Source: an uncultured Bdellovibrionales bacterium
Lineage (GTDB): Bacteria > Patescibacteriota > Minisyncoccia > Moranbacterales > UBA1568
Direction of reading: 5' to 3'
Assembly (NCBI GenBank): GCA_964550545.1
Contig: CAZJZN010000001.1
Coordinates: forward strand, 1-37,462
Length of the DNA: 37,462 nucleotides
In this document: piece by piece, positions 1 to 37,462 of the stretch
How positions within the stretch are numbered: the first letter of the stretch is position 1
How the letters are laid out: each line of letters starts with the position of its first letter
Notes under the pieces: model-generated
What the model was told of the DNA's origin: nothing
Seen by the model: only the letters and a program-made list of their open reading frames with translations
Databases searched by the model: none
Position numbers and translations under genes: made by a program

Positions 1-164
1 AAACGCGTAAGAAAAATTTATTTTTGTAATCTTGGAATATATTGAATCTTAGGTTTTGTTTTGTAGAAGCCATACTTCTCCATATTTGTAACCCGACAGA
101 TTTCCCTGTAAAAACAAGGTAAAATCGTATTGCACCAGCGAGATCTCATAAAACTCATCCAATT

Positions 165-180
165 TGTTTCACGTGGAACA
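165..180. promoter_or_regulatory. parS: parS site, exact consensus
   Basis: tgtttcacgtggaaca is the reverse complement of TGTTCCACGTGAAACA; 0 mismatches. Confidence 0.85.
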
Positions 181-344
181 TTTAAAATTAGAACATACTC
201 ATCATAAAAAATTTTACATGAAACTCGCACAAAACATCAAAAAATAATCTAACTGTTCGACTTACGCACACGAGCAGTATTAACCAAGGAAAACCCTCTA
301 TACATCCAGCAAAAACACAATTCCCCCTGCGCATTCACAAAACT

Positions 345-360
345 TGTTCCGTATGGAACA
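345..360. promoter_or_regulatory. Degenerate parS-like palindrome
   Basis: tgttccgtatggaaca keeps the outer arms TGTTCC/GGAACA, but the central CACGTG is replaced by CGTATG. Confidence 0.4.
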
Positions 361-385
361 AACAAAAATCACCCCATTGAAAAAT

Positions 386-401
386 ATTTCCACGTGGAAC
401 A
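386..401. promoter_or_regulatory. parS: parS-like site
   Basis: atttccacgtggaaca has an intact 14-bp core TTCCACGTGGAACA; the two outer 5' bases differ from consensus. Confidence 0.6.
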
Positions 402-547
402 AATACCCCTTAATACAGTGTTAAAAAACAGAAAATTTCTTTTTTTTCTAAAAAAAAGATCCGACCACAAAAAAGACACTCTCTCTCCATTTAAAAAATA
501 TCGGGAAGTAACGATTTTTTAATTAAGATTATGCAACGTAAGAGGGT

Positions 548-675
548 GTCTTAAAAGACTGTTTTTCTGGAGAAAATTGTTTTTTTGCTTGTCTTCCACT
601 GCGTTCGAAAGCCGCAAAAAAACAATTTTCCCCAGAAAAACGTTCAAATTTTCAGTTTTGTGAAGCTTTTAAGAC
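548..675. repeat. Long A/T-rich imperfect inverted repeat (nested hairpin)
   Basis: The 22-nt arm ctggagaaaattgtttttttgc (567-588) pairs with gcaaaaaaacaattttccccag (614-635) with 1 mismatch and a 25-nt loop. The outer arm gtcttaaaag (548-557) pairs with cttttaagac (666-675). Confidence 0.6.
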
Positions 676-796
676 AGTCTCTAAGAAGCCGCTAACTAAG
701 TATAAAAACATTCTTAGGTAATTCATCCCATCTTTCCATCCTACCAAAAATAGAAATCAGGATTATTATACCTCGCCATTCTTATAAAAAATTAAG

Positions 797-812
797 CATT
801 CCACGTGAAACA
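797..812. promoter_or_regulatory. parS: parS-like site (2 mismatches)
   Basis: cattccacgtgaaaca differs from TGTTCCACGTGAAACA at positions 1-2 only. Confidence 0.65.
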
Positions 813-980
813 TTCTCTCATCAAAAAATAGTATTTTACAAAAAAATCCTTACTATGAGAGCATTCTAAAAAAAATCACCCGATCTTAAAAACAAGAACA
901 TCTTCTATCTATACAGCCCATCAAACACCTAAACAATTACTCGTAGTTGTAATAAAATAGTTCTCTCAGAAAAAAATAGA

Positions 981-996
981 TGTTCCACGTAAAACA
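981..996. promoter_or_regulatory. parS: parS site (1 mismatch)
   Basis: tgttccacgtaaaaca; position 11 is A instead of G. Confidence 0.7.
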
Positions 997-1015
997 TTTC
1001 AAAATAACATCGAAA

Positions 1016-1031
1016 CATTCCACGTGAAACA
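1016..1031. promoter_or_regulatory. parS: parS-like site (2 mismatches)
   Basis: cattccacgtgaaaca is identical to the 797 copy. Confidence 0.65.
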
Positions 1032-1048
1032 ATGCGCCAAATACTATT

Positions 1049-1064
1049 TGTTCCACATGGAATA
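1049..1064. promoter_or_regulatory. parS-like site (3 mismatches)
   Basis: tgttccacatggaata. Confidence 0.45.
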
Positions 1065-1485
1065 CATACTTATTTGCCCTAATCGTCAGATCAAAAATCA
1101 AAATAAAAAAGATTTTCTTATCAGGGGCACCTTTTTTATAAACACGGAAGAAACACCCATTAATATGGCTAAAAAATGCTTTTAAAACAACTCATTCGCA
1201 AAAAATATCTATTCACATGGATATACGATACGCAACTGATAAGGCAATACATAAGCCAGGAAAAGAAATCGGAAATTAGCCTCGACTTTCTCCTTGGCCA
1301 TGGCTAAAAGCCTATCCACTTCGAATTAGGGTGTATACCACCACCTAGTCACATAAGGACAGATTTCTCCTTGTTATATATAAAAAATATAAAAAGGGGA
1401 GAGCTCTATAGAAAAACAAAAGACTCAATGGGAATAATCAGAACCGACCACGTAAATAAAGCGTGCTTTAAATTTAGTACTCAAA

Positions 1486-1501
1486 TTTTCCACGTGAAAC
1501 A
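1486..1501. promoter_or_regulatory. parS: parS site (1 mismatch)
   Basis: ttttccacgtgaaaca; position 2 is T instead of G. Confidence 0.7.
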
Positions 1502-1529
1502 ATGATCTCCGAAAAATATCCCACAAAAC

Positions 1530-1545
1530 TGTTCCATGTGAAACA
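1530..1545. promoter_or_regulatory. parS: parS site (1 mismatch)
   Basis: tgttccatgtgaaaca; position 8 is T instead of C. Confidence 0.7.
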
Positions 1546-1718
1546 TTTATCTTTTTGAAACAGGGCGCTTTAGAGAAAAACTCACTTCTATTTACAAAAG
1601 AACACTCCAACAAACTCAAAGAGTCCACGCCTCATACTGGGAGTTGTTTTCGTAAAATGACTCTCTCCTGCACAATATTTCAACTGATACTACAAAAAAC
1701 TTCTGAATTTCCTTAAAA

Positions 1719-1734
1719 TGTTTCACGTGAAATA
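1719..1734. promoter_or_regulatory. parS: parS site (1 mismatch) inside a 32-bp extended palindrome
   Basis: tgtttcacgtgaaata. The flanks extend it to ccttaaaatgtttcacgtgaaatattttaagg (1711-1742), a palindrome apart from one G/T pair. Confidence 0.7.
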
Positions 1735-2003
1735 TTTTAAGGACATTATACAAAAACAGTGTTACGCGAAAAGAATATTTATGAGACGATAAAAAAAGTA
1801 TATTTTTATAGAAATCGTGGTCAGTGATCCAATTGTAACCATCTACTACAGCTAGAAACAGGCACCTTTAAAGAAAAGATCTTCAAAACAGAGGACAATT
1901 AAAATCCACATAGACACCTTTAAACGTACTTTTTTTCCAGAAAAGACTCCAAAAAAAGATGTCTCTTGTGGAACACCTTCTTCAAAAAAATATACCCTCG
2001 ATA

Positions 2004-2019
2004 TGTTCCACGGGAAACA
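2004..2019. promoter_or_regulatory. parS: parS site (1 mismatch)
   Basis: tgttccacgggaaaca; position 10 is G instead of T. Confidence 0.7.
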
Positions 2020-2064
2020 CTTTACCTACTATACACAAGGATGCTGTCATAAAAAATCTAAAAC

Positions 2065-2080
2065 TGTTTCACGAGAAACT
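2065..2080. promoter_or_regulatory. parS-like site (2 mismatches)
   Basis: tgtttcacgagaaact. Confidence 0.5.
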
Positions 2081-2214
2081 TACAGGGATACTCAGGGTGG
2101 ATCAGAACAGAAACTACGGCTACTTTTAGAATGCAGACTCCGCACATAAAAACCTTTCATTCAAAAACGCTATAAATAGAACAAACCACTTTTGATGCGG
2201 CGAAGTGAGATAAT

Positions 2215-2230
2215 CGTTCCACGAGAAACA
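2215..2230. promoter_or_regulatory. parS-like site (2 mismatches)
   Basis: cgttccacgagaaaca. Confidence 0.5.
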
Positions 2231-2317
2231 AAAAAATGAAATCCTTCCGGAAACATTGTCGAAAATATTCCTTGTTATTTTTTGAGATACTATAGTAAAA
2301 AAACACTACTTCTCATA

Positions 2318-2333
2318 TGTTTCACGTGAAACA
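2318..2333. promoter_or_regulatory. parS: parS site, perfect palindrome
   Basis: tgtttcacgtgaaaca has 0 mismatches. It sits in a perfect 20-bp palindrome tatgtttcacgtgaaacata (2316-2335). Confidence 0.85.
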
Positions 2334-2509
2334 TACTCACTCATAGGAATCTCCTGCCCCTTTCAATACAGATTGTATTCAAAAACAGTCACTGAAAATA
2401 TCCTCACACCATTTCAACAAGTCATCAAGTCAAAAGCAATGCTTCCTACAAAAATAGTATGTCCGTCCACTGCACCCCTATTCACTTTTTCCGCCGAAAA
2501 AAATATGCT

Positions 2510-2537
2510 TTGACGAAAGCGGGAGGTGTGCTACGAT
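2510..2537 (+). promoter_or_regulatory. Candidate sigma70-type promoter for the tRNA-Ala/tRNA-Arg pair
   Basis: ttgacg (2510-2515), 16-nt spacer, tacgat (2532-2537), about 55 nt upstream of tRNA-Ala. Confidence 0.35.
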
Positions 2538-2593
2538 AGCCAACGAATCCGGGTCTTCTTTTGTTGAAAACTTGTGGACATCTTTCATAAAAG

Positions 2594-2666
2594 GGGCCGT
2601 TAGCTCATTTGGTAGAGCACTTCCATGGCATGGAAGGGGTGAGGAGTTCGAATCTCCTACGGTCCA
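2594..2666 (+). tRNA. tRNA-Ala (anticodon GGC)
   Basis: A 73-nt cloverleaf was folded by hand. The acceptor gggccgt/acggtcc has the G3:U70 Ala identity pair. The anticodon loop is atGGCat and the T-arm is aggag-ttcgaat-ctcct. Confidence 0.9.
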
Positions 2667-2683
2667 CGTATTTTCTTTCTTCT

Positions 2684-2755
2684 GCCCCCATAGTTCAACG
2701 GATAGAACGGTCCCGTCCTAAGGGAGCAATGTATGTTCGATTCATACTGGGGGCA
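2684..2755 (+). tRNA. tRNA-Arg (anticodon CCT)
   Basis: 72-nt cloverleaf with acceptor gccccca/tgggggc, anticodon loop gtCCTaa and T-arm gtatg-ttcgatt-catac. Confidence 0.85.
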
Positions 2756-3057
2756 CCCGCAAAAACCCTCTCGAAACCTTTGCTCACTATACCCATAGTA
2801 AGCAAAGGCGGTGTTGATGACCCTTTCGCCCTTGAACGCTCCCGAAAAATCTGGTAGGATATCCTTTCGTTCCTGCATTCGGGATATATTTGTAAGAGTT
2901 TATTTTAAAAGCCTTACAAAACTGAAAACTTGAACATTTTCTGAGGAAATTGTTTTTTGTAACTTTCCTATTTGCCAGTAGGCAGACGAACGAAGAGAGT
3001 GACCCTTTCTCCAAAAAAACAGCCTTTTAAGGCACGTTAGCCAAAACTTTCTATACT

Positions 3058-3420
3058 ATGACCATTCTTCGCACCGAAAAAGTCAGTGAGCGCATCCGAG
3101 AAGTACTTGGTAAACTTTTTGTTTCCGAAACACACCTCAAAGCAAGCGTCCTTGCCACCATCACAAGAGTACACGTCACGACTAATTTAAAAAGTGCGCG
3201 CGTTTTTGTAAGCGTTTTCCCCGAAAGTGAGACGGAATATTGTATGAAATCTCTCTCTTCAGAACTCTACAAACTCCAAAAAACTCTTCATACGCAACTT
3301 CGAATGCGCCCCGTTCCGCGAATCATTCTCGAGCGAGATTCAAGCGAATCCTCGGCTCAGAAAATTGAGGATGCTCTCGCAATCCTCAAACAAGAACGTT
3401 CATCCGGGAAATCACTATGA
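3058..3420 (+). CDS. rbfA: Ribosome-binding factor A
   Basis: 120-aa ORF whose size and N-terminal RTEKVSERIREVLGKLF pattern are typical of RbfA. Its end overlaps the next gene by ATGA. Confidence 0.8.
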   Translation: MTILRTEKVSERIREVLGKLFVSETHLKASVLATITRVHVTTNLKSARVFVSVFPESETEYCMKSLSSELYKLQKTLHTQLRMRPVPRIILERDSSESSAQKIEDALAILKQERSSGKSL

Positions 3421-4376
3421 AATCCTTCGTCTCGGAGTTTCGAACCCTTTCCTATATCATCGAGAAGTCCCCCTCCTTCTTGTTATGCGCGCATACAAGG
3501 CCGGACGTAGACACTCTCGGCGCGACACTGGCACTTTCTTGGTTCCTGAAACAAAAGGGGAAATCTGTTTCGATAGTGTGCTTCGATCCATTTCCTCCAC
3601 ATCTCACAGACATTCTCCCGGGAACATTCCTTCACCCGGACCAAGTGGACATAGCATCTTTCGGCACCGTTATTGCCTGTGACTCGGTTGACCGAGGATT
3701 TGATCGTCTGCTCCCAAAAATTCATTCAAGACAAGTCACCGTCACCATTGATCACCACCCGGATATCGCCGTTACAAGCGATCTTGAAATTATCGACACA
3801 GAAGCATCGTCAACCTGCGAAATTCTCTTTGCTTACTTCGAAAAAACAGGGACTTTTATCGGAAAAGAGATGGCGACCGCACTTCTCGCGGGCATCATTT
3901 TTGATACTGGGAATCTCCAGCATGCCTGTACAACGCCACATGTTATGGACATCGCAAGTACCCTTATGAAAAAAGGTGCTCCTCTTCGAAAAATCGTAGA
4001 CACTGTTTTTATCAATAAGAAAGTTTCAGCGCTTCGTCTCTGGGGAAGGGCATTCGAGCAATCCATACTCAACGAAAAAACAGGGATGCTTGCAACAGCT
4101 ATCACGCAGGAAGATATTGCCGAGTGTCAGGCATCGCCAGAAGACGCCTACCAGGTTGCCTCCGTACTCAGTACGGTTCCGGAAGCGAAGTTTGCCTTAG
4201 TACTTTTGGAACGTGACGAAAAAACTGTTCGCGCCAGTCTTCGTTCAATGGAACGACACAATGTTGATGTTTCCGCAATTGCCCACCGTTTTGGCGGTGG
4301 CGGCCATCGACTTGCGAGCGGATTTGAAATCCCAGGAAAAATAACCCGAACAGTCGAGGGGTGGACCGTGATATAA
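3417..4376 (+). CDS. DHH/DHHA1 phosphoesterase (NrnA-like oligoribonuclease/pAp phosphatase)
   Basis: Contains the DHH motif IDHHPD, an N-terminal HTRPDVDTLG motif, and the DHHA1 motif GGGGHRLASG near the C-terminus. Confidence 0.85.
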   Translation: MKSFVSEFRTLSYIIEKSPSFLLCAHTRPDVDTLGATLALSWFLKQKGKSVSIVCFDPFPPHLTDILPGTFLHPDQVDIASFGTVIACDSVDRGFDRLLPKIHSRQVTVTIDHHPDIAVTSDLEIIDTEASSTCEILFAYFEKTGTFIGKEMATALLAGIIFDTGNLQHACTTPHVMDIASTLMKKGAPLRKIVDTVFINKKVSALRLWGRAFEQSILNEKTGMLATAITQEDIAECQASPEDAYQVASVLSTVPEAKFALVLLERDEKTVRASLRSMERHNVDVSAIAHRFGGGGHRLASGFEIPGKITRTVEGWTVI

Positions 4377-4442
4377 TCCACAGTATCCTCGATAGGTAAG
4401 CCAAAATTTCAAGTTCTCCACAGGATATACACCGAAAATTCT

Positions 4443-5045
4443 ATGTCAAACGAGGAAAAAAATCGACTGCTCGACACTCTCAATAGGGAAATGGCGGATG
4501 CCTGTACCTGTGAACTCAAAAAAACCGCGACTCACGCCGTCCCGGGAATCGGCAGCGCAGACGCTCGACTTCTTTTTATTGGCGAAGCTCCGGGGAAAAA
4601 AGAAGATGAAACCGGTGAACCCTTTGTTGGAGCGGCGGGAAAATTCTTAAATGAAATGCTTGCTTCAATTAGTCTCAACCGAAGTGATATTTATATCACC
4701 AATGTCGTAAAGTATCGTCCACCCAATAACCGCGATCCGCTTCCTGAGGAAGTTGCTGCGTGCTGGCCATGGCTCAGAGCGCAAGTTGAACTCATCAATC
4801 CGGAAATAATCATTCTCCTTGGACGCCATGCACTTGAACGATTTGTCCCCGGAAAACGGATTTCCATCGAACATGGTCAAGCATTTCGTCGCACCGTACC
4901 CGATCTTGGAACCTATGTTTTCTTCGCGCTCTATCACCCTGCCGCCGCCCTCTACAATGGCAGTATGCGAGAAACCCTCCTACAAGACTTTCAGAAAATC
5001 CCGAAGGTACTGGCGCTTTTGGAAAAAGAAAAACATGGCGCATAG
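4443..5045 (+). CDS. Uracil-DNA glycosylase, family 4
   Basis: Contains motif A GEAPGKKEDETGEPFVGAAG, then ITNVVKYRPPNNRDP, and motif B YHPAA. An N-terminal CTC cysteine cluster fits the Fe-S family-4 type. Confidence 0.85.
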   Translation: MSNEEKNRLLDTLNREMADACTCELKKTATHAVPGIGSADARLLFIGEAPGKKEDETGEPFVGAAGKFLNEMLASISLNRSDIYITNVVKYRPPNNRDPLPEEVAACWPWLRAQVELINPEIIILLGRHALERFVPGKRISIEHGQAFRRTVPDLGTYVFFALYHPAAALYNGSMRETLLQDFQKIPKVLALLEKEKHGA

Positions 5046-5057
5046 CCTTGTTTCTTG

Positions 5058-5141
5058 TGGGCAAGGAGGGACTCGAACCCTCACGTCCCGAAGGACAATG
5101 AATTTTAAGTCCATTGCGTCTACCAGTTCCGCCACTCGCCC
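5058..5141 (-). tRNA. tRNA-Leu (anticodon TAA), type II
   Basis: The reverse complement folds with acceptor gggcgag/cttgccc, anticodon loop ctTAAaa, long variable arm tgtccttcgggacg and T-arm gaggg-ttcgagt-ccctc. Confidence 0.9.
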
Positions 5142-5271
5142 CACTTTCACAGTTATCAGCGTTCAGTCTTCAGAAGGGAAAGATTGCTCCTGAAAACCAA
5201 AAGCTGATCACTGACAATTGAAACAAAAATATCACCACTGACAAAAACTGATTTGATAAAAGCTGGAATAT

Positions 5272-5342
5272 GAGGCCGGAAGGAGAATTGAACTCCTGTA
5301 GAAGGTTTTGCAGACCTCTCCCTAACCACTCGGGCATCCGGC
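5272..5342 (-). tRNA. tRNA-Cys (anticodon GCA)
   Basis: The reverse complement folds with acceptor ggccgga/tccggcc, anticodon loop ctGCAaa and T-arm aggag-ttcaatt-ctcct. The discriminator is U, the Cys identity base. Confidence 0.85.
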
Positions 5343-5445
5343 CGTATCCGAAGACTACCAAATGCACAAGGAGGCGTCAACGAAAACCGAAAGAAAATCC
5401 CGCAAAGAAAATCAAAAACGCTCCCCTGGGAGCGTTTTTGAGTCT

Positions 5446-5982
5446 TTATTTCATCACTTGAGCCGAAAGGTTTCGTCGACCAAAGGCAAATGCCTCTTTT
5501 TTGGTTTCCACATAAATATCAAAGTGATTGCCCTTGATAGCGCCACCACGGTCTTCACACGTATACACTCCGTATCCATCAATAGCGATTTTGACACCAA
5601 AAGGATACTGCGGGGGACACGCGAGCGTTCGGTTTTCCCGAACCTTCAAACCGGAAGCGGTAATTCCATCGGACTTCCCGCATTCATCTGCCGCCGCCGT
5701 ATAGGCCGAAGCATTGATGACGAAGGTCTCTTCCGGAAGACTTTTCCAAAGATGTGCTTGTTTCTCCCTCCACATCGACAAGCGAGCTTCCTCAACATGA
5801 CGATCGGAAATGGTACTTGCAGATGCTTCAGTCTTATCTTCAAGGATAGCGCCCCATGTCAAAGAGCTTTCCGTGCTGTTTGTATTTTGACTTGTTTTGG
5901 TATTGGTATCGTCTGCCGCATACGTTTTCTCCGCCGAAACAAAGAAAATCGCAAGAAGGACAACCGTACCAAGATACCGCAT
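5446..5982 (-). CDS. Secreted 3D-domain (MltA/RlpA-type double-psi beta-barrel) protein
   Basis: The signal peptide is MRYLGTVVLLAIFFVSAEKTYA. The C-terminal PFGVKIAIDGYGVYTCEDRGGAIKGNHFDIYV matches the 3D-domain pattern. Confidence 0.75.
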   Translation of the reverse strand: MRYLGTVVLLAIFFVSAEKTYAADDTNTKTSQNTNSTESSLTWGAILEDKTEASASTISDRHVEEARLSMWREKQAHLWKSLPEETFVINASAYTAAADECGKSDGITASGLKVRENRTLACPPQYPFGVKIAIDGYGVYTCEDRGGAIKGNHFDIYVETKKEAFAFGRRNLSAQVMK

Positions 5983-6202
5983 AGAGTCTCTCTTACTGGT
6001 TAACCCGGATAGGCTATTTGAATGAACTTTTGGCTTCTATACGCCACATATCCGGTGAAGACCCTTTTCAGAGTCAACGGTAGATACTAGCATAAAATAT
6101 TACATATGTCAATGATTAAGGACAGATTTTTATTCAAAAAAACCCTATGGAAATGAGCTTTTTTAAAGAAGAGCCTCCTGAAAAATTCCGTATTTTCAAA
6201 AA

Positions 6203-6233
6203 ATAAAAACAAAAAAATCGCCGAAACGGCGAT
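6203..6233 (-). terminator. Rho-independent terminator after the response-regulator gene
   Basis: Hairpin atcgccg-aaa-cggcgat (6217-6233). On the minus strand it is followed by a T-run (the A-run at 6203-6216). Confidence 0.6.
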
Positions 6234-6267
6234 AGAAAAATTTCGCACCTCTGTAAACACCCGCACG

Positions 6268-6681
6268 CTACCGCGTAAACACCTCCCGAATAGCCCCGGC
6301 AACCTTTCGCGGATTTACCAAAGATTTTACGAAGAAAAACGCGACACTGAAACCTCCCGCCTTTCGAAACGCCTCTTCATTGTCAGTGTTACTAAGGATA
6401 ATAACCGGGATACGCGAAATATCCTTGTCAGCACTGAGTGCATTCAAAACATCGAATCCGTCCTGAACGGGCATTTGAAGATCAAGGAGAATAATATCCG
6501 GCCGCTCCGATCGAATACACAGAAGACCTGCCTTCCCATCAACGGCGGAGACAACATCGAAACCTTCGGCGGTAAGCCCGATGGTATAAATTTCCCGAAT
6601 ACTCTCCTCATCATCAATCAAACACACCTTCCGTCGCTCCACAGAAATTTCCGGTGCCGGGTCTTTCATAGGAATAGGCAA
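6268..6681 (-). CDS. Stand-alone response-regulator receiver domain (CheY-like)
   Basis: 137 aa with the acidic pair in CLIDDEE, the phospho-acceptor context DIILLDLQMP, then IPVIILSNT and a conserved Lys (FFVKS). It has no output domain. Confidence 0.8.
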   Translation of the reverse strand: MPIPMKDPAPEISVERRKVCLIDDEESIREIYTIGLTAEGFDVVSAVDGKAGLLCIRSERPDIILLDLQMPVQDGFDVLNALSADKDISRIPVIILSNTDNEEAFRKAGGFSVAFFFVKSLVNPRKVAGAIREVFTR

Positions 6682-6732
6682 GAGAGGTTATTGTTTCGAT
6701 TGTTTCTATTCTACCACATTTGAAGTTTACAC

Positions 6733-6764
6733 AAAAAAAACAGCCCCATAAAAAGGCTGTTTTT
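6733..6764. terminator. Bidirectional terminator hairpin
   Basis: acagcc-ccataaaaa-ggctgt (6740-6760) is flanked by an A-run on the 5' side and a T-run on the 3' side. It lies downstream of the minus-strand nuclease-like gene. Confidence 0.6.
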
Positions 6765-6819
6765 CCAGTGAGCTGGCCAGTACAAACGGTTAGAACTTTC
6801 TATTTCAAAAACATGTAGT

Positions 6820-7680
6820 TTATATTCTACCAAAACCAAGCGCATGAAAGCTTGATATTTTTTTCCTAGAAAAGCTTCCTCGTACTAAAGCTAACAAATC
6901 AAACGCAAACATTGCAAAGTCTATGTCAGACCAAGTTATCATTGCCGAGTAAAATTTACCCTCAACTTCGATAGAATCACTACTGGCTGCCCCGTCAGAT
7001 ATCATCGACAGTTGCTCCATTCCGGAGATTTTGTCCCCAACCAGCAGACGTATCTGGGCCGTATCATTCTTGTTCCTACCTTCAGCCGAGAGAATTATTC
7101 CACCATAAAATCTTTGACGAACTGCGAACTTCTTCAGTAAGGCAGCCGTAAACTCTTCCGTCTTTTTAATTTCAAAGAATACAATGGCTGAGAAAAAGCT
7201 TGCTGGAAGAAACTTTTTGTACATTTCACCTGGATCATCCACTCCTTTGAGGAGAGGTTTCAACTCATCAAGCTTTTCAAAAGCCTTGTCGACACTCTTT
7301 TTGTTAAAAGTACTCTTTACCTCAAGCACTCCACGGACGTAATCAACTGGGATTGCTCGCGATTGTCCTTGATCACTCTTATCTAAGTTTTTTTCAGTCC
7401 AAAGGATAGGACATTCTATTTTGTCATAAATAATTACGTCGAAATGACGCAGGGTATCATCTTCTAGATTTCCTTGTGTCAGAATAAACCCGGAGGTCAC
7501 TCCAAATCTTGCTGGAAGAAAACCTTCTAGCCAACTACGAAACGCCGCTTCAGCACAAAGACCGTGATCAACTTTTACAGCTTTGCCACTAGAAATTGCT
7601 TTGGCATATTCATATGCAGCAAGCATTGCTATTTTATTCTGAAGAAATTGTTGCCAACCCTCCTTTCTTTTATGTTCCAT
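6820..7680 (-). CDS. PD-(D/E)xK nuclease-fold protein (DUF6602-like), orphan
   Basis: Start taken at MEHKRKEGW. The motifs HGLCAEAAFRSWLEGFLPARFGVTSGFI, then FDVIIYD, then VLEVKST fit the D...(D/E)xK pattern. Family assignment is from memory only. The gene is visibly more AT-rich than its neighbours. Confidence 0.6.
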   Translation of the reverse strand: MEHKRKEGWQQFLQNKIAMLAAYEYAKAISSGKAVKVDHGLCAEAAFRSWLEGFLPARFGVTSGFILTQGNLEDDTLRHFDVIIYDKIECPILWTEKNLDKSDQGQSRAIPVDYVRGVLEVKSTFNKKSVDKAFEKLDELKPLLKGVDDPGEMYKKFLPASFFSAIVFFEIKKTEEFTAALLKKFAVRQRFYGGIILSAEGRNKNDTAQIRLLVGDKISGMEQLSMISDGAASSDSIEVEGKFYSAMITWSDIDFAMFAFDLLALVRGSFSRKKISSFHALGFGRI

Positions 7681-7767
7681 GGTTACTTGAGTTAGTAGTA
7701 CGCGTCCATAATAACCAGAAAAGTCTATTAAAAGCAAAACCGCCCCACAGAGGGACGGCTTGGTTTT

Positions 7768-7842
7768 TGGAGCGGGTAACGGGAGTCGAACCCGTATCTT
7801 GACCTTGGCAAGGTCACATAATAGCCGCTATACGATACCCGC
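7768..7842 (-). tRNA. tRNA-Gly (anticodon GCC), CCA encoded
   Basis: The reverse complement folds with acceptor gcgggta/tacccgc, anticodon loop ttGCCaa and T-arm acggg-ttcgact-cccgt, and has a 3' tcca. The D-stem is weak (A/T with G-U). Confidence 0.85.
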
Positions 7843-7927
7843 TTACTCCACCAGCTGGCGGATTCGGCGGGCAAGCCCGCCATTTCCAATACTAACGAAA
7901 AGCTCTCTTTCCCGCAATATTTTCCCG
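7843..7927. repeat. Unassigned spacer carrying short repeats shared with 24209-24384
   Basis: ctccaccagct (7846-7856) is identical to 24209-24219. cagctggcggatt (7852-7864) is identical to 24372-24384. It also has a GC hairpin ggcggg-caag-cccgcc. No cloverleaf can be drawn. Confidence 0.4.
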
Positions 7928-7999
7928 TGGGACCGGCTGGATTCGGACCAGCGACCAAGAGATTATGAGTCCCCTGCTCTACCGCTGAGCTACGGTCCC
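7928..7999 (-). tRNA. tRNA-Met/Ile2 class (anticodon CAT), elongator type
   Basis: The reverse complement folds with acceptor gggaccg/cggtccc (G1-C72, so not an initiator) and anticodon loop ctCATaa. The T-arm gctgg-tccgaat-ccagc has C at loop position 2. Confidence 0.85.
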
Positions 8000-8008
8000 A
8001 AACCTCCT

Positions 8009-8039
8009 ATCAAGCATGAAAATATTTTTCATGCTTGAT
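8009..8039. terminator. Perfect 14-bp hairpin between tRNA genes
   Basis: atcaagcatgaaaa-tat-ttttcatgcttgat. The A/T runs lie inside the stem, so it could act in either direction. Confidence 0.4.
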
Positions 8040-8048
8040 GTAGCACGG

Positions 8049-8120
8049 TGCCGAGGGGGAGAATCGGACTCCCGACACGAAGATTTTCAGTCTTCTGCTC
8101 TACCACTGAGCTACCTCGGC
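8049..8120 (-). tRNA. tRNA-Phe (anticodon GAA)
   Basis: The reverse complement folds with acceptor gccgagg/cctcggc, anticodon loop ctGAAaa and T-arm gggag-tccgatt-ctccc. Confidence 0.9.
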
Positions 8121-8202
8121 AACACCTATAACGAACATCTGACAACCTACGACCATCAAACAACTAAGCAACAAACCACTCCACCTCTTGCCTATCCTAA
8201 AC

Positions 8203-8270
8203 TGGCAGTGGACGGTGCCGGACTCGCCCCGTCATCCGACGGGGCGTCCGGTCGAATAACCGGACGAACC
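8203..8270 (-). pseudogene. tRNA 3'-end-like fragment interrupted in the T-loop by a 40-nt double-hairpin element (E1)
   Basis: In tRNA orientation the 3' end reads ..ttc|[E1]|gagt-ccggc-accgtcc-a-ctgcca. There is no matching 5' T-stem, anticodon arm or D-arm in the 27 nt before tRNA-Val. E1 is 8226-8265. Confidence 0.55.
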
Positions 8271-8307
8271 ATCCACTCTTCACTTTCAGCATCTCTTGAA
8301 TTGGCGG

Positions 8308-8381
8308 TGGACGATGGAGGACTCGAACCTCCGACCTCCTCGGTGTAAACGAGGCGCTCTAACCAACTGAGCTAATCGTCC
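8308..8381 (-). tRNA. tRNA-Val (anticodon TAC)
   Basis: The reverse complement folds with acceptor ggacgat/atcgtcc, anticodon loop ttTACac and T-arm ggagg-ttcgagt-cctcc. Confidence 0.9.
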
Positions 8382-8450
8382 TCATCGTAGCGCAACAAAC
8401 AAAAAAAGGAAACCCCACCTCTCCGCCAAACCAAGCTTATCAGAAAAAAG

Positions 8451-8481
8451 AAAAAAGCCAAGGGATATCCATGGCTTTTTT
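8451..8481. terminator. Hairpin flanked by A- and T-runs
   Basis: aaaaaagccaagg-gatat-ccatggctttttt, with one mismatch in the stem. Confidence 0.45.
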
Positions 8482-8487
8482 CTCCGG

Positions 8488-8566
8488 TGGGGATAGAGGG
8501 ACTTGCCCCGTCATCCGACGGGACCGTCCGGTCGAATAACCGGACGAACCCTCATGCCATAAAGGC
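8488..8566 (-). pseudogene. Duplicated 3' part of tRNA-Leu(GAG), variable arm to acceptor, interrupted in the T-loop by element E2
   Basis: Once 8505-8545 is removed, ggggatagagggact[t]gaaccctcatgccataaaggc matches 8600-8636 of the intact gene with 1 substitution. The 5' half is absent. Confidence 0.65.
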
Positions 8567-8598
8567 TTCCAAATCGTTCTCTCGACTTTTTTGGCGGG

Positions 8599-8680
8599 TG
8601 GGGATAGAGGGACTCGAACCCTCATGCCATAAAGGCCACGCCCCTCAAACGTGTGTGTATACCAATTCCACCATATCCCC
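8599..8680 (-). tRNA. tRNA-Leu (anticodon GAG), type II
   Basis: The reverse complement folds with acceptor ggggata/tatcccc, anticodon loop ttGAGgg, variable arm gcctttatggc and T-arm gaggg-ttcgagt-ccctc. Confidence 0.85.
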
Positions 8681-8764
8681 AAAAACAAAACTGGAACGCA
8701 AACGAAACAAAAGCCGCAATCCGAAGCCAAAAACATCAGACGACACTTACCACAAAATTCCCGG

Positions 8765-9217
8765 CTATTCCGACACAAGAGGGGACTCTTCCGTCTTTTC
8801 TTTCACACCTTCTTCCGCTCCAGCCTTCTTGATTTTGGCGGTTACCTTCGGAGAAAGACTTTTTGCGACAACCTCCTTGAGTTTCCGACTCAATACCTTG
8901 GCGGACTTGTGACGGACATAGTAGAGTTTCGACCGGCCGGCCGTCGTATGCTTTACCACTTCAATCTTCTCAACCTGCGAGGAATTAAGCGAAAAAATAA
9001 CCTCAACGCCAATGCCGAGCGATACCTTGCGAACGGTTATCGTCGGAGAAGCGCTCTGCCGCCCTTTTTGCGCAATCACCATACCTTCAAAGAGCTGGAG
9101 ACGTTCCTTACCACTCTCTTTAATCTTTCGTGTCACGCGCACCACATCACCCGTTCGGAGAGTGGGAAGGTCAGCTCTTCGCTGAGACTGGTTAAATGCG
9201 ATCATTTTCTGGTTCAT
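8765..9217 (-). CDS. rplS: 50S ribosomal protein L19
   Basis: Start taken at MNQKMIAFNQ. LPTLRTGDVVRVTRKIKESGKERLQLFEGMVIAQKG and ITVRKVSLGIGVE are typical L19 sequence. It has a Lys-rich C-terminal extension. Confidence 0.9.
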   Translation of the reverse strand: MNQKMIAFNQSQRRADLPTLRTGDVVRVTRKIKESGKERLQLFEGMVIAQKGRQSASPTITVRKVSLGIGVEVIFSLNSSQVEKIEVVKHTTAGRSKLYYVRHKSAKVLSRKLKEVVAKSLSPKVTAKIKKAGAEEGVKEKTEESPLVSE

Positions 9218-9491
9218 AGAAATACACCTACAATAATATAGTATGGAAAAACTCCACTCTCTCACTCATCGAGAACTGGAAAAGAGACTATTCGAGACGA
9301 GAGGGAAATAACCAAACGCTCACTCAAGACACTCTAAAAGATATTTCATTTTTCGTCAACCTCCAAACAAGACGCGTTGGAAAGTCTCGACAAGAGAGTG
9401 CCCGTATGATAGCCTGGAGGAGCTTTTCCAAGGACTTCTCAATGTCATTCCGACTGAAACGCTCATCAACGGCAATCCTGACCAAATACCT

Positions 9492-10139
9492 ATGAATATA
9501 CAGTACTACGGCGATTTCTGCTTCAAGATAACCACGAAACCCGGGGGACGGGCGACTGACGACGTCGTTGTTGTTGTCGATCCGCCCGAAAAAGAAAGCG
9601 GTTTCCGTGCCCCACAAGGACAAACCGACATCCTTATCAAAACCCATACCAGCGAAAAAGACCGGGAGCTCGCCGTTGAAACAGCCCTCGATTGCCCGGG
9701 GGAATACGATGTAAAAGGTATCGCAATATTCGGATTCTCCTCCTTTCGTGACAATGAAAAAGGCGCGCTCCGCGGACGAAACACGATCTTTGTCATCCAG
9801 AGTGAAGACATCACCCTCTGTCACTTGGGCGCACTGGGACATGAGCTTCCCGCGAGCATTCTCGAAAAAATCGGTCACGTCGACATCCTCTTCCTTCCGG
9901 TTGGCAACCGAGATACGCTCGATCTTGCTCATACGGACGAACTGATCCGAAAAATAGAGCCGGCAGTCGTCATCCCTATGCACTACCACGTTCCCGGCTT
10001 TTCCGCCGATATCGAAACTCTGGAGACATTTTGCAAAGAGGCGGGAAACTGTCCGGAGTCGCCTCTCCCCAAATTCATCTGTAAGAAAAAGGATCTCGAG
10101 GGGAAAAGCATGGAAATTGTCGTGCTCGATCGGGCGTAG
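9492..10139 (+). CDS. MBL-fold (UPF0173-like) hydrolase homologue with a degenerate metal motif
   Basis: MNIQYYGDFCFKI, PGEYDVKGI, CHLGALGH, VDILFLPVG and VVIPMHY follow the MBL-fold pattern. THTSEKD stands where HxHxDH is expected. Confidence 0.65.
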   Translation: MNIQYYGDFCFKITTKPGGRATDDVVVVVDPPEKESGFRAPQGQTDILIKTHTSEKDRELAVETALDCPGEYDVKGIAIFGFSSFRDNEKGALRGRNTIFVIQSEDITLCHLGALGHELPASILEKIGHVDILFLPVGNRDTLDLAHTDELIRKIEPAVVIPMHYHVPGFSADIETLETFCKEAGNCPESPLPKFICKKKDLEGKSMEIVVLDRA

Positions 10140-10287
10140 TACCATTTCTAAAAGATACTTTTCCTCTCTTGTCGAGGAGATCACAATCCCGCTGTGGCGG
10201 GGGAAATCTTAATGGTATAGCAGACAAAGGCGCGAAAAAAGTAACGAGCAAAAGAACTCTTCGCTCCATTGAAGAAAAGCATCCTTT

Positions 10288-10749
10288 ATGTCACCATCAC
10301 CATCATTTCTTGAGCGACTGCGAGAAAAACCGGAAGCGGTGCGCACACGGTATTTATTTCTTTCTGTTGGAATTTCTTTTGCCGGAATCGCCATTCTGTG
10401 GGTCTTTTCCCTCAAAACATCGCTCGGTGCAATGCTGGAGAGTGGCGCGTCTCGCGAGGTACAAGAAAGAGTGCATGCCCTCACTGAAAATGCTCCCGTT
10501 TCACTCGACGAACTGATGAAAACAGGGGAAACCCTTATGAATAAAGGGAAACAACTCCAACAAGAAGCCCCCTCCAACGAGAGCGCTTTGCCACAGCCAA
10601 TTCCCAAAAACAATTCCGAAACCCCCGCTCCGAAACCCGCGAACACTCCCGAGGAAAATAGGACTTTTCCAGAACAAGAAAAACTTCAGGAACAACCCGA
10701 AACATCTCCGCAAGAAGACACTGCCAAAACACCACCAAAAACCCCGTAA
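10288..10749 (+). CDS. Hypothetical membrane-anchored protein with a Pro/Glu-rich tail
   Basis: It has one TM segment (YLFLSVGISFAGIAILWVFSL) and a low-complexity C-terminus. It was chosen over the antisense ORFs because of the TM segment and its orientation with neighbouring genes. Confidence 0.45.
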   Translation: MSPSPSFLERLREKPEAVRTRYLFLSVGISFAGIAILWVFSLKTSLGAMLESGASREVQERVHALTENAPVSLDELMKTGETLMNKGKQLQQEAPSNESALPQPIPKNNSETPAPKPANTPEENRTFPEQEKLQEQPETSPQEDTAKTPPKTP

Positions 10750-10905
10750 CAGTAGCACTCAGAAATCCCACATCCTGAATAATCCGATCGGATTTTCTCA
10801 TATCAGAGCGGAAACAGCTCGAGAAGATACCTCTGGATTGCCTCGAACTATTCAAGAGACAGTGCCAAAGTAATACCAAATCAAATAAAACTGTTCTATA
10901 AGTGC

Positions 10906-11003
10906 GTGCCGAGACTGCAAAAAATAATTTTTCGAAACTTCGCTCCGATCCGAGAGGAGTGCGTGAGAAAAATTATTTTTTGCAGTCGAGGTAACTCTCA
11001 AAA
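10906..11003 (+). ncRNA. Structured repeat element copy A (21-bp perfect stem, 33-nt loop) in the gyrA leader
   Basis: gactgcaaaaaataatttttc (10913-10933) pairs perfectly with gaaaaattattttttgcagtc (10967-10987). It is homologous to 31921-32018, with compensatory stem changes. It ends 61-77 nt upstream of the gyrA ATG, counted from the homology end and the stem end respectively. Confidence 0.6.
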
Positions 11004-11063
11004 TAGCAGAGATCTATTTGATTTAGTATAACGCTCAACAAATATTCCGTTCACCACGATATT

Positions 11064-13538
11064 ATGAAAAAAGCCGAACCTGCGACGACGAATCTCACCG
11101 AGGAGAAGAAAGAAAATATCCGCCTCCAACCGATCACGGATGAGGTGCGAAAGTCCTATCTCGACTACGCGATGAGCGTCATCGTTTCGCGCGCACTTCC
11201 CGACGTGCGTGACGGTTTAAAGCCGGTTCACCGCCGCATCCTCTATTCGATGTGGTCAACCGGACTCAAGGCAAGCGCCAAATTCCGAAAATCCGCAACC
11301 GTCGTCGGAGAAGTCTTGGGAAAGTATCACCCCCACGGCGATGTCGCCGTCTACGATACGATGGTCCGTATGGCTCAAAATTTCTCCCTCCGCTATCCAC
11401 TCGTCTCAGGACAGGGAAACTTCGGCTCGATGGACGGGGACAGTGCCGCCGCCTACCGCTACACCGAAGCCAAACTCTCGCCGATCGCCGAAGAAATGCT
11501 TTTTGATATCGAAAAAGACACGGTGGATTTCGTTCCAAACTTCGATGGCGTCCACAAGGAACCCGTCGTCCTCCCCGCGCGACTCCCGCAACTCCTCGCC
11601 AATGGCACGGTCGGAATTGCCGTTGGTATGGCAACCAATATCCCGCCACACAACCTTTCCGAACTCGTTGAAAGTATCGCGCACCTCATCGACTCTCCCG
11701 AGGCAAGCATCGAAGAACTCCTCAAGTTCGTAAAGGGACCCGACTTCCCAACGGGCGGCATCATTTATAATCAAAAGGATATTCGCGAGGCCTATGCGAC
11801 GGGTCGCGGCAAAATCACGACGCGTGCCAAAGCCGAGATCATCGAAACCAAGGCGGGAATGTTTCAGATCGTCGCCACCGAAATCACCTACCTCACCAAC
11901 AAGTCGACACTGATTCAAAAAATCGCCGAACTTGTGAAGGATGGGAAGCTTCAGGGTATCAAGGATCTCCGCGATGAATCCGACAAAGATGGCGTTCGCA
12001 TCGTCATCGACCTCAAAAAAGAGGCCTTTCCGCAAAAAGTGCTCAACAAACTCTATTCGCTCACCGACTTTCAGAAAAACTTTAACCTCAATATGCTCGC
12101 TCTGGTCGACGGAATCGAGCCACAGGTCCTAAACTTAAAGAGCATACTCGAGCACCACATCACCCATCGAGAAATTGTCGTCACTCGCCGCACTCGATTT
12201 GAGCTCGAAAAAGCCAAGGATCGAGCGCATATCCTCGAAGGACTCAAAAAAGCCCTCGATCATATCGATGAAGTGATCGCCACCATCAAGAAGTCTCCCG
12301 ACAAAGAGACGGCGAAAACGCGCCTCATGAAAAACTTTGCGCTCTCGGAACGCCAAACGGACGCCATTCTTGAGATGCGCCTCCAAACACTCTCCGGACT
12401 CGAGCGGAAGAAAATAGAAGACGAACTCGCCGAGAAACGAAAACTCATTGCACACCTCGAAGATATTCTGAAGAGCCGCGCCAAAATTCGCGGACTCGTA
12501 AAAAGCGAGCTCCTCGAACTCAAGGAAAAATACGGCGACGCCAGGAAAACAAAAGTGATCCGCTCCGCAATCGGAGAATTTTCGCAGGAAGATCTCATTC
12601 CAAACGAAGAGGCGATCATCACGATTTCGCAAGACGGCTATGTGAAACGAATGAACCCGGATGTGTATCGGGTCCAGAAACGTGGCGGCAAGGGCGTCAT
12701 CGGCGCAACAACCAAAGAAGGAGACGCCATTGCCAAAGTTTTGGGTATTATGACTCACGACAATTTGATGTTTTTCACCAATACCGGAAAAGTTTTCCAG
12801 ACGAAAGCCTACGAAATCCCCGAATCATCCCGCACCGCAAAGGGTCAGGCGATCGTCAACTTCCTCCAGCTCGGAAACGAGGAGCGAATCACTGCGCTCA
12901 TTGCCTTCAACAAAGACGACGACTACAAGTATCTCTTTATGGCAACCGAACAGGGGACAATCAAAAAGTGTAAACTTGAGGAATTTGACAATGTGCGCCG
13001 GAGCGGCCTCATTGCCATTGGACTTGAGAAGGGCGATATGTTGGGATGGGTCGCGCCGACGACCGGTTCCGATCATATCGTCTTCACGACAAGCGAAGGG
13101 CAAGCGATCCGTTTCAAGGAAAGCGATGTGCGCCCGATGGGACGAAACGCCGGGGGCGTGCGCGGTATCAAGCTCGCCACGTCCGACACCGTCGTCGGGA
13201 TGAATATCGTCCGCGCCGAAGGCAAAGACTTGGAGCTCATCATCCTCTCGGGGAACGGCTTTGGGAAGCGCACCGATCTCAAACACTACAAACTCCAGCA
13301 CCGCGGCGGAAGCGGGATGAAAACTGCAAAAGTGACGCCGAAAATCGGTAAACTCGTCGGTGCGCAGGTCATCCACAAAGACGACGCTCCCGAATGTGAC
13401 CTCATGGCGACGTCCAAAAAAGGCACCATCATCCGCATGCCCTTGAAAAGCGTCCCCCTCCTCTCCCGTGTCACCCAAGGCGTCCGCGTCATGCGCCCCC
13501 AAAGCGGCGACGCCGTCGCGTCGTTTACGGTGTTGTAG
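11064..13538 (+). CDS. gyrA: DNA gyrase subunit A
   Basis: 824 aa with [26 protein letters not shown], the active-site Tyr context [11 protein letters not shown], and C-terminal beta-pinwheel repeats. Confidence 0.97.
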
Positions 13539-13629
13539 GGGTTGACAAGAAACCGAAGAGGTGATATATTTTAGTGTCCAGAACCTTGGACAGAGTTTTT
13601 TCAAATCCCATCACTTCGAGGAGCTAGAA

Positions 13630-14067
13630 ATGGCCACTATAGAGATCGTTCAGAATACCGATGGCACGTCCGGTCTTCATTCTGAACAAAAGGAGCGAGA
13701 AGTACACCTTTTTTCTGATAGCAAGACCGACCGGAAGATCGGCTGGAAGAATTATCGCATAGGGAGCTCGTACATGTGCGATGAAACTATGGTCTATCCC
13801 TTTTTTATCAACTTGGATGAAGTAAGAGAAAAGGGGTGGGTTTCCTTTGCTCTCACTCCAGAAATTGATCAGGACCCTAGAACTGACAAGAGAATCTTCA
13901 ACGTCTGGTTCAGCAATTCTGATGTTGACTGCCTAAGAGAGGGGACAGCTGAATATCTCGAAATTATAGGGTTTTCCGTTCCTATGGTCAGCAATAACCA
14001 ACAACGGGAAATAAACGAAAAATACCGAGAACGAATCCTGCAAGCCGCAAGAGATTCGCTTCTCTAG
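13630..14067 (+). CDS. Hypothetical protein (orphan, AT-richer)
   Basis: 145-aa ORF starting MATIEIVQ with GGAG 8 nt upstream. I recognise no motif. A clean terminator follows. Confidence 0.5.
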   Translation: MATIEIVQNTDGTSGLHSEQKEREVHLFSDSKTDRKIGWKNYRIGSSYMCDETMVYPFFINLDEVREKGWVSFALTPEIDQDPRTDKRIFNVWFSNSDVDCLREGTAEYLEIIGFSVPMVSNNQQREINEKYRERILQAARDSLL

Positions 14068-14084
14068 CTGAAACATCAAAAAAA

Positions 14085-14107
14085 CCAAGCGTCCGCGCTT
14101 GGTTTTT
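14085..14107 (+). terminator. Rho-independent terminator
   Basis: ccaagcg-tccg-cgcttgg followed by ttttt. Confidence 0.75.
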
Positions 14108-14210
14108 CATTTGCGTAAAAAATACTTGTATGATAGGCTTCTATCATAATTTGTTAGGGGACGAGCCTGGATTGGTTTGAATAAACGAATCCTGTGCCGT
14201 ACGAAAATGT

Positions 14211-14474
14211 ATGTTGACGACGAAGCAGAAGGCGAAAGCGACCAAGGAGGTGAAGCGACACGAGAAGGACACGGGATCACCGGAGTATCAAATTGCGATG
14301 TTTACCGAGCGGATCAAGAAATTGACCGATCACTTGAAGAAGAACAAGAAGGACTTCCATTCCCGTCGCGGACTCCTCAAAATGGTCTCGAAGCGAAAGC
14401 GCCTCATGGGCTATCTCCAAAAAACTGACGAAAAAGCCGCCAAGGCTCTCGCCAAGAAACTCAAACTCGCGTAG
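14211..14474 (+). CDS. rpsO: 30S ribosomal protein S15
   Basis: 87 aa; [49 protein letters not shown] is typical S15 sequence. Confidence 0.93.
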
Positions 14475-14483
14475 TTTTCCTTC

Positions 14484-14507
14484 CCGCACCTTGTCCGCAA
14501 GGTGCGG
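14484..14507 (+). terminator. Hairpin after rpsO
   Basis: ccgcaccttg-tccg-caaggtgcgg is a 10-bp perfect stem. The T-run is weak. Confidence 0.5.
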
Positions 14508-14526
14508 AATTGGTTTCTGTGGTTTT

Positions 14527-14565
14527 GCCTTATTCTTCATTCCTCATTCTCTATTCTATATTTCT
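14527..14565. repeat. CATTC-rich intergenic repeat, copy 1
   Basis: gccttattcttcattcctcattct (14527-14550) is identical to 34471-34494. The repeat runs directly into the ATG of the NYN gene. Confidence 0.7.
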
Positions 14566-15063
14566 ATGGCCAAATTTAAAGAACAGCGTGTCGGAATGCT
14601 CGTTGACGTACAGAATATGTACTACAGCGCGCGCATCCTCTTTAGCAAGAAGGTGAGTTTCAAGAACGTTCTTCTTGCGGGGACGGCGGATCGGAAGCTC
14701 ATCCGCGCGATCGCTTACGGTATCAAGACGGTCGAGGGAATGGAGGAGAAGTTTTTCGAGGCACTCGAAAAATCCGGCTTCGAGGTAAAAACAAAAGATT
14801 TGCAAATTTTCCCCGATGGTTCCAAGAAGGGCGACTGGGACGTGGGTATTGCGATGGATGCTGTCCGGATGGCGCGAAACCTCGATGTTATCATCTTAGT
14901 CTCCGGCGACGGCGATTATATCCCCCTCGTCGAATACATCCAATCAACGACTGGGTGCCGTGTTGAAGGAATGGCGTTCAAAGAATCCGCAAGCAGTAAA
15001 CTTATCGAACAACTCGACGACTTCATCAACTTGTCAGAAGACAAGAAGCTATTTTTGATATAG
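14566..15063 (+). CDS. NYN-domain (LabA/DUF88-like) putative RNase
   Basis: Start taken at MAKFKEQ. GMLVDVQNMYY, GDWDVGIAMDAV and ILVSGDGDYIPLVEYIQ match the NYN acidic-residue pattern. Confidence 0.8.
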   Translation: MAKFKEQRVGMLVDVQNMYYSARILFSKKVSFKNVLLAGTADRKLIRAIAYGIKTVEGMEEKFFEALEKSGFEVKTKDLQIFPDGSKKGDWDVGIAMDAVRMARNLDVIILVSGDGDYIPLVEYIQSTTGCRVEGMAFKESASSKLIEQLDDFINLSEDKKLFLI

Positions 15064-15095
15064 AAAATTCCTGACAATTTTCTCGCAATACTTGA

Positions 15096-15122
15096 AAACC
15101 CCTGATTCTATCGGGGGTTTTT
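15096..15122 (+). terminator. Rho-independent terminator
   Basis: aaacccc-tgattctatc-gggggttt followed by a T-run. Confidence 0.65.
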
Positions 15123-15200
15123 CGTATAATTCCAAAATATTTCGAATTGACACCAAGGAAAACTCCTACTACACTGTCCGAACTTTGAAAAACTTTTTCT

Positions 15201-15383
15201 ATGCTCTCCGAAGAGCTCCTCATTCTCTTTATTCTCTTGATGAGCGGGGCCGCCATTTCGATGGCGGTTGATTTGGCGCTCGGTATCCGGTGGCAGAAGT
15301 TCAAAGCCTGGAAATGGCTCGTCCACATCACCACCCTCATCCTCTACGGTGCCTTCATTGCGGCGTATATCATTTTTCGTTGA
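15201..15383 (+). CDS. Small two-TM membrane protein (hypothetical)
   Basis: 60 aa with two hydrophobic segments, bracketed by terminators on both sides. Confidence 0.4.
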   Translation: MLSEELLILFILLMSGAAISMAVDLALGIRWQKFKAWKWLVHITTLILYGAFIAAYIIFR

Positions 15384-15399
15384 CTTCTCCCCCCAAAAG

Positions 15400-15436
15400 C
15401 CGTACACTTCGTTTTGAAGGTACGGTTTCTTTTTTC
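15400..15436 (+). terminator. Rho-independent terminator
   Basis: ccgtacacttc-gtttt-gaaggtacgg followed by tttctttttt. Confidence 0.7.
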
Positions 15437-15544
15437 TTTTAAAAAGGCTCTCGATGCGGTCATCGGCACAGAAAGATTGCTGAACCATGAGTGTGTTCGG
15501 CGATGATTCCGTGTTTTGTGGCTGTTTCGGAGGGCGAAACGGCT

Positions 15545-17668
15545 ATGCAAGAAAGAAAATGGTCCCTCCAGATTGGAGGGCGAGTCCTCGAACTTTCGAC
15601 GGGACTCTTGGCAGGACAGGCGAATGGCGCCGTCAGGGCGCAGTATGGCGATACGGTCGTTTTGGCAACGGCCGTGATGGGCAAGAATCCCTCGAATATT
15701 TCGGGGTATTTTCCGCTTCTCGTTGATTACGAAGAGCGGTACTATGCGGCAGGAAAAATCAAAGGGTCTCGCTTTATCAAGCGCGAAGGGCGTCCGTCAG
15801 ACGATGCTGTCCTAACCGGGCGCGCGGTTGATCGCACGATTCGTCCACTTTTCAATCCGCGAATGCGGAATGATGTCCAGGTGATCGTGACGACACTCTC
15901 CTTTGATGGCGAGAATGATCCGGATGCGATCGGAATGATCGCCGCCTCCGCCGCACTCGCGCTTTCCGACATTCCCTGGAATGGTCCTATTGGCGCCGCC
16001 CGTGTCGGGAAAATTGGCGAGAACTTCGTTTTGAATCCGGTAAATGGCGAACGAGCGGAGAGCGAGTTCGATCTCCTCATAGCCGGGACGAGCAACAAGG
16101 TCAATATGATGGAAGTCGCCGCCACAGAAGTTCCGGAAGCGACCATGGTAAGGGCATTTGCCTTCGGGTTCGAAGCGGTTCAGAAAATTGCGACCTTTAT
16201 CGAGACCATCCGAAAGGAAATCGGCAAAGAAAAACTCATACCAACGCTCCTCGAGGCGCCCAAGGAAGTCGAGACCGATATTCGGAAGTGGTTTGAAGAA
16301 AAAGGCTTGGCGCAAGCGCTCTACCTCAAGGGGAAAAAAGAAACCTATGACAAGCTTCGTGAAATTCGCGAATACGTCGATACAAAAGTCGCCGAATCCT
16401 ACTCAAATGTTCCCAAGATTCGCGAAGTGACCGAGCAAGTATTTGAAGAGCTCTCCGATGAAATCGTGCATGAGAATATTTTGAAGCACGAGAAGCGCCC
16501 CGATGGACGCGCTCTGACCGAAGTTCGCCCTATCACATGCCAGGTGGGCATTTTGCCGCGAACACACGGAACGGGGCTCTTCACACGCGGCGAAACGCAA
16601 GCACTTACGGTTGCAACGCTCGGCTCTCCTGGCGATGAGCAAATTATCGACACCATGGAAGTCGACATGAAGAAGCGCTATATTCATCACTACAATTTCC
16701 CGCCCTACTCCGTCGGTGAAGTAAAGCCGATGCGAGGACCGGGGCGTCGCGAAGTGGGGCACGGCGCACTCGCCGAGAAAGCACTCGTCCCGGTACTTCC
16801 TTCCAAGGAAAACTTCCCCTATACCATCCTCCTCGTTTCCGAAATCCTTTCGTCGAATGGGTCGTCATCTATGGCGTCGACCTGTGGCTCGACACTCGCT
16901 CTGATGGATGCGGGCGTCCCCATTTCGGCTCCGGTTTCAGGTATCGCGATGGGAATCATCGTTGGCAATGAGAAAAACTACAAAGTATTGACTGATATTC
17001 AAGGGCTCGAGGATCATTATGGTGATATGGACTTCAAGGCCGCCGGAACCGCCAAAGGACTCACCGCCGTTCAGATGGATGTGAAGGTAGACGGAGTAAC
17101 CCTCGATATGCTCGAAGCCGTCCTCATGCAAGCAAAAGAAAATCGCGCGGAAATTCTCGGAAAAATGCTCGCTATTCTCCCCGAATCACGTTCGAATCTT
17201 TCGCCCTATGCACCACGCATTATCGTGCTACACATTAATCCGGAGAAAATCCGCGATATCATCGGACCGGGCGGCAAGATGATCAATCGCATCATTGATG
17301 AAACCGGTGTCGAAATCGATATCGAAGATGACGGCTCAATTTTCGTCACTTCTCCAGATGAAGTAAGCTCCAAAAAGGCGGTGGAGTGGATCGAGAATCT
17401 CACTCGAGAAGTAAAGCCGGGCGAACTCTTCCAGGGACGCATCACTCGACTGATGAATTTCGGCGCCTTCGCGGAAGTACTCCCGAATCAAGAAGGACTC
17501 ATTCATATTTCCGAACTCGCCGATACCAGAGTGGAACGCGTCGAGGACGTGGTTCGTGTCGGGGATATCATCCCGGTTATCGTGAAAAATATCGACGAAC
17601 AGGGTCGAATCAATCTTTCCCGAAAGGCGGCACTTCGACACACAGGCGATTCGCCTCGTGAACAGTAG
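15545..17668 (+). CDS. pnp: Polyribonucleotide nucleotidyltransferase (PNPase)
   Basis: Start taken at MQERKWSL. It has two RNase PH domains, a KH domain ([15 protein letters not shown]) and an S1 domain ([28 protein letters not shown]). Confidence 0.96.
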
Positions 17669-17696
17669 CCGAGACTCGACATCTGTGATACAATAA

Positions 17697-17721
17697 GAAG
17701 CGGCAAACACCGCTTCTTTTT
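17697..17721 (+). terminator. Rho-independent terminator after pnp
   Basis: gaagcgg-caaaca-ccgcttc followed by ttttt. Confidence 0.8.
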
Positions 17722-17765
17722 GTTTCGAAAACAAGGGACGCTTTTTGTAAAAAATCGGTACTATT

Positions 17766-19154
17766 ATGGGATTGTTCTCAAAAAAAGAAGTGGTGAAAAC
17801 TCCTCCGTCATCTCTTTCCGGAGCGAAAATTCATACCATGAAAGACGATATCGAACACATCTCAATAGATCAACCATCTTCATCACGTACTGAAGCAAAC
17901 TCGATTCCCAAAACGCCGCCCCTCGAAACACCTCCTTCACCGGTCATTCCGACTGCCAGTCCATTCTCTCAACCGGCGACAACCTCGCCCATCGAATCTC
18001 CCGAGAGGGAAGTGTCGCAAAAAGAGGTTCCGACCAAAATCGAACACGCTCCGAAAACAATCCCTTCCGACGAACCGAAACCAACTCCTCCGGCGCCAAT
18101 CTTTCAACACGCGCCACTCAATCTCCCTTCTTTTCAAAAACCCCTCGGCAGCGCGTCAACGATCAAAGAAAAAGAATCGCCCGCACACGCGGACACATCC
18201 TCGTCGGAGCATCTTCAAGAAAAAACATCTTCAAAGGAGCTTGAAGCACTCCGAACCGGCGCATGGCCAAAGGTTCAAGAGGATCAATCATCACTGCCAC
18301 AAAAAACAGCGCACTCAAGTATAAAGCCAAAGAAGTCGACGCAATCGGTTCTCTCCTCCGTCAATGCCCTCCCGGAAAATATTATTTTGCGCGAAGGCTG
18401 GGGATGGAAAGGGAAGTTCTTCGTAATATTGGGAATTCTCGCGCTTGTTGGAGCTGGCGGATATTTTTTCTGGAGAACGCGTCAGTTTTCCGATATCACA
18501 CTCCCCTCCGTCTCACTTCCCGACATATCCATCAATCCATCGGCGGAAGACATCCAAAAAGATTCCGAAAAAGAATGGCCATTCTCCACGAAAAATCCAA
18601 ACGCATTCCCCATTGACGTCGAGACTGAGAGTGTCTCTCTACTTCGGGAGCGACTCATGCAAAATGCTCTCACGATGAAGGAATCCGGTATGAGCGAACC
18701 GGTCGCGTTCTCCGTGGTCGACAAAACCAATACGCCGATCGCTTTCTTTATCTTCGCCTCCATTTTTAACCTCGGACTTTCGGGAGATCTCCTCAACAGT
18801 CTCGAAAACAAGTTCACCCTCCATCTCTTCCTTGACGCGGGAAATCCAAGACTCGTACTCTCCATACCCGCAAAGGATACACCGGAAGCCAAAAAATATC
18901 TCGCCGCTTCGGAGAGAACTCTCGCCGTAAGCCTCAAAAATATCCTCCTTGCTGAAAATGTCTCCGTGCCATCCGCAGCATCATTTGAAAACGGTATGTA
19001 CCGAAACATTCCCATACGGTATTTTAATATTTCTTCAGATACATCCCTTTCTTTCGACTACGCCTTCATTGGAGATACTTTGATTATTGGCACCAGCAAA
19101 GATTCTGCACGCGCCATTATCGACACCGTATTATCATCCGAAAGCGACGAGTAA
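17766..19154 (+). CDS. Hypothetical membrane-anchored protein with a Pro/Ser-rich N-terminal region
   Basis: 462 aa with a low-complexity N-terminal 200 aa, one TM segment (FFVILGILALVGAGGYFFW) and a globular C-terminal domain with no motif I recognise. Confidence 0.6.
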   Translation: MGLFSKKEVVKTPPSSLSGAKIHTMKDDIEHISIDQPSSSRTEANSIPKTPPLETPPSPVIPTASPFSQPATTSPIESPEREVSQKEVPTKIEHAPKTIPSDEPKPTPPAPIFQHAPLNLPSFQKPLGSASTIKEKESPAHADTSSSEHLQEKTSSKELEALRTGAWPKVQEDQSSLPQKTAHSSIKPKKSTQSVLSSVNALPENIILREGWGWKGKFFVILGILALVGAGGYFFWRTRQFSDITLPSVSLPDISINPSAEDIQKDSEKEWPFSTKNPNAFPIDVETESVSLLRERLMQNALTMKESGMSEPVAFSVVDKTNTPIAFFIFASIFNLGLSGDLLNSLENKFTLHLFLDAGNPRLVLSIPAKDTPEAKKYLAASERTLAVSLKNILLAENVSVPSAASFENGMYRNIPIRYFNISSDTSLSFDYAFIGDTLIIGTSKDSARAIIDTVLSSESDE

Positions 19155-19331
19155 TTCGAATAAGAAGTGTTGGAGTTAGGCAGGAAGAAAGCAAAAAAAA
19201 GAATTTTTCTTTTTTTCTTTCCCAAAAAACCTTCCAAAAAGAACTGTGTATCGATAAAGCATTGACCCATCTTTTTTCCCTCGATTTTTCCCCAAAAAGC
19301 CCTTCTTTTTCTCAAAACATCCTCACGTTTT

Positions 19332-19360
19332 TTGACCCTCGATTCATTTCCTGCTATACT
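19332..19360 (+). promoter_or_regulatory. Near-consensus sigma70-type promoter with no ORF downstream
   Basis: ttgacc (19332-19337), 17-nt spacer, tatact (19355-19360). Confidence 0.5.
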
Positions 19361-19366
19361 GAGATT

Positions 19367-19950
19367 GTTCCCAATGAAAATGTTCCTTAAAAAATTCCCA
19401 CAAACGTCTCAGTAGTTGACCCGACCGTTTTTGTCCTCCTTTCAAAAATCTCACCAGAGATTCAGTGAATGGTAGCGGGGTTCCAATCGCAATTTCCCCC
19501 TATTTGCGATTGGAACCCCCCTACTGTTCCTCCCCGAAAAATCGGGGCGCTTCCTCATCCGACAGGAAGCACCAAAAAAACAAAAACAAAGTTTTCCTGT
19601 CGCACAAAAATAAAGGCAGAAAAACAAAAAGAAAAAAGAAAAACCAGTTCTTTAAACGGAGTAAACACTCCACAAAAATAGGCTACATGCCAAGGACACG
19701 GTACGGGCGGCACTCCATCGGAAGGGTGCTATCAACAAAATGCGCACAAAATACGCGAAACTCTTTTTGGATTACCATGCCTCTCACCCGTGGCTACGTA
19801 ACCGGAGCACGCGTTGGCGCATAGCCGGGCGTCTCGCCACTTATTATATAATTCGGGCGTTAGACGCCCGGCACCCAACTTTCTCCCGGTTGCCGGAAAC
19901 AAGAAGTTTTTCAAAAAAGAAAACAGAAGCCCGAAAGGGTGTTTTTTGTT
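19367..19950 (+). ncRNA. Candidate non-coding transcript or structured region (class unknown)
   Basis: Downstream of the orphan promoter there is a 16-bp stem (19477-19492 with 19504-19519), hairpins at 19532-19547 and 19549-19570, a 10-bp stem (19824-19833 with 19863-19872), and a weak terminator cccgaaaggg plus T-run near 19930-19950. Confidence 0.3.
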
Positions 19951-20019
19951 TTTCAAAAGAAAAAAGAGCCGAACAAAATATGTTCAGCTCGTATTAAATA
20001 AATCGGGGTTTCCTTTTTC

Positions 20020-21408
20020 CTATGAAATCGACCGTTTCAAGACATTTGGATGCTTCTCTGCAAGCGTCAGGATGAGCTCGCCAAAGAGCGAATTTGCCCA
20101 CCCAAACCACGGTCTCGTAAAACGACGGGGATCATCAATATCCACACTCTCGTGTATAAAATACGTTCCCGCGTGCGTTTCTTTGAGTGTACGGAGGCAC
20201 TGCAGTATTTCCTCTTCATTGTCGGTCGTGAGCGCCTGCACGATCGTAGCCATCGGCCAAAAACGCTCCAGTGCTCCCGTATGGGGACTCGCTACGCCGG
20301 AAAACCTTCCTTGAAGAAAAAATGGGTTCCACATTCCCAGAATAAACTGCCGCGTCGAGAGATACACCGGATCATCCGAAGAACAATATCCAAGAAGAGG
20401 AAGACTCAAGAGACTCGGAACATTTGGGTCATCCATAAGGCACTGCGATCCGAATCCGTCAATCTCGTACGCGAAGATATCGCCACAATCCCGATGAGCG
20501 ACAATACCGTTTCGCCTGATACCCTCGTCAATTTCCCGCGCCATCCGCTCGCACCGATTTACCAAGGATTCTTGAGCCGAAGGAAGCACCCGTAGTAAGA
20601 CCGCAACAGCCCGAAGTGCCACAACAGCAAAAGCGTTTACTGGAACAGAATATGGGAAAACCGCTTCATCATCCGACGGACGGAAAACACTCCGAATAAG
20701 ACCACACTTCCGTCCGGGATAGCCATGCCCATCAAGACGAACCGAAGGAAAAGGTTTTCCATTTGGCGCAAAGAATCGAAACATTTCCTTTGCATTGTCC
20801 CTCGAGAGGGTCTCTCGCTCCCGATCAAACAGATCAAGAACCTTCACAATTGCCTTGATCCACCGAGTATCAAAGGGAAAAATGTCACTGGAATACTCCC
20901 AATACTTGGCAGAAAGCCACAGAAACGACGCGAGGCTATCGAGTTCAAATTTCCTCTCCCAGACTCCCCGCTTCCATTTCATCCCCTTTGGCCACCACGG
21001 ATTTTTGGACACCCGGGAACGTGTTTGATATGCAAACGCATTCGCGTATGGATCTATGAGGACACACGCTGTCTGACGTCGCACTAAACCGGCAACCATT
21101 TTCTTCAATGATTCTTCTTGATCGATAAAACGAAGATAAGGAACCACCTGGTTGGCAGAATCTCGAAACCACAATGCCGGAATATCTCCTGTTGAAATAA
21201 ACGTATCCGGCTTTCCCTGGGCATCCTCGGTATACATCACCGCCGTATCCAGCGTATTCGGAAGGCACTGAGAAAACATTCGCTGAATTTCCGGATCGAC
21301 AATACGCCTGGCAATATCGACAATAATATGTTCAATTCGTTCACTCCGAAAAAGCCTTTTTGACTCCTCGGGACGACTTTTCAAACGCGCGAAATATTTC
21401 TGATTCAT
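20020..21408 (-). CDS. GH125-like (DUF1237) metal-independent alpha-mannosidase family protein
   Basis: Start taken at [32 protein letters not shown] matches the family signature as I remember it. Confidence 0.7.
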
Positions 21409-21677
21409 ATGAAAGTCTCTCCCAAAAATATAGTATTGATAAGGTACCCTGTTGCCACAAAACGCGCAACATGAAACCATACATCAGCAAACATCGAAAG
21501 TCAACTACCCAACAACGCGCATTCCAAGTAGAAAGCCCTCGTTCAAACTCGCCCGGAAATCCCTCGAAGGTAAATACGACACCCCCACGAAATATTCACA
21601 TTCCAAAACTGTGAAACAAATATCAAAATTGGTCACACAAAAAACGGCTCCAGAAAGCCCTGAAAATTAAGAAATGG

Positions 21678-21733
21678 CTATTCGATAGTCAAATATCGAA
21701 TAGTCTTGACTTTTCGATAATACACTATATAAT
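21678..21733 (+). promoter_or_regulatory. Promoter plus upstream 10-bp inverted repeat (possible operator)
   Basis: The inverted repeat is ctattcgata-gtcaaa-tatcgaatag (21678-21703). The promoter is ttgact (21706-21711), 16-nt spacer, tataat (21728-21733). The ATG lies only 9 nt after the -10 element. Confidence 0.55.
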
Positions 21734-21741
21734 AGTCATAT

Positions 21742-22863
21742 ATGAAACGCGCACAAACCGAAAACATCCTCAAAGATCTCGAGAAAAAAATGGTCTTCCT
21801 GGTGGGTCCCCGCCAAGTGGGGAAGACGTGGCTCTCGAAAGAAATAGCGAAAACGAGCGATGTTCCCGTCTATTTAAGCTTCGATCAAGCGGAAGACCGC
21901 GAAATCATCAAAAAAGAGGCGTGGCCTGTCGGGACGACGCTTCTTGTCCTCGATGAACTCCACAAAATGCGAGGATGGAAAAACTATTTGAAGGGAGTTT
22001 TTGATACCAAAAATCCCACTCTCAAGATTCTCGTGACCGGAAGTGCACGACTCAATACCTTTCGACAGGCCGGCGATTCACTCGCAGGAAGGTTTTTCAT
22101 CCACCGACTCCTTCCGTTTTCTCTCTCGGAATTGAAACGTATCGGGGAACCGTCCGATATGGAAAAACTCATCACCCGAGGCGGTTTCCCGGAACCGCTC
22201 CTCACCGAAACAGAGGAGGACGCCGAACGATGGCGGAGTCAGTATTTTGACGGACTCATCCGAACCGATATTTTGGATTTTGAAACCGTACACAATTTGA
22301 ATGCTGTCCACATGACACTGGAACTCCTCCGCCGTCGCGTGGGATCGCCCGTTTCACTCGCCGGTATCGCCGAAGACGTGCAGGTGTCCCCGATCACTGT
22401 GAAACGGTATCTGGAAATTTTCGAGTCACTATTCATCATTTTCCGCGCAACACCCTATACGAAAAACATCGCGCGCTCCATTCTCAAGGAACCTAAGGTG
22501 TATTTCTTCGATACGGGACTCGTCAAAGGGGATATCGGGGCACAATTTGAAAACTTCGTCGCCGTGAGCCTCCTCAAACATACCTATGCGCTCTCGGATA
22601 TGACCGGGAAACAGCATGAACTCAAGTATTTGCGAACCAAAGACGGAAAAGAAACGGATTTCGTGCTCGCGGAAAACGGCGTTGCCACCGAACTGGTAGA
22701 AGCGAAGACTGCGGAAAGCGATCCGAGTTCGAATCTCCTCTATTTTTCAAAAAAATATGGCATCAAGGGAACACAAGTGGTCAAAGATGTAAAACAAGAA
22801 GCGTCTTTTCAAGACATCAATATCGTTTCAGCTGAAAAATATCTAGAAAATCTCTTTTTGTAA
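21742..22863 (+). CDS. AAA+ ATPase with a C-terminal DUF4143-like domain
   Basis: Walker A is GPRQVGKT and Walker B is LLVLDELH. The length and C-terminal region fit the AAA_14/DUF4143 architecture. Confidence 0.75.
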   Translation: MKRAQTENILKDLEKKMVFLVGPRQVGKTWLSKEIAKTSDVPVYLSFDQAEDREIIKKEAWPVGTTLLVLDELHKMRGWKNYLKGVFDTKNPTLKILVTGSARLNTFRQAGDSLAGRFFIHRLLPFSLSELKRIGEPSDMEKLITRGGFPEPLLTETEEDAERWRSQYFDGLIRTDILDFETVHNLNAVHMTLELLRRRVGSPVSLAGIAEDVQVSPITVKRYLEIFESLFIIFRATPYTKNIARSILKEPKVYFFDTGLVKGDIGAQFENFVAVSLLKHTYALSDMTGKQHELKYLRTKDGKETDFVLAENGVATELVEAKTAESDPSSNLLYFSKKYGIKGTQVVKDVKQEASFQDINIVSAEKYLENLFL

Positions 22864-22868
22864 AATCT

Positions 22869-23270
22869 ATGACCCTCTCTGTATTTTCCCTATTTTTCCG
22901 GAAAGATGAGCCGATCGGGAGGAAGGGCGAGCGAGTCGCGGCAGAATATTTGAAGAAAAAGGGCTTCAAAGTTCTCGAGATGAACTATAAGAATCCAAAA
23001 GGGAAACAGCTCGGAGAAATAGACATCATCACACAGAAAGAAGGTCATATTGTTTTTGTGGAAGTGAAAACACGACGAGGAGAACCGGGGAAAGCCTTCC
23101 CGGAAGACAATTTGACTCCCGGAAAACTCCACAAACTCGAAAAAATCGCCGCCCATTACCTCCAGACACACCGGGAAATCGACACTCCCTATCATTTCGA
23201 TGCCGTCGCCGTCCTCTTCGACGCCACAGGAACCGCCACCATCCGCCATTTCGAACACATATTCTCCTAA
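22869..23270 (+). CDS. yraN: YraN-family (UPF0102) endonuclease-like protein
   Basis: RKGERVAAEYLKKKGFKVLEMNY, then GEIDIITQKEGHIVFVEVKTRRG, and a C-terminal FDAVAV. Confidence 0.85.
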   Translation: MTLSVFSLFFRKDEPIGRKGERVAAEYLKKKGFKVLEMNYKNPKGKQLGEIDIITQKEGHIVFVEVKTRRGEPGKAFPEDNLTPGKLHKLEKIAAHYLQTHREIDTPYHFDAVAVLFDATGTATIRHFEHIFS

Positions 23271-23382
23271 AAAATTGGACAAATTACCCCTCTCTCCCTA
23301 TACTTCACATCAGAAGAAAATCCCGTTTCCTCTTGTTCCATACTTTTGCATTTTGAATTTTTCATTTTAAATTTCATTCCCT

Positions 23383-23733
23383 ATGTCTCTCGATTCAACC
23401 GTTCTCGCCGAGCTCAAAGAACGTCTCCTTGCCGACAAAAAGCGTCTCGAAGATGCACTTTCAAAGTTTGCCACCAAAACTGATGCGCCAGGCGAGTATG
23501 AGACACGCATAGAAGACATCGGTACTGATACGGATGACAACGCGACCGAAGTTGAAAGCTATGTCGACAATCTTGCTGTCGAAGCCAATCTCGAACATGA
23601 TCTTCGCGATACCCTCGACGCGCTCGAAAAAATGGAACGAGGTACCTACGGGCTCTGCGAGAAAACCGGCACGGAAATCTCGGTCGATCGCCTCCGCGCC
23701 TACCCAGCCGCAAGAACAGCGATCGTAAATTAG
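23383..23733 (+). CDS. DksA/TraR-family protein with a degenerate zinc finger
   Basis: A coiled-coil N-terminus is followed by ERGTYGLCEKTGTEISVDRLRAYPAARTAI. Only one Cys remains where C4 is expected. Confidence 0.7.
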   Translation: MSLDSTVLAELKERLLADKKRLEDALSKFATKTDAPGEYETRIEDIGTDTDDNATEVESYVDNLAVEANLEHDLRDTLDALEKMERGTYGLCEKTGTEISVDRLRAYPAARTAIVN

Positions 23734-23742
23734 TTTTTCCGT

Positions 23743-24147
23743 ATGTTTCGAAAACAAACTTTCCGGCTCTTGGCGGGAAGTTTGTTTTTTTTGGCGATAT
23801 GCCAAGCGGCAAACTCTCTCTTCGATCCGCCACTCATTTGTAATACCGGGATTGGATTTGGCATGAATATTCCCCTTTTTGTCCTCATTCCACTCACTTC
23901 CATTGCTCTCATCATTGCCGGATCCTTTGTGTGGAAAATACTCGCAAGCACATCCGCGTCGTTCCCCTTCGCACTTCCCGGCGCCTCAATACTCATAGGC
24001 GGCGCCCTCTCCAATATTGGAGAGCGTCTCACACGAGGTTGCATTCCCGACTATTTTCTTCTAGGATGGTTTCCAGCCTTCAATATGGCGGATATCGGGG
24101 TCAGCATAGGGACAACTCTTCTCCTCATTGCGATTTTGAAAAAATAA
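23743..24147 (+). CDS. lspA: Lipoprotein signal peptidase II (short form)
   Basis: NTGIGFG, GGALSNIGERL, IPDYF and FNMADIGVSIG. Confidence 0.85.
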   Translation: MFRKQTFRLLAGSLFFLAICQAANSLFDPPLICNTGIGFGMNIPLFVLIPLTSIALIIAGSFVWKILASTSASFPFALPGASILIGGALSNIGERLTRGCIPDYFLLGWFPAFNMADIGVSIGTTLLLIAILKK

Positions 24148-24177
24148 CTCATCTTGCGCACTCATTGAAAAACCCAT

Positions 24178-24320
24178 CCCGTCATACCCGCGAAGGCGGG
24201 TATCCAGGCTCCACCAGCTTACAGAAGGCACGCTACGGATTTCGTTTGCAGAAGTGTTACGTTTGGCAAGTGGTAACTGGATTCCCGATTTCTCGGGAAT
24301 GACGATAAGAGGAGCTGGTG
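24178..24320. repeat. REP-like GC hairpin pair in inverted orientation
   Basis: cgtcat-atacccgc-gaag-gcgggtat-ccag (hairpin at 24184-24203) and ctgg-attcccga-tttc-tcgggaat-gacg (24281-24300). Also ccaccagc (24211-24218) can pair with gctggtg (24314-24320). Confidence 0.65.
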
Positions 24321-24418
24321 CGTAAGGTGAGTTATAAATTTCAAATGAATTTCCAAAATTCTTTTTTCCGCCAGCTGGCGGATTAACATTTGCCATTTAT
24401 CATTCGTAGACTACCCTC

Positions 24419-25945
24419 ATGCCTGCCAAACTGTTTTCCGCCGCCACGCTGGGACTCGAGAGCGAACTCGTCGAAGTTGAAGTGGACGCTTTCAATACGG
24501 GAATGCATCACTTCACCGTAGTCGGACTCCCTGACACCACGATCAAAGAATCTCGCGATCGCGTCTCATCCGCCATCAAAAATAGCGGCTTTCTCCCGCC
24601 ACACCGCTTCGGCCGCATTACCGTTAATCTCGCTCCCGCCGATCTCCCCAAGAACACGCCCGTCTACGACGTGCCGATGGCTCTGGGATTTCTCTTGGCA
24701 ACCGAACAGCTCAATTTCGATTTCCGAGACAAGCTCTTCGTCGGTGAACTCTCTCTCGACGGCAAAGTCCGCCCCATAAGCGGCATCCTCCCGATCGCGC
24801 TCCTTGCAAAACGCTTGGGATTCACCGAGCTCTATGTTCCCGAGAAAAACGCCGCCGAAGCATCAATGATACGCGACGTCACGGTGATCCCGATCACATC
24901 CCTCTTCGATACCGCCCGACACCTCAGCAAAGCAAACACCATCGCCCCACATCCGGATATCGATATGGAATCGCTCTTCCAAGAAGAAACCTTCCTCCTC
25001 GATATGAAGGACGTCCGTGGTCAAGAACACGCCAAGCGCGCCCTCGAAATCGCCGCCGCCGGGGGCCACAATATCTTGATGAGCGGTCCTCCGGGAAGCG
25101 GAAAGACCGTTCTCGCCAAAACGCTCCCCTCCATCCTCCCCAAGCTCAATTTCGAAGAAAGCATCGAAATCACCAAAATTTTCTCGATTGCCGGGTTCCT
25201 CACGCGCGGGAATACTCTCGTCACCGCGCGCCCTTTCCGTTCGCCCCACCATAGCGCCTCAGCAGTCTCTTTGGTCGGCGGCGGTTCCTTCCCCCGCCCA
25301 GGCGAAATTAGCCTCGCGCACCGCGGCGTCCTCTTCCTCGATGAATTCGGCGAATTCTCCAAAAATGTTTTGGAGAACCTGCGTCAGCCCCTCGAAGACG
25401 GACACATCACCGTCTCCCGCGCCAAGGGCTCCCTCCACTTTCCCGCACGATTTATCCTCGTTGCCGCGATGAATCCCTGTCCCTGTGGAAACTTGGGCGA
25501 TCCCGAGCGCCTCTGCTCCTGCTCACCCCGCGAAACCGCGCGCTATAAAACACGGATCTCCGGCCCCATTATGGACCGGATCGACCTCCACATCGAAGTC
25601 CCGCGCGTCCCCTTCGACAAACTCGAAGCCCCAGGCGACGCTGAGCGGAGCCTCGACATCCGCGCCCGCGTCGAACGCGCCCGCGATATTCAAAGAAAAC
25701 GCTTCGAAGGGAAAGGAATTTTCACCAATGCCGAGATGAATAGCGCCCTCCTCCGTGAAATATGCCCCCTCGACCAAGCCGGCAAAGATCTTTTGCGCCA
25801 AGCCGTCTCCTCCATGCGCCTCTCCGCCCGCGCCTATTACCGCCTCATCAAACTCGCCCGCACCATCGCCGACCTCGAAACATCCGACCATATCACCCCC
25901 ACCCACCTCGCCGAAGCCGTACAGTACCGCTTCAAGACGGAGTAG
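24419..25945 (+). CDS. comM: Mg-chelatase-like AAA ATPase YifB/ComM
   Basis: 508 aa with Walker A GPPGSGKT, Walker B VLFLDEFGEF, a CPCGN..CSC cysteine cluster, and the C-terminal ITPTHLAEAVQYR. Confidence 0.93.
   Translation: MPAKLFSAATLGLESELVEVEVDAFNTGMHHFTVVGLPDTTIKESRDRVSSAIKNSGFLPPHRFGRITVNLAPADLPKNTPVYDVPMALGFLLATEQLNFDFRDKLFVGELSLDGKVRPISGILPIALLAKRLGFTELYVPEKNAAEASMIRDVTVIPITSLFDTARHLSKANTIAPHPDIDMESLFQEETFLLDMKDVRGQEHAKRALEIAAAGGHNILMSGPPGSGKTVLAKTLPSILPKLNFEESIEITKIFSIAGFLTRGNTLVTARPFRSPHHSASAVSLVGGGSFPRPGEISLAHRGVLFLDEFGEFSKNVLENLRQPLEDGHITVSRAKGSLHFPARFILVAAMNPCPCGNLGDPERLCSCSPRETARYKTRISGPIMDRIDLHIEVPRVPFDKLEAPGDAERSLDIRARVERARDIQRKRFEGKGIFTNAEMNSALLREICPLDQAGKDLLRQAVSSMRLSARAYYRLIKLARTIADLETSDHITPTHLAEAVQYRFKTE
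25851..25945 (+). repeat. Direct repeat, left copy (the 3' end of intact comM)
   Basis: A 95-bp segment aligns with 28155-28249. The 44-bp core atcacccccacccacctcgccgaagccgtacagtaccgcttcaa is identical at 25892-25935 and 28196-28239. Confidence 0.9.
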
Positions 25946-26103
25946 GAAAACGCAAAAAGAAATTTGACAGATCCCGAATTTGTCACTACAAAGGGAAAGC
26001 GTAGTTTTTTACCAATTCGGGTTTCGCTCCTCTTTTTCAGTTTTTGGGCAGGATACGCGGTAGGCGTGTATTCCCCGAAAACTGTAACGCGAGGAGCGAA
26101 GCA

Positions 26104-27036
26104 ATGCGAAAGTTGATGCTCTTGTTTTTGATATGCTGTTTCGGACTTCCGCTGGCAAGCCAGGAGGCGTTTGCGGAAGACGAACAGCCAAAATTGATCC
26201 TCTCAATCGATCCCAATGGCGCTATCAGCAGTTCCTATACCGAGAACGGGCACACGATCTTTATCGAGGCGCTCCGTGGCGAGAAAAAAAGTGACACAGA
26301 TGACTCTGATATGCTTCCGTACGCTCTGGATATCCGGATTCGGGATGAAAGCGGAATTCCGTTTTTGGTCCAAGACAGCGGAGTAAGCCATGGTCTGGGA
26401 GATACCGAATGGACAAACGTGCAGGAAAACCCCGAGGAAGCCGTCCGCCAACAAGCTATAAATCTGCTTCCAAATGCGATACGGTATGTGAGAGCGGCAT
26501 TGGCGGGTGAGGCTCGGGAGAATTCGATCATTCAGAACCTGACCGAAGAGAATCGATGGGAAATCATCGCTATTCTCGATCTCATGCGCTCCATGGCGGA
26601 GGATATCCCCGAAAGAGCCTTCAGGAAAAAGTCATCCACCGAAAGGTTGGCTATGGCAGCCTCATACACATACGAGTATGAGGTGTCCATCAGGAAGAAG
26701 AAGGTGGAAGGTTTATGGTATGCAGAGCATTCCGCCTTACGCGTAAAATACTACGACAACATGGGAAAAAGGTTCGCACAATACAGCTCGTGTAATCATG
26801 GCACCTGTGCCGATAACGGGGTTATGAGTACGAAATGCTCGAAGAGATTCAAGCATAACGCCATGATTGGACTTGTAAACGAGGTGTGCGATACGTTTAC
26901 GTCGTATAAATATAAGGTTCATACCTGCCACGATGATACGATCGTTCAATACCGCACATTCAAGGATGGTGGGTGGCGAACTACCCTCAGTGCAGAATGT
27001 TATGCTCCAATGCTCTCAGTGCCGAACTGTGAGTAA
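26104..27036 (+). CDS. Secreted protein with a Cys-rich C-terminal region (hypothetical)
   Basis: Start taken at MRKLMLLFLICCFGLPLASQEAFA (signal peptide), with GAGGAG 8 nt upstream. Eight Cys lie in the last 90 aa or so. I recognise no family motif. Confidence 0.65.
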   Translation: MRKLMLLFLICCFGLPLASQEAFAEDEQPKLILSIDPNGAISSSYTENGHTIFIEALRGEKKSDTDDSDMLPYALDIRIRDESGIPFLVQDSGVSHGLGDTEWTNVQENPEEAVRQQAINLLPNAIRYVRAALAGEARENSIIQNLTEENRWEIIAILDLMRSMAEDIPERAFRKKSSTERLAMAASYTYEYEVSIRKKKVEGLWYAEHSALRVKYYDNMGKRFAQYSSCNHGTCADNGVMSTKCSKRFKHNAMIGLVNEVCDTFTSYKYKVHTCHDDTIVQYRTFKDGGWRTTLSAECYAPMLSVPNCE

Positions 27037-27062
27037 GTAGCTCTTAAGGGTTAGGAAACGTA

Positions 27063-27098
27063 GAAGCCGCCACAACATGACGGCTTCTTTAATTTTTC
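27063..27098 (+). terminator. Rho-independent terminator
   Basis: gaagccg-ccacaacatga-cggcttc followed by tttaattttt. Confidence 0.6.
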
Positions 27099-27123
27099 AA
27101 GAACTTGTGACAGACGTATTCAC

Positions 27124-27624
27124 GTGATAGAGTATTGGAGTCAAAAGTCGTGGTCTAACCTCTACACAACATCTATGGGAAACCTAACATACCAACGAGC
27201 ATTTCAATATGCCGGCGTTCTTCTCTACTCTGTGTTTACAGCTTTTCTTGTCTCGTTTTTGATGGCGATGGTAACGGGTGTTTTACTCTATCCCTCAATC
27301 TCTTTCGAGAACCTCAACTTTCATATTCCGGAGTTCATTATCGCAGCAGCACTTTTTCTTGGAGGTATGCTCGCGCCATGGCTCGTTTCCTTTTGGTTCG
27401 GAACCGTAGAAAGAAGAGTCGCTATCACGAGCTATTGCTTTACGGCGCTTCTCGCAATTGTCAATGTAATACTTATTATTAACAGCAAAGAGGTAGAGGG
27501 GTTTGGTAATTCGTGGTCTACGCTGATTCTTTTTGCGATTTATTTTGGTGCCATACCTGTGTTTATACTCTCTCACCTTTTCCTCTATCTCTCCTTCAGA
27601 AAGCAAGCGACGAAGGGTATGTGA
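27124..27624 (+). CDS. Four-TM membrane protein, paralogue 1 (hypothetical)
   Basis: The start is GTG at 27124 or ATG at 27175. LFLGGMLAPWLVSFWFGTVERRVAITSYCFTALL aligns with FFLGGILAPWLISILFGAVNKKVSVTSYCFTAFL in the next gene. Confidence 0.6.
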   Translation: MIEYWSQKSWSNLYTTSMGNLTYQRAFQYAGVLLYSVFTAFLVSFLMAMVTGVLLYPSISFENLNFHIPEFIIAAALFLGGMLAPWLVSFWFGTVERRVAITSYCFTALLAIVNVILIINSKEVEGFGNSWSTLILFAIYFGAIPVFILSHLFLYLSFRKQATKGM

Positions 27625-28052
27625 TGAACTATGGAATGTGCATCGACAGGAGCTTCCCATCTTCTCATAAAGTACTTGGAATAGGCTCTATGGCAAATCT
27701 GAAGTTTCAATACATTGCTGCATTTCTTTCATCTCTGTTTCTGGGTTTTTCAATTGGAACCGTTTCCGTATTTATTCGACCACAAAGCCTCGATCAGGAT
27801 TATCATTTGGGGATTTTCTTTGCGGTTGGTTTCTTTCTGGGAGGAATACTAGCGCCTTGGTTGATTTCCATTCTGTTTGGAGCCGTGAATAAAAAAGTGT
27901 CCGTTACAAGCTATTGTTTCACCGCCTTTCTCACAGTAGTTTTTGCCGTACTTGCTCGAGGCGCGGAATTTTTCGTGTGGCTTGTTTTTTTGAGCATAAT
28001 GCCTCTGTTTGTACTTTCGAGAATTTTCCTGTACCTCTCGTATAAGAAGTGA
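27624..28052 (+). CDS. Four-TM membrane protein, paralogue 2 (hypothetical)
   Basis: An ATG at 27624 overlaps the upstream stop (TGATG), and an alternative ATG at 27690 (MANLKFQY) aligns with MGNLTYQ of paralogue 1. The C-terminus LFVLSRIFLYLSYKK parallels VFILSHLFLYLSFRK. Confidence 0.6.
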   Translation: MNYGMCIDRSFPSSHKVLGIGSMANLKFQYIAAFLSSLFLGFSIGTVSVFIRPQSLDQDYHLGIFFAVGFFLGGILAPWLISILFGAVNKKVSVTSYCFTAFLTVVFAVLARGAEFFVWLVFLSIMPLFVLSRIFLYLSYKK

Positions 28053-28154
28053 GTCGTGTGGCAAATCCCGACTCCGAAAGGAGAATGCGCTGGTATCCCT
28101 ATCGTTCGATTAGTGGACTTCTTGCAGATGATCGGCAAACAGTGAGCCAAGAGA

Positions 28155-28249
28155 AACTCACCCGGACCATCGCCGACCTCGAAGGGGCGTCCCACATCAC
28201 CCCCACCCACCTCGCCGAAGCCGTACAGTACCGCTTCAAAACGGAGTGA
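28155..28249 (+). pseudogene. Displaced comM 3'-end remnant (right direct repeat)
   Basis: It translates to KLTRTIADLEGASHITPTHLAEAVQYRFKTE, compared with KLARTIADLETSDHITPTHLAEAVQYRFKTE at the end of intact comM. No upstream comM sequence is present. Confidence 0.85.
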
Positions 28250-28255
28250 ATAACA

Positions 28256-29251
28256 TTGACTCTTCTCCCCCTCTCGAGGCACAATGGGGACGTGGTGAAA
28301 CTATTTCACAAACGACTCGTTCGATTTTCAGTGGGCGCCGTTGGTATCGGTGGCGCGGCGGTGTTTCTGTTTCCGGAGAGTAAGGCGATCGAGAACCCGC
28401 CAATAGCGAAAGAATTTCCGATTCGTGTCACCATTGAAGATTTGTCGCTTCCGGAAACGGCGCGCGTTGGAGAGAATGTGGAGAACTTTCTCACTCGCGC
28501 GGGTATCCCTTTTGCCGAAAATGATGCGCTCTCGCCAAGCAAGGAAACGCCTCTTGCACCGCATACCACCATCACCCTCGCTTCCGCCAAAAAATATACT
28601 CTTCAAACCAAAGAAGGGAAACGAGAAGGCGAGACGACACTCCGCACCGTGAGACAACTTCTCGATGCGGAGAGGATAATGATTGGGGAAAACGACCTCA
28701 TCACACCGGAGCCGGAGCGAGCGCTCACGGACGACGTCAAGATTTCCATCACCAAGGTAGACATTCGCGAAGAAATCACACAAAAGTCGATTCCCTTCGA
28801 AACCAAAGAATCCGAAGACTCGGCACTTTCATGGAGAAAGCGCCTTGTGAGCCAAAAAGGCGAGAGGGGCATTCGCGAAATCACGTACGAAATCATCTCT
28901 CACGATGGGAAAATTATCAAGAAAACGCAAAAGAAAAGCATCGTTACCAAAGAACCCGTGCCGGAAATCGTGACCCAAGGCACCAAGGTCGAGGTCGGGA
29001 AGAAGCACACGGGATTAGGGTCGTGGTATCGCTTCACCGGGACGCTCTCGGCGGCGAACCCCTGGCTCCCGATCGGGAGCCATGTCCGCGTCACCAATGT
29101 CGCCAATGGTAAAAGTGTCATCGTTCGCATCAATGACCGCGGTCCCTTCGGAAAGAATCGCATCATCGACCTCGATGCCGTCGCTTTTGAGAAAATAGCC
29201 TCCCTCGGCGCCGGCATCATCGAAGTCACAATGGAAGAAATTAGGAATTGA
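28256..29251 (+). CDS. Cell-wall protein with a G5 domain and a C-terminal RlpA-like double-psi beta-barrel
   Basis: The G5-like segment is WRKRLVSQKGERGIREITYEII...EIVTQGTKV. The C-terminal GLGSWYRFTG..VRVTNVANGKSVIVRINDRGPFGKNRIIDLD is RlpA/DPBB-like. The start is uncertain: TTG 28256 or GTG 28292/28295. Confidence 0.75.
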   Translation: MTLLPLSRHNGDVVKLFHKRLVRFSVGAVGIGGAAVFLFPESKAIENPPIAKEFPIRVTIEDLSLPETARVGENVENFLTRAGIPFAENDALSPSKETPLAPHTTITLASAKKYTLQTKEGKREGETTLRTVRQLLDAERIMIGENDLITPEPERALTDDVKISITKVDIREEITQKSIPFETKESEDSALSWRKRLVSQKGERGIREITYEIISHDGKIIKKTQKKSIVTKEPVPEIVTQGTKVEVGKKHTGLGSWYRFTGTLSAANPWLPIGSHVRVTNVANGKSVIVRINDRGPFGKNRIIDLDAVAFEKIASLGAGIIEVTMEEIRN

Positions 29252-29360
29252 ATGGAGAATGTGGAATATTGAATGGGGAATAGAAACCATGTTTCCGATT
29301 TGATTCACTATTCACTTCATCTCCTCCATTCTCCATTCATCATTCTCCATTCTATTCTAC
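29252..29360. repeat. GAATG/CATTC-rich inverted repeat, copy 2
   Basis: gaatggagaatg on the left is the reverse complement of cattctccattc, which occurs twice on the right. The element ends 3 nt before the rsmA ATG. Confidence 0.7.
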
Positions 29361-29363
29361 CCC

Positions 29364-30224
29364 ATGTTTCCCAAAAAATCCTTCAGTCAAAACTTTCTCC
29401 GCGACGAGAGCGTCCTCCGGAGAATAGCCGAAGAAATCAACCCCTCCGATACGATCCTCGAAATCGGCGCCGGAGAGGGCGCGCTCACCGAGGAACTCGG
29501 AAAGCGTGCACGAAATGTCATCGCACTCGAATTCGACCACGATCTCGTTCCGGGACTTCTTCGTCGTTTTCCGCTTTCTTCCAATGTTTCCATCGTTGAA
29601 ACCGACATCCTCCACGCCGACATCCCTTCCCTCATCGATCAGAAAGAGCTCCCGATTTCTCCATCTTCATCAAGTCCATCCAAAATATCAAGTGAATCAC
29701 GGTCAAAATCGGAGTTCAGACAATGGTCCATTTTCGGCAACATCCCCTACGGAATTACCGGGAAAATTATCCGCCTCCTCGTTGCCCTCAACCCCGCGCC
29801 CGACAAAATCATTCTCATGGTACAGAAAGAAGTCGCCGAGCGTATTGTTGTAAAAGACGGAAAACAAAGCCTCCTCTCGCTCTCGGTTGCACTCTTTGGA
29901 CACGCGGAGATCCTCTTCACTGTCTCGAGAAACGCATTTTTCCCCGCACCGGAAGTCGAAAGCGCCGTCATCCGCATCACGCCCAACCCCGGACGACTCC
30001 AAAACGAAACACGCGAACGCATTCTTCGCTTGGCAAAAATAGGTTTCGCCGCGAAACGCAAAACCCTCGCCAACAACTTCGCCACCCACCCCGAGTTTTC
30101 CAAAGAAACCATCGAACGCATCCTCGAACACATCAGCAAATCAAAAAATGCGAGAGCGGAGGAATTGTCAGCAGAAGAGTGGGAACGTCTTCAAAGAAGT
30201 ATCCCTACCGCCCACAACCCATAA
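29364..30224 (+). CDS. rsmA: 16S rRNA (adenine1518/1519-N6) dimethyltransferase
   Basis: SQNFLRD, the SAM motif ILEIGAGEGALT, and GNIPYGITG. A Ser-rich insertion (PISPSSSSPSKISSESRSKSE) lies before the NxPY motif. Confidence 0.9.
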   Translation: MFPKKSFSQNFLRDESVLRRIAEEINPSDTILEIGAGEGALTEELGKRARNVIALEFDHDLVPGLLRRFPLSSNVSIVETDILHADIPSLIDQKELPISPSSSSPSKISSESRSKSEFRQWSIFGNIPYGITGKIIRLLVALNPAPDKIILMVQKEVAERIVVKDGKQSLLSLSVALFGHAEILFTVSRNAFFPAPEVESAVIRITPNPGRLQNETRERILRLAKIGFAAKRKTLANNFATHPEFSKETIERILEHISKSKNARAEELSAEEWERLQRSIPTAHNP

Positions 30225-31819
30225 AGGGCAACTATCCCCAAAATCCACCAAAACACCGACCGGTAGGTAACCCTGCCGGTTTTTTGTTTCATGGAAACGA
30301 CCGTCCAAAAGGATGCCCCGCCGAAAAGAAGCGCCGGAAAAAAAAGCGCTGGCGCCCGAAACACAAACACACTTGCAAGAAACGAGAGAAAAATTCCAGA
30401 TCCGATGACAATCTTCGCCCATTCCGCGCCAAGGAGCACGGGAAGCGTCCAGACGCCATCCTTCCGATCACCCTCGATATCCTTGAAATCCTTGAGCGGG
30501 ATCGAGGCGGTGTAGACAAACAGAAAAAGAAAGACAATGGGCACCGGAAGCATTTTTGCGGTTCCATCGGGAGAAAATACGATATATCCAAGCATCAATA
30601 TCAAAACGCTCGCGACAGCGCTTACAGAGGAAGCTATGATCGGGAAACGCTTCAACCGAAAAGGTGGCGCCGAATACGCCCAGGCAACTGCCTGGTACAC
30701 AAGGAGAAAAAGCGAGCTTTTTATGGAAACAACCGCCGAAAAAAGCATCGATGTAACAAAAAACCCTATTCCGATCGCCGCGTAAAGAGAGCGTTCGATG
30801 CCTCCGGAAGGGAGTGGGCGCCATGCATTCGTTTCCGCATCAATCACGGTATCAAACATATCATTCGCGACAACCGATGCGAGCCATGCGGAGACAACTG
30901 CGGCGATGAGGAGAAGTATCGCGATGCCATCAAAGAAGCCTAGGGAAATCTTCGTATGCGTGAAGAGAACCGCGAGCCCCATCCCTACCAAGAGAAGCCC
31001 TCCGTGATATATCACTTGCGGAAGCCTCGCGTTTTGGAAAAGCGCCCAGAAAATATCTCGGTGATACCGGAAGAGCCACCCTCCGACAAGAAAGGGGAGT
31101 ATGGCGGCATATATCAGGCTCATCTTCACATTGAGTATCGAGCGCGGATCAACGAGATCGCGCGCAAAAAACGTGAGTGGCGAGAGAAATATCCCCGCAA
31201 CATCCGTCCCATAAATCGCCCAACGACCTTCCGACACTCCCAGAAGAAGCATCGCCGCCCACGACGGAAACGTACCAAGAAAAAATAGCAGGGTATACGA
31301 GGCAGAAATGGCGAAAAGCGCCCGGAGTTTTCGCTTCGTTTTCATCAAAACGTATGCGCCAAAAAAAACCGAGACCAGCGCCACCTCAATTCGAACGCCG
31401 TAGGTAATTCCCATATCCGGCCGATCACCAAAAAAGGTGAAGTATCGAGAAAGAAGCCCGGAGAATCCATCGAAAATATAAAAACTCCAGAGTCCCTTTC
31501 CATTCGACACGAGAAAATCAATAATGGGCGGCGTAAGAATCACGGTAAAGCCAAAAAGAAGTATATTGGAAGCGACCGCAAGCGACACCCGAGCAAACCA
31601 CCGTACCATCGGGAGAAAAAACAGAAATGAAAGGAGAAAAAACAGAAAATTATGTGTCCATTCGGAGAAAAGAAACTCCGCCGATCGGCTTTCGAATCCA
31701 AAAAGCCACGATTCAACGAGAAGTCGCGAGAGAATGAGACACGAAAACGCCACCATCCATAAGCCAAAGCTCGTCTTCGACGTTTCAATCGCGGAAAGAA
31801 TTTTTTGAAAGATGTTCAT
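30191..31819 (-). CDS. Polytopic membrane protein: N-terminal multi-TM domain fused to a UbiA-family prenyltransferase domain
   Basis: Start taken at MNIFQKIL. The UbiA motifs are NDMFDTVIDAETNAWRPLPSG and DFKDIEGDRKDG. Its 3' end overlaps the rsmA 3' end by 34 bp. Confidence 0.75.
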   Translation of the reverse strand: MNIFQKILSAIETSKTSFGLWMVAFSCLILSRLLVESWLFGFESRSAEFLFSEWTHNFLFFLLSFLFFLPMVRWFARVSLAVASNILLFGFTVILTPPIIDFLVSNGKGLWSFYIFDGFSGLLSRYFTFFGDRPDMGITYGVRIEVALVSVFFGAYVLMKTKRKLRALFAISASYTLLFFLGTFPSWAAMLLLGVSEGRWAIYGTDVAGIFLSPLTFFARDLVDPRSILNVKMSLIYAAILPFLVGGWLFRYHRDIFWALFQNARLPQVIYHGGLLLVGMGLAVLFTHTKISLGFFDGIAILLLIAAVVSAWLASVVANDMFDTVIDAETNAWRPLPSGGIERSLYAAIGIGFFVTSMLFSAVVSIKSSLFLLVYQAVAWAYSAPPFRLKRFPIIASSVSAVASVLILMLGYIVFSPDGTAKMLPVPIVFLFLFVYTASIPLKDFKDIEGDRKDGVWTLPVLLGAEWAKIVIGSGIFLSFLASVFVFRAPALFFPALLFGGASFWTVVSMKQKTGRVTYRSVFWWILGIVALYGLWAVGILL

Positions 31820-31920
31820 AGAGAAAGCATAGCAAACTCGCCACCTCTCGCGCAATTTTTGGCAATCATATAGAGTAGAGGATACAACATCAACATATAC
31901 CGAAGATCCCCACATATACG

Positions 31921-32018
31921 CGCCGAGACCGAGAAAAAGAATTTTTCGAAACTTCGCTCCGACCTGAGAGGAGTGTGTGAGAAAAATTCTTTTTCTTGGT
32001 CGAGGCAACTCTCAAGAA
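31921..32018 (+). ncRNA. Structured repeat element copy B in the pcrA leader
   Basis: gaccgagaaaaagaatttttc (31927-31947) pairs with gaaaaattctttttcttggtc (31981-32001) in 20 Watson-Crick pairs plus one G-U. The loop and flanks are homologous to copy A. Confidence 0.6.
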
Positions 32019-32059
32019 AGGAGAAGCTCTTGACAAAATCTCAATTATTTCTTCTTTAT

Positions 32060-34444
32060 ATGCCCCTCGATCCATCTCTCAATCCCGAACAACAGCGAGC
32101 GGTCAAAACCGTCGAGGGTCCCGTCCTTATCGTCGCGGGTGCCGGGAGCGGCAAAACCAAAACCCTCACCCATCGCATCGTCTACCTCATGCAAGAGAAG
32201 GGCATTCGCGCTCAAAACATCCTCGCCGTCACTTTCACCAACAAAGCCGCTGAGGAAATGCGCACACGGGTAAGAACTCTTCTTTCAGGGAACAATGAAC
32301 AGGGAACAATGAACAGGGAACGGAAAACAGGAAACACTCTTCAAAGAACAAAGGGTACAGAACCGGGAGCGGAAACTTACCAACAAGAAGATGTTGACCC
32401 ATTCAACCAACTCCCAGCTCACAACACGCCTACCGTGCCTACCGGCAGGCAGGCCGGACAGGCAGGCTCTCCACTCCCAATTTCCCTACCCCACATGGGA
32501 ACTTTTCATAGTATTTGCGCGCGAATTCTACGAAAGGACATCGCCGCTTTGGGCTACAAGCCTTCTTTCACCATTCTCGACAGCGACGATCAGACCTCCC
32601 TCATGAAGCGCATTATGAAGTCCTTGGAGATTGATCCCAAGAATATCCATCCGCGCGCGCTCCTCGACGCCGTCTCTCGCGCCAAAAACCAACTTATTGA
32701 TGAACTTCTTTTTGAATCCCAGGCCGGAAGCTACTATGAGGAACTTGTCGCCAAAGCCTACCGACGCTATCAAGAAGAGCTTCGTGGAAACCATTCGCTC
32801 GATTTCGACGATCTCCTCTCTCTTACGCTTCGGCTCTTCCGTGAATTTCCCGAGACACTCGAACGGTACCGACAAATTTTTCAGTATATTCTGGTTGATG
32901 AGTACCAAGACACCAATCATGCTCAATACACTCTCATCCACCTCCTCGCCGAACGCCACCGAAACCTCTTTGCGATCGGCGACGACTATCAATCAATTTA
33001 CGGCTGGCGACAGGCGGATATCCGAAACATTCTCCACTTCGAAAAAGACTATCCCGAAGCGGCAATTATTACTCTCGATCAAAACTATCGCTCAACCCAG
33101 ATGATTCTCGACGCCGCCGGCGCGGTTATCGAGCGAAATCCTCATCAACGCCACAAAAAACTCTGGACCGCGAAAACCGGCGGCGATCCCCTCATTGTCT
33201 TTGAAGCGGAAGATGAGCGCGAGGAGTCCGCCTATGTCGTCCGAACCATTCAATCACTCGCTACCGCGAAAAAACGTCCCTTCTCCGACTTCGCCGTTCT
33301 CTACCGCACCAACGCGCAATCACGCGCTTTGGAAGAGGCGTGCCTTCAATACTCTCTTCCCTATCAAATCGTCGGCGGGCTCAAATTCTATCAACGAAAA
33401 GAGATCAAAGACGCCATTTCATACCTGCGCGTTGTTGTAAATCCCTGGGACACGATCTCGCTCGCCAGAATCGTCAATGAGCCGCCTCGAGGAATTGGCA
33501 AAAAAAGCCTCGTTTTGTGGCTTGATACGGCGAAAACTGCGAATACCGATCCGATCACCCTCGCACAGGAAGGGGAGGGGGAAAGGCTCGAAATAGCCCC
33601 GTCCAAACAGAAGTCCGCCGCGCGCTTCGCCGGGACGATATATGAATTCTCTCAAAAACTCCCCAAAGAGGGCACGCTCTCCGTCTTTCTTCGCGAACTC
33701 CTCGAAACCGTCGGGTATATGAAATCCCTCGAAGATGGCACCGATGAAGGAAAGACTCGATTCGAGAACGTCCGGGAACTCTTTTCCGTCACGAGGAAAT
33801 ATGACAAAATTCCTCTCGAACAAGCCGCAACACTCTTCCTTGAAGAAATATCCCTCGTCTCAGACACCGACTCGCTTGATGAGAAAAAAGATGTCGTCCG
33901 CCTCATGACTCTCCACAGCGCCAAAGGGCTCGAATTCCCCTTCGTCTTCATTGTAGGACTTGAAGAGGGAATATTTCCGCATTCAAGAAGTGCGCTCTCG
34001 CCCGCCGAACTCGAGGAAGAACGTCGCCTTATGTATGTGGGCTTGACTCGCGCCAAAGAAAAAGCCTGGCTCATCTCGGCGGAAACACGGATGATCTACG
34101 GCTCGACCCAGATGAATGCCCCTTCGCGCTTTATTTCCGAAATTCCCGAGAATCTCTTGGAAACTGAGGAGCGGAAACGTGGACGCGCGGCAAGCGAATT
34201 CGCCGATACATTCCCAAAAAGCTCATCGAAAAATTCAAACAGCCGAACGGAAACAGAAAAATCTCTCTACGCAAAGCGAGAAAAACTCTCTTCCGACACT
34301 TTTCGTCCGGGCGATTCCGTCTCTCATCCCACCTTCGGAAGCGGTGTCGTTATCAAAATCGAGGGGACGCTGGCAACAGTCGCTTTTCGAACCAAAGGCA
34401 TCAAAAAACTCGTTCTTGGGATAGCGCCAATTGAGAGAATGTAG
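32060..34444 (+). CDS. pcrA: ATP-dependent DNA helicase PcrA/UvrD family
   Basis: Start taken at MPLDPSLNPEQQ. Motifs present are AGAGSGKT, TFTNKAAEEM, GTFHS, DEYQDTN, YRS, TLHSAKGLEF and YVGLTRAK. An extra segment of about 65 aa lies between motif Ia and GTFHS. Confidence 0.93.
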   Translation: MPLDPSLNPEQQRAVKTVEGPVLIVAGAGSGKTKTLTHRIVYLMQEKGIRAQNILAVTFTNKAAEEMRTRVRTLLSGNNEQGTMNRERKTGNTLQRTKGTEPGAETYQQEDVDPFNQLPAHNTPTVPTGRQAGQAGSPLPISLPHMGTFHSICARILRKDIAALGYKPSFTILDSDDQTSLMKRIMKSLEIDPKNIHPRALLDAVSRAKNQLIDELLFESQAGSYYEELVAKAYRRYQEELRGNHSLDFDDLLSLTLRLFREFPETLERYRQIFQYILVDEYQDTNHAQYTLIHLLAERHRNLFAIGDDYQSIYGWRQADIRNILHFEKDYPEAAIITLDQNYRSTQMILDAAGAVIERNPHQRHKKLWTAKTGGDPLIVFEAEDEREESAYVVRTIQSLATAKKRPFSDFAVLYRTNAQSRALEEACLQYSLPYQIVGGLKFYQRKEIKDAISYLRVVVNPWDTISLARIVNEPPRGIGKKSLVLWLDTAKTANTDPITLAQEGEGERLEIAPSKQKSAARFAGTIYEFSQKLPKEGTLSVFLRELLETVGYMKSLEDGTDEGKTRFENVRELFSVTRKYDKIPLEQAATLFLEEISLVSDTDSLDEKKDVVRLMTLHSAKGLEFPFVFIVGLEEGIFPHSRSALSPAELEEERRLMYVGLTRAKEKAWLISAETRMIYGSTQMNAPSRFISEIPENLLETEERKRGRAASEFADTFPKSSSKNSNSRTETEKSLYAKREKLSSDTFRPGDSVSHPTFGSGVVIKIEGTLATVAFRTKGIKKLVLGIAPIERM

Positions 34445-34522
34445 AATGTAGAACCCGACCCCGTTCCTCTGCCTTATTCTTCATTCCTCATTCTTTATTC
34501 ACTCTGCTCCCTCCTCCATTCT
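34445..34522. repeat. CATTC-rich intergenic repeat, copy 3
   Basis: It contains the 24-mer gccttattcttcattcctcattct (34471-34494) that is identical to copy 1, plus cattcttcattcctcattctccattc. It fills the gap between the convergent pcrA and xer genes. Confidence 0.7.
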
Positions 34523-35458
34523 TCATTCCTCATTCTCCATTCTTTTTCCCTTCCCATGAAATTTCTCATGAACCGCACGGAGACTTTCATCCGTCACGTG
34601 AGTATAGATTTGCGTCGTAGTGATAGAGGAATGCCCAAGAAGCGCCTGAACACTCCGGATATCGGCGCCATTTCGCAAGAGATCCGTCGCAAAGCTATGC
34701 CGGAGCGTGTGAGGATGCACCGCTTTCATTATGCCCGCTTTTTGCGCGAGGCGTGCCACAATACGCTCGACTGTCCGGACTGTAATCCGGAGATCCTCAT
34801 CCGACGACTTCCGTCCAAACCCCTTCATTGTTGAAATAAAAAGCGCGGAATCGATATCCCCTCTTGATGCAAGATATGCTTGGATAGCCAATCGTGCCCG
34901 ATCGGAGAGAAACACCATTCGCACCTTTCCCCCTTTTCCCCGCACACTGAATTCTCCCGTTTCGAGATTGACCGATTCACGATTGAGCGAGACGAGCTCC
35001 GAAACCCGCAATCCCGAAGAAAAGAACGTTTCAAGAAGCGCTCGGTTACGAAGCGCCGTCAAACCCTTTCCTTCCGCCGCCTCAAAGAGACGCTTCAACT
35101 CTTCCGGCTCCAAAAAATCCACGTGTCGTCCCGGAACCTTGGCCAATTCAATACGATCCGACACAAGAGAGGAAACTCCCTCCCGAACAAGGTACTTGAG
35201 GAAGCTCCGAAGAACGATAACGTGATGATTTTGTGTCGTTTTCTTAAGTTCGTCACCTCGGACAGTTTGTTTTCGATTCAAAAAAACACGATATTTACGA
35301 ACCACGTCAAGAGTAATATCCTTTGTGTCTGTTACTTTTCCCCATTCGAAAAAACTTCGAAGAACCCGGTCGTAACTCTCCGCCGTTTTGGGAGACCGAC
35401 CGCGCTCTATTTCAACATATTCGAGAAATTTCGTCAAAAAATATGCAACATCCGCCAT
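34523..35458 (-). CDS. Tyrosine recombinase, XerC/XerD family
   Basis: Start taken at MADVAYFL. It has an N-terminal SAM-like domain, then RHSFATDLLRNGADIRSVQALLGHSSITTTQIYTHV with the catalytic R, H-x-x-R and Y residues. Confidence 0.9.
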   Translation of the reverse strand: MADVAYFLTKFLEYVEIERGRSPKTAESYDRVLRSFFEWGKVTDTKDITLDVVRKYRVFLNRKQTVRGDELKKTTQNHHVIVLRSFLKYLVREGVSSLVSDRIELAKVPGRHVDFLEPEELKRLFEAAEGKGLTALRNRALLETFFSSGLRVSELVSLNRESVNLETGEFSVRGKGGKVRMVFLSDRARLAIQAYLASRGDIDSALFISTMKGFGRKSSDEDLRITVRTVERIVARLAQKAGIMKAVHPHTLRHSFATDLLRNGADIRSVQALLGHSSITTTQIYTHVTDESLRAVHEKFHGKGKRMENEE

Positions 35459-35566
35459 AGAAAAAAGACAAGAAATTTCCTTCGATTCCTCCAGAGTATA
35501 CCACACTTTCACCTTCAATAATTCCGCTCTCATAAAGGATATTTGACAAATTCACCCAAAAAATTA

Positions 35567-35595
35567 TTGACAAAGTTATCCGCCTTCTCTATACT
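35567..35595 (+). promoter_or_regulatory. Consensus-like sigma70 promoter upstream of the LysM-CHAP gene
   Basis: ttgaca (35567-35572), 17-nt spacer, tatact (35590-35595). This implies a 5' leader of about 140 nt. Confidence 0.55.
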
Positions 35596-35744
35596 CACCT
35601 TTGCGTAAAAATCTTAGGTTTCGCCTTCGATGATTCCCTTTTCCTCACGGAATCGAATCTAGGCGGCGAGACAATCGAAAGGGCGGTCGTATTTCACGTC
35701 GCACACTTGGGGGGGTATTTGCGTTTTTTCAAAACGCAACGCAG

Positions 35745-36884
35745 TTGGTCCGAAAATGGAACACGGCCGTTCACCGTCTCCAAAGAATCTGTGTTGTTTG
35801 GCTCAAACAACACAAAACCGTTCGAGCGCTCCATTGGTTCCGCCAGTACTCCGCGTTCTCTGTTGTTTTGAGTAGCGCCTTTTTGGTAACCGGAACCAAC
35901 ATCGCTTCCCGCGAAAACCCCGACGGACCCCTTTCTGGCTATTTTTATTCCGACAATAGCCGGGAATCACGAGTTTCTCTTGCCAGAACCACTGAAAAAC
36001 AAGAGAGTCTCTCCATGGTTCCTCTTGCCAAAGCATCAAACACCGTCGATACCGAAGCAAAACTCGAAGATCCCGCAACCATAGGGGCTTCCGGTATGAC
36101 CATGATCGCTTCCGCCGATCTCTCTCCGGTTATCCAAAAAGATCCCGAAGAAGAAGGCGGGGTTTCCATTTATACCGTTGAGGAGGGTGATACCATCAGC
36201 AAAATAGCCAAGAATCACGACATCACCGTCAATACCATCCTCTGGGCGAACGATCTCGACAATGTTGATGAAATCCGCCCGGGCGATCAAATATTCATTC
36301 TTCCGATCGCCGGACTCAAGCACATTGTTGCGGAAGGCGACACGATAGATGCCATCGCCAAAAAGTATCATGGCGACAAAGATCGCATTATCGCCTTCAA
36401 TGAGCTTCCTGCCGATGGTCGCCTTGAAGCTGGCGGGGAAATCATCATTCCCGACGGCTACAAAGAAGCCCCTCAAAAACCAACCGGCGTCTTTGATCGC
36501 CGGGAATACGCCACTTCTTCCGGCGGATCCGCAACCGATATTTCCGGCTGGCGCACCCCGGAAGGCAAAGCCGGAACCGGGCATCGCTTCCCCTACGGCT
36601 ACTGCACCTGGTACGTTGCCTCAAAACGATTCGTTCCCTGGGGTGGAAATGCCGGAACCTGGCTCTATAATGCTAAGGCTCTCGGGTACAAAACCGGAAA
36701 AAGCCCGCGTCCCGGCTCTATTGTTGTCACTACGGAAAATCGCTACTACGGTCACGTTGCGCTCGTTGAGAAAGTTGCCGGCGGAGAAATCACCGTGAGC
36801 GAAATGAATTATGTCGGCTGGGGAAAAACCAACCGCCGCACCCTCTCAACCGGAAGCCGAAGCATCAAAGGGTACATTTACTAA
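35745..36884 (+). CDS. Peptidoglycan hydrolase with two LysM domains and a C-terminal CHAP domain
   Basis: The LysM repeats are YTVEEGDTISKIAKNHDITVNTILWAN and HIVAEGDTIDAIAKKYHGD. The CHAP-like region is GYCTWYVASKR...YGHVALVEKV. The non-ATG start (TTG 35745) is uncertain. Confidence 0.8.
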   Translation: MVRKWNTAVHRLQRICVVWLKQHKTVRALHWFRQYSAFSVVLSSAFLVTGTNIASRENPDGPLSGYFYSDNSRESRVSLARTTEKQESLSMVPLAKASNTVDTEAKLEDPATIGASGMTMIASADLSPVIQKDPEEEGGVSIYTVEEGDTISKIAKNHDITVNTILWANDLDNVDEIRPGDQIFILPIAGLKHIVAEGDTIDAIAKKYHGDKDRIIAFNELPADGRLEAGGEIIIPDGYKEAPQKPTGVFDRREYATSSGGSATDISGWRTPEGKAGTGHRFPYGYCTWYVASKRFVPWGGNAGTWLYNAKALGYKTGKSPRPGSIVVTTENRYYGHVALVEKVAGGEITVSEMNYVGWGKTNRRTLSTGSRSIKGYIY

Positions 36885-36906
36885 AAACAGAGGGATTTCT
36901 TTCTCC

Positions 36907-36933
36907 AAAAAAACCGCCACCGGCGGTTTTTTT
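36907..36933 (+). terminator. Rho-independent terminator
   Basis: aaaaaaaccgcc-acc-ggcggttttttt. Confidence 0.8.
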
Positions 36934-37462
36934 GTACTCCTTCTTCAAGACTGCTTATTGGAAATTTCCCTTTCTTTTGTTTATATCCTGTGTATAAACG
37001 TGTCTTTTTTGCGAATACTTCCGGTATATCCCCGTGCATTTCTCTTTCTTTTTGTGGAAAAAAAGTCGAGTCAAACGATACTTCTCACTTCTTCACTCTC
37101 AACCGTTCTTCTGCACATTTTAAAAATTCTTAAGAATGGCGTCGAAAGCGCCTCCCTCTGAATTCTCCACCAATACACCGCACTAATAACAATAATAAAA
37201 TATATATAAAAGAAAGAATACTATCATTAAAAAGACAAGGGTACTCTTTTAAAAAACCTTATCCTGAAAAAACTTCTTGACGTATCTTTTTCGTGGTATA
37301 CTCTCAGGAGAAAAAAGTAGACAGAAAATTCTTTTCGTCTCGCTTGTGATTGTTCACGCTCAAACAAAAAGAACATTCCTTTCTTTGCTCACGCGTTTTT
37401 CGCAAAACCACCCCGTGGTGCTTTTTGTTGCACTTTTGGGGTGCTTTTTGTTGGTGCCGAGT

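Follow-up and report, generated by a model that had tools for sequence, protein, structure and literature searches.

In characterised ParABS systems, ParB bound to a parS site binds CTP, closes as a clamp and slides onto the flanking DNA. The repeat centromeres of plasmids, such as sopC of F with its 12 repeats of 43 bp, or the iterated sites of the P1 or R1 type, hold many binding sites in a short non-coding stretch on which one large partition complex forms; their repeat unit and phasing are fixed, their sequence is plasmid-specific, and they lie next to parAB or sopAB. The parS sets of Corynebacterium glutamicum, Bacillus subtilis and Caulobacter are located near the origin and not at oriC. 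They are spread over many genes, individual sites may sit inside genes, and their presumed role is in ParB nucleation and SMC loading. C. glutamicum carries ten parS sites within 35 kb, at a distance of 73 kb from oriC, and sites with at least three mismatches recruit no ParB (PMC7083940). In Myxococcus xanthus, 22–24 parS sites lie within ~3 kb, ~4 kb upstream of parAB and 30–35 kb from oriC (PMC3899335, PMC3778016).

How chromosomes are segregated in the Candidate Phyla Radiation (CPR) has hardly been studied, and we found no open paper that deals with parS in these organisms or within genes for O-antigen ligases. The DNA analysed here, a stretch of 37,462 nucleotides (the window), belongs to an uncultured bacterium of Candidatus Moranbacteria (CPR/Patescibacteria) and comes from a genome of ~1.1 Mb. 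A preliminary description of the window had taken chromosomal parS sites to be few and scattered, and had likened a cluster of such sites near its left end to a plasmid-style iteron centromere. The premise is too narrow, given the M. xanthus cluster of 22 sites in 3 kb (PMC3899335) and the parS clusters found next to parB in metagenomes. Of the plasmid comparison, only the accumulation of many sites in a short non-coding stretch can be retained: the sites are irregularly spaced, with neither a fixed unit nor fixed phasing, the sequence is not plasmid-specific, no parAB was found within 10 kb in ~95 related loci, and the genes of the window (gyrA, pnp, rbfA, tRNAs) indicate a chromosomal context.

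The M. xanthus cluster and the Moranbacteria array have much in common. Both are chromosomal and consist of canonical 16-bp parS sites at irregular spacing; tens of kb separate the M. xanthus cluster from dnaA, and the same holds for the array gene in one Moranbacteria relative. Their densities are alike (~7 sites per kb in M. xanthus, 6.4 in the window and 7.3 in the Moranbacteria arrays), and most Moranbacteria use a variant that closely resembles the M. xanthus consensus TGTTCCACGTGGAACG (PMC3899335). This consensus contains no stop codon in any frame. However, the M. xanthus cluster adjoins parAB and its binding by ParB has been demonstrated, whereas the Moranbacteria array has no parAB within 10 kb. 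It also resides in a CPR genome eight times smaller, lies in frame in a membrane-protein gene in most relatives and, in the window, is made up of much more degenerate sites. With the parS sets of C. glutamicum, B. subtilis and Caulobacter the array shares the motif, the presumed function and, to judge from relatives, a probable placement near but not at the origin; their density, in contrast, is 20–100 times lower. In view of M. xanthus, the novelty does not lie in the density of the parS array but in the phylum that carries it and in its having arisen within a coding sequence.

A cluster of parS sites in a gene-free tract

We searched the window with TGTTNCACGTGAAACA, allowing up to three mismatches, and compared the outcome with shuffled sequence. 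The search returned 28 strand-matches, corresponding to 14 sites at positions 165–2333 and one match with three mismatches at 35690, against a shuffled expectation of 0.92 (maximum 4). With the half-site counted as the fifteenth, 14–15 parS-like 16-mers occupy 2.2 kb (Table 1), in agreement with the 14 copies reported in the preliminary description. Its mismatch classes (two exact sites, five with one mismatch and a remainder, here seven or eight sites, with two to four) and its irregular spacing of 33–437 bp were reproduced, and the half-site that it had placed at 1966–1975 was found at 1960–1975. The longer palindromes were also recovered, with 92% complementarity over 1706–1747 and a perfect 20 bp at 2316–2335. 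Perfect 8-bp half-sites (TGTTYCAC) number 15 in the first 2.4 kb and two in the remaining 35 kb, and one such half-site is kept in 13 of the 15 sites.

Table 1. Coordinates of the parS-like sites and neighbouring features in the window
Feature	Position	Strand	Remarks
parS site TGTTTCACGTGGAACA	165..180	. (minus-strand reading)	exact consensus match
weak parS-like site TGTTCCGTATGGAACA	345..360	.	3 mismatches to the palindromic consensus
parS-like site ATTTCCACGTGGAACA	386..401	.	one half-site perfect; class with 2–4 mismatches
parS-like site CATTCCACGTGAAACA	797..812	.	2 mismatches
parS site TGTTCCACGTAAAACA	981..996	.	1 mismatch
parS-like site CATTCCACGTGAAACA	1016..1031	.	2 mismatches
parS-like site TGTTCCACATGGAATA	1049..1064	.	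2–3 mismatches
parS site TTTTCCACGTGAAACA	1486..1501	.	1 mismatch
parS site TGTTCCATGTGAAACA	1530..1545	.	1 mismatch; holds one of only two strain-variable in-site positions
parS site TGTTTCACGTGAAATA	1719..1734	.	1 mismatch; centre of the extended palindrome 1706–1747
half-site TGTCTCTTGTGGAACA	1960..1975	.	one half perfect: GTGGAACA
parS site TGTTCCACGGGAAACA	2004..2019	.	1 mismatch
parS-like site TGTTTCACGAGAAACT	2065..2080	.	2 mismatches
parS-like site CGTTCCACGAGAAACA	2215..2230	.	2 mismatches
parS TGTTTCACGTGAAACA, perfect palindrome	2318..2333	.	inside the 20-bp palindrome 2316–2335
gene-free AT-rich tract holding the parS array	1..2593	.	ORF, GC and Rfam scans
tRNA-Ala(GGC) and tRNA-Arg(CCT)	2594..2758	+	right-hand array boundary, conserved across all related loci
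rbfA and nrnA (DHH/DHHA1)	3058..4376	+	synteny anchors for recovering the array in relatives

The tract that holds the sites is AT-rich and ORF-free, as had been noted before: its GC content is 0.32–0.34, against ~0.48 in the rest of the window, and it contains no ORF of at least 100 aa, with ~45 stops per frame. In a contig that spans the region (L001), the tract begins ~600 bp to the left of the window start and covers positions 6421–9530 as a complete intergenic stretch; the added ~600 bp contain no further sites. An Rfam search of the tract gave no family over threshold, which only the two tRNAs reached. Matches to miRNA models at 561–641 lay far under threshold and were dismissed as generic hairpins.

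Conservation of the array in related Moranbacteria

Synteny, which the preliminary description had named as a check, extends to ~30 related species, in all of which the array is located directly upstream of tRNA-Ala, tRNA-Arg, rbfA and nrnA. The order of the locus is TilS-FtsH-hyp-hyp-TSP3, array, tRNA-Ala-tRNA-Arg-rbfA-nrnA. Arrays of 4–19 sites are found 1–2 kb upstream of nrnA, and their carriers form one clade on the NrnA tree. Neither of the two conserved hypothetical proteins encoded next to the array is DNA-binding; they are membrane or secreted proteins.

Across 97 Moranbacteria loci, the arrays, 46.6 kb in total, contain 342 sites and the remaining 1.37 Mb of Moranbacteria DNA contain three, which corresponds to 7.3 against 0.002 sites per kb. 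The comparison of site density proposed earlier thus comes out clearly for the neighbourhoods of nrnA and dnaA, around which these loci were sampled, and the motif is not the generic dispersed repeat that had been considered as a possible objection. Relatives reach 17 perfect palindromes out of 17, and the palindromic variants used by the different lineages are exactly the two known ones, TGTTTCACGTGAAACA and TGTTCCACGTGGAACA. These observations support the reading of the motif as canonical chromosomal parS, specifically concentrated at one locus. Local segmental duplications also occur in relatives; in L026, for instance, the duplicated unit measures 172 nt and the identity is 98%.

Sites within a Wzy_C-like gene

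In most array-carrying species, all 4–17 sites lie within one intact, minus-strand ORF that resembles Wzy_C/O-antigen ligases. An intact PF04932 ORF spans all sites at 17 loci upstream of nrnA, and at two loci (L048, L069) that carry the gene elsewhere. The product, named ‘O-antigen ligase family protein’ by NCBI, matches PF04932 and retains the conserved motifs and the multi-pass topology of the family, while filler of up to ~300 aa, which encodes the parS sites, enlarges its loops. The 188 perfect sites in the 19 ORF-embedded arrays are divided among the three reading frames (39, 84 and 65), and the peptides encoded are CSTWN, NVPRGT/NVSRET and MFHVEH/MFHVKH. Because all three frames of the 16-mer are used, there is no one conserved peptide. 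The variant creating a TGA stop is absent from frame 0 (0/39) and present in 20 of the 149 sites in the other frames. Selection on the embedded sites is directed at the DNA and not at the peptide. The ORF-embedded form represents a natural double code, with up to 17 palindromes in three frames of one conserved gene and avoidance of the stop variant. A bacterial centromere in frame within a membrane-protein gene has not been described so far.

The host ORF has been lost in at least five lineages, including that of the window, and the array was retained every time. After this loss, 16 of 16 sites are perfect in L011 and 9 of 9 in L020. The window itself has no ORF spanning the sites and no residual similarity to the Wzy_C-like host protein. 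A frameshifted pseudogene was considered and rejected, since neither an HMM of the intact ORFs nor motif-masked tblastn detected a remnant in the window, L001, L007, L087 or L090; HMM and tblastn matches in L011, L018 and L020 were due to the motif or to overlap with the tRNA. Strand composition was likewise discarded as a coding relic, as the skews of the tract track the flanking DNA and have one direction in the window and the reverse in L087/L090. The ancestral position of the array is in the loop-coding parts of the Wzy_C-like membrane-protein gene, and the non-coding state of the window is derived. The term ‘non-coding tract’ used in the preliminary description is therefore accurate for the window, but not for most of its relatives.

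Constraint on the degenerate sites

Outside the tRNAs, the tracts of the window, L007, L087 and L090 defy alignment, yet each retains 10–21 sites. Because the spacers have drifted past alignability, only the sites are recognisable after the loss of the ORF in this lineage. Sites of the window's subclade have at least 81% identity to the consensus in every species, and perfect ones number 0–2 per genome, compared to nearly all in the sister lineages. Strain polymorphism in the window's species affects 2 of 240 positions in the sites and 100 of 1957 outside them (p = 0.001). In a second species, represented by the L087/L089 pair, the corresponding values are 2 of 304 and 66 of 2458 (p = 0.03), and both in-site changes fall on the degenerate position 5. 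Polymorphism within species is hence 4- to 6-fold lower inside the sites in two independent species. These figures show that purifying selection still acts on the degenerate sites of the window's lineage. The inactivity of C. glutamicum sites with at least three mismatches nevertheless prompts one to ask how many window sites are active. Taken across lineages, the arrays provide graded natural substrates, from perfect sites in an ORF through perfect sites without an ORF to degenerate sites under constraint, and this series allows one to ask what number and quality of sites ParB needs.

Position relative to the origin and search for ParB

On JAPLXC010000002.1, the Wzy-parS gene is located 35.7 kb from dnaA, and a 97-kb contig contains dnaA together with a 10-site Wzy-parS gene. 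The rbfA-nrnA pair adjoins dnaA in L023, L033 and the 97-kb contig. In L153, a related Parcubacteria-like contig, the 1 kb immediately upstream of dnaA-dnaN holds 15 perfect sites. The array does not coincide with oriC, because GC skew has the same sign on either side of it in every locus, without a switch at the array. An oriC within the tract was also rejected for want of a DnaA-box cluster. A DnaA search for the window's subclade returned only other Moranbacteria lineages, and the dnaA neighbourhoods examined in these contained no parS, and no ParB gene within 10 kb of dnaA.

The absence of parA, parB and smc from the window, as stated in the preliminary description, was confirmed by a Pfam search of its main ORFs, which found no ParA, ParB or SMC there or in the 7 kb to the left. 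With B. subtilis Spo0J as tblastn query, no ParB was detected in the Moranbacteria loci, and the same query found ParB in 44 of 120 unrelated metagenome loci. Neither ParA, ParB nor SMC genes were found within 10 kb of the array in the ~95 related loci. No ParB gene was found in ~1.4 Mb of Moranbacteria DNA, all of it around nrnA or dnaA, which amounts to two neighbourhoods only in a genome of 1.1 Mb. In metagenomic DNA of other origin, a ParB gene is usually present ~1 kb from tandem pairs of perfect parS sites, as would fit a general recognition of the motif by ParB, and small tandem parS clusters adjoining parB are common.

Interpretation of the array

The tract is probably a chromosomal centromere of a Candidatus Moranbacteria genome, that is, a parS cluster and candidate region for ParB loading. 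By analogy with characterised ParABS systems, each 16-bp palindrome would act as the loading site for one ParB dimer, and the parS-bound ParB would bind CTP, close as a clamp and slide to the flanking DNA. Many adjacent sites might then give rise to a partition complex that could be moved by ParA and could load SMC; established knowledge of ParABS suggests that it would be large because many sites stand side by side. Several points count against the centromere reading. The chief gap is that no ParB gene turned up in the DNA covered, nor ParA or SMC genes in the window or near the array; the GC skew does not switch at the array, and the tract has no DnaA-box cluster; and only 2 of the 15 window sites are perfect and 8 of 15 have at least two mismatches.

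The scarcity of perfect sites in the window's subclade, when nearly all are perfect in its sisters, would also be expected of a decaying relic, an ancestral centromere that lost its function there, either through loss of ParB or because the centromere moved, and now erodes with its host gene. Many of the changes in the central CACGTG do indeed convert CpG to TpG or CpA, and the host ORF has vanished without trace. However, such decay is very unlikely in view of the 10–21 sites kept at 81% identity or more in every species despite unalignable spacers, the reduced in-site polymorphism in two species, with the L087/L089 changes at a degenerate position, and the perfect half-site in 13 of 15 window sites. 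We consider it quite unlikely that the palindrome is bound by a non-canonical protein, such as a Noc-type ParB paralogue or a regulator recognising the CACGTG core, and serves nucleoid organisation or regulation instead of segregation. All 16 positions, beyond the CACGTG core, fit the ParB site known across phyla, and both known palindromic variants are in use, TGTTCCACGTGGAACA being near the M. xanthus TGTTCCACGTGGAACG (PMC3899335). A different reader would, on the other hand, agree with an array that does not adjoin parAB, unlike most clusters of other bacteria, and with the lack of ParB in the ~1.4 Mb near nrnA or dnaA, although this DNA covers only two neighbourhoods of the genome.

A mobile or dispersed repeat of the REP or MITE kind, or a peptide module selected at the protein level, is a highly improbable source of the array. 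The element is short, palindromic and repeated, and has been duplicated locally in L026, but the motif is nearly absent off-locus, the same 16-mer is translated in three frames within one protein, and arrays persist without any ORF. Several contigs, that of the window among them, break inside the tract, which would fit an artefact or a collapsed repeat. The probability of an assembly artefact is nonetheless negligible, because six other assemblies of the same species carry the same sites in the same order, with one contig spanning the tract fully, and because the equivalent tract is bridged by a 121.8-kb contig and by two closed genomes of 1.1 Mb from sister species. The centromere reading can itself be taken further, by supposing that the main centromere of Moranbacteria evolved inside the membrane-protein gene with the two functionally coupled, and that this coupling was broken in the window's lineage, whose degenerate array now stands free. 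ParB spreading might, for example, regulate the Wzy-like gene; alternatively, the insertion of its product into the membrane during translation might attach the centromere to the envelope in cells without known polar anchors. We regard this extension as unlikely.

As a probable centromere, the locus offers a concrete and conserved candidate for a whole CPR class. Closed genomes with the array exist, in which it is located at ~929.7–931.4 kb (CP064974.1) and ~560.6–562.3 kb (CP064989.1).

The parS array and its tract

The preliminary description had reported a concentration of parS, the 16-bp ParB-binding palindrome of bacterial chromosomes, at 165-2333, and the search bears this out. With TGTTNCACGTGAAACA and up to three mismatches, we obtained 14 matches in this interval and a single three-mismatch match elsewhere in the window, at 35690, against a chance expectation of 0.92 matches (maximum 4) in dinucleotide-preserving shuffles. 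With the palindromic form TGTTYCACGTGRAACA as reference, the window holds 15 sites with up to three mismatches, and neighbouring sites are 33-437 bp apart. Perfect 8-bp half-sites number 15 in the first 2.4 kb and 2 in the remaining 35 kb. The extended palindromes around the sites were present as first described, as was the ORF-free, AT-rich nature of the tract, which has no long ORF, ~45 stops per frame and a GC content of 0.32-0.34, compared with ~0.48 for the rest of the window. Apart from the two tRNAs that bound it on the right, Rfam identified no family in the tract.

The window is chromosomal DNA, and its NrnA homologues place it in Candidatus Moranbacteria/Moraniibacteriota (CPR, Patescibacteria), where the closed genomes of two sister species measure 1.09 and 1.11 Mb. 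It encodes rbfA, nrnA, a UDG-family gene, gyrA, pnp, a UvrD-like helicase, a Xer-like recombinase and nine tRNAs; genes for ParA, ParB and SMC had already been reported as missing from it, and Pfam likewise detected none.

Coordinates of parS sites and associated features
Feature	Sequence	Position	Strand
parS, 0 mismatches to TGTTYCACGTGRAACA	window	165, 2318	
parS, 1 mismatch to TGTTYCACGTGRAACA	window	981, 1486, 1530, 1719, 2004	
parS-like, 2 mismatches to TGTTYCACGTGRAACA	window	386, 797, 1016, 1049, 2065, 2215	
parS-like, 3 mismatches to TGTTYCACGTGRAACA	window	345, 1960	
Inverted-repeat element, ~146 bp	window	541-686 (arms 561-588 / 614-641)	
Related copy of element, inverted	window	~2905-2958	
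Sister-species copies of element	L007	6698-6865, 7933-8101	
Sister-species copy of element	L087	18186-18225	
DUF6602 protein gene	window	6820-7737	-
AAA_14/DUF4143 ATPase, then UPF0102/NERD-like nuclease	window	21742-23270	+
dnaA	JAPLXC010000002.1	38,198-39,574	
Wzy-parS gene, 4 sites	JAPLXC010000002.1	75,271-76,776	
Duplicated 172-nt segment	L026	7770-7941, 8514-8685	
Array of 15 perfect parS	L153	1044-2027	

Conservation across Moranbacteria

Synteny of the array is kept in related genomes. Among 80 Moranbacteria loci around nrnA and four further loci from close relatives, ~30 species carry an array, made up of 4-19 parS sites and located 1-2 kb upstream of nrnA; tRNA-Ala, tRNA-Arg and rbfA are adjacent in every case, and in the NrnA tree the array-bearing species form one clade. 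The motif is not a dispersed repeat, one of the readings by which the preliminary description thought its interpretation might fail: across 1.42 Mb from 97 Moranbacteria loci, arrays totalling 46.6 kb contain 342 sites with at most one mismatch, and only 3 such sites fall outside, two of them at a contig end, where they are probably part of a truncated array.

The array within a Wzy-like gene

In 17 of the species that have their array upstream of nrnA, all sites fall within a single intact ORF of 430-730 aa on the minus strand, and one such ORF likewise holds every site in each of two loci (L048, L069) where the array gene is located elsewhere. The ORF matches Pfam Wzy_C (O-antigen ligase family) and is named 'O-antigen ligase family protein' at NCBI; in the Moranbacteria locus L026, it is 664 aa long and contains 14 perfect ATGTTTCACGTGAAACAT sites. 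The peptides read from the sites (MFHVKH/MFHVEH, NVSRET/NVPRGT or CSTWN) lie in hydrophilic loops or border transmembrane segments, and long versions of the protein have enlarged loops with 3-4 sites apiece. A profile search returned 514 family members, and 117 of the best 120 carry at least one parS-encoded peptide (maximum 17 per protein), in a ranking biased towards such proteins because the profile itself includes these peptides.

Perfect sites occupy all three reading frames (39, 84 and 65 in frames 0, 1 and 2; n = 188, 19 ORFs), and an A at position 12, which would create a TGA stop in frame 0, occurs in 0 of 39 sites in frame 0 compared with 20 of 149 in the other two. The palindrome is thus under selection as DNA and has been fitted into an ORF that is likewise kept open. 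Within the L026 ORF, a segment with three parS is duplicated at 98% identity, which indicates that arrays grow via in-frame segmental duplication. The dnaA regions of other Moranbacteria (L211, L212, L215) conserve the classic origin arrangement, rpmH-rnpA-yidC-jag followed by dnaA-dnaN-DciA, and have two parS-free Wzy_C paralogues with a glycosyltransferase cluster 5-8 kb off. Wzy_C thus has several paralogues, of which a single one hosts the array.

Loss of the ORF and constraint on the sites

The ORF-free array of the window is a derived state. The Wzy-like ORF is missing from the window's subclade (the window, L007, L087-L090) and, independently, from L011, L018, L020, L028 and L049; in L036 it has a single stop. 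No remnant of the protein is detectable in the ORF-free tracts. All sites nevertheless remain perfect in L011 (16/16) and L020 (9/9), so the array outlasts the gene and is the element under selection.

In the window's subclade the arrays are degenerate: each genome retains 0-2 perfect sites, and transitions in the central CpG account for many of the changes. The tracts of the window, L007, L087 and L090 cannot be aligned except for the tRNAs, and each has 10-21 recognisable sites. Within the window's species, 2 of 240 positions vary in sites compared with 100 of 1957 outside (Fisher p=0.001); the values for the species represented by the closed genome CP064974 are 2 of 304 and 66 of 2458 (p=0.03), with both in-site changes at the degenerate fifth position. 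The sites of this subclade are thus not drifting freely.

Position relative to the origin

The array is located away from oriC itself. A GC-skew switch, which had been proposed as a check, is not found at the array, the sign being the same to its left and right in every locus, and no DnaA-box cluster was found in the tract. In relatives, the array is linked to the origin region. On JAPLXC010000002.1, 35.7 kb separate dnaA from the Wzy-parS gene, and the left flank (TSP3-like gene, hypothetical genes, FtsH, TilS) is syntenic with that of the window. A 97-kb JGI contig carries both dnaA and a 10-site Wzy-parS gene, and on this contig, as in L023 and L033, rbfA-nrnA immediately adjoin dnaA. In the metagenome locus L153, dnaA has homologues of the two genes that flank the array on its left only a few kb away.

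The plus strand of the window has C>G and A>T throughout its 37 kb, the non-coding tract included (GC skew -0.21, AT skew +0.18), and sister species (L007, L087, L090) have the same gene order with opposite signs (+0.18, -0.18). In the window's genome the whole region seems to have the reverse orientation with respect to replication; gyrA, pnp and rbfA would then lie on what appears to be the lagging strand.

Arrays in metagenomes

A scan for pairs of perfect sites separated by at most 45 bp returned at least 120 metagenome loci, those listed having mostly 2-4 sites; at least 44 of them include a ParB gene, usually ~1 kb away. The sole locus with at least 10 sites among the matches listed is L153 (Ga0180436_10000184), in which the array occupies a non-coding stretch of 1 kb bordered by a tRNA gene and hyp-dnaA-dnaN, directly upstream of dnaA-dnaN, at the origin region. 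The contig is Parcubacteria-like, with proteins similar to those of Moranbacteria. It represents a second, independent dense array, so at least one further Parcubacteria-like lineage has dense free-standing arrays.

Among the scanned loci (L091-L210), perfect parS commonly stand in tandem as pairs or triplets, ~35-60 bp apart and ~1 kb from parB, at GC contents of 0.26-0.74. Several low-GC contigs (L101, L145, L148) have 3-5 sites adjoining gyrA, with dnaA additionally on L101 and L148.

Interpretation

The array is a conserved, locus-specific set of canonical ParB-binding palindromes, under purifying selection in a region that is linked to the origin in relatives, and it probably serves as a chromosomal ParB-loading centromere. 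By analogy with established ParABS systems, ParB dimers would nucleate at the sites, bind CTP, become closed clamps and spread; an array of many sites would raise the loading rate and enlarge the partition complex, which would be segregated by ParA and could load SMC. The weakest link of the centromere reading is ParB: a ParB query and Pfam found no ParB gene in the window, nor in the Moranbacteria loci around array/nrnA and dnaA, using a query that detects ParB in the 44 or more metagenome loci. That a different protein reads the palindromes is conceivable, if unlikely. Somewhat less likely still is a relic that has lost its function, and the rarity of in-site variation in two species and the retention of sites in every unalignable tract argue against it. 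A mobile repeat or peptide module is very improbable given the near-confinement of sites to arrays. An assembly artefact, also considered at the outset, is scarcely credible, since contigs of six other same-species assemblies reproduce these sites and their order and a 121.8-kb contig (L001) covers the entire 3.1-kb intergenic tract; no further sites occur in its 7 kb left of the window.

Dense chromosomal parS clusters are a known kind of feature. Myxococcus xanthus has a 3-kb cluster of 22 parS, ~4 kb from parA and ~35 kb from oriC, to which ParB binding has been demonstrated (PMC3899335; PMC3778016), a precedent for the density seen here. Corynebacterium glutamicum has 10 parS spread over 35 kb; in this species, a site with at least three mismatches does not recruit ParB (PMC7083940). 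These layouts make the initial premise, that chromosomal parS are always few and scattered, too narrow (PMC3899335). The window array lies apart from parAB and is the first parS locus that we have found described for CPR. It descends from an array that in most relatives is written in frame into Wzy-like loops, and has itself become ORF-free and degenerate. We found no description in the literature of a parS array within a Wzy-like membrane-protein gene, and such a history, in frame in one gene and then ORF-free, is unusual for a parS locus.

Other features of the region

The tract also contains an inverted-repeat element, whose 28-nt arms are 96% complementary and whose related copy lies between tRNA-Arg and rbfA. 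Possibly it is a dispersed element of MITE-like or terminator-like type; Rfam matched it only to generic hairpin (miRNA) models, far under threshold. The DUF6602 gene and the AAA_14/DUF4143-UPF0102/NERD-like genes are possible defence or mobile-element genes, and L001 has a Fic/HTH pair in the region that corresponds to the DUF6602 gene. On a 3315-bp contig of the window's species (L005), rbfA is followed 1.2 kb on by a 3D-domain gene, with no nrnA or UDG called, an order due either to structural variation or to chimerism of the contig.

Follow-up and report, generated by a model that had tools for sequence, protein, structure and literature searches.

Double hairpins in the T-loops of displaced tRNA ends: probable scars of a small GIY-YIG-associated mobile element of CPR bacteria

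Results

tRNA genes and displaced tRNA ends of the window

The analysed stretch of DNA (the window, 37,462 nt of a CPR/Patescibacteria genome) carries on its minus strand, in this order, rplS, tRNA-Leu(GAG), a 3' fragment of tRNA-Leu, a terminator hairpin, tRNA-Val(TAC), a Val-like 3' fragment, tRNA-Phe, tRNA-Met and tRNA-Gly. Among named organisms the L19 of the window has its closest relatives in Moranbacteria/Moraniibacteriota. Both fragments are interrupted in their T-loop by a short double hairpin, denoted H in the following, and each fragment stands 30-40 nt downstream of its intact cognate gene. A previous sequence-only reading had recognized two different tRNA 3' ends as the hosts of H; this was correct, but the hosts are partial copies of the adjacent intact tRNA-Leu(GAG) and tRNA-Val(TAC) genes and not free pieces. 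That reading had also overlooked that the fragments are displaced ends of the adjacent genes, that the inserted units bring replacement ends and that full relatives carry a GIY-YIG gene.

All the features described here are on the minus strand. The intact tRNA-Leu(GAG) occupies positions 8599-8680 and was identified by ARAGORN, Rfam and sequence check. It is followed by a new 32-nt trailer or spacer, CCCGCCAAAAAAGTCGAGAGAACGATTTGGAA (8567-8598), which is missing from the relatives in the alignment and is similar to none of the fetched loci, and then by L' (8546-8566), a 21-nt copy of the variable arm, the 5' half of the T-stem and the TTC of tRNA-Leu, which is a 100% repeat of 8616-8636. H copy 2 (41 nt, 8505-8545), supported by sequence match, fold and covariance model, separates L' from the displaced original 3' end of tRNA-Leu, AAGTCCCTCTATCCCCA (8488-8504). 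This 17-nt piece comprises the rest of the T-loop, the 3' half of the T-stem, the acceptor strand and the discriminator; it agrees with the intact gene in 16 of 17 nucleotides in the window and in all 17 in other strains. Taken together, the two pieces of the Leu fragment (8546-8566 plus 8488-8504) share 37 of 38 nucleotides with the corresponding T-arm-proximal part of tRNA-Leu(GAG). Its 3' end runs on into the ancestral trailer and terminator, the latter being an inverted repeat resembling an intrinsic terminator hairpin, followed by a T run (8449-8483), which is found directly 3' of tRNA-Leu in relatives.

The intact tRNA-Val(TAC) was located at 8308-8381 by the same three approaches. A 33-nt spacer established by sequence check, CCGCCAATTCAAGAGATGCTGAAAGTGAAGAGT (8275-8307), follows it, and nothing similar to this spacer was found elsewhere among the fetched loci. 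The next 9 nt, GGATGGTTC (8266-8274), stand directly before H, and in the predicted fold AGTGGATGG pairs with CCGTCCACT. The GGATGGT of this segment looks like a 5' acceptor strand that pairs with the ACCGTCC of the fragment and is fused to the T-loop TTC, and the fold pairing suggests that the segment is the remnant of an internally deleted, H-interrupted copy of tRNA-Val. H copy 1 (40 nt, 8226-8265), recognized by the same evidence as copy 2, is followed by the displaced Val-type 3' end, GAGTCCGGCACCGTCCA (8209-8225), which shares 14 of 17 positions with tRNA-Val(TAC). This end does not pair properly with the 5' half of the present tRNA-Val: 3 of 5 T-stem pairs and 6 of 7 acceptor pairs can be formed.

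The tRNA end is directly repeated at both borders of each unit (17 nt in each case, with another 21 nt at the Leu site). The inserted units measure 111 nt (Leu) and 99 nt (Val), and each of them brings a replacement tRNA end. If the insertion is placed at the T-loop, the part of tRNA-Leu that is 3' of the C|G step of the loop belongs, together with the trailer, to the inserted unit. As had been supposed, the two loci are not duplicates of each other.

Sequence and fold of H

The two reported copies of H were confirmed, and no others exist in the window: either half of H has exactly two matches at up to 3 mismatches, where shuffled sequences give an expectation of 0.00-0.02, and the covariance model, run with filters off on the 37 kb, returned only these two. 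Direct comparison also bore out that the copies differ by one substitution and a 1-nt indel, the additional base being in copy 2 (gacgggg-c versus gacgggacc); the base immediately outside H is likewise different (actt versus actc). Since other strains show the canonical actc and ggggc at copy 2, these oddities are private to the strain of the window.

Both copies fold into two abutting hairpins with stems of 8 bp and loops of 4 nt, which read in the tRNA sense GTCCGGTTATTCGACCGGAC and then GCCCCGTCGGATGACGGGGC. The 6-nt loop described earlier for hairpin 2 has to be corrected, since on the minus strand this hairpin has an 8-bp stem including a T.G pair and is closed by an ATTC tetraloop. The calculated DNA folding energies are -18.1 kcal/mol (z = -5.7) for copy 1 and -14.9 kcal/mol (z = -3.9) for copy 2, and none of 200 shuffles folded as well as either. 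In the tRNA sense both copies stand between C56 and G57 of the T-loop remnant, so that the proposed single shared site holds, with an ambiguity of 1 nt (G57/A58 is equally possible) because the insert starts with G. The two hairpins make H pseudo-symmetric, as the apex of one (GTC-ATYC-GAC), when reverse-complemented, gives that of the other (GTC-GRAT-GAC). The target TTCGAA is itself a palindrome, and both features fit the occurrence of H in both orientations.

The structure of the window is no assembly artefact, since it is spanned by contigs of at least six independent public runs; both units are retained in the strains X9, X12, X16 and X11.

Filled and empty alleles

Two independent assemblies (L005 and L007), whose L19 is 95-96% identical to that of the window, lack the 111-nt unit: in both of them tRNA-Leu runs straight into CCGGAGAAAAAAGCC..., the gene being followed without interruption by CCGGAGAAAAAAGCCATGG and the terminator. 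Within the window the same CCGGAGAAAAAAGCCATGG and terminator come after the H-capped fragment and not after the gene, and the flanks are identical to those of L005 and L007. It follows from this identity that the window gained 111 nt as one block consisting of a spare tRNA end, a spacer and H, that the 3' piece of the fragment is the original end of tRNA-Leu, and that the working tRNA-Leu now ends in imported DNA with the new 32-nt trailer. The earlier suggestion of a recombination junction is borne out in so far as these empty alleles show H to mark a recombination or insertion junction. In more distant syntenic relatives (L014 and L011) the array Leu..Val-Phe-Met-Gly is present without fragments. 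At the Val site no empty allele was seen in the eight runs examined, where the corresponding joints came only from unrelated organisms.

Occurrence and target of H in other genomes

When the 21-mer of hairpin 2 was scanned across 185,579 species genomes, its sole match was a locus of Liptonbacteria (L001), situated in intergenic DNA without a tRNA and having hairpin 1 altered on both stem strands. This locus first suggested that H is a non-tRNA element, an idea that was abandoned as L001 turned out to be an exception in the metagenome scan. The latter was carried out with a 20-mer of hairpin 2 containing one degenerate base and yielded 58 loci, all of them found through H itself; together with the covariance model R1, built from 21 distinct copies of H, it gave 46 distinct double-hairpin insertions.

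The T-loop was the site of 38 of these 46 insertions, in either orientation relative to the tRNA and in many different tRNAs and genomes. Four more are in anticodon loops containing TCGA or TCGC (three in tRNA-Ser(CGA) and one, antisense, in tRNA-Arg(GCG)). The remaining four are in other or unclear contexts, where TC| is kept only in L047 and |GA only in L022. H is antisense to tRNAs in L018, L028, L040 and L023. An additional copy, counted apart from the 46, is nested in the hairpin-1 loop of another H (L037). The postulated T-loop-targeting mini-element is therefore supported by the 38 insertions at the T-loop C|G step, but the target is not exclusive, a minority being elsewhere. The search for further copies and their flanks, which had been recommended, did reveal the four other or unclear contexts, and the anticodon-loop copies and the nested copy have the ..TC|G(A).. 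target in common.

Among the 46 insertions the 5' flank ends with TC in 41 and the 3' flank starts with GA in 40, so that the arrangement ..TC|H|GA.. is found in about 40. In most of the metagenome loci, read in one orientation, a short spacer separates the end of an intact tRNA from (G)GTTC; H comes next, and then GA(N)TCC and a tRNA 3' end. Displaced pieces stop exactly at H, and the stub flanking H on the interior side is usually only 4-6 nt long. The displaced pieces often mispair with the working gene, as in L025, L045, L067, L083 and at the Val site of the window. Units elsewhere are 86-450 nt long in dozens of independent loci. The count of partial tRNA duplications without H is biased by the way in which the loci were found.

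Both stems of H covary. Two-sided changes occur at 5 of the 8 pairs of hairpin 1, where 97.6% of the cells are paired, and among the variants that R1 brought in, hairpin 2 covaries too. Formally, the insertion could have duplicated 2 nt of the target, CG (TTCG..CGA), but L044 (TTC|AACT) and the pairing of the terminal bases of H (A-T in L065) argue for exact insertion without duplication. Modules built on hairpin 2 were additionally detected within the genes for RNase P RNA and for 23S rRNA as well as immediately 5' of 16S rRNA, and in L021 a GIY-YIG ORF is near such an rRNA-associated module. Neither H nor a relative of the GIY-YIG protein was found in viral contigs and phage records.

The GIY-YIG gene of related elements

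In 12 distinct loci ascertained through H (13 loci by tblastn) an ORF for a GIY-YIG protein lies between H and the intact tRNA. The ORFs encode 81-98 aa and match Pfam PF01541 with E values of 5e-9 to 4e-17. Three layouts were distinguished: the first is 5' fragment, H, ORF and intact tRNA; the second is intact tRNA, ORF, GGTTC, H and 3' fragment, where the ORF reads across H and is ended by the TGA of the hairpin-1 loop; the third is ORF, intact tRNA, short spacer, GTTC, H and 3' fragment. The window units are the second or the third layout minus the ORF. In some loci it is the 5' part of the tRNA that is displaced; the intact gene is then found about 280 nt past H, and the DNA between them encodes a protein starting with MFYVYFL.. 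or MYYVYIL...

In order to obtain evidence independent of H, a search was made with one GIY-YIG protein, which returned 56 homologues, and the contexts of four of these were fetched. The taxa named in the source are all CPR lineages save for one protein of Chitinophagales. In the three independent lineages ascertained through the protein (Giovannonibacteria, Liptonbacteria and Nealsonbacteria) the same arrangement was seen in all three, namely a 5' fragment of tRNA-Ser, H, 10-35 nt, the GIY-YIG gene and the intact tRNA-Ser. The displaced copy of L076 agrees completely (100% identity) with nt 1-56 of the tRNA, and in L083 H divides the anticodon loop as CTC|GAAA. The context of the Chitinophagales homologue contains neither a tRNA nor H.

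The residues that typify the catalytic site of GIY-YIG nucleases (Y, Y, G, R, H, E) are invariant. By sequence the proteins match the UPF0213 proteins BH0048 (1ZG2, E 4e-6) and EF2693 (1YWL); the structure model (pLDDT 95.9) has its nearest folds in UPF0213, then in Slx1 (TM 0.55-0.67) and then in the catalytic domain of I-TevI. The associated ORF is a stand-alone GIY-YIG catalytic domain of the UPF0213 (YhbQ-like) type, of about 80-100 aa. Its predicted likeness to Slx1 may be a lead towards the recognition of DNA structure.

The 37-kb window contains no GIY-YIG gene or recognizable remnant, and comparison of the unit spacers with all the loci and with the GIY-YIG proteins revealed no trace of the ORF. 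A weak tblastn cluster at 6036-6260 was considered as a GIY-YIG remnant and rejected as noise of AT-rich intergenic DNA. As the window is devoid of the gene, the connection between H and GIY-YIG rests on homologous H elements elsewhere, and the units of the window were classed as ORF-less derivatives and not as full members. A direct example of how such units can arise is given by L082, L075 and L081, which belong to one population and have a tandem second unit with an internally deleted ORF; tandem multiplication and decay of the ORF have taken place there.

Discussion

The copies of H in the window are probably scars of a tiny mobile element of CPR/Patescibacteria, which inserts into loops of tRNA genes together with a spare piece of the tRNA and has a GIY-YIG gene when it is full. 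The full element consists of the gene for a GIY-YIG-only protein of 81-98 aa (UPF0213-like), the 40-nt H and a replacement copy of part of the tRNA. Its site is the central C|G of a TTCGA-type loop, usually the T-loop (56|57) and sometimes the anticodon loop. The copy borne by the element keeps the tRNA gene intact, and the severed original remains adjacent and capped by H; both tRNA-like 3' fragments of the window are such displaced original 3' ends. That the two copies of the window belong to the H/GIY-YIG family as members without ORF can be stated with good confidence. They are probably inert scars at present, passengers which are probably transcribed as tRNA trailers.

As regards the mode of spread, nuclease-driven homing is proposed tentatively. 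The nuclease would break a naive tRNA gene at or near TTC|GA, and the cut end, which finishes where the displaced copy finishes, would invade an allele bearing the element. Synthesis would then copy H, the ORF and the spare tRNA piece, and re-annealing would follow on the other side. The flanks might be co-converted from a diverged donor, which would explain that displaced pieces mismatch the working gene, other explanations being possible as well. By splitting the retained half-sites, H would make the displaced copy neither a target nor a foldable tRNA. Additionally, H may cap or protect the far end of an ORF transcript driven by the tRNA promoter, as the ORF, for which no separate promoter is evident, always occupies the stretch from the intact tRNA to H. 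It should be considered that the restored tRNA keeps TTCGA, which speaks against homing in so far as the avoidance of self-cleavage requires an unexplained route, and that H stands in both orientations relative to the gene, which speaks against the element reading as such. H may also be mobile alone, as the nested copy of L037 and the non-tRNA sites of L001 and L022 indicate.

A different mechanism, which appears unlikely to us, is that H with its palindromic TTC/GAA flanks serves as a branched-DNA substrate of the stand-alone GIY-YIG protein. The two would then form a structure-guided insertion system that reads hairpin loops, the protein acting as a 'transposase' or as a trigger of recombination. 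Such a system would invade the loops of structured-RNA genes generally (tRNA, RNase P RNA, 23S rRNA and the 16S leader), the partial gene duplication would be the means of survival in essential tRNA genes, and the U55C T-loops of some tRNAs could be escape alleles.

If the element is what we take it to be, a very compact selfish element of about 0.4 kb when full and about 0.1 kb as a relic is widespread in CPR bacteria and exploits the highly conserved T-loop TTCGA of tRNA genes without killing the gene. The abundant small UPF0213-type GIY-YIG proteins of CPR genomes would gain a concrete and testable role, and there would be an explanation for the tRNA pseudo-fragments that mislead annotation and interrupt assemblies in the neighbourhood of tRNA arrays. 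Furthermore, the displaced pieces would be natural fossils of replaced tRNA alleles, recording gene flow between uncultured lineages. The question is also raised how a minimal nuclease could recognize DNA in a loop- or structure-specific manner.

Several known systems resemble parts of this element. The free-standing GIY-YIG homing genes of phage T4, above all SegB of the tRNA gene cluster, likewise place a nuclease gene among or beside tRNA genes and spread by a break and its repair, which carries the flanks along and leaves a presence/absence polymorphism comparable to the one described here (PMC2330249). Filled and empty alleles with precise boundaries, the mark of a homing element, were found at the Leu site (L005 and L007). 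The Seg proteins, however, possess an added DNA-binding domain, whereas the proteins associated with H consist of the catalytic domain only, and the Seg genes stand between genes and not in a tRNA loop, with neither partial gene duplication nor double hairpin (PMC2330249). The hosts are also different, a phage in the case of Seg and a CPR bacterium in the case of H, which was absent from the phage records searched.

In rRNA genes of CPR bacteria, GIY-YIG ORFs have been described in inserts that are not group I or II introns and mostly occupy the tips of stem-loops (PMC11270868). The host group is common to these inserts and the H elements, and hairpin-2 modules related to H also occur at 23S and 16S rRNA, with an ORF near one of them in L021; that study makes no mention of tRNA genes, hairpins or partial gene duplication (PMC11270868). 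In form H resembles the double-hairpin elements (DHEs) of fungal mitochondria, which are short, GC-rich, composed of two adjacent hairpins, nearly identical across species and presumed to be mobile (Paquin, Laforest and Lang 2000, as cited in PMC10085805), and which are located in intergenic DNA and rRNA genes (PMC10085805). H has two adjacent GC-rich hairpins within the range of about 26-80 nt, repeated and conserved across species, as DHEs do. The likeness is one of form only, as DHEs are mitochondrial and the text consulted reports neither a fixed tRNA-loop target nor a GIY-YIG link for them (PMC10085805).

REP/RAYT systems and the palindromes derived from IS200/IS605 are short hairpin repeats as well, standing next to a short fixed sequence and apparently without target duplication. 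They differ from H in several respects: no Y1 (HUH) transposase was found beside any H, the hairpins reach the very ends of H and are not set back, and H is pseudo-symmetric, occurs in both orientations and has GIY-YIG as its associated gene. In the literature searched, proteins of the UPF0213/YhbQ type are not recorded as mobile, as associated with tRNA or as having a hairpin partner, and neither GIY-YIG genes nor double hairpins are described from the tRNA loops of CPR bacteria, the coverage of this search being incomplete and a prior description possible. The H element combines features of a homing-endonuclease element, of a double-hairpin element and of the restoration of tRNA ends in the manner of integrative elements, a combination which is apparently undescribed.

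The main rival to the tRNA-borne element is that H is independent, a MITE- or REP-like sequence inserting at the TC|GA of hairpin loops, where the tRNA fragments existed beforehand and GIY-YIG is at most an enzyme acting in trans; H would be confined to tRNA pseudo-fragments since insertion into working tRNA genes is lethal. The nested copy of L037, to which neither an ORF nor a piece of tRNA belongs, the sites outside tRNA genes in L001, L022 and L033, the hairpin-2 modules associated with RNase P RNA, 23S rRNA and 16S rRNA, and the presence of both orientations all agree with this proposal. We regard it as improbable, because the Leu unit arrived as a single block of 111 nt containing the new trailer, L' and H, and no relative has a fragment without H. 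Furthermore, the displaced pieces end exactly at H with an interior stub of usually only 4-6 nt, and the ORF is precisely between H and the intact gene in the 12 loci ascertained through H as well as in the three lineages ascertained through the protein.

It is very improbable that the H-capped pseudo-end is an RNA element selected by the host, for instance a decoy within tRNA transcripts or a signal for their processing or stability. In the window strains and in L001 the stem mismatches are G.U-compatible solely on the tRNA-sense strand, which had pointed to a structure at the RNA level; across all the loci, however, the mismatches favour neither strand, and H is found in both orientations, so that this idea was rejected. 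The Leu unit does stand between the tRNA and its terminator, and metatranscriptome contigs span both units of the window with H unspliced, although at low depth and with DNA carry-over being possible. Close and distant relatives having the same operon lack the unit, and the tandem multiplication and ORF decay seen elsewhere are typical of selfish DNA.

Tyrosine-integrase elements at tRNA genes rebuild a working gene from a copy of their own and leave the displaced end as a direct repeat. An intact tRNA gene with a direct repeat of its displaced end is the classical layout of integrative elements, and integrases prefer certain sublocations in tRNA genes. The window units have this direct repeat of the tRNA 3' end at both borders, with the intact gene on one side and the displaced end on the other, and the flank of tRNA-Leu varies among relatives. 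One could consequently regard them as attL/attR-type remnants of T-loop-targeting integrase islands of which nearly everything has been deleted, H being an arm or binding site. We give this hardly any credence: no integrase is among the ORFs listed within about 120 nt of H, the units are merely 86-450 nt and not kilobases in dozens of independent loci, and the sole recurrent ORF is the GIY-YIG nuclease. Unlike at att sites, a hairpin element is at the junction itself, inside the repeat and at the crossover point, and in the H family either the 5' or the 3' part of the tRNA can be replaced.

The remaining suggestion of the sequence-only reading was a non-canonical intervening sequence. This explanation, taken together with that of a tRNA whose split or permuted parts are joined in the RNA, has next to no probability in general and is refuted for the window, since, although the T-loop position is exact and recurrent and archaeal non-canonical introns are known at positions near this site, the host is bacterial (GyrA, PNPase and L19 are present), the fragments have no 5' half (nt 1-44 are absent from Leu and nt 8-51 from Val), the tRNA sequence around H amounts to no more than 38 nt (Leu) or about 26 nt (Val), an intact cognate gene adjoins each fragment 30-40 nt upstream, ARAGORN and Rfam call neither a tRNA nor an intron in the fragments (no Rfam intron at E up to 5), the 40 nt are two perfect hairpins and not a ribozyme core or a bulge-helix-bulge, and H is antisense to tRNAs in L018, L028, L040 and L023 and present in non-tRNA DNA. 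Rfam searches of the window region and of L001 at gathering and at permissive thresholds gave chance-level matches only. Elsewhere in the window a 15-nt match to the T-arm (22725-22739) is situated inside coding DNA and was taken as chance.

Further arrangements of the hairpin modules

Whole units consisting of the double hairpin (H), a tRNA piece and a spacer, sometimes accompanied by a small GIY-YIG nuclease gene, occurred in tandem arrays (L074 4193-4318, L061 1429-2085 and L082 89-527). The periods of these arrays were 86 nt and 107 nt without the ORF and about 400 nt with it, and the tRNA pieces repeated in each unit probably gave rise to them through unequal exchange. A nested arrangement was recognized at L037 534-603, where the hairpin 1 loop of one H holds another H, placed between gcccagtc and ggatgactgggc; the inserted copy has no tRNA piece of its own. 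The Liptonbacteria copy of H (L001 3600-3836) is intergenic: the genes on either side are co-directional, a long perfect hairpin (gaggtcgggcc..ggcccgacctc) adjoins the copy, and there is no tRNA close to it.

The sequence of hairpin 2, followed by a different second hairpin, was identified in or beside structured RNA genes: within an RNase P RNA gene (L042 811-854), within a 23S rRNA gene (L041 449-495), and directly 5' of 16S rRNA (L021 4342-4370, L026 1185-1213 and L070 1125-1151). The junction at the modules adjacent to 16S rRNA reads TTC on one side and GAGTTTGATCC on the other, and in L021 and L026 a GIY-YIG ORF is located 104 nt upstream.

Surroundings of the tRNA genes in the window

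The flank of tRNA-Leu(GAG) seems to be an insertion hot spot. Relatives differ in the DNA separating this tRNA from its terminator, which carries a 125-aa ORF in L002 (2332-2709; 99% L19), a 65-aa Cys-rich ORF in L014 (8586-8783), and several genes over 4.7 kb in L011 (8613-13297). The new trailers after both restored tRNAs start with CC(C)GCCAA (window 8567-8573 and 8301-8307), unlike the ancestral ones, CCGGAG and CTGCCAG, and the two may share a common origin or a processing signal.

In tRNA-Met and tRNA-Phe of the window (7927-7999 and 8047-8120) the T-loops are TCCGAAT and TCCGATT, in which C replaces the near-universal U55. Their L014 orthologues have TTCGA, and TCCGA is present in the tRNA-Val of L014; altogether 5 of the 97 distinct tRNAs from all loci possess a U55C T-loop. 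As pure speculation, such T-loops could represent alleles that escape a nuclease directed at TTCGA.

Additional features of the window

The region 1-2590 of the window is AT-rich (GC 0.32-0.34) and contains no ORF longer than 70 aa. A palindromic motif (TGTTTCACGTGAAACA / TTCCACGTGGAA) occurs here at least 12 times, and at 561-641 there is an inverted repeat whose arms are 28 nt long; the region may serve as an origin of replication or as an array of regulator-binding sites. The tRNA array is followed directly downstream by a gene for a DUF6602 protein (6820-7737).

Follow-up and report, generated by a model that had tools for sequence, protein, structure and literature searches.

A strain-variable, CIME-like islet without an integrase at the 3' end of comM in an uncultured Moranbacteria-type bacterium

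We analysed a 37,462-nt stretch of DNA (hereafter the window) from an uncultured Moranbacteria-type (Patescibacteria) bacterium. On its plus strand, positions 24419..25945 are occupied by comM, which encodes a YifB-family Mg-chelatase-like AAA ATPase; the gene is intact (508 aa) and matches Pfam Mg_chelatase, ChlI and Mg_chelatase_C as well as NCBIfam TIGR00368 (E=2e-180). It is followed by a segment of about 2.2 kb (25946-28153), which we refer to as the islet, and then by a plus-strand G5 + DPBB (RlpA-like) gene assigned by Pfam (28256..29251), with a promoter-like site at 28256-28285 detected by promoter scan. Synteny in Moraniibacteriota identifies the G5/DPBB gene as the ancestral right-hand neighbour of comM, the order comM-G5-rsmA being ancestral across this group, including the complete genome CP064994.1.

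In good agreement with the sequence-only reading of this locus, which held that the 3' end of comM is duplicated around the islet, a repeat search of the window recovered two direct copies of 94 nt, 25850-25943 and 28154-28247, which are 88% identical and start 2304 nt apart, the latter figure being the unit length. With the stop codons included, the repeated comM end spans 25850-25945 and 28154-28249 (about 95 nt). Within it, a 44-nt block, ATCACCCCCACCCACCTCGCCGAAGCCGTACAGTACCGCTTCAA, has exactly two copies in the window (25892-25935 and 28196-28239), with none expected from 100 shuffles. The left, attL-like copy (25850..25945, plus strand) consists of the final 95 nt of comM with its TAG; the right, attR-like copy (28154..28249, plus strand) is a displaced comM 3' remnant, the left 42 nt of which have diverged (10 mismatches). 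Both copies keep the reading frame and end in a stop codon, as had been noticed earlier: comM ends in TAG, and the right copy closes, in frame and with TGA, a 66-codon ORF (28049-28249) that matches Mg_chelatase_C (E=2.7e-8). Two other strain-specific indels in the window have no flanking repeats, and the repeat is therefore specific to the comM-end site.

The 2.2 kb between the copies are indeed more AT-rich, with a GC content of 0.41-0.53 compared to 0.56-0.63 in comM, and carry three genes, none of which has a family match: the three ORFs produced no significant Pfam match, ORF2 giving one sub-threshold hit, and matched nothing in NCBIfam, PADLOC or PHROGs. ORF1 (26104..27036, plus strand) encodes a predicted secreted protein of 310 aa whose N-terminus carries a hydrophobic signal and whose C-terminal half is rich in Cys and His, with the motifs EHSA, SCNHGTCA and HxCxDDTxxQY; in the alignment, the Cys/His motif set is invariant. 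It has relatives in 19 close clusters and, in an exhaustive search, in 279 representative clusters, the distant ones fused to PPC and disintegrin domains, and no family, PDB-sequence or fold match was found for it. Upstream of ORF1 lies a promoter-like element (TTGACA-17 nt-TACAAA; 25964..25992, plus strand), read directly from the sequence and missed by the consensus promoter scan. The element is kept wherever ORF1 occurs, including in L009 and L010, where an ORF1+ORF2-like pair is located behind pcrA and not behind comM, which counts against the comM-end reading set out below. ORF1 is followed by a terminator-like hairpin with a U-run (27062..27097, plus strand; RNA fold -15.5 kcal/mol, z = -2.25).

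ORF2 (27175..27624, plus strand) encodes a small membrane protein of 149 aa with about four hydrophobic segments, judging by hydropathy, and belongs to a family of only nine clusters. The start of ORF3 (27624..28052, plus strand), a 142-aa paralogue of ORF2 (36% identity, BLASTP E=4e-23), overlaps the ORF2 stop in an ATGA. Since dN/dS values are 0.21-0.37 for ORF1, 0.26-0.48 for ORF2 and 0.14-0.35 for ORF3, the islet ORFs are real genes under purifying selection. The remaining right arm (28053..28153, plus strand) is P-arm-like, is not recognisably comM and is about 81-84% conserved in the islet of L007; its reading frame is broken in L007, which indicates that the arm is non-coding, and no significant RNA structure was detected in 28053..28153. 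The cargo as a whole, then, comprises one secreted, Cys-rich protein, served by a promoter-like site and a terminator-like hairpin of its own, followed by paralogous small 4-TM proteins that number from two to four copies across islets. Such an architecture would fit an effector/immunity-type module, an assignment that we propose only weakly; the cargo matched no known toxin/immunity family or fold, Foldseek returned nothing and the AlphaFold model was poor (pLDDT 63).

A repeat-driven chimeric assembly join could in principle create such a locus, and an assembly artefact had been named as one way in which the insertion might prove illusory. Unitigs at k=31 do break at the 44-nt core (L002 runs from 25906 to 28225, and L108 begins at 28210), but this is just what a true 44-nt repeat yields at k=31, at which attP also reads the same as attL+attR, the core being 44 nt long. 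Furthermore, four independent assemblies (L092, L007, L094 and L101) span comM, islet and G5 gene in variant form, and the islet is recovered at 100% identity in Logan unitigs of five sequencing runs. An artefact is thereby effectively refuted, and we give a chimeric join practically no credence.

Empty sites, in which comM is directly followed by the G5/DPBB gene, were proposed as the decisive comparison, and they exist: six same-species contigs (L001, L105 and L111-L114, about 98-99% identical to the window at the nucleotide level) and two related lineages have them. L102 and most strains of the window's species are without the islet, so the alternative that all relatives share one fixed, occupied arrangement does not hold. 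The islet is flanked by direct repeats derived from its target, with an empty attB in relatives. The single empty site reads as the left part of the first copy, the core and the right part of the second copy, i.e. as a recombinant of the two copies in the window. A three-way alignment of the empty site of L001 with both window copies mapped the recombination joint to 25892..25943, an interval made up of the 44-nt core (25892-25935), one polymorphic G/A position, which also varies among empty alleles, and ACGGAGT.

The distribution of stop codons agrees with the earlier proposal that the element entered the 3' end of comM and brought a replacement end. In every empty allele of the species the gene closes with TGA+ATAACATTGACTC; in occupied alleles comM ends in TAG followed by the islet, and the TGA end sits at the remnant. 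Thus the TAG is a stop that the islet brings, and the native TGA has been displaced to the right copy. The comM protein of the window is identical to that of the empty-site contig L001, and the last codons and TAG stop of the window gene are of the islet-associated type. The right copy matches the native empty-site allele exactly in its core and TGA end. The left 42 nt of the remnant show 10 differences from every same-species comM and hence derive from the islet, not the recipient.

We conclude that 25946-28153 is probably an integrase-less genomic islet that was inserted by reciprocal crossover at the comM end. Incoming DNA would carry a comM-end-like sequence, and a reciprocal exchange within the terminal ~50 nt of comM would leave a complete gene whose end, TAG stop included, derives from the islet, while the native end (TGA and the G5 promoter region) would be pushed to the far side as the 95-nt remnant. 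The same comM-end segment is used again: sister lineages carry variant cassettes there, and a further cassette can be stacked before a resident one. Within the species some strains have the islet and others do not, and parts of it pass between species.

Variant islets are found at the same comM-end site in L092, L007, L093-95, L101 and L104. In L099, positions L099rc 2328-3601 match L101rc 1338-2612 (91.8%), a match whose start falls exactly within the comM-end core, and upstream of this L101-type islet lie a 2.26-kb cassette A (a 227-aa ORF and an AAA_14/DUF4143 ATPase) and a further comM-end copy. The order is comM-end copy, cassette A, comM-end copy, L101-type islet, with the leftmost copy located at the contig edge and not seen joined to a full comM. 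Cassette A joins inside the same comM-end segment as does the joint in the window, and the presence of a second cassette at the same core supports repeated use of the site, that is, tandem accretion.

How recent is the insertion? The earlier suggestion of a recent event stands insofar as empty sites exist, but the islet family also occurs in lineages whose comM is 13-21% different at the nucleotide level. Since several of these comM-divergent lineages are occupied and their right-hand remnants are variously decayed, an empty site may in some cases reflect a secondary loss. In the comM tree the occupied lineages fall into a single subclade with an empty outgroup (L110), which, together with the uneven decay of the remnants (three different states), is also compatible with a single old insertion that has been inherited vertically, is no longer mobile and has been lost by precise deletion between the direct repeats. 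The right arm region shared with L007 (28053-28195, 81%) speaks for the same history. We nevertheless consider it quite improbable. Some islet segments are far younger than their flanks, as exemplified by ORF2 between the window and L094 (dS 0.10 vs 1.08 for comM), and others are far older, as is ORF1 between the window and L092 (dS 0.31 vs 0.05 for comM between the window and L001); this disagreement in both directions indicates horizontal exchange. In L099 a further, fresh insertion occupies this site. Finally, the two cores in the window are perfectly identical beside 42 nt with 10 differences, which points to a recent crossover or gene conversion and not to long independent decay.

Homologous recombination contributes to the movement of the locus. 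L092 has a same-species backbone (flanks 98-99.6% identical) bearing a divergent segment, with one breakpoint in ORF1 and the other in G5; these show that recombination through the flanks moves the locus, and could explain the within-species polymorphism without a site-specific step. ORF1 of L094 is a mosaic, with 53% aa identity in its N-terminal half and 83% in its C-terminal half, in line with the incongruent dS values. Homology might thus be all that is required: the islet would move as naked DNA, and RecA-type recombination would insert, replace or lose it, either through long flanks (the comM body and G5) or through the 50-95-nt repeat by Campbell-type single crossover or looping-out. 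These bacteria encode ComM, a transformation-associated helicase, the 44 nt of perfect identity in the window suffice for low-frequency RecA recombination, and no recombinase was found in the islet or in cassette A. However, replacement through the flanks does not duplicate the gene end, nor does it stack a second cassette on one and the same ~50-nt segment, and such repeats are missing from both other indels of this strain pair. In addition, the comM-end copies of L099 and L101 share identical runs of only ~8-13 nt, which is short for RecA, with the proviso that these two are only 92% identical and that the true recombination partners may differ from them. On balance, homology as the sole agent seems to us rather unlikely.

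As for a dedicated enzyme, the islet was said to lack an integrase or transposase, and this is borne out: Pfam, NCBIfam, PADLOC and PHROGs profiles gave no significant match for any of the three ORFs, none of which matched Phage_integrase, Resolvase, Recombinase or a transposase. Cassette A of L099 has no integrase either, which is true of every cassette examined at the comM end, and none adjoins comM in the window. Nor did a circular form or an attP turn up, with the limit at k=31 given above. Scans of viral contigs gave no match to the comM-end core, and no integrase-bearing ICE/IME was found at the same site in ~20 clade loci, 80 GTDB comM loci (8-10 kb flanks) or the viral collection. Since no recombinase was found, the site-specific nature of the crossover is something that we infer. 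Catalysis by a site-specific recombinase encoded elsewhere is a possibility that we put forward tentatively; RecA-type recombination on short homology is a somewhat less likely one for the same step.

The Xer-type tyrosine recombinase gene noted 6 kb away is present (34523-35533, minus strand; Phage_integrase + SAM_1). Its nearness to the islet is not evidence of a connection, because the gene is syntenic in L020, L102, L105, L110 and L111, empty-site genomes among them. IMEX elements, such as CTX-phi and TLC of Vibrio cholerae, integrate at dif near the replication terminus via the host Xer, and the comM cassettes resemble them in having no integrase of their own, in forming tandem arrays at one chromosomal site and, presumably, in depending on a host recombinase. 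If the islet exploited the single housekeeping Xer of its host, which is conserved, the comM end would serve as a dif-like site, and the core does contain a 21-nt near-palindrome, GAAGCCGTACAGTACCGCTTC (25913-25933), in which 18/21 positions are self-complementary as read from the sequence. But this site lies inside the coding end of comM, and GC skew keeps its sign there, so it is not the replication terminus. Moreover, dif-like arms and spacer are missing: the near-palindrome has a 1-nt centre in place of a 6-8-nt spacer, largely follows from the EAVQYRF codons and forms no significant single-strand hairpin (z -0.8 to -1.5). We rejected an IMEX at chromosomal dif on these grounds, and recruitment of the host Xer appears highly improbable.

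Several other classes were set aside. Integrase-encoding integrative elements (prophages, ICEs, IMEs, genomic islands) have their own tyrosine or serine integrase, which the islet does not. An integron gene cassette is not indicated, with no integrase beside comM, an ORF1 equipped with its own promoter-like site and terminator-like hairpin, and, in place of an attC, a comM fragment without significant single-strand structure. The AbaR islands of Acinetobacter baumannii also target comM; these Tn7-like elements interrupt the gene, leave a short target-site duplication and bring their own transposition genes. At the locus described here comM is intact, the footprint is a 95-nt gene-end duplication and there is no transposase.

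The islet is a CIME-like integrase-less islet of a familiar kind, real and strain-variable. It has attL/attR-like bounds, no recombination or transfer modules, and tandem accretion as seen in L099 (leftmost copy at the contig edge); the definition of a CIME refers to a cognate ICE/IME that bears an integrase and uses the same att site (PMC5704250), and for the comM islet no such partner was found in the collections searched. The ICESt1/ICESt3-related CIMEs at the fda 3' end of Streptococcus thermophilus, which show tandem accretion (Pavlovic et al. 2004, via PMC3146451), are similarly small, bounded by attL/attR-like repeats from the target 3' end, stacked beside an intact gene and devoid of recombination or transfer genes. 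The comM islet differs in its Patescibacteria host and in the greater length of its repeat, 95 nt at 88% identity around an identical core of 44 nt. Dehalococcoides ssrA islands, arranged in tandem downstream of the tmRNA gene with a 20-bp repeat, often have a serine-recombinase module, and some units without integration genes were proposed to be cis-mobilizable (PMC3146451). They share with the comM islets the tandem order, gene 3'-end repeats, strain variability, lower GC and cargo younger than the host genome; the comM islets differ in their protein-coding target, the ~50-95-nt repeat and the lack of any unit with a recombinase. SGI1 at the trmE 3' end and the dusA-targeting islands (PMC8409611, PMC4482086) likewise use the end of a conserved housekeeping gene and supply a replacement end that keeps it functional, but they measure 10-40+ kb and encode a tyrosine integrase and excisionase, unlike the 2.3-kb comM islet, which has neither.

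Finally, comM ends bound integrase-less cargo in other bacteria as well. Three comM-end copies do so in the Bacteroidota MAG L040, where the cargo is a T9SS-sorted protein, and in the uncultured bacterium L089, with DUF5677, DUF2059, HEPN and Fic proteins. It is conceivable, if rather doubtful, that the comM 3' end is a dedicated docking site for small (2-6 kb) recombinase-less cassettes that arrive serially, also in unrelated phyla, with each cassette bringing a fresh comM end and displacing the previous one. Were these arrays served by a single unlinked enzyme acting in trans, or by the transformation machinery itself, they would amount to an integron- or IMEX-like cassette platform within a protein-coding gene.

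The last 95 nt of the 508-codon comM gene (24419-25945), which encodes a YifB/ComM-family Mg-chelatase-like AAA ATPase (Pfam Mg_chelatase, 1e-95; TIGR00368, 2e-180), are repeated 2304 nt further downstream. A repeat search of the window returned the pair as a direct repeat of 88% identity (25850-25943 versus 28154-28247) with an identical core of 44 nt (25892-25935 = 28196-28239; two occurrences in the window against none expected from shuffles). comM ends in TAG, while the second copy closes a 66-codon ORF that ends in TGA and still scores as Mg_chelatase_C (2.7e-8), and GC content, at 0.56-0.63 in comM, drops to 0.41-0.53 in the intervening stretch. The sequence-only reading had described a duplicated comM end with an identical 44-bp block, stop codons in both copies and an AT-rich islet, and every element of this description is correct.

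Just 3' of the comM stop lies a promoter-like TTGACA-17-TACAAA, as read from the sequence (25964-25992). It precedes ORF1 (26104-27036), encoding a 310-aa protein with a hydrophobic, signal-like N-terminal segment and a Cys/His-rich C-terminal half, and a hairpin with a U-run (27062-27097; -15.5 kcal/mol, z -2.25). ORF2 (27175-27624) and ORF3 (27624-28052), whose start overlaps the ORF2 stop, encode paralogous small membrane proteins (36% identity, E 4e-23) with about four hydrophobic segments each. A 100-nt arm unrelated to comM (28053-28153) leads to the comM-end remnant (28154-28249) that forms the right end of the insert; just downstream of the remnant stop is the promoter-like site (28256-28285) of a gene for a G5+DPBB (RlpA-like) protein. 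ORFs 1-3 have no significant match in Pfam (ORF2 has one sub-threshold match) and none in NCBIfam, PADLOC or PHROGs, and these searches likewise bear out the earlier statement that the islet holds no integrase or transposase. No RNA element was found in the right arm (28040-28160), and Rfam returned only tRNAs across the window.

In the nearest GTDB representatives (Candidatus Moraniibacteriota and other Patescibacteria; ComM 61-68% identical in amino acids) the gene order UPF0102-dksA-lspA-comM-G5/DPBB-rsmA-ubiA-pcrA is preserved, with comM lying directly against the G5 gene, as it does in the complete 1.05-Mb genome CP064994.1 (ComM 85% identical). The insert therefore interrupts an old synteny. 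The empty site by which the sequence-only reading would judge an insertion, comM directly followed by the G5 gene, was found in L001, a 19-kb contig with ~98% nucleotide identity to the window and exactly the same ComM protein, and in five further same-species contigs from other samples with the same TGA end (L105, L111 (121 kb), L112, L113 and L114).

L001 8730-10290 aligns to window 24383-25943 and L001 10197-14140 to window 28154-32097. In a three-way alignment, the single L001 site matches copy 1 on the left, then the core, then copy 2 on the right (TGA ATAACATTGACTC); since it is a recombinant of both copies, the joint between occupied and empty states lies within 25892-25943. We rejected the G/A difference at 25936/28240 as a crossover marker because it is polymorphic among empty alleles (A in L105, G in L001), and the interval is thus not narrowed further. 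Within the species, these alleles mark the TGA end as the native one and the TAG end as the one that travels with the insert; TAG versus TGA fails as a universal marker of occupancy, since TAG also closes comM in the empty relatives L102 and L110. Every same-species comM differs at 10 positions from the left 42 nt of the remnant. These 42 nt thus entered with the insert rather than being a displaced piece of an L001-like recipient, and because they match no same-species comM, homology-facilitated illegitimate recombination in such a recipient was rejected for this species. Such an arrangement is what a reciprocal crossover leaves when the chromosomal site recombines with incoming DNA that has a comM-end-like sequence of its own (attL = B-O-P', attR = P-O-B').

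ORF1 has only 19 close clusters, and their contigs carry variant inserts at the same site between comM and the G5 gene. In L092, a same-species contig with flanks at 98-99.6%, ORF1 is 82-90% and ORF2 89% identical, ORF3 is mostly deleted, and there is an extra ORF of 178 aa (L092 2108-2644), AT-rich and with a TM segment at its N terminus, as additional cargo at or close to the comM end. The N-terminal half of its G5/DPBB gene (window 28256-28750) is hypervariable, with 78% nucleotide identity to the window against 99.6% in the C-terminal half, so that the variable region of the locus extends into the neighbouring gene. The more distant L007 (GCA_041920175.1; comM 87% identical in nucleotides) has an additional TM paralogue and an ORF2-ORF2 fusion, and L093/L094/L095, L101 and L104 (comM ~80%) hold variant inserts as well. 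The right-hand remnant has decayed to differing degrees among occupied lineages: L007 keeps the left arm and has lost the core, and L094/L104 and L101 keep only the part from core to stop.

Contig L099 has a comM-end copy right at its edge, then a 2.26-kb cassette with genes for a 227-aa protein and an AAA_14/DUF4143 ATPase, then a second comM-end copy. From inside the core of this second copy, L099 is collinear with the post-comM sequence of L101 (91.8% over 1.28 kb), and hence a second, unrelated cassette, also without a recombinase gene, was inserted at the same ~50-nt segment, in front of the resident islet. On contig L106, a ribbon-helix-helix (CopG-type) protein gene and a 158-aa ORF (123-503 and 740-1216) adjoin a comM-end copy that is nearer to the window remnant than to window comM (93.5% versus 87.1% amino acid identity over 31 residues).

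Integration into the comM 3' end, as the sequence-only reading proposed, is thus supported by empty sites, a replaced gene end and reuse of the site. The islet is real and varies between strains; it lacks a recombinase, is integrated at the comM 3' end, and shows serial site use and horizontal exchange. Its insertion mechanism and the function of its cargo we infer. The Xer-type gene noted 6 kb away is present (34523-35533, minus strand; a XerC/D-like tyrosine recombinase). Its nearness carries no weight, however, since it sits next to pcrA in the same position in L020, L102, L105, L110 and L111, empty-site genomes included.

The core holds a 21-nt near-palindrome (25913-25933 = 28217-28237; GAAGCCGTACAGTACCGCTTC; 18/21 positions self-complementary) that encodes EAVQYRF; in L094 the symmetry is kept with different bases (GAAGCGATACAGTATCGATTC). 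Single-strand hairpins predicted for it are weak (z -0.8 to -1.5), and the empty-site outgroups L110 and L012 lack these hairpins. We rejected a hairpin or attC-like structure at the core, the predicted structure not being significant. Nor is the comM-end site dif-like: it is coding, has no GC skew switch, and its near-palindrome follows largely from the EAVQYRF codons and forms no significant hairpin.

That independent events map to one short comM-end segment, that the gene end is replaced, that cassettes stack and that the L099 and L101 copies share identical runs of just 8-13 nt all favour a site-specific recombinase acting in trans. We consider such an enzyme quite possible, if short of probable. 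Homology-driven recombination is favoured by the 44-nt identity between the window copies, by the clear flank-mediated allele replacement in L092, and by the searches that turned up no recombinase, attP or helper element, viral contigs included; the comM-end core is absent from the viral collection. RecA-type recombination on comM-end homology is a possibility we hold with some doubt; other mechanisms, Xer among them, we regard as unlikely.

Synonymous divergence of the islet disagrees with that of its flanks. Between the window and L094, dS is 1.08 for comM and 0.10 for ORF2; against L007 it is 0.64 for comM, 0.23 for ORF3 and 1.21 for ORF1; and against same-species L092 it is 0.31 for ORF1 and 0.28 for ORF2 (comM, window versus L001, 0.05). 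Compared with their flanks, some islet segments are thus much younger and others much older, and mosaic breakpoints fall inside genes, a pattern that indicates horizontal exchange, with islet alleles recombining within a shared pool. The dN/dS of the islet ORFs (0.14-0.48) shows all three to be functional genes. In the comM tree, one subclade unites the occupied lineages (window species, L007, L094, L101) with empty L102, and the outgroup L110 has an empty site. A single old gain followed by losses fits as well as several gains do, and the dS data and L099 show that islets can still be gained.

The ORF1 family extends beyond this clade: an exhaustive search at E<=1e-3 gave 279 representative clusters. 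Some of its distant members carry fused PPC and disintegrin domains, typical of secreted proteins. An AlphaFold2 model of ORF1 from a 17-sequence alignment was poor (pLDDT 62.8, pTM 0.47), with no Foldseek match in the PDB below E=0.1, and a profile search of PDB sequences gave no match. ORF2 and ORF3 have only nine clusters, all from the same lineages and none annotated. On the high-GC, phage-like IMG/VR contig L098 (7687-8853), an ORF1 homologue with 28% identity and all Cys/His motifs kept is flanked by head-morphogenesis genes (terminase, portal, Mu F-like) on one side and a D12 DNA methyltransferase fusion on the other. We do not read this one distant homologue as a sign that the islet stems from a phage. 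In two more distant MAGs (L009 2320-3771, GCA_036720945.1; L010 1336-2764, GCA_036733565.1; PcrA ~62% identical), the ORF1 promoter, ORF1 (70% amino acid identity) and an ORF2-like gene lie ~20 nt after the pcrA stop rather than behind comM, on contigs that stop before the right junction. The islet cargo comprises a predicted secreted, fast-diverging protein and, next to it, two to four small membrane proteins that are paralogues; within a population some strains have it and others do not, and it is exchanged between species. By its architecture it resembles effector/immunity cassettes, a role that we think somewhat unlikely.

Among 80 GTDB loci chosen only for carrying comM, two that belong to other phyla show comparable arrangements. 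In L040, a Bacteroidota MAG (9400-12224), three copies of its own comM 3' end bound integrase-less cargo, a T9SS-sorted protein; in L089, from another uncultured bacterium (6030-14064), three such copies bound DUF5677, DUF2059, HEPN and Fic/DOC proteins, again without an integrase. These copies span 75-160 nt, are 85-98% identical and retain stop codons. A scan for 3'-end duplications found them in 2/79 comM genes and 0/~430 neighbouring long genes (hypergeometric p ~0.02), with small numbers, loci centred on comM, and the single neighbouring-gene match removed as a tandem paralogue. Few as they are, these cases hint at a more general cassette platform anchored at comM, a reading that we think unlikely.

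The footprint is not present at the window's other two strain-specific indels. A second strain-specific segment of 2.9 kb (19957-22866), absent from L001, L111 and L112 and without flanking direct repeats >12 nt, carries genes for a GH125 alpha-mannosidase (20020-21480, minus strand) and for an AAA_14/DUF4143 ATPase (21742-22863), the latter matching the PADLOC candidate defence family PDC-S01 (1.5e-57); the L099 cassette ATPase belongs to the same family (29% identical). The common strain type (L001 117-2146; L111) has glmS (622 aa, minus strand) between an NYN-domain gene and pnp; glmS is missing from the window strain's stretch, with ~80 nt of unrelated sequence (15063-15146) in its place. 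A block of ~200-245 nt upstream of the G5 promoter in L007 (4774-5020) and L092 (2640-2836), not in the window, includes a GC-rich stretch (CCTACCGGCAGGCAGGC...) sharing 90% identity with 41 nt of insert-like sequence in window pcrA (32427-32467, encoding PTGRQAGQAGSP), and this may be a small dispersed repeat. In the syntenic region of relatives, a gene for a large TrbL_3 protein (VirB6-like, type IV secretion; L110 21420-21527, L111 20565-21527, L112 14431-15393) lies ~0.4-0.5 kb downstream of a LysM-CHAP gene; the equivalent window stretch starts near 37.3 kb, and the window stops at about the point where this gene would begin.

The AbaR element of Acinetobacter, a Tn7-like transposon, sits in comM but disrupts it and is not comparable with the islet. 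Among described systems, the islet comes closest to cis-mobilizable elements (CIMEs) and tandem accretion at a gene 3' end, and to the islands arrayed in tandem at ssrA in Dehalococcoides, of which a part has no integration genes (PMC3146451; PMC5704250). Islands of the SGI1 and dusA types likewise bring a replacement gene end, but they encode integrases (PMC8409611, PMC4482086). The islet has the att-like repeats without mobility genes and the accretion of a CIME, but no cognate integrase-bearing element was found in the loci and viral contigs searched; it is accordingly filed as a CIME- or satellite-like islet, here in Patescibacteria, and not as a proven CIME.

Few mobile elements are known from Patescibacteria, and the known routes by which these small-genome bacteria gain genes are few as well; in other bacteria, comM is associated with transformation. 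Otherwise an ordinary example of an island at a gene 3' end, the locus is a concrete, sequence-defined hotspot with empty, occupied and stacked sites all in public data and a joint mapped to ~50 nt. Its cargo, a lineage-restricted, predicted secreted protein and a variable array of membrane paralogues, is under purifying selection yet exchanged across species. The locus is a tractable setting for studying the movement of islets without a recombinase in hosts with comM and apparently only one Xer-type recombinase.
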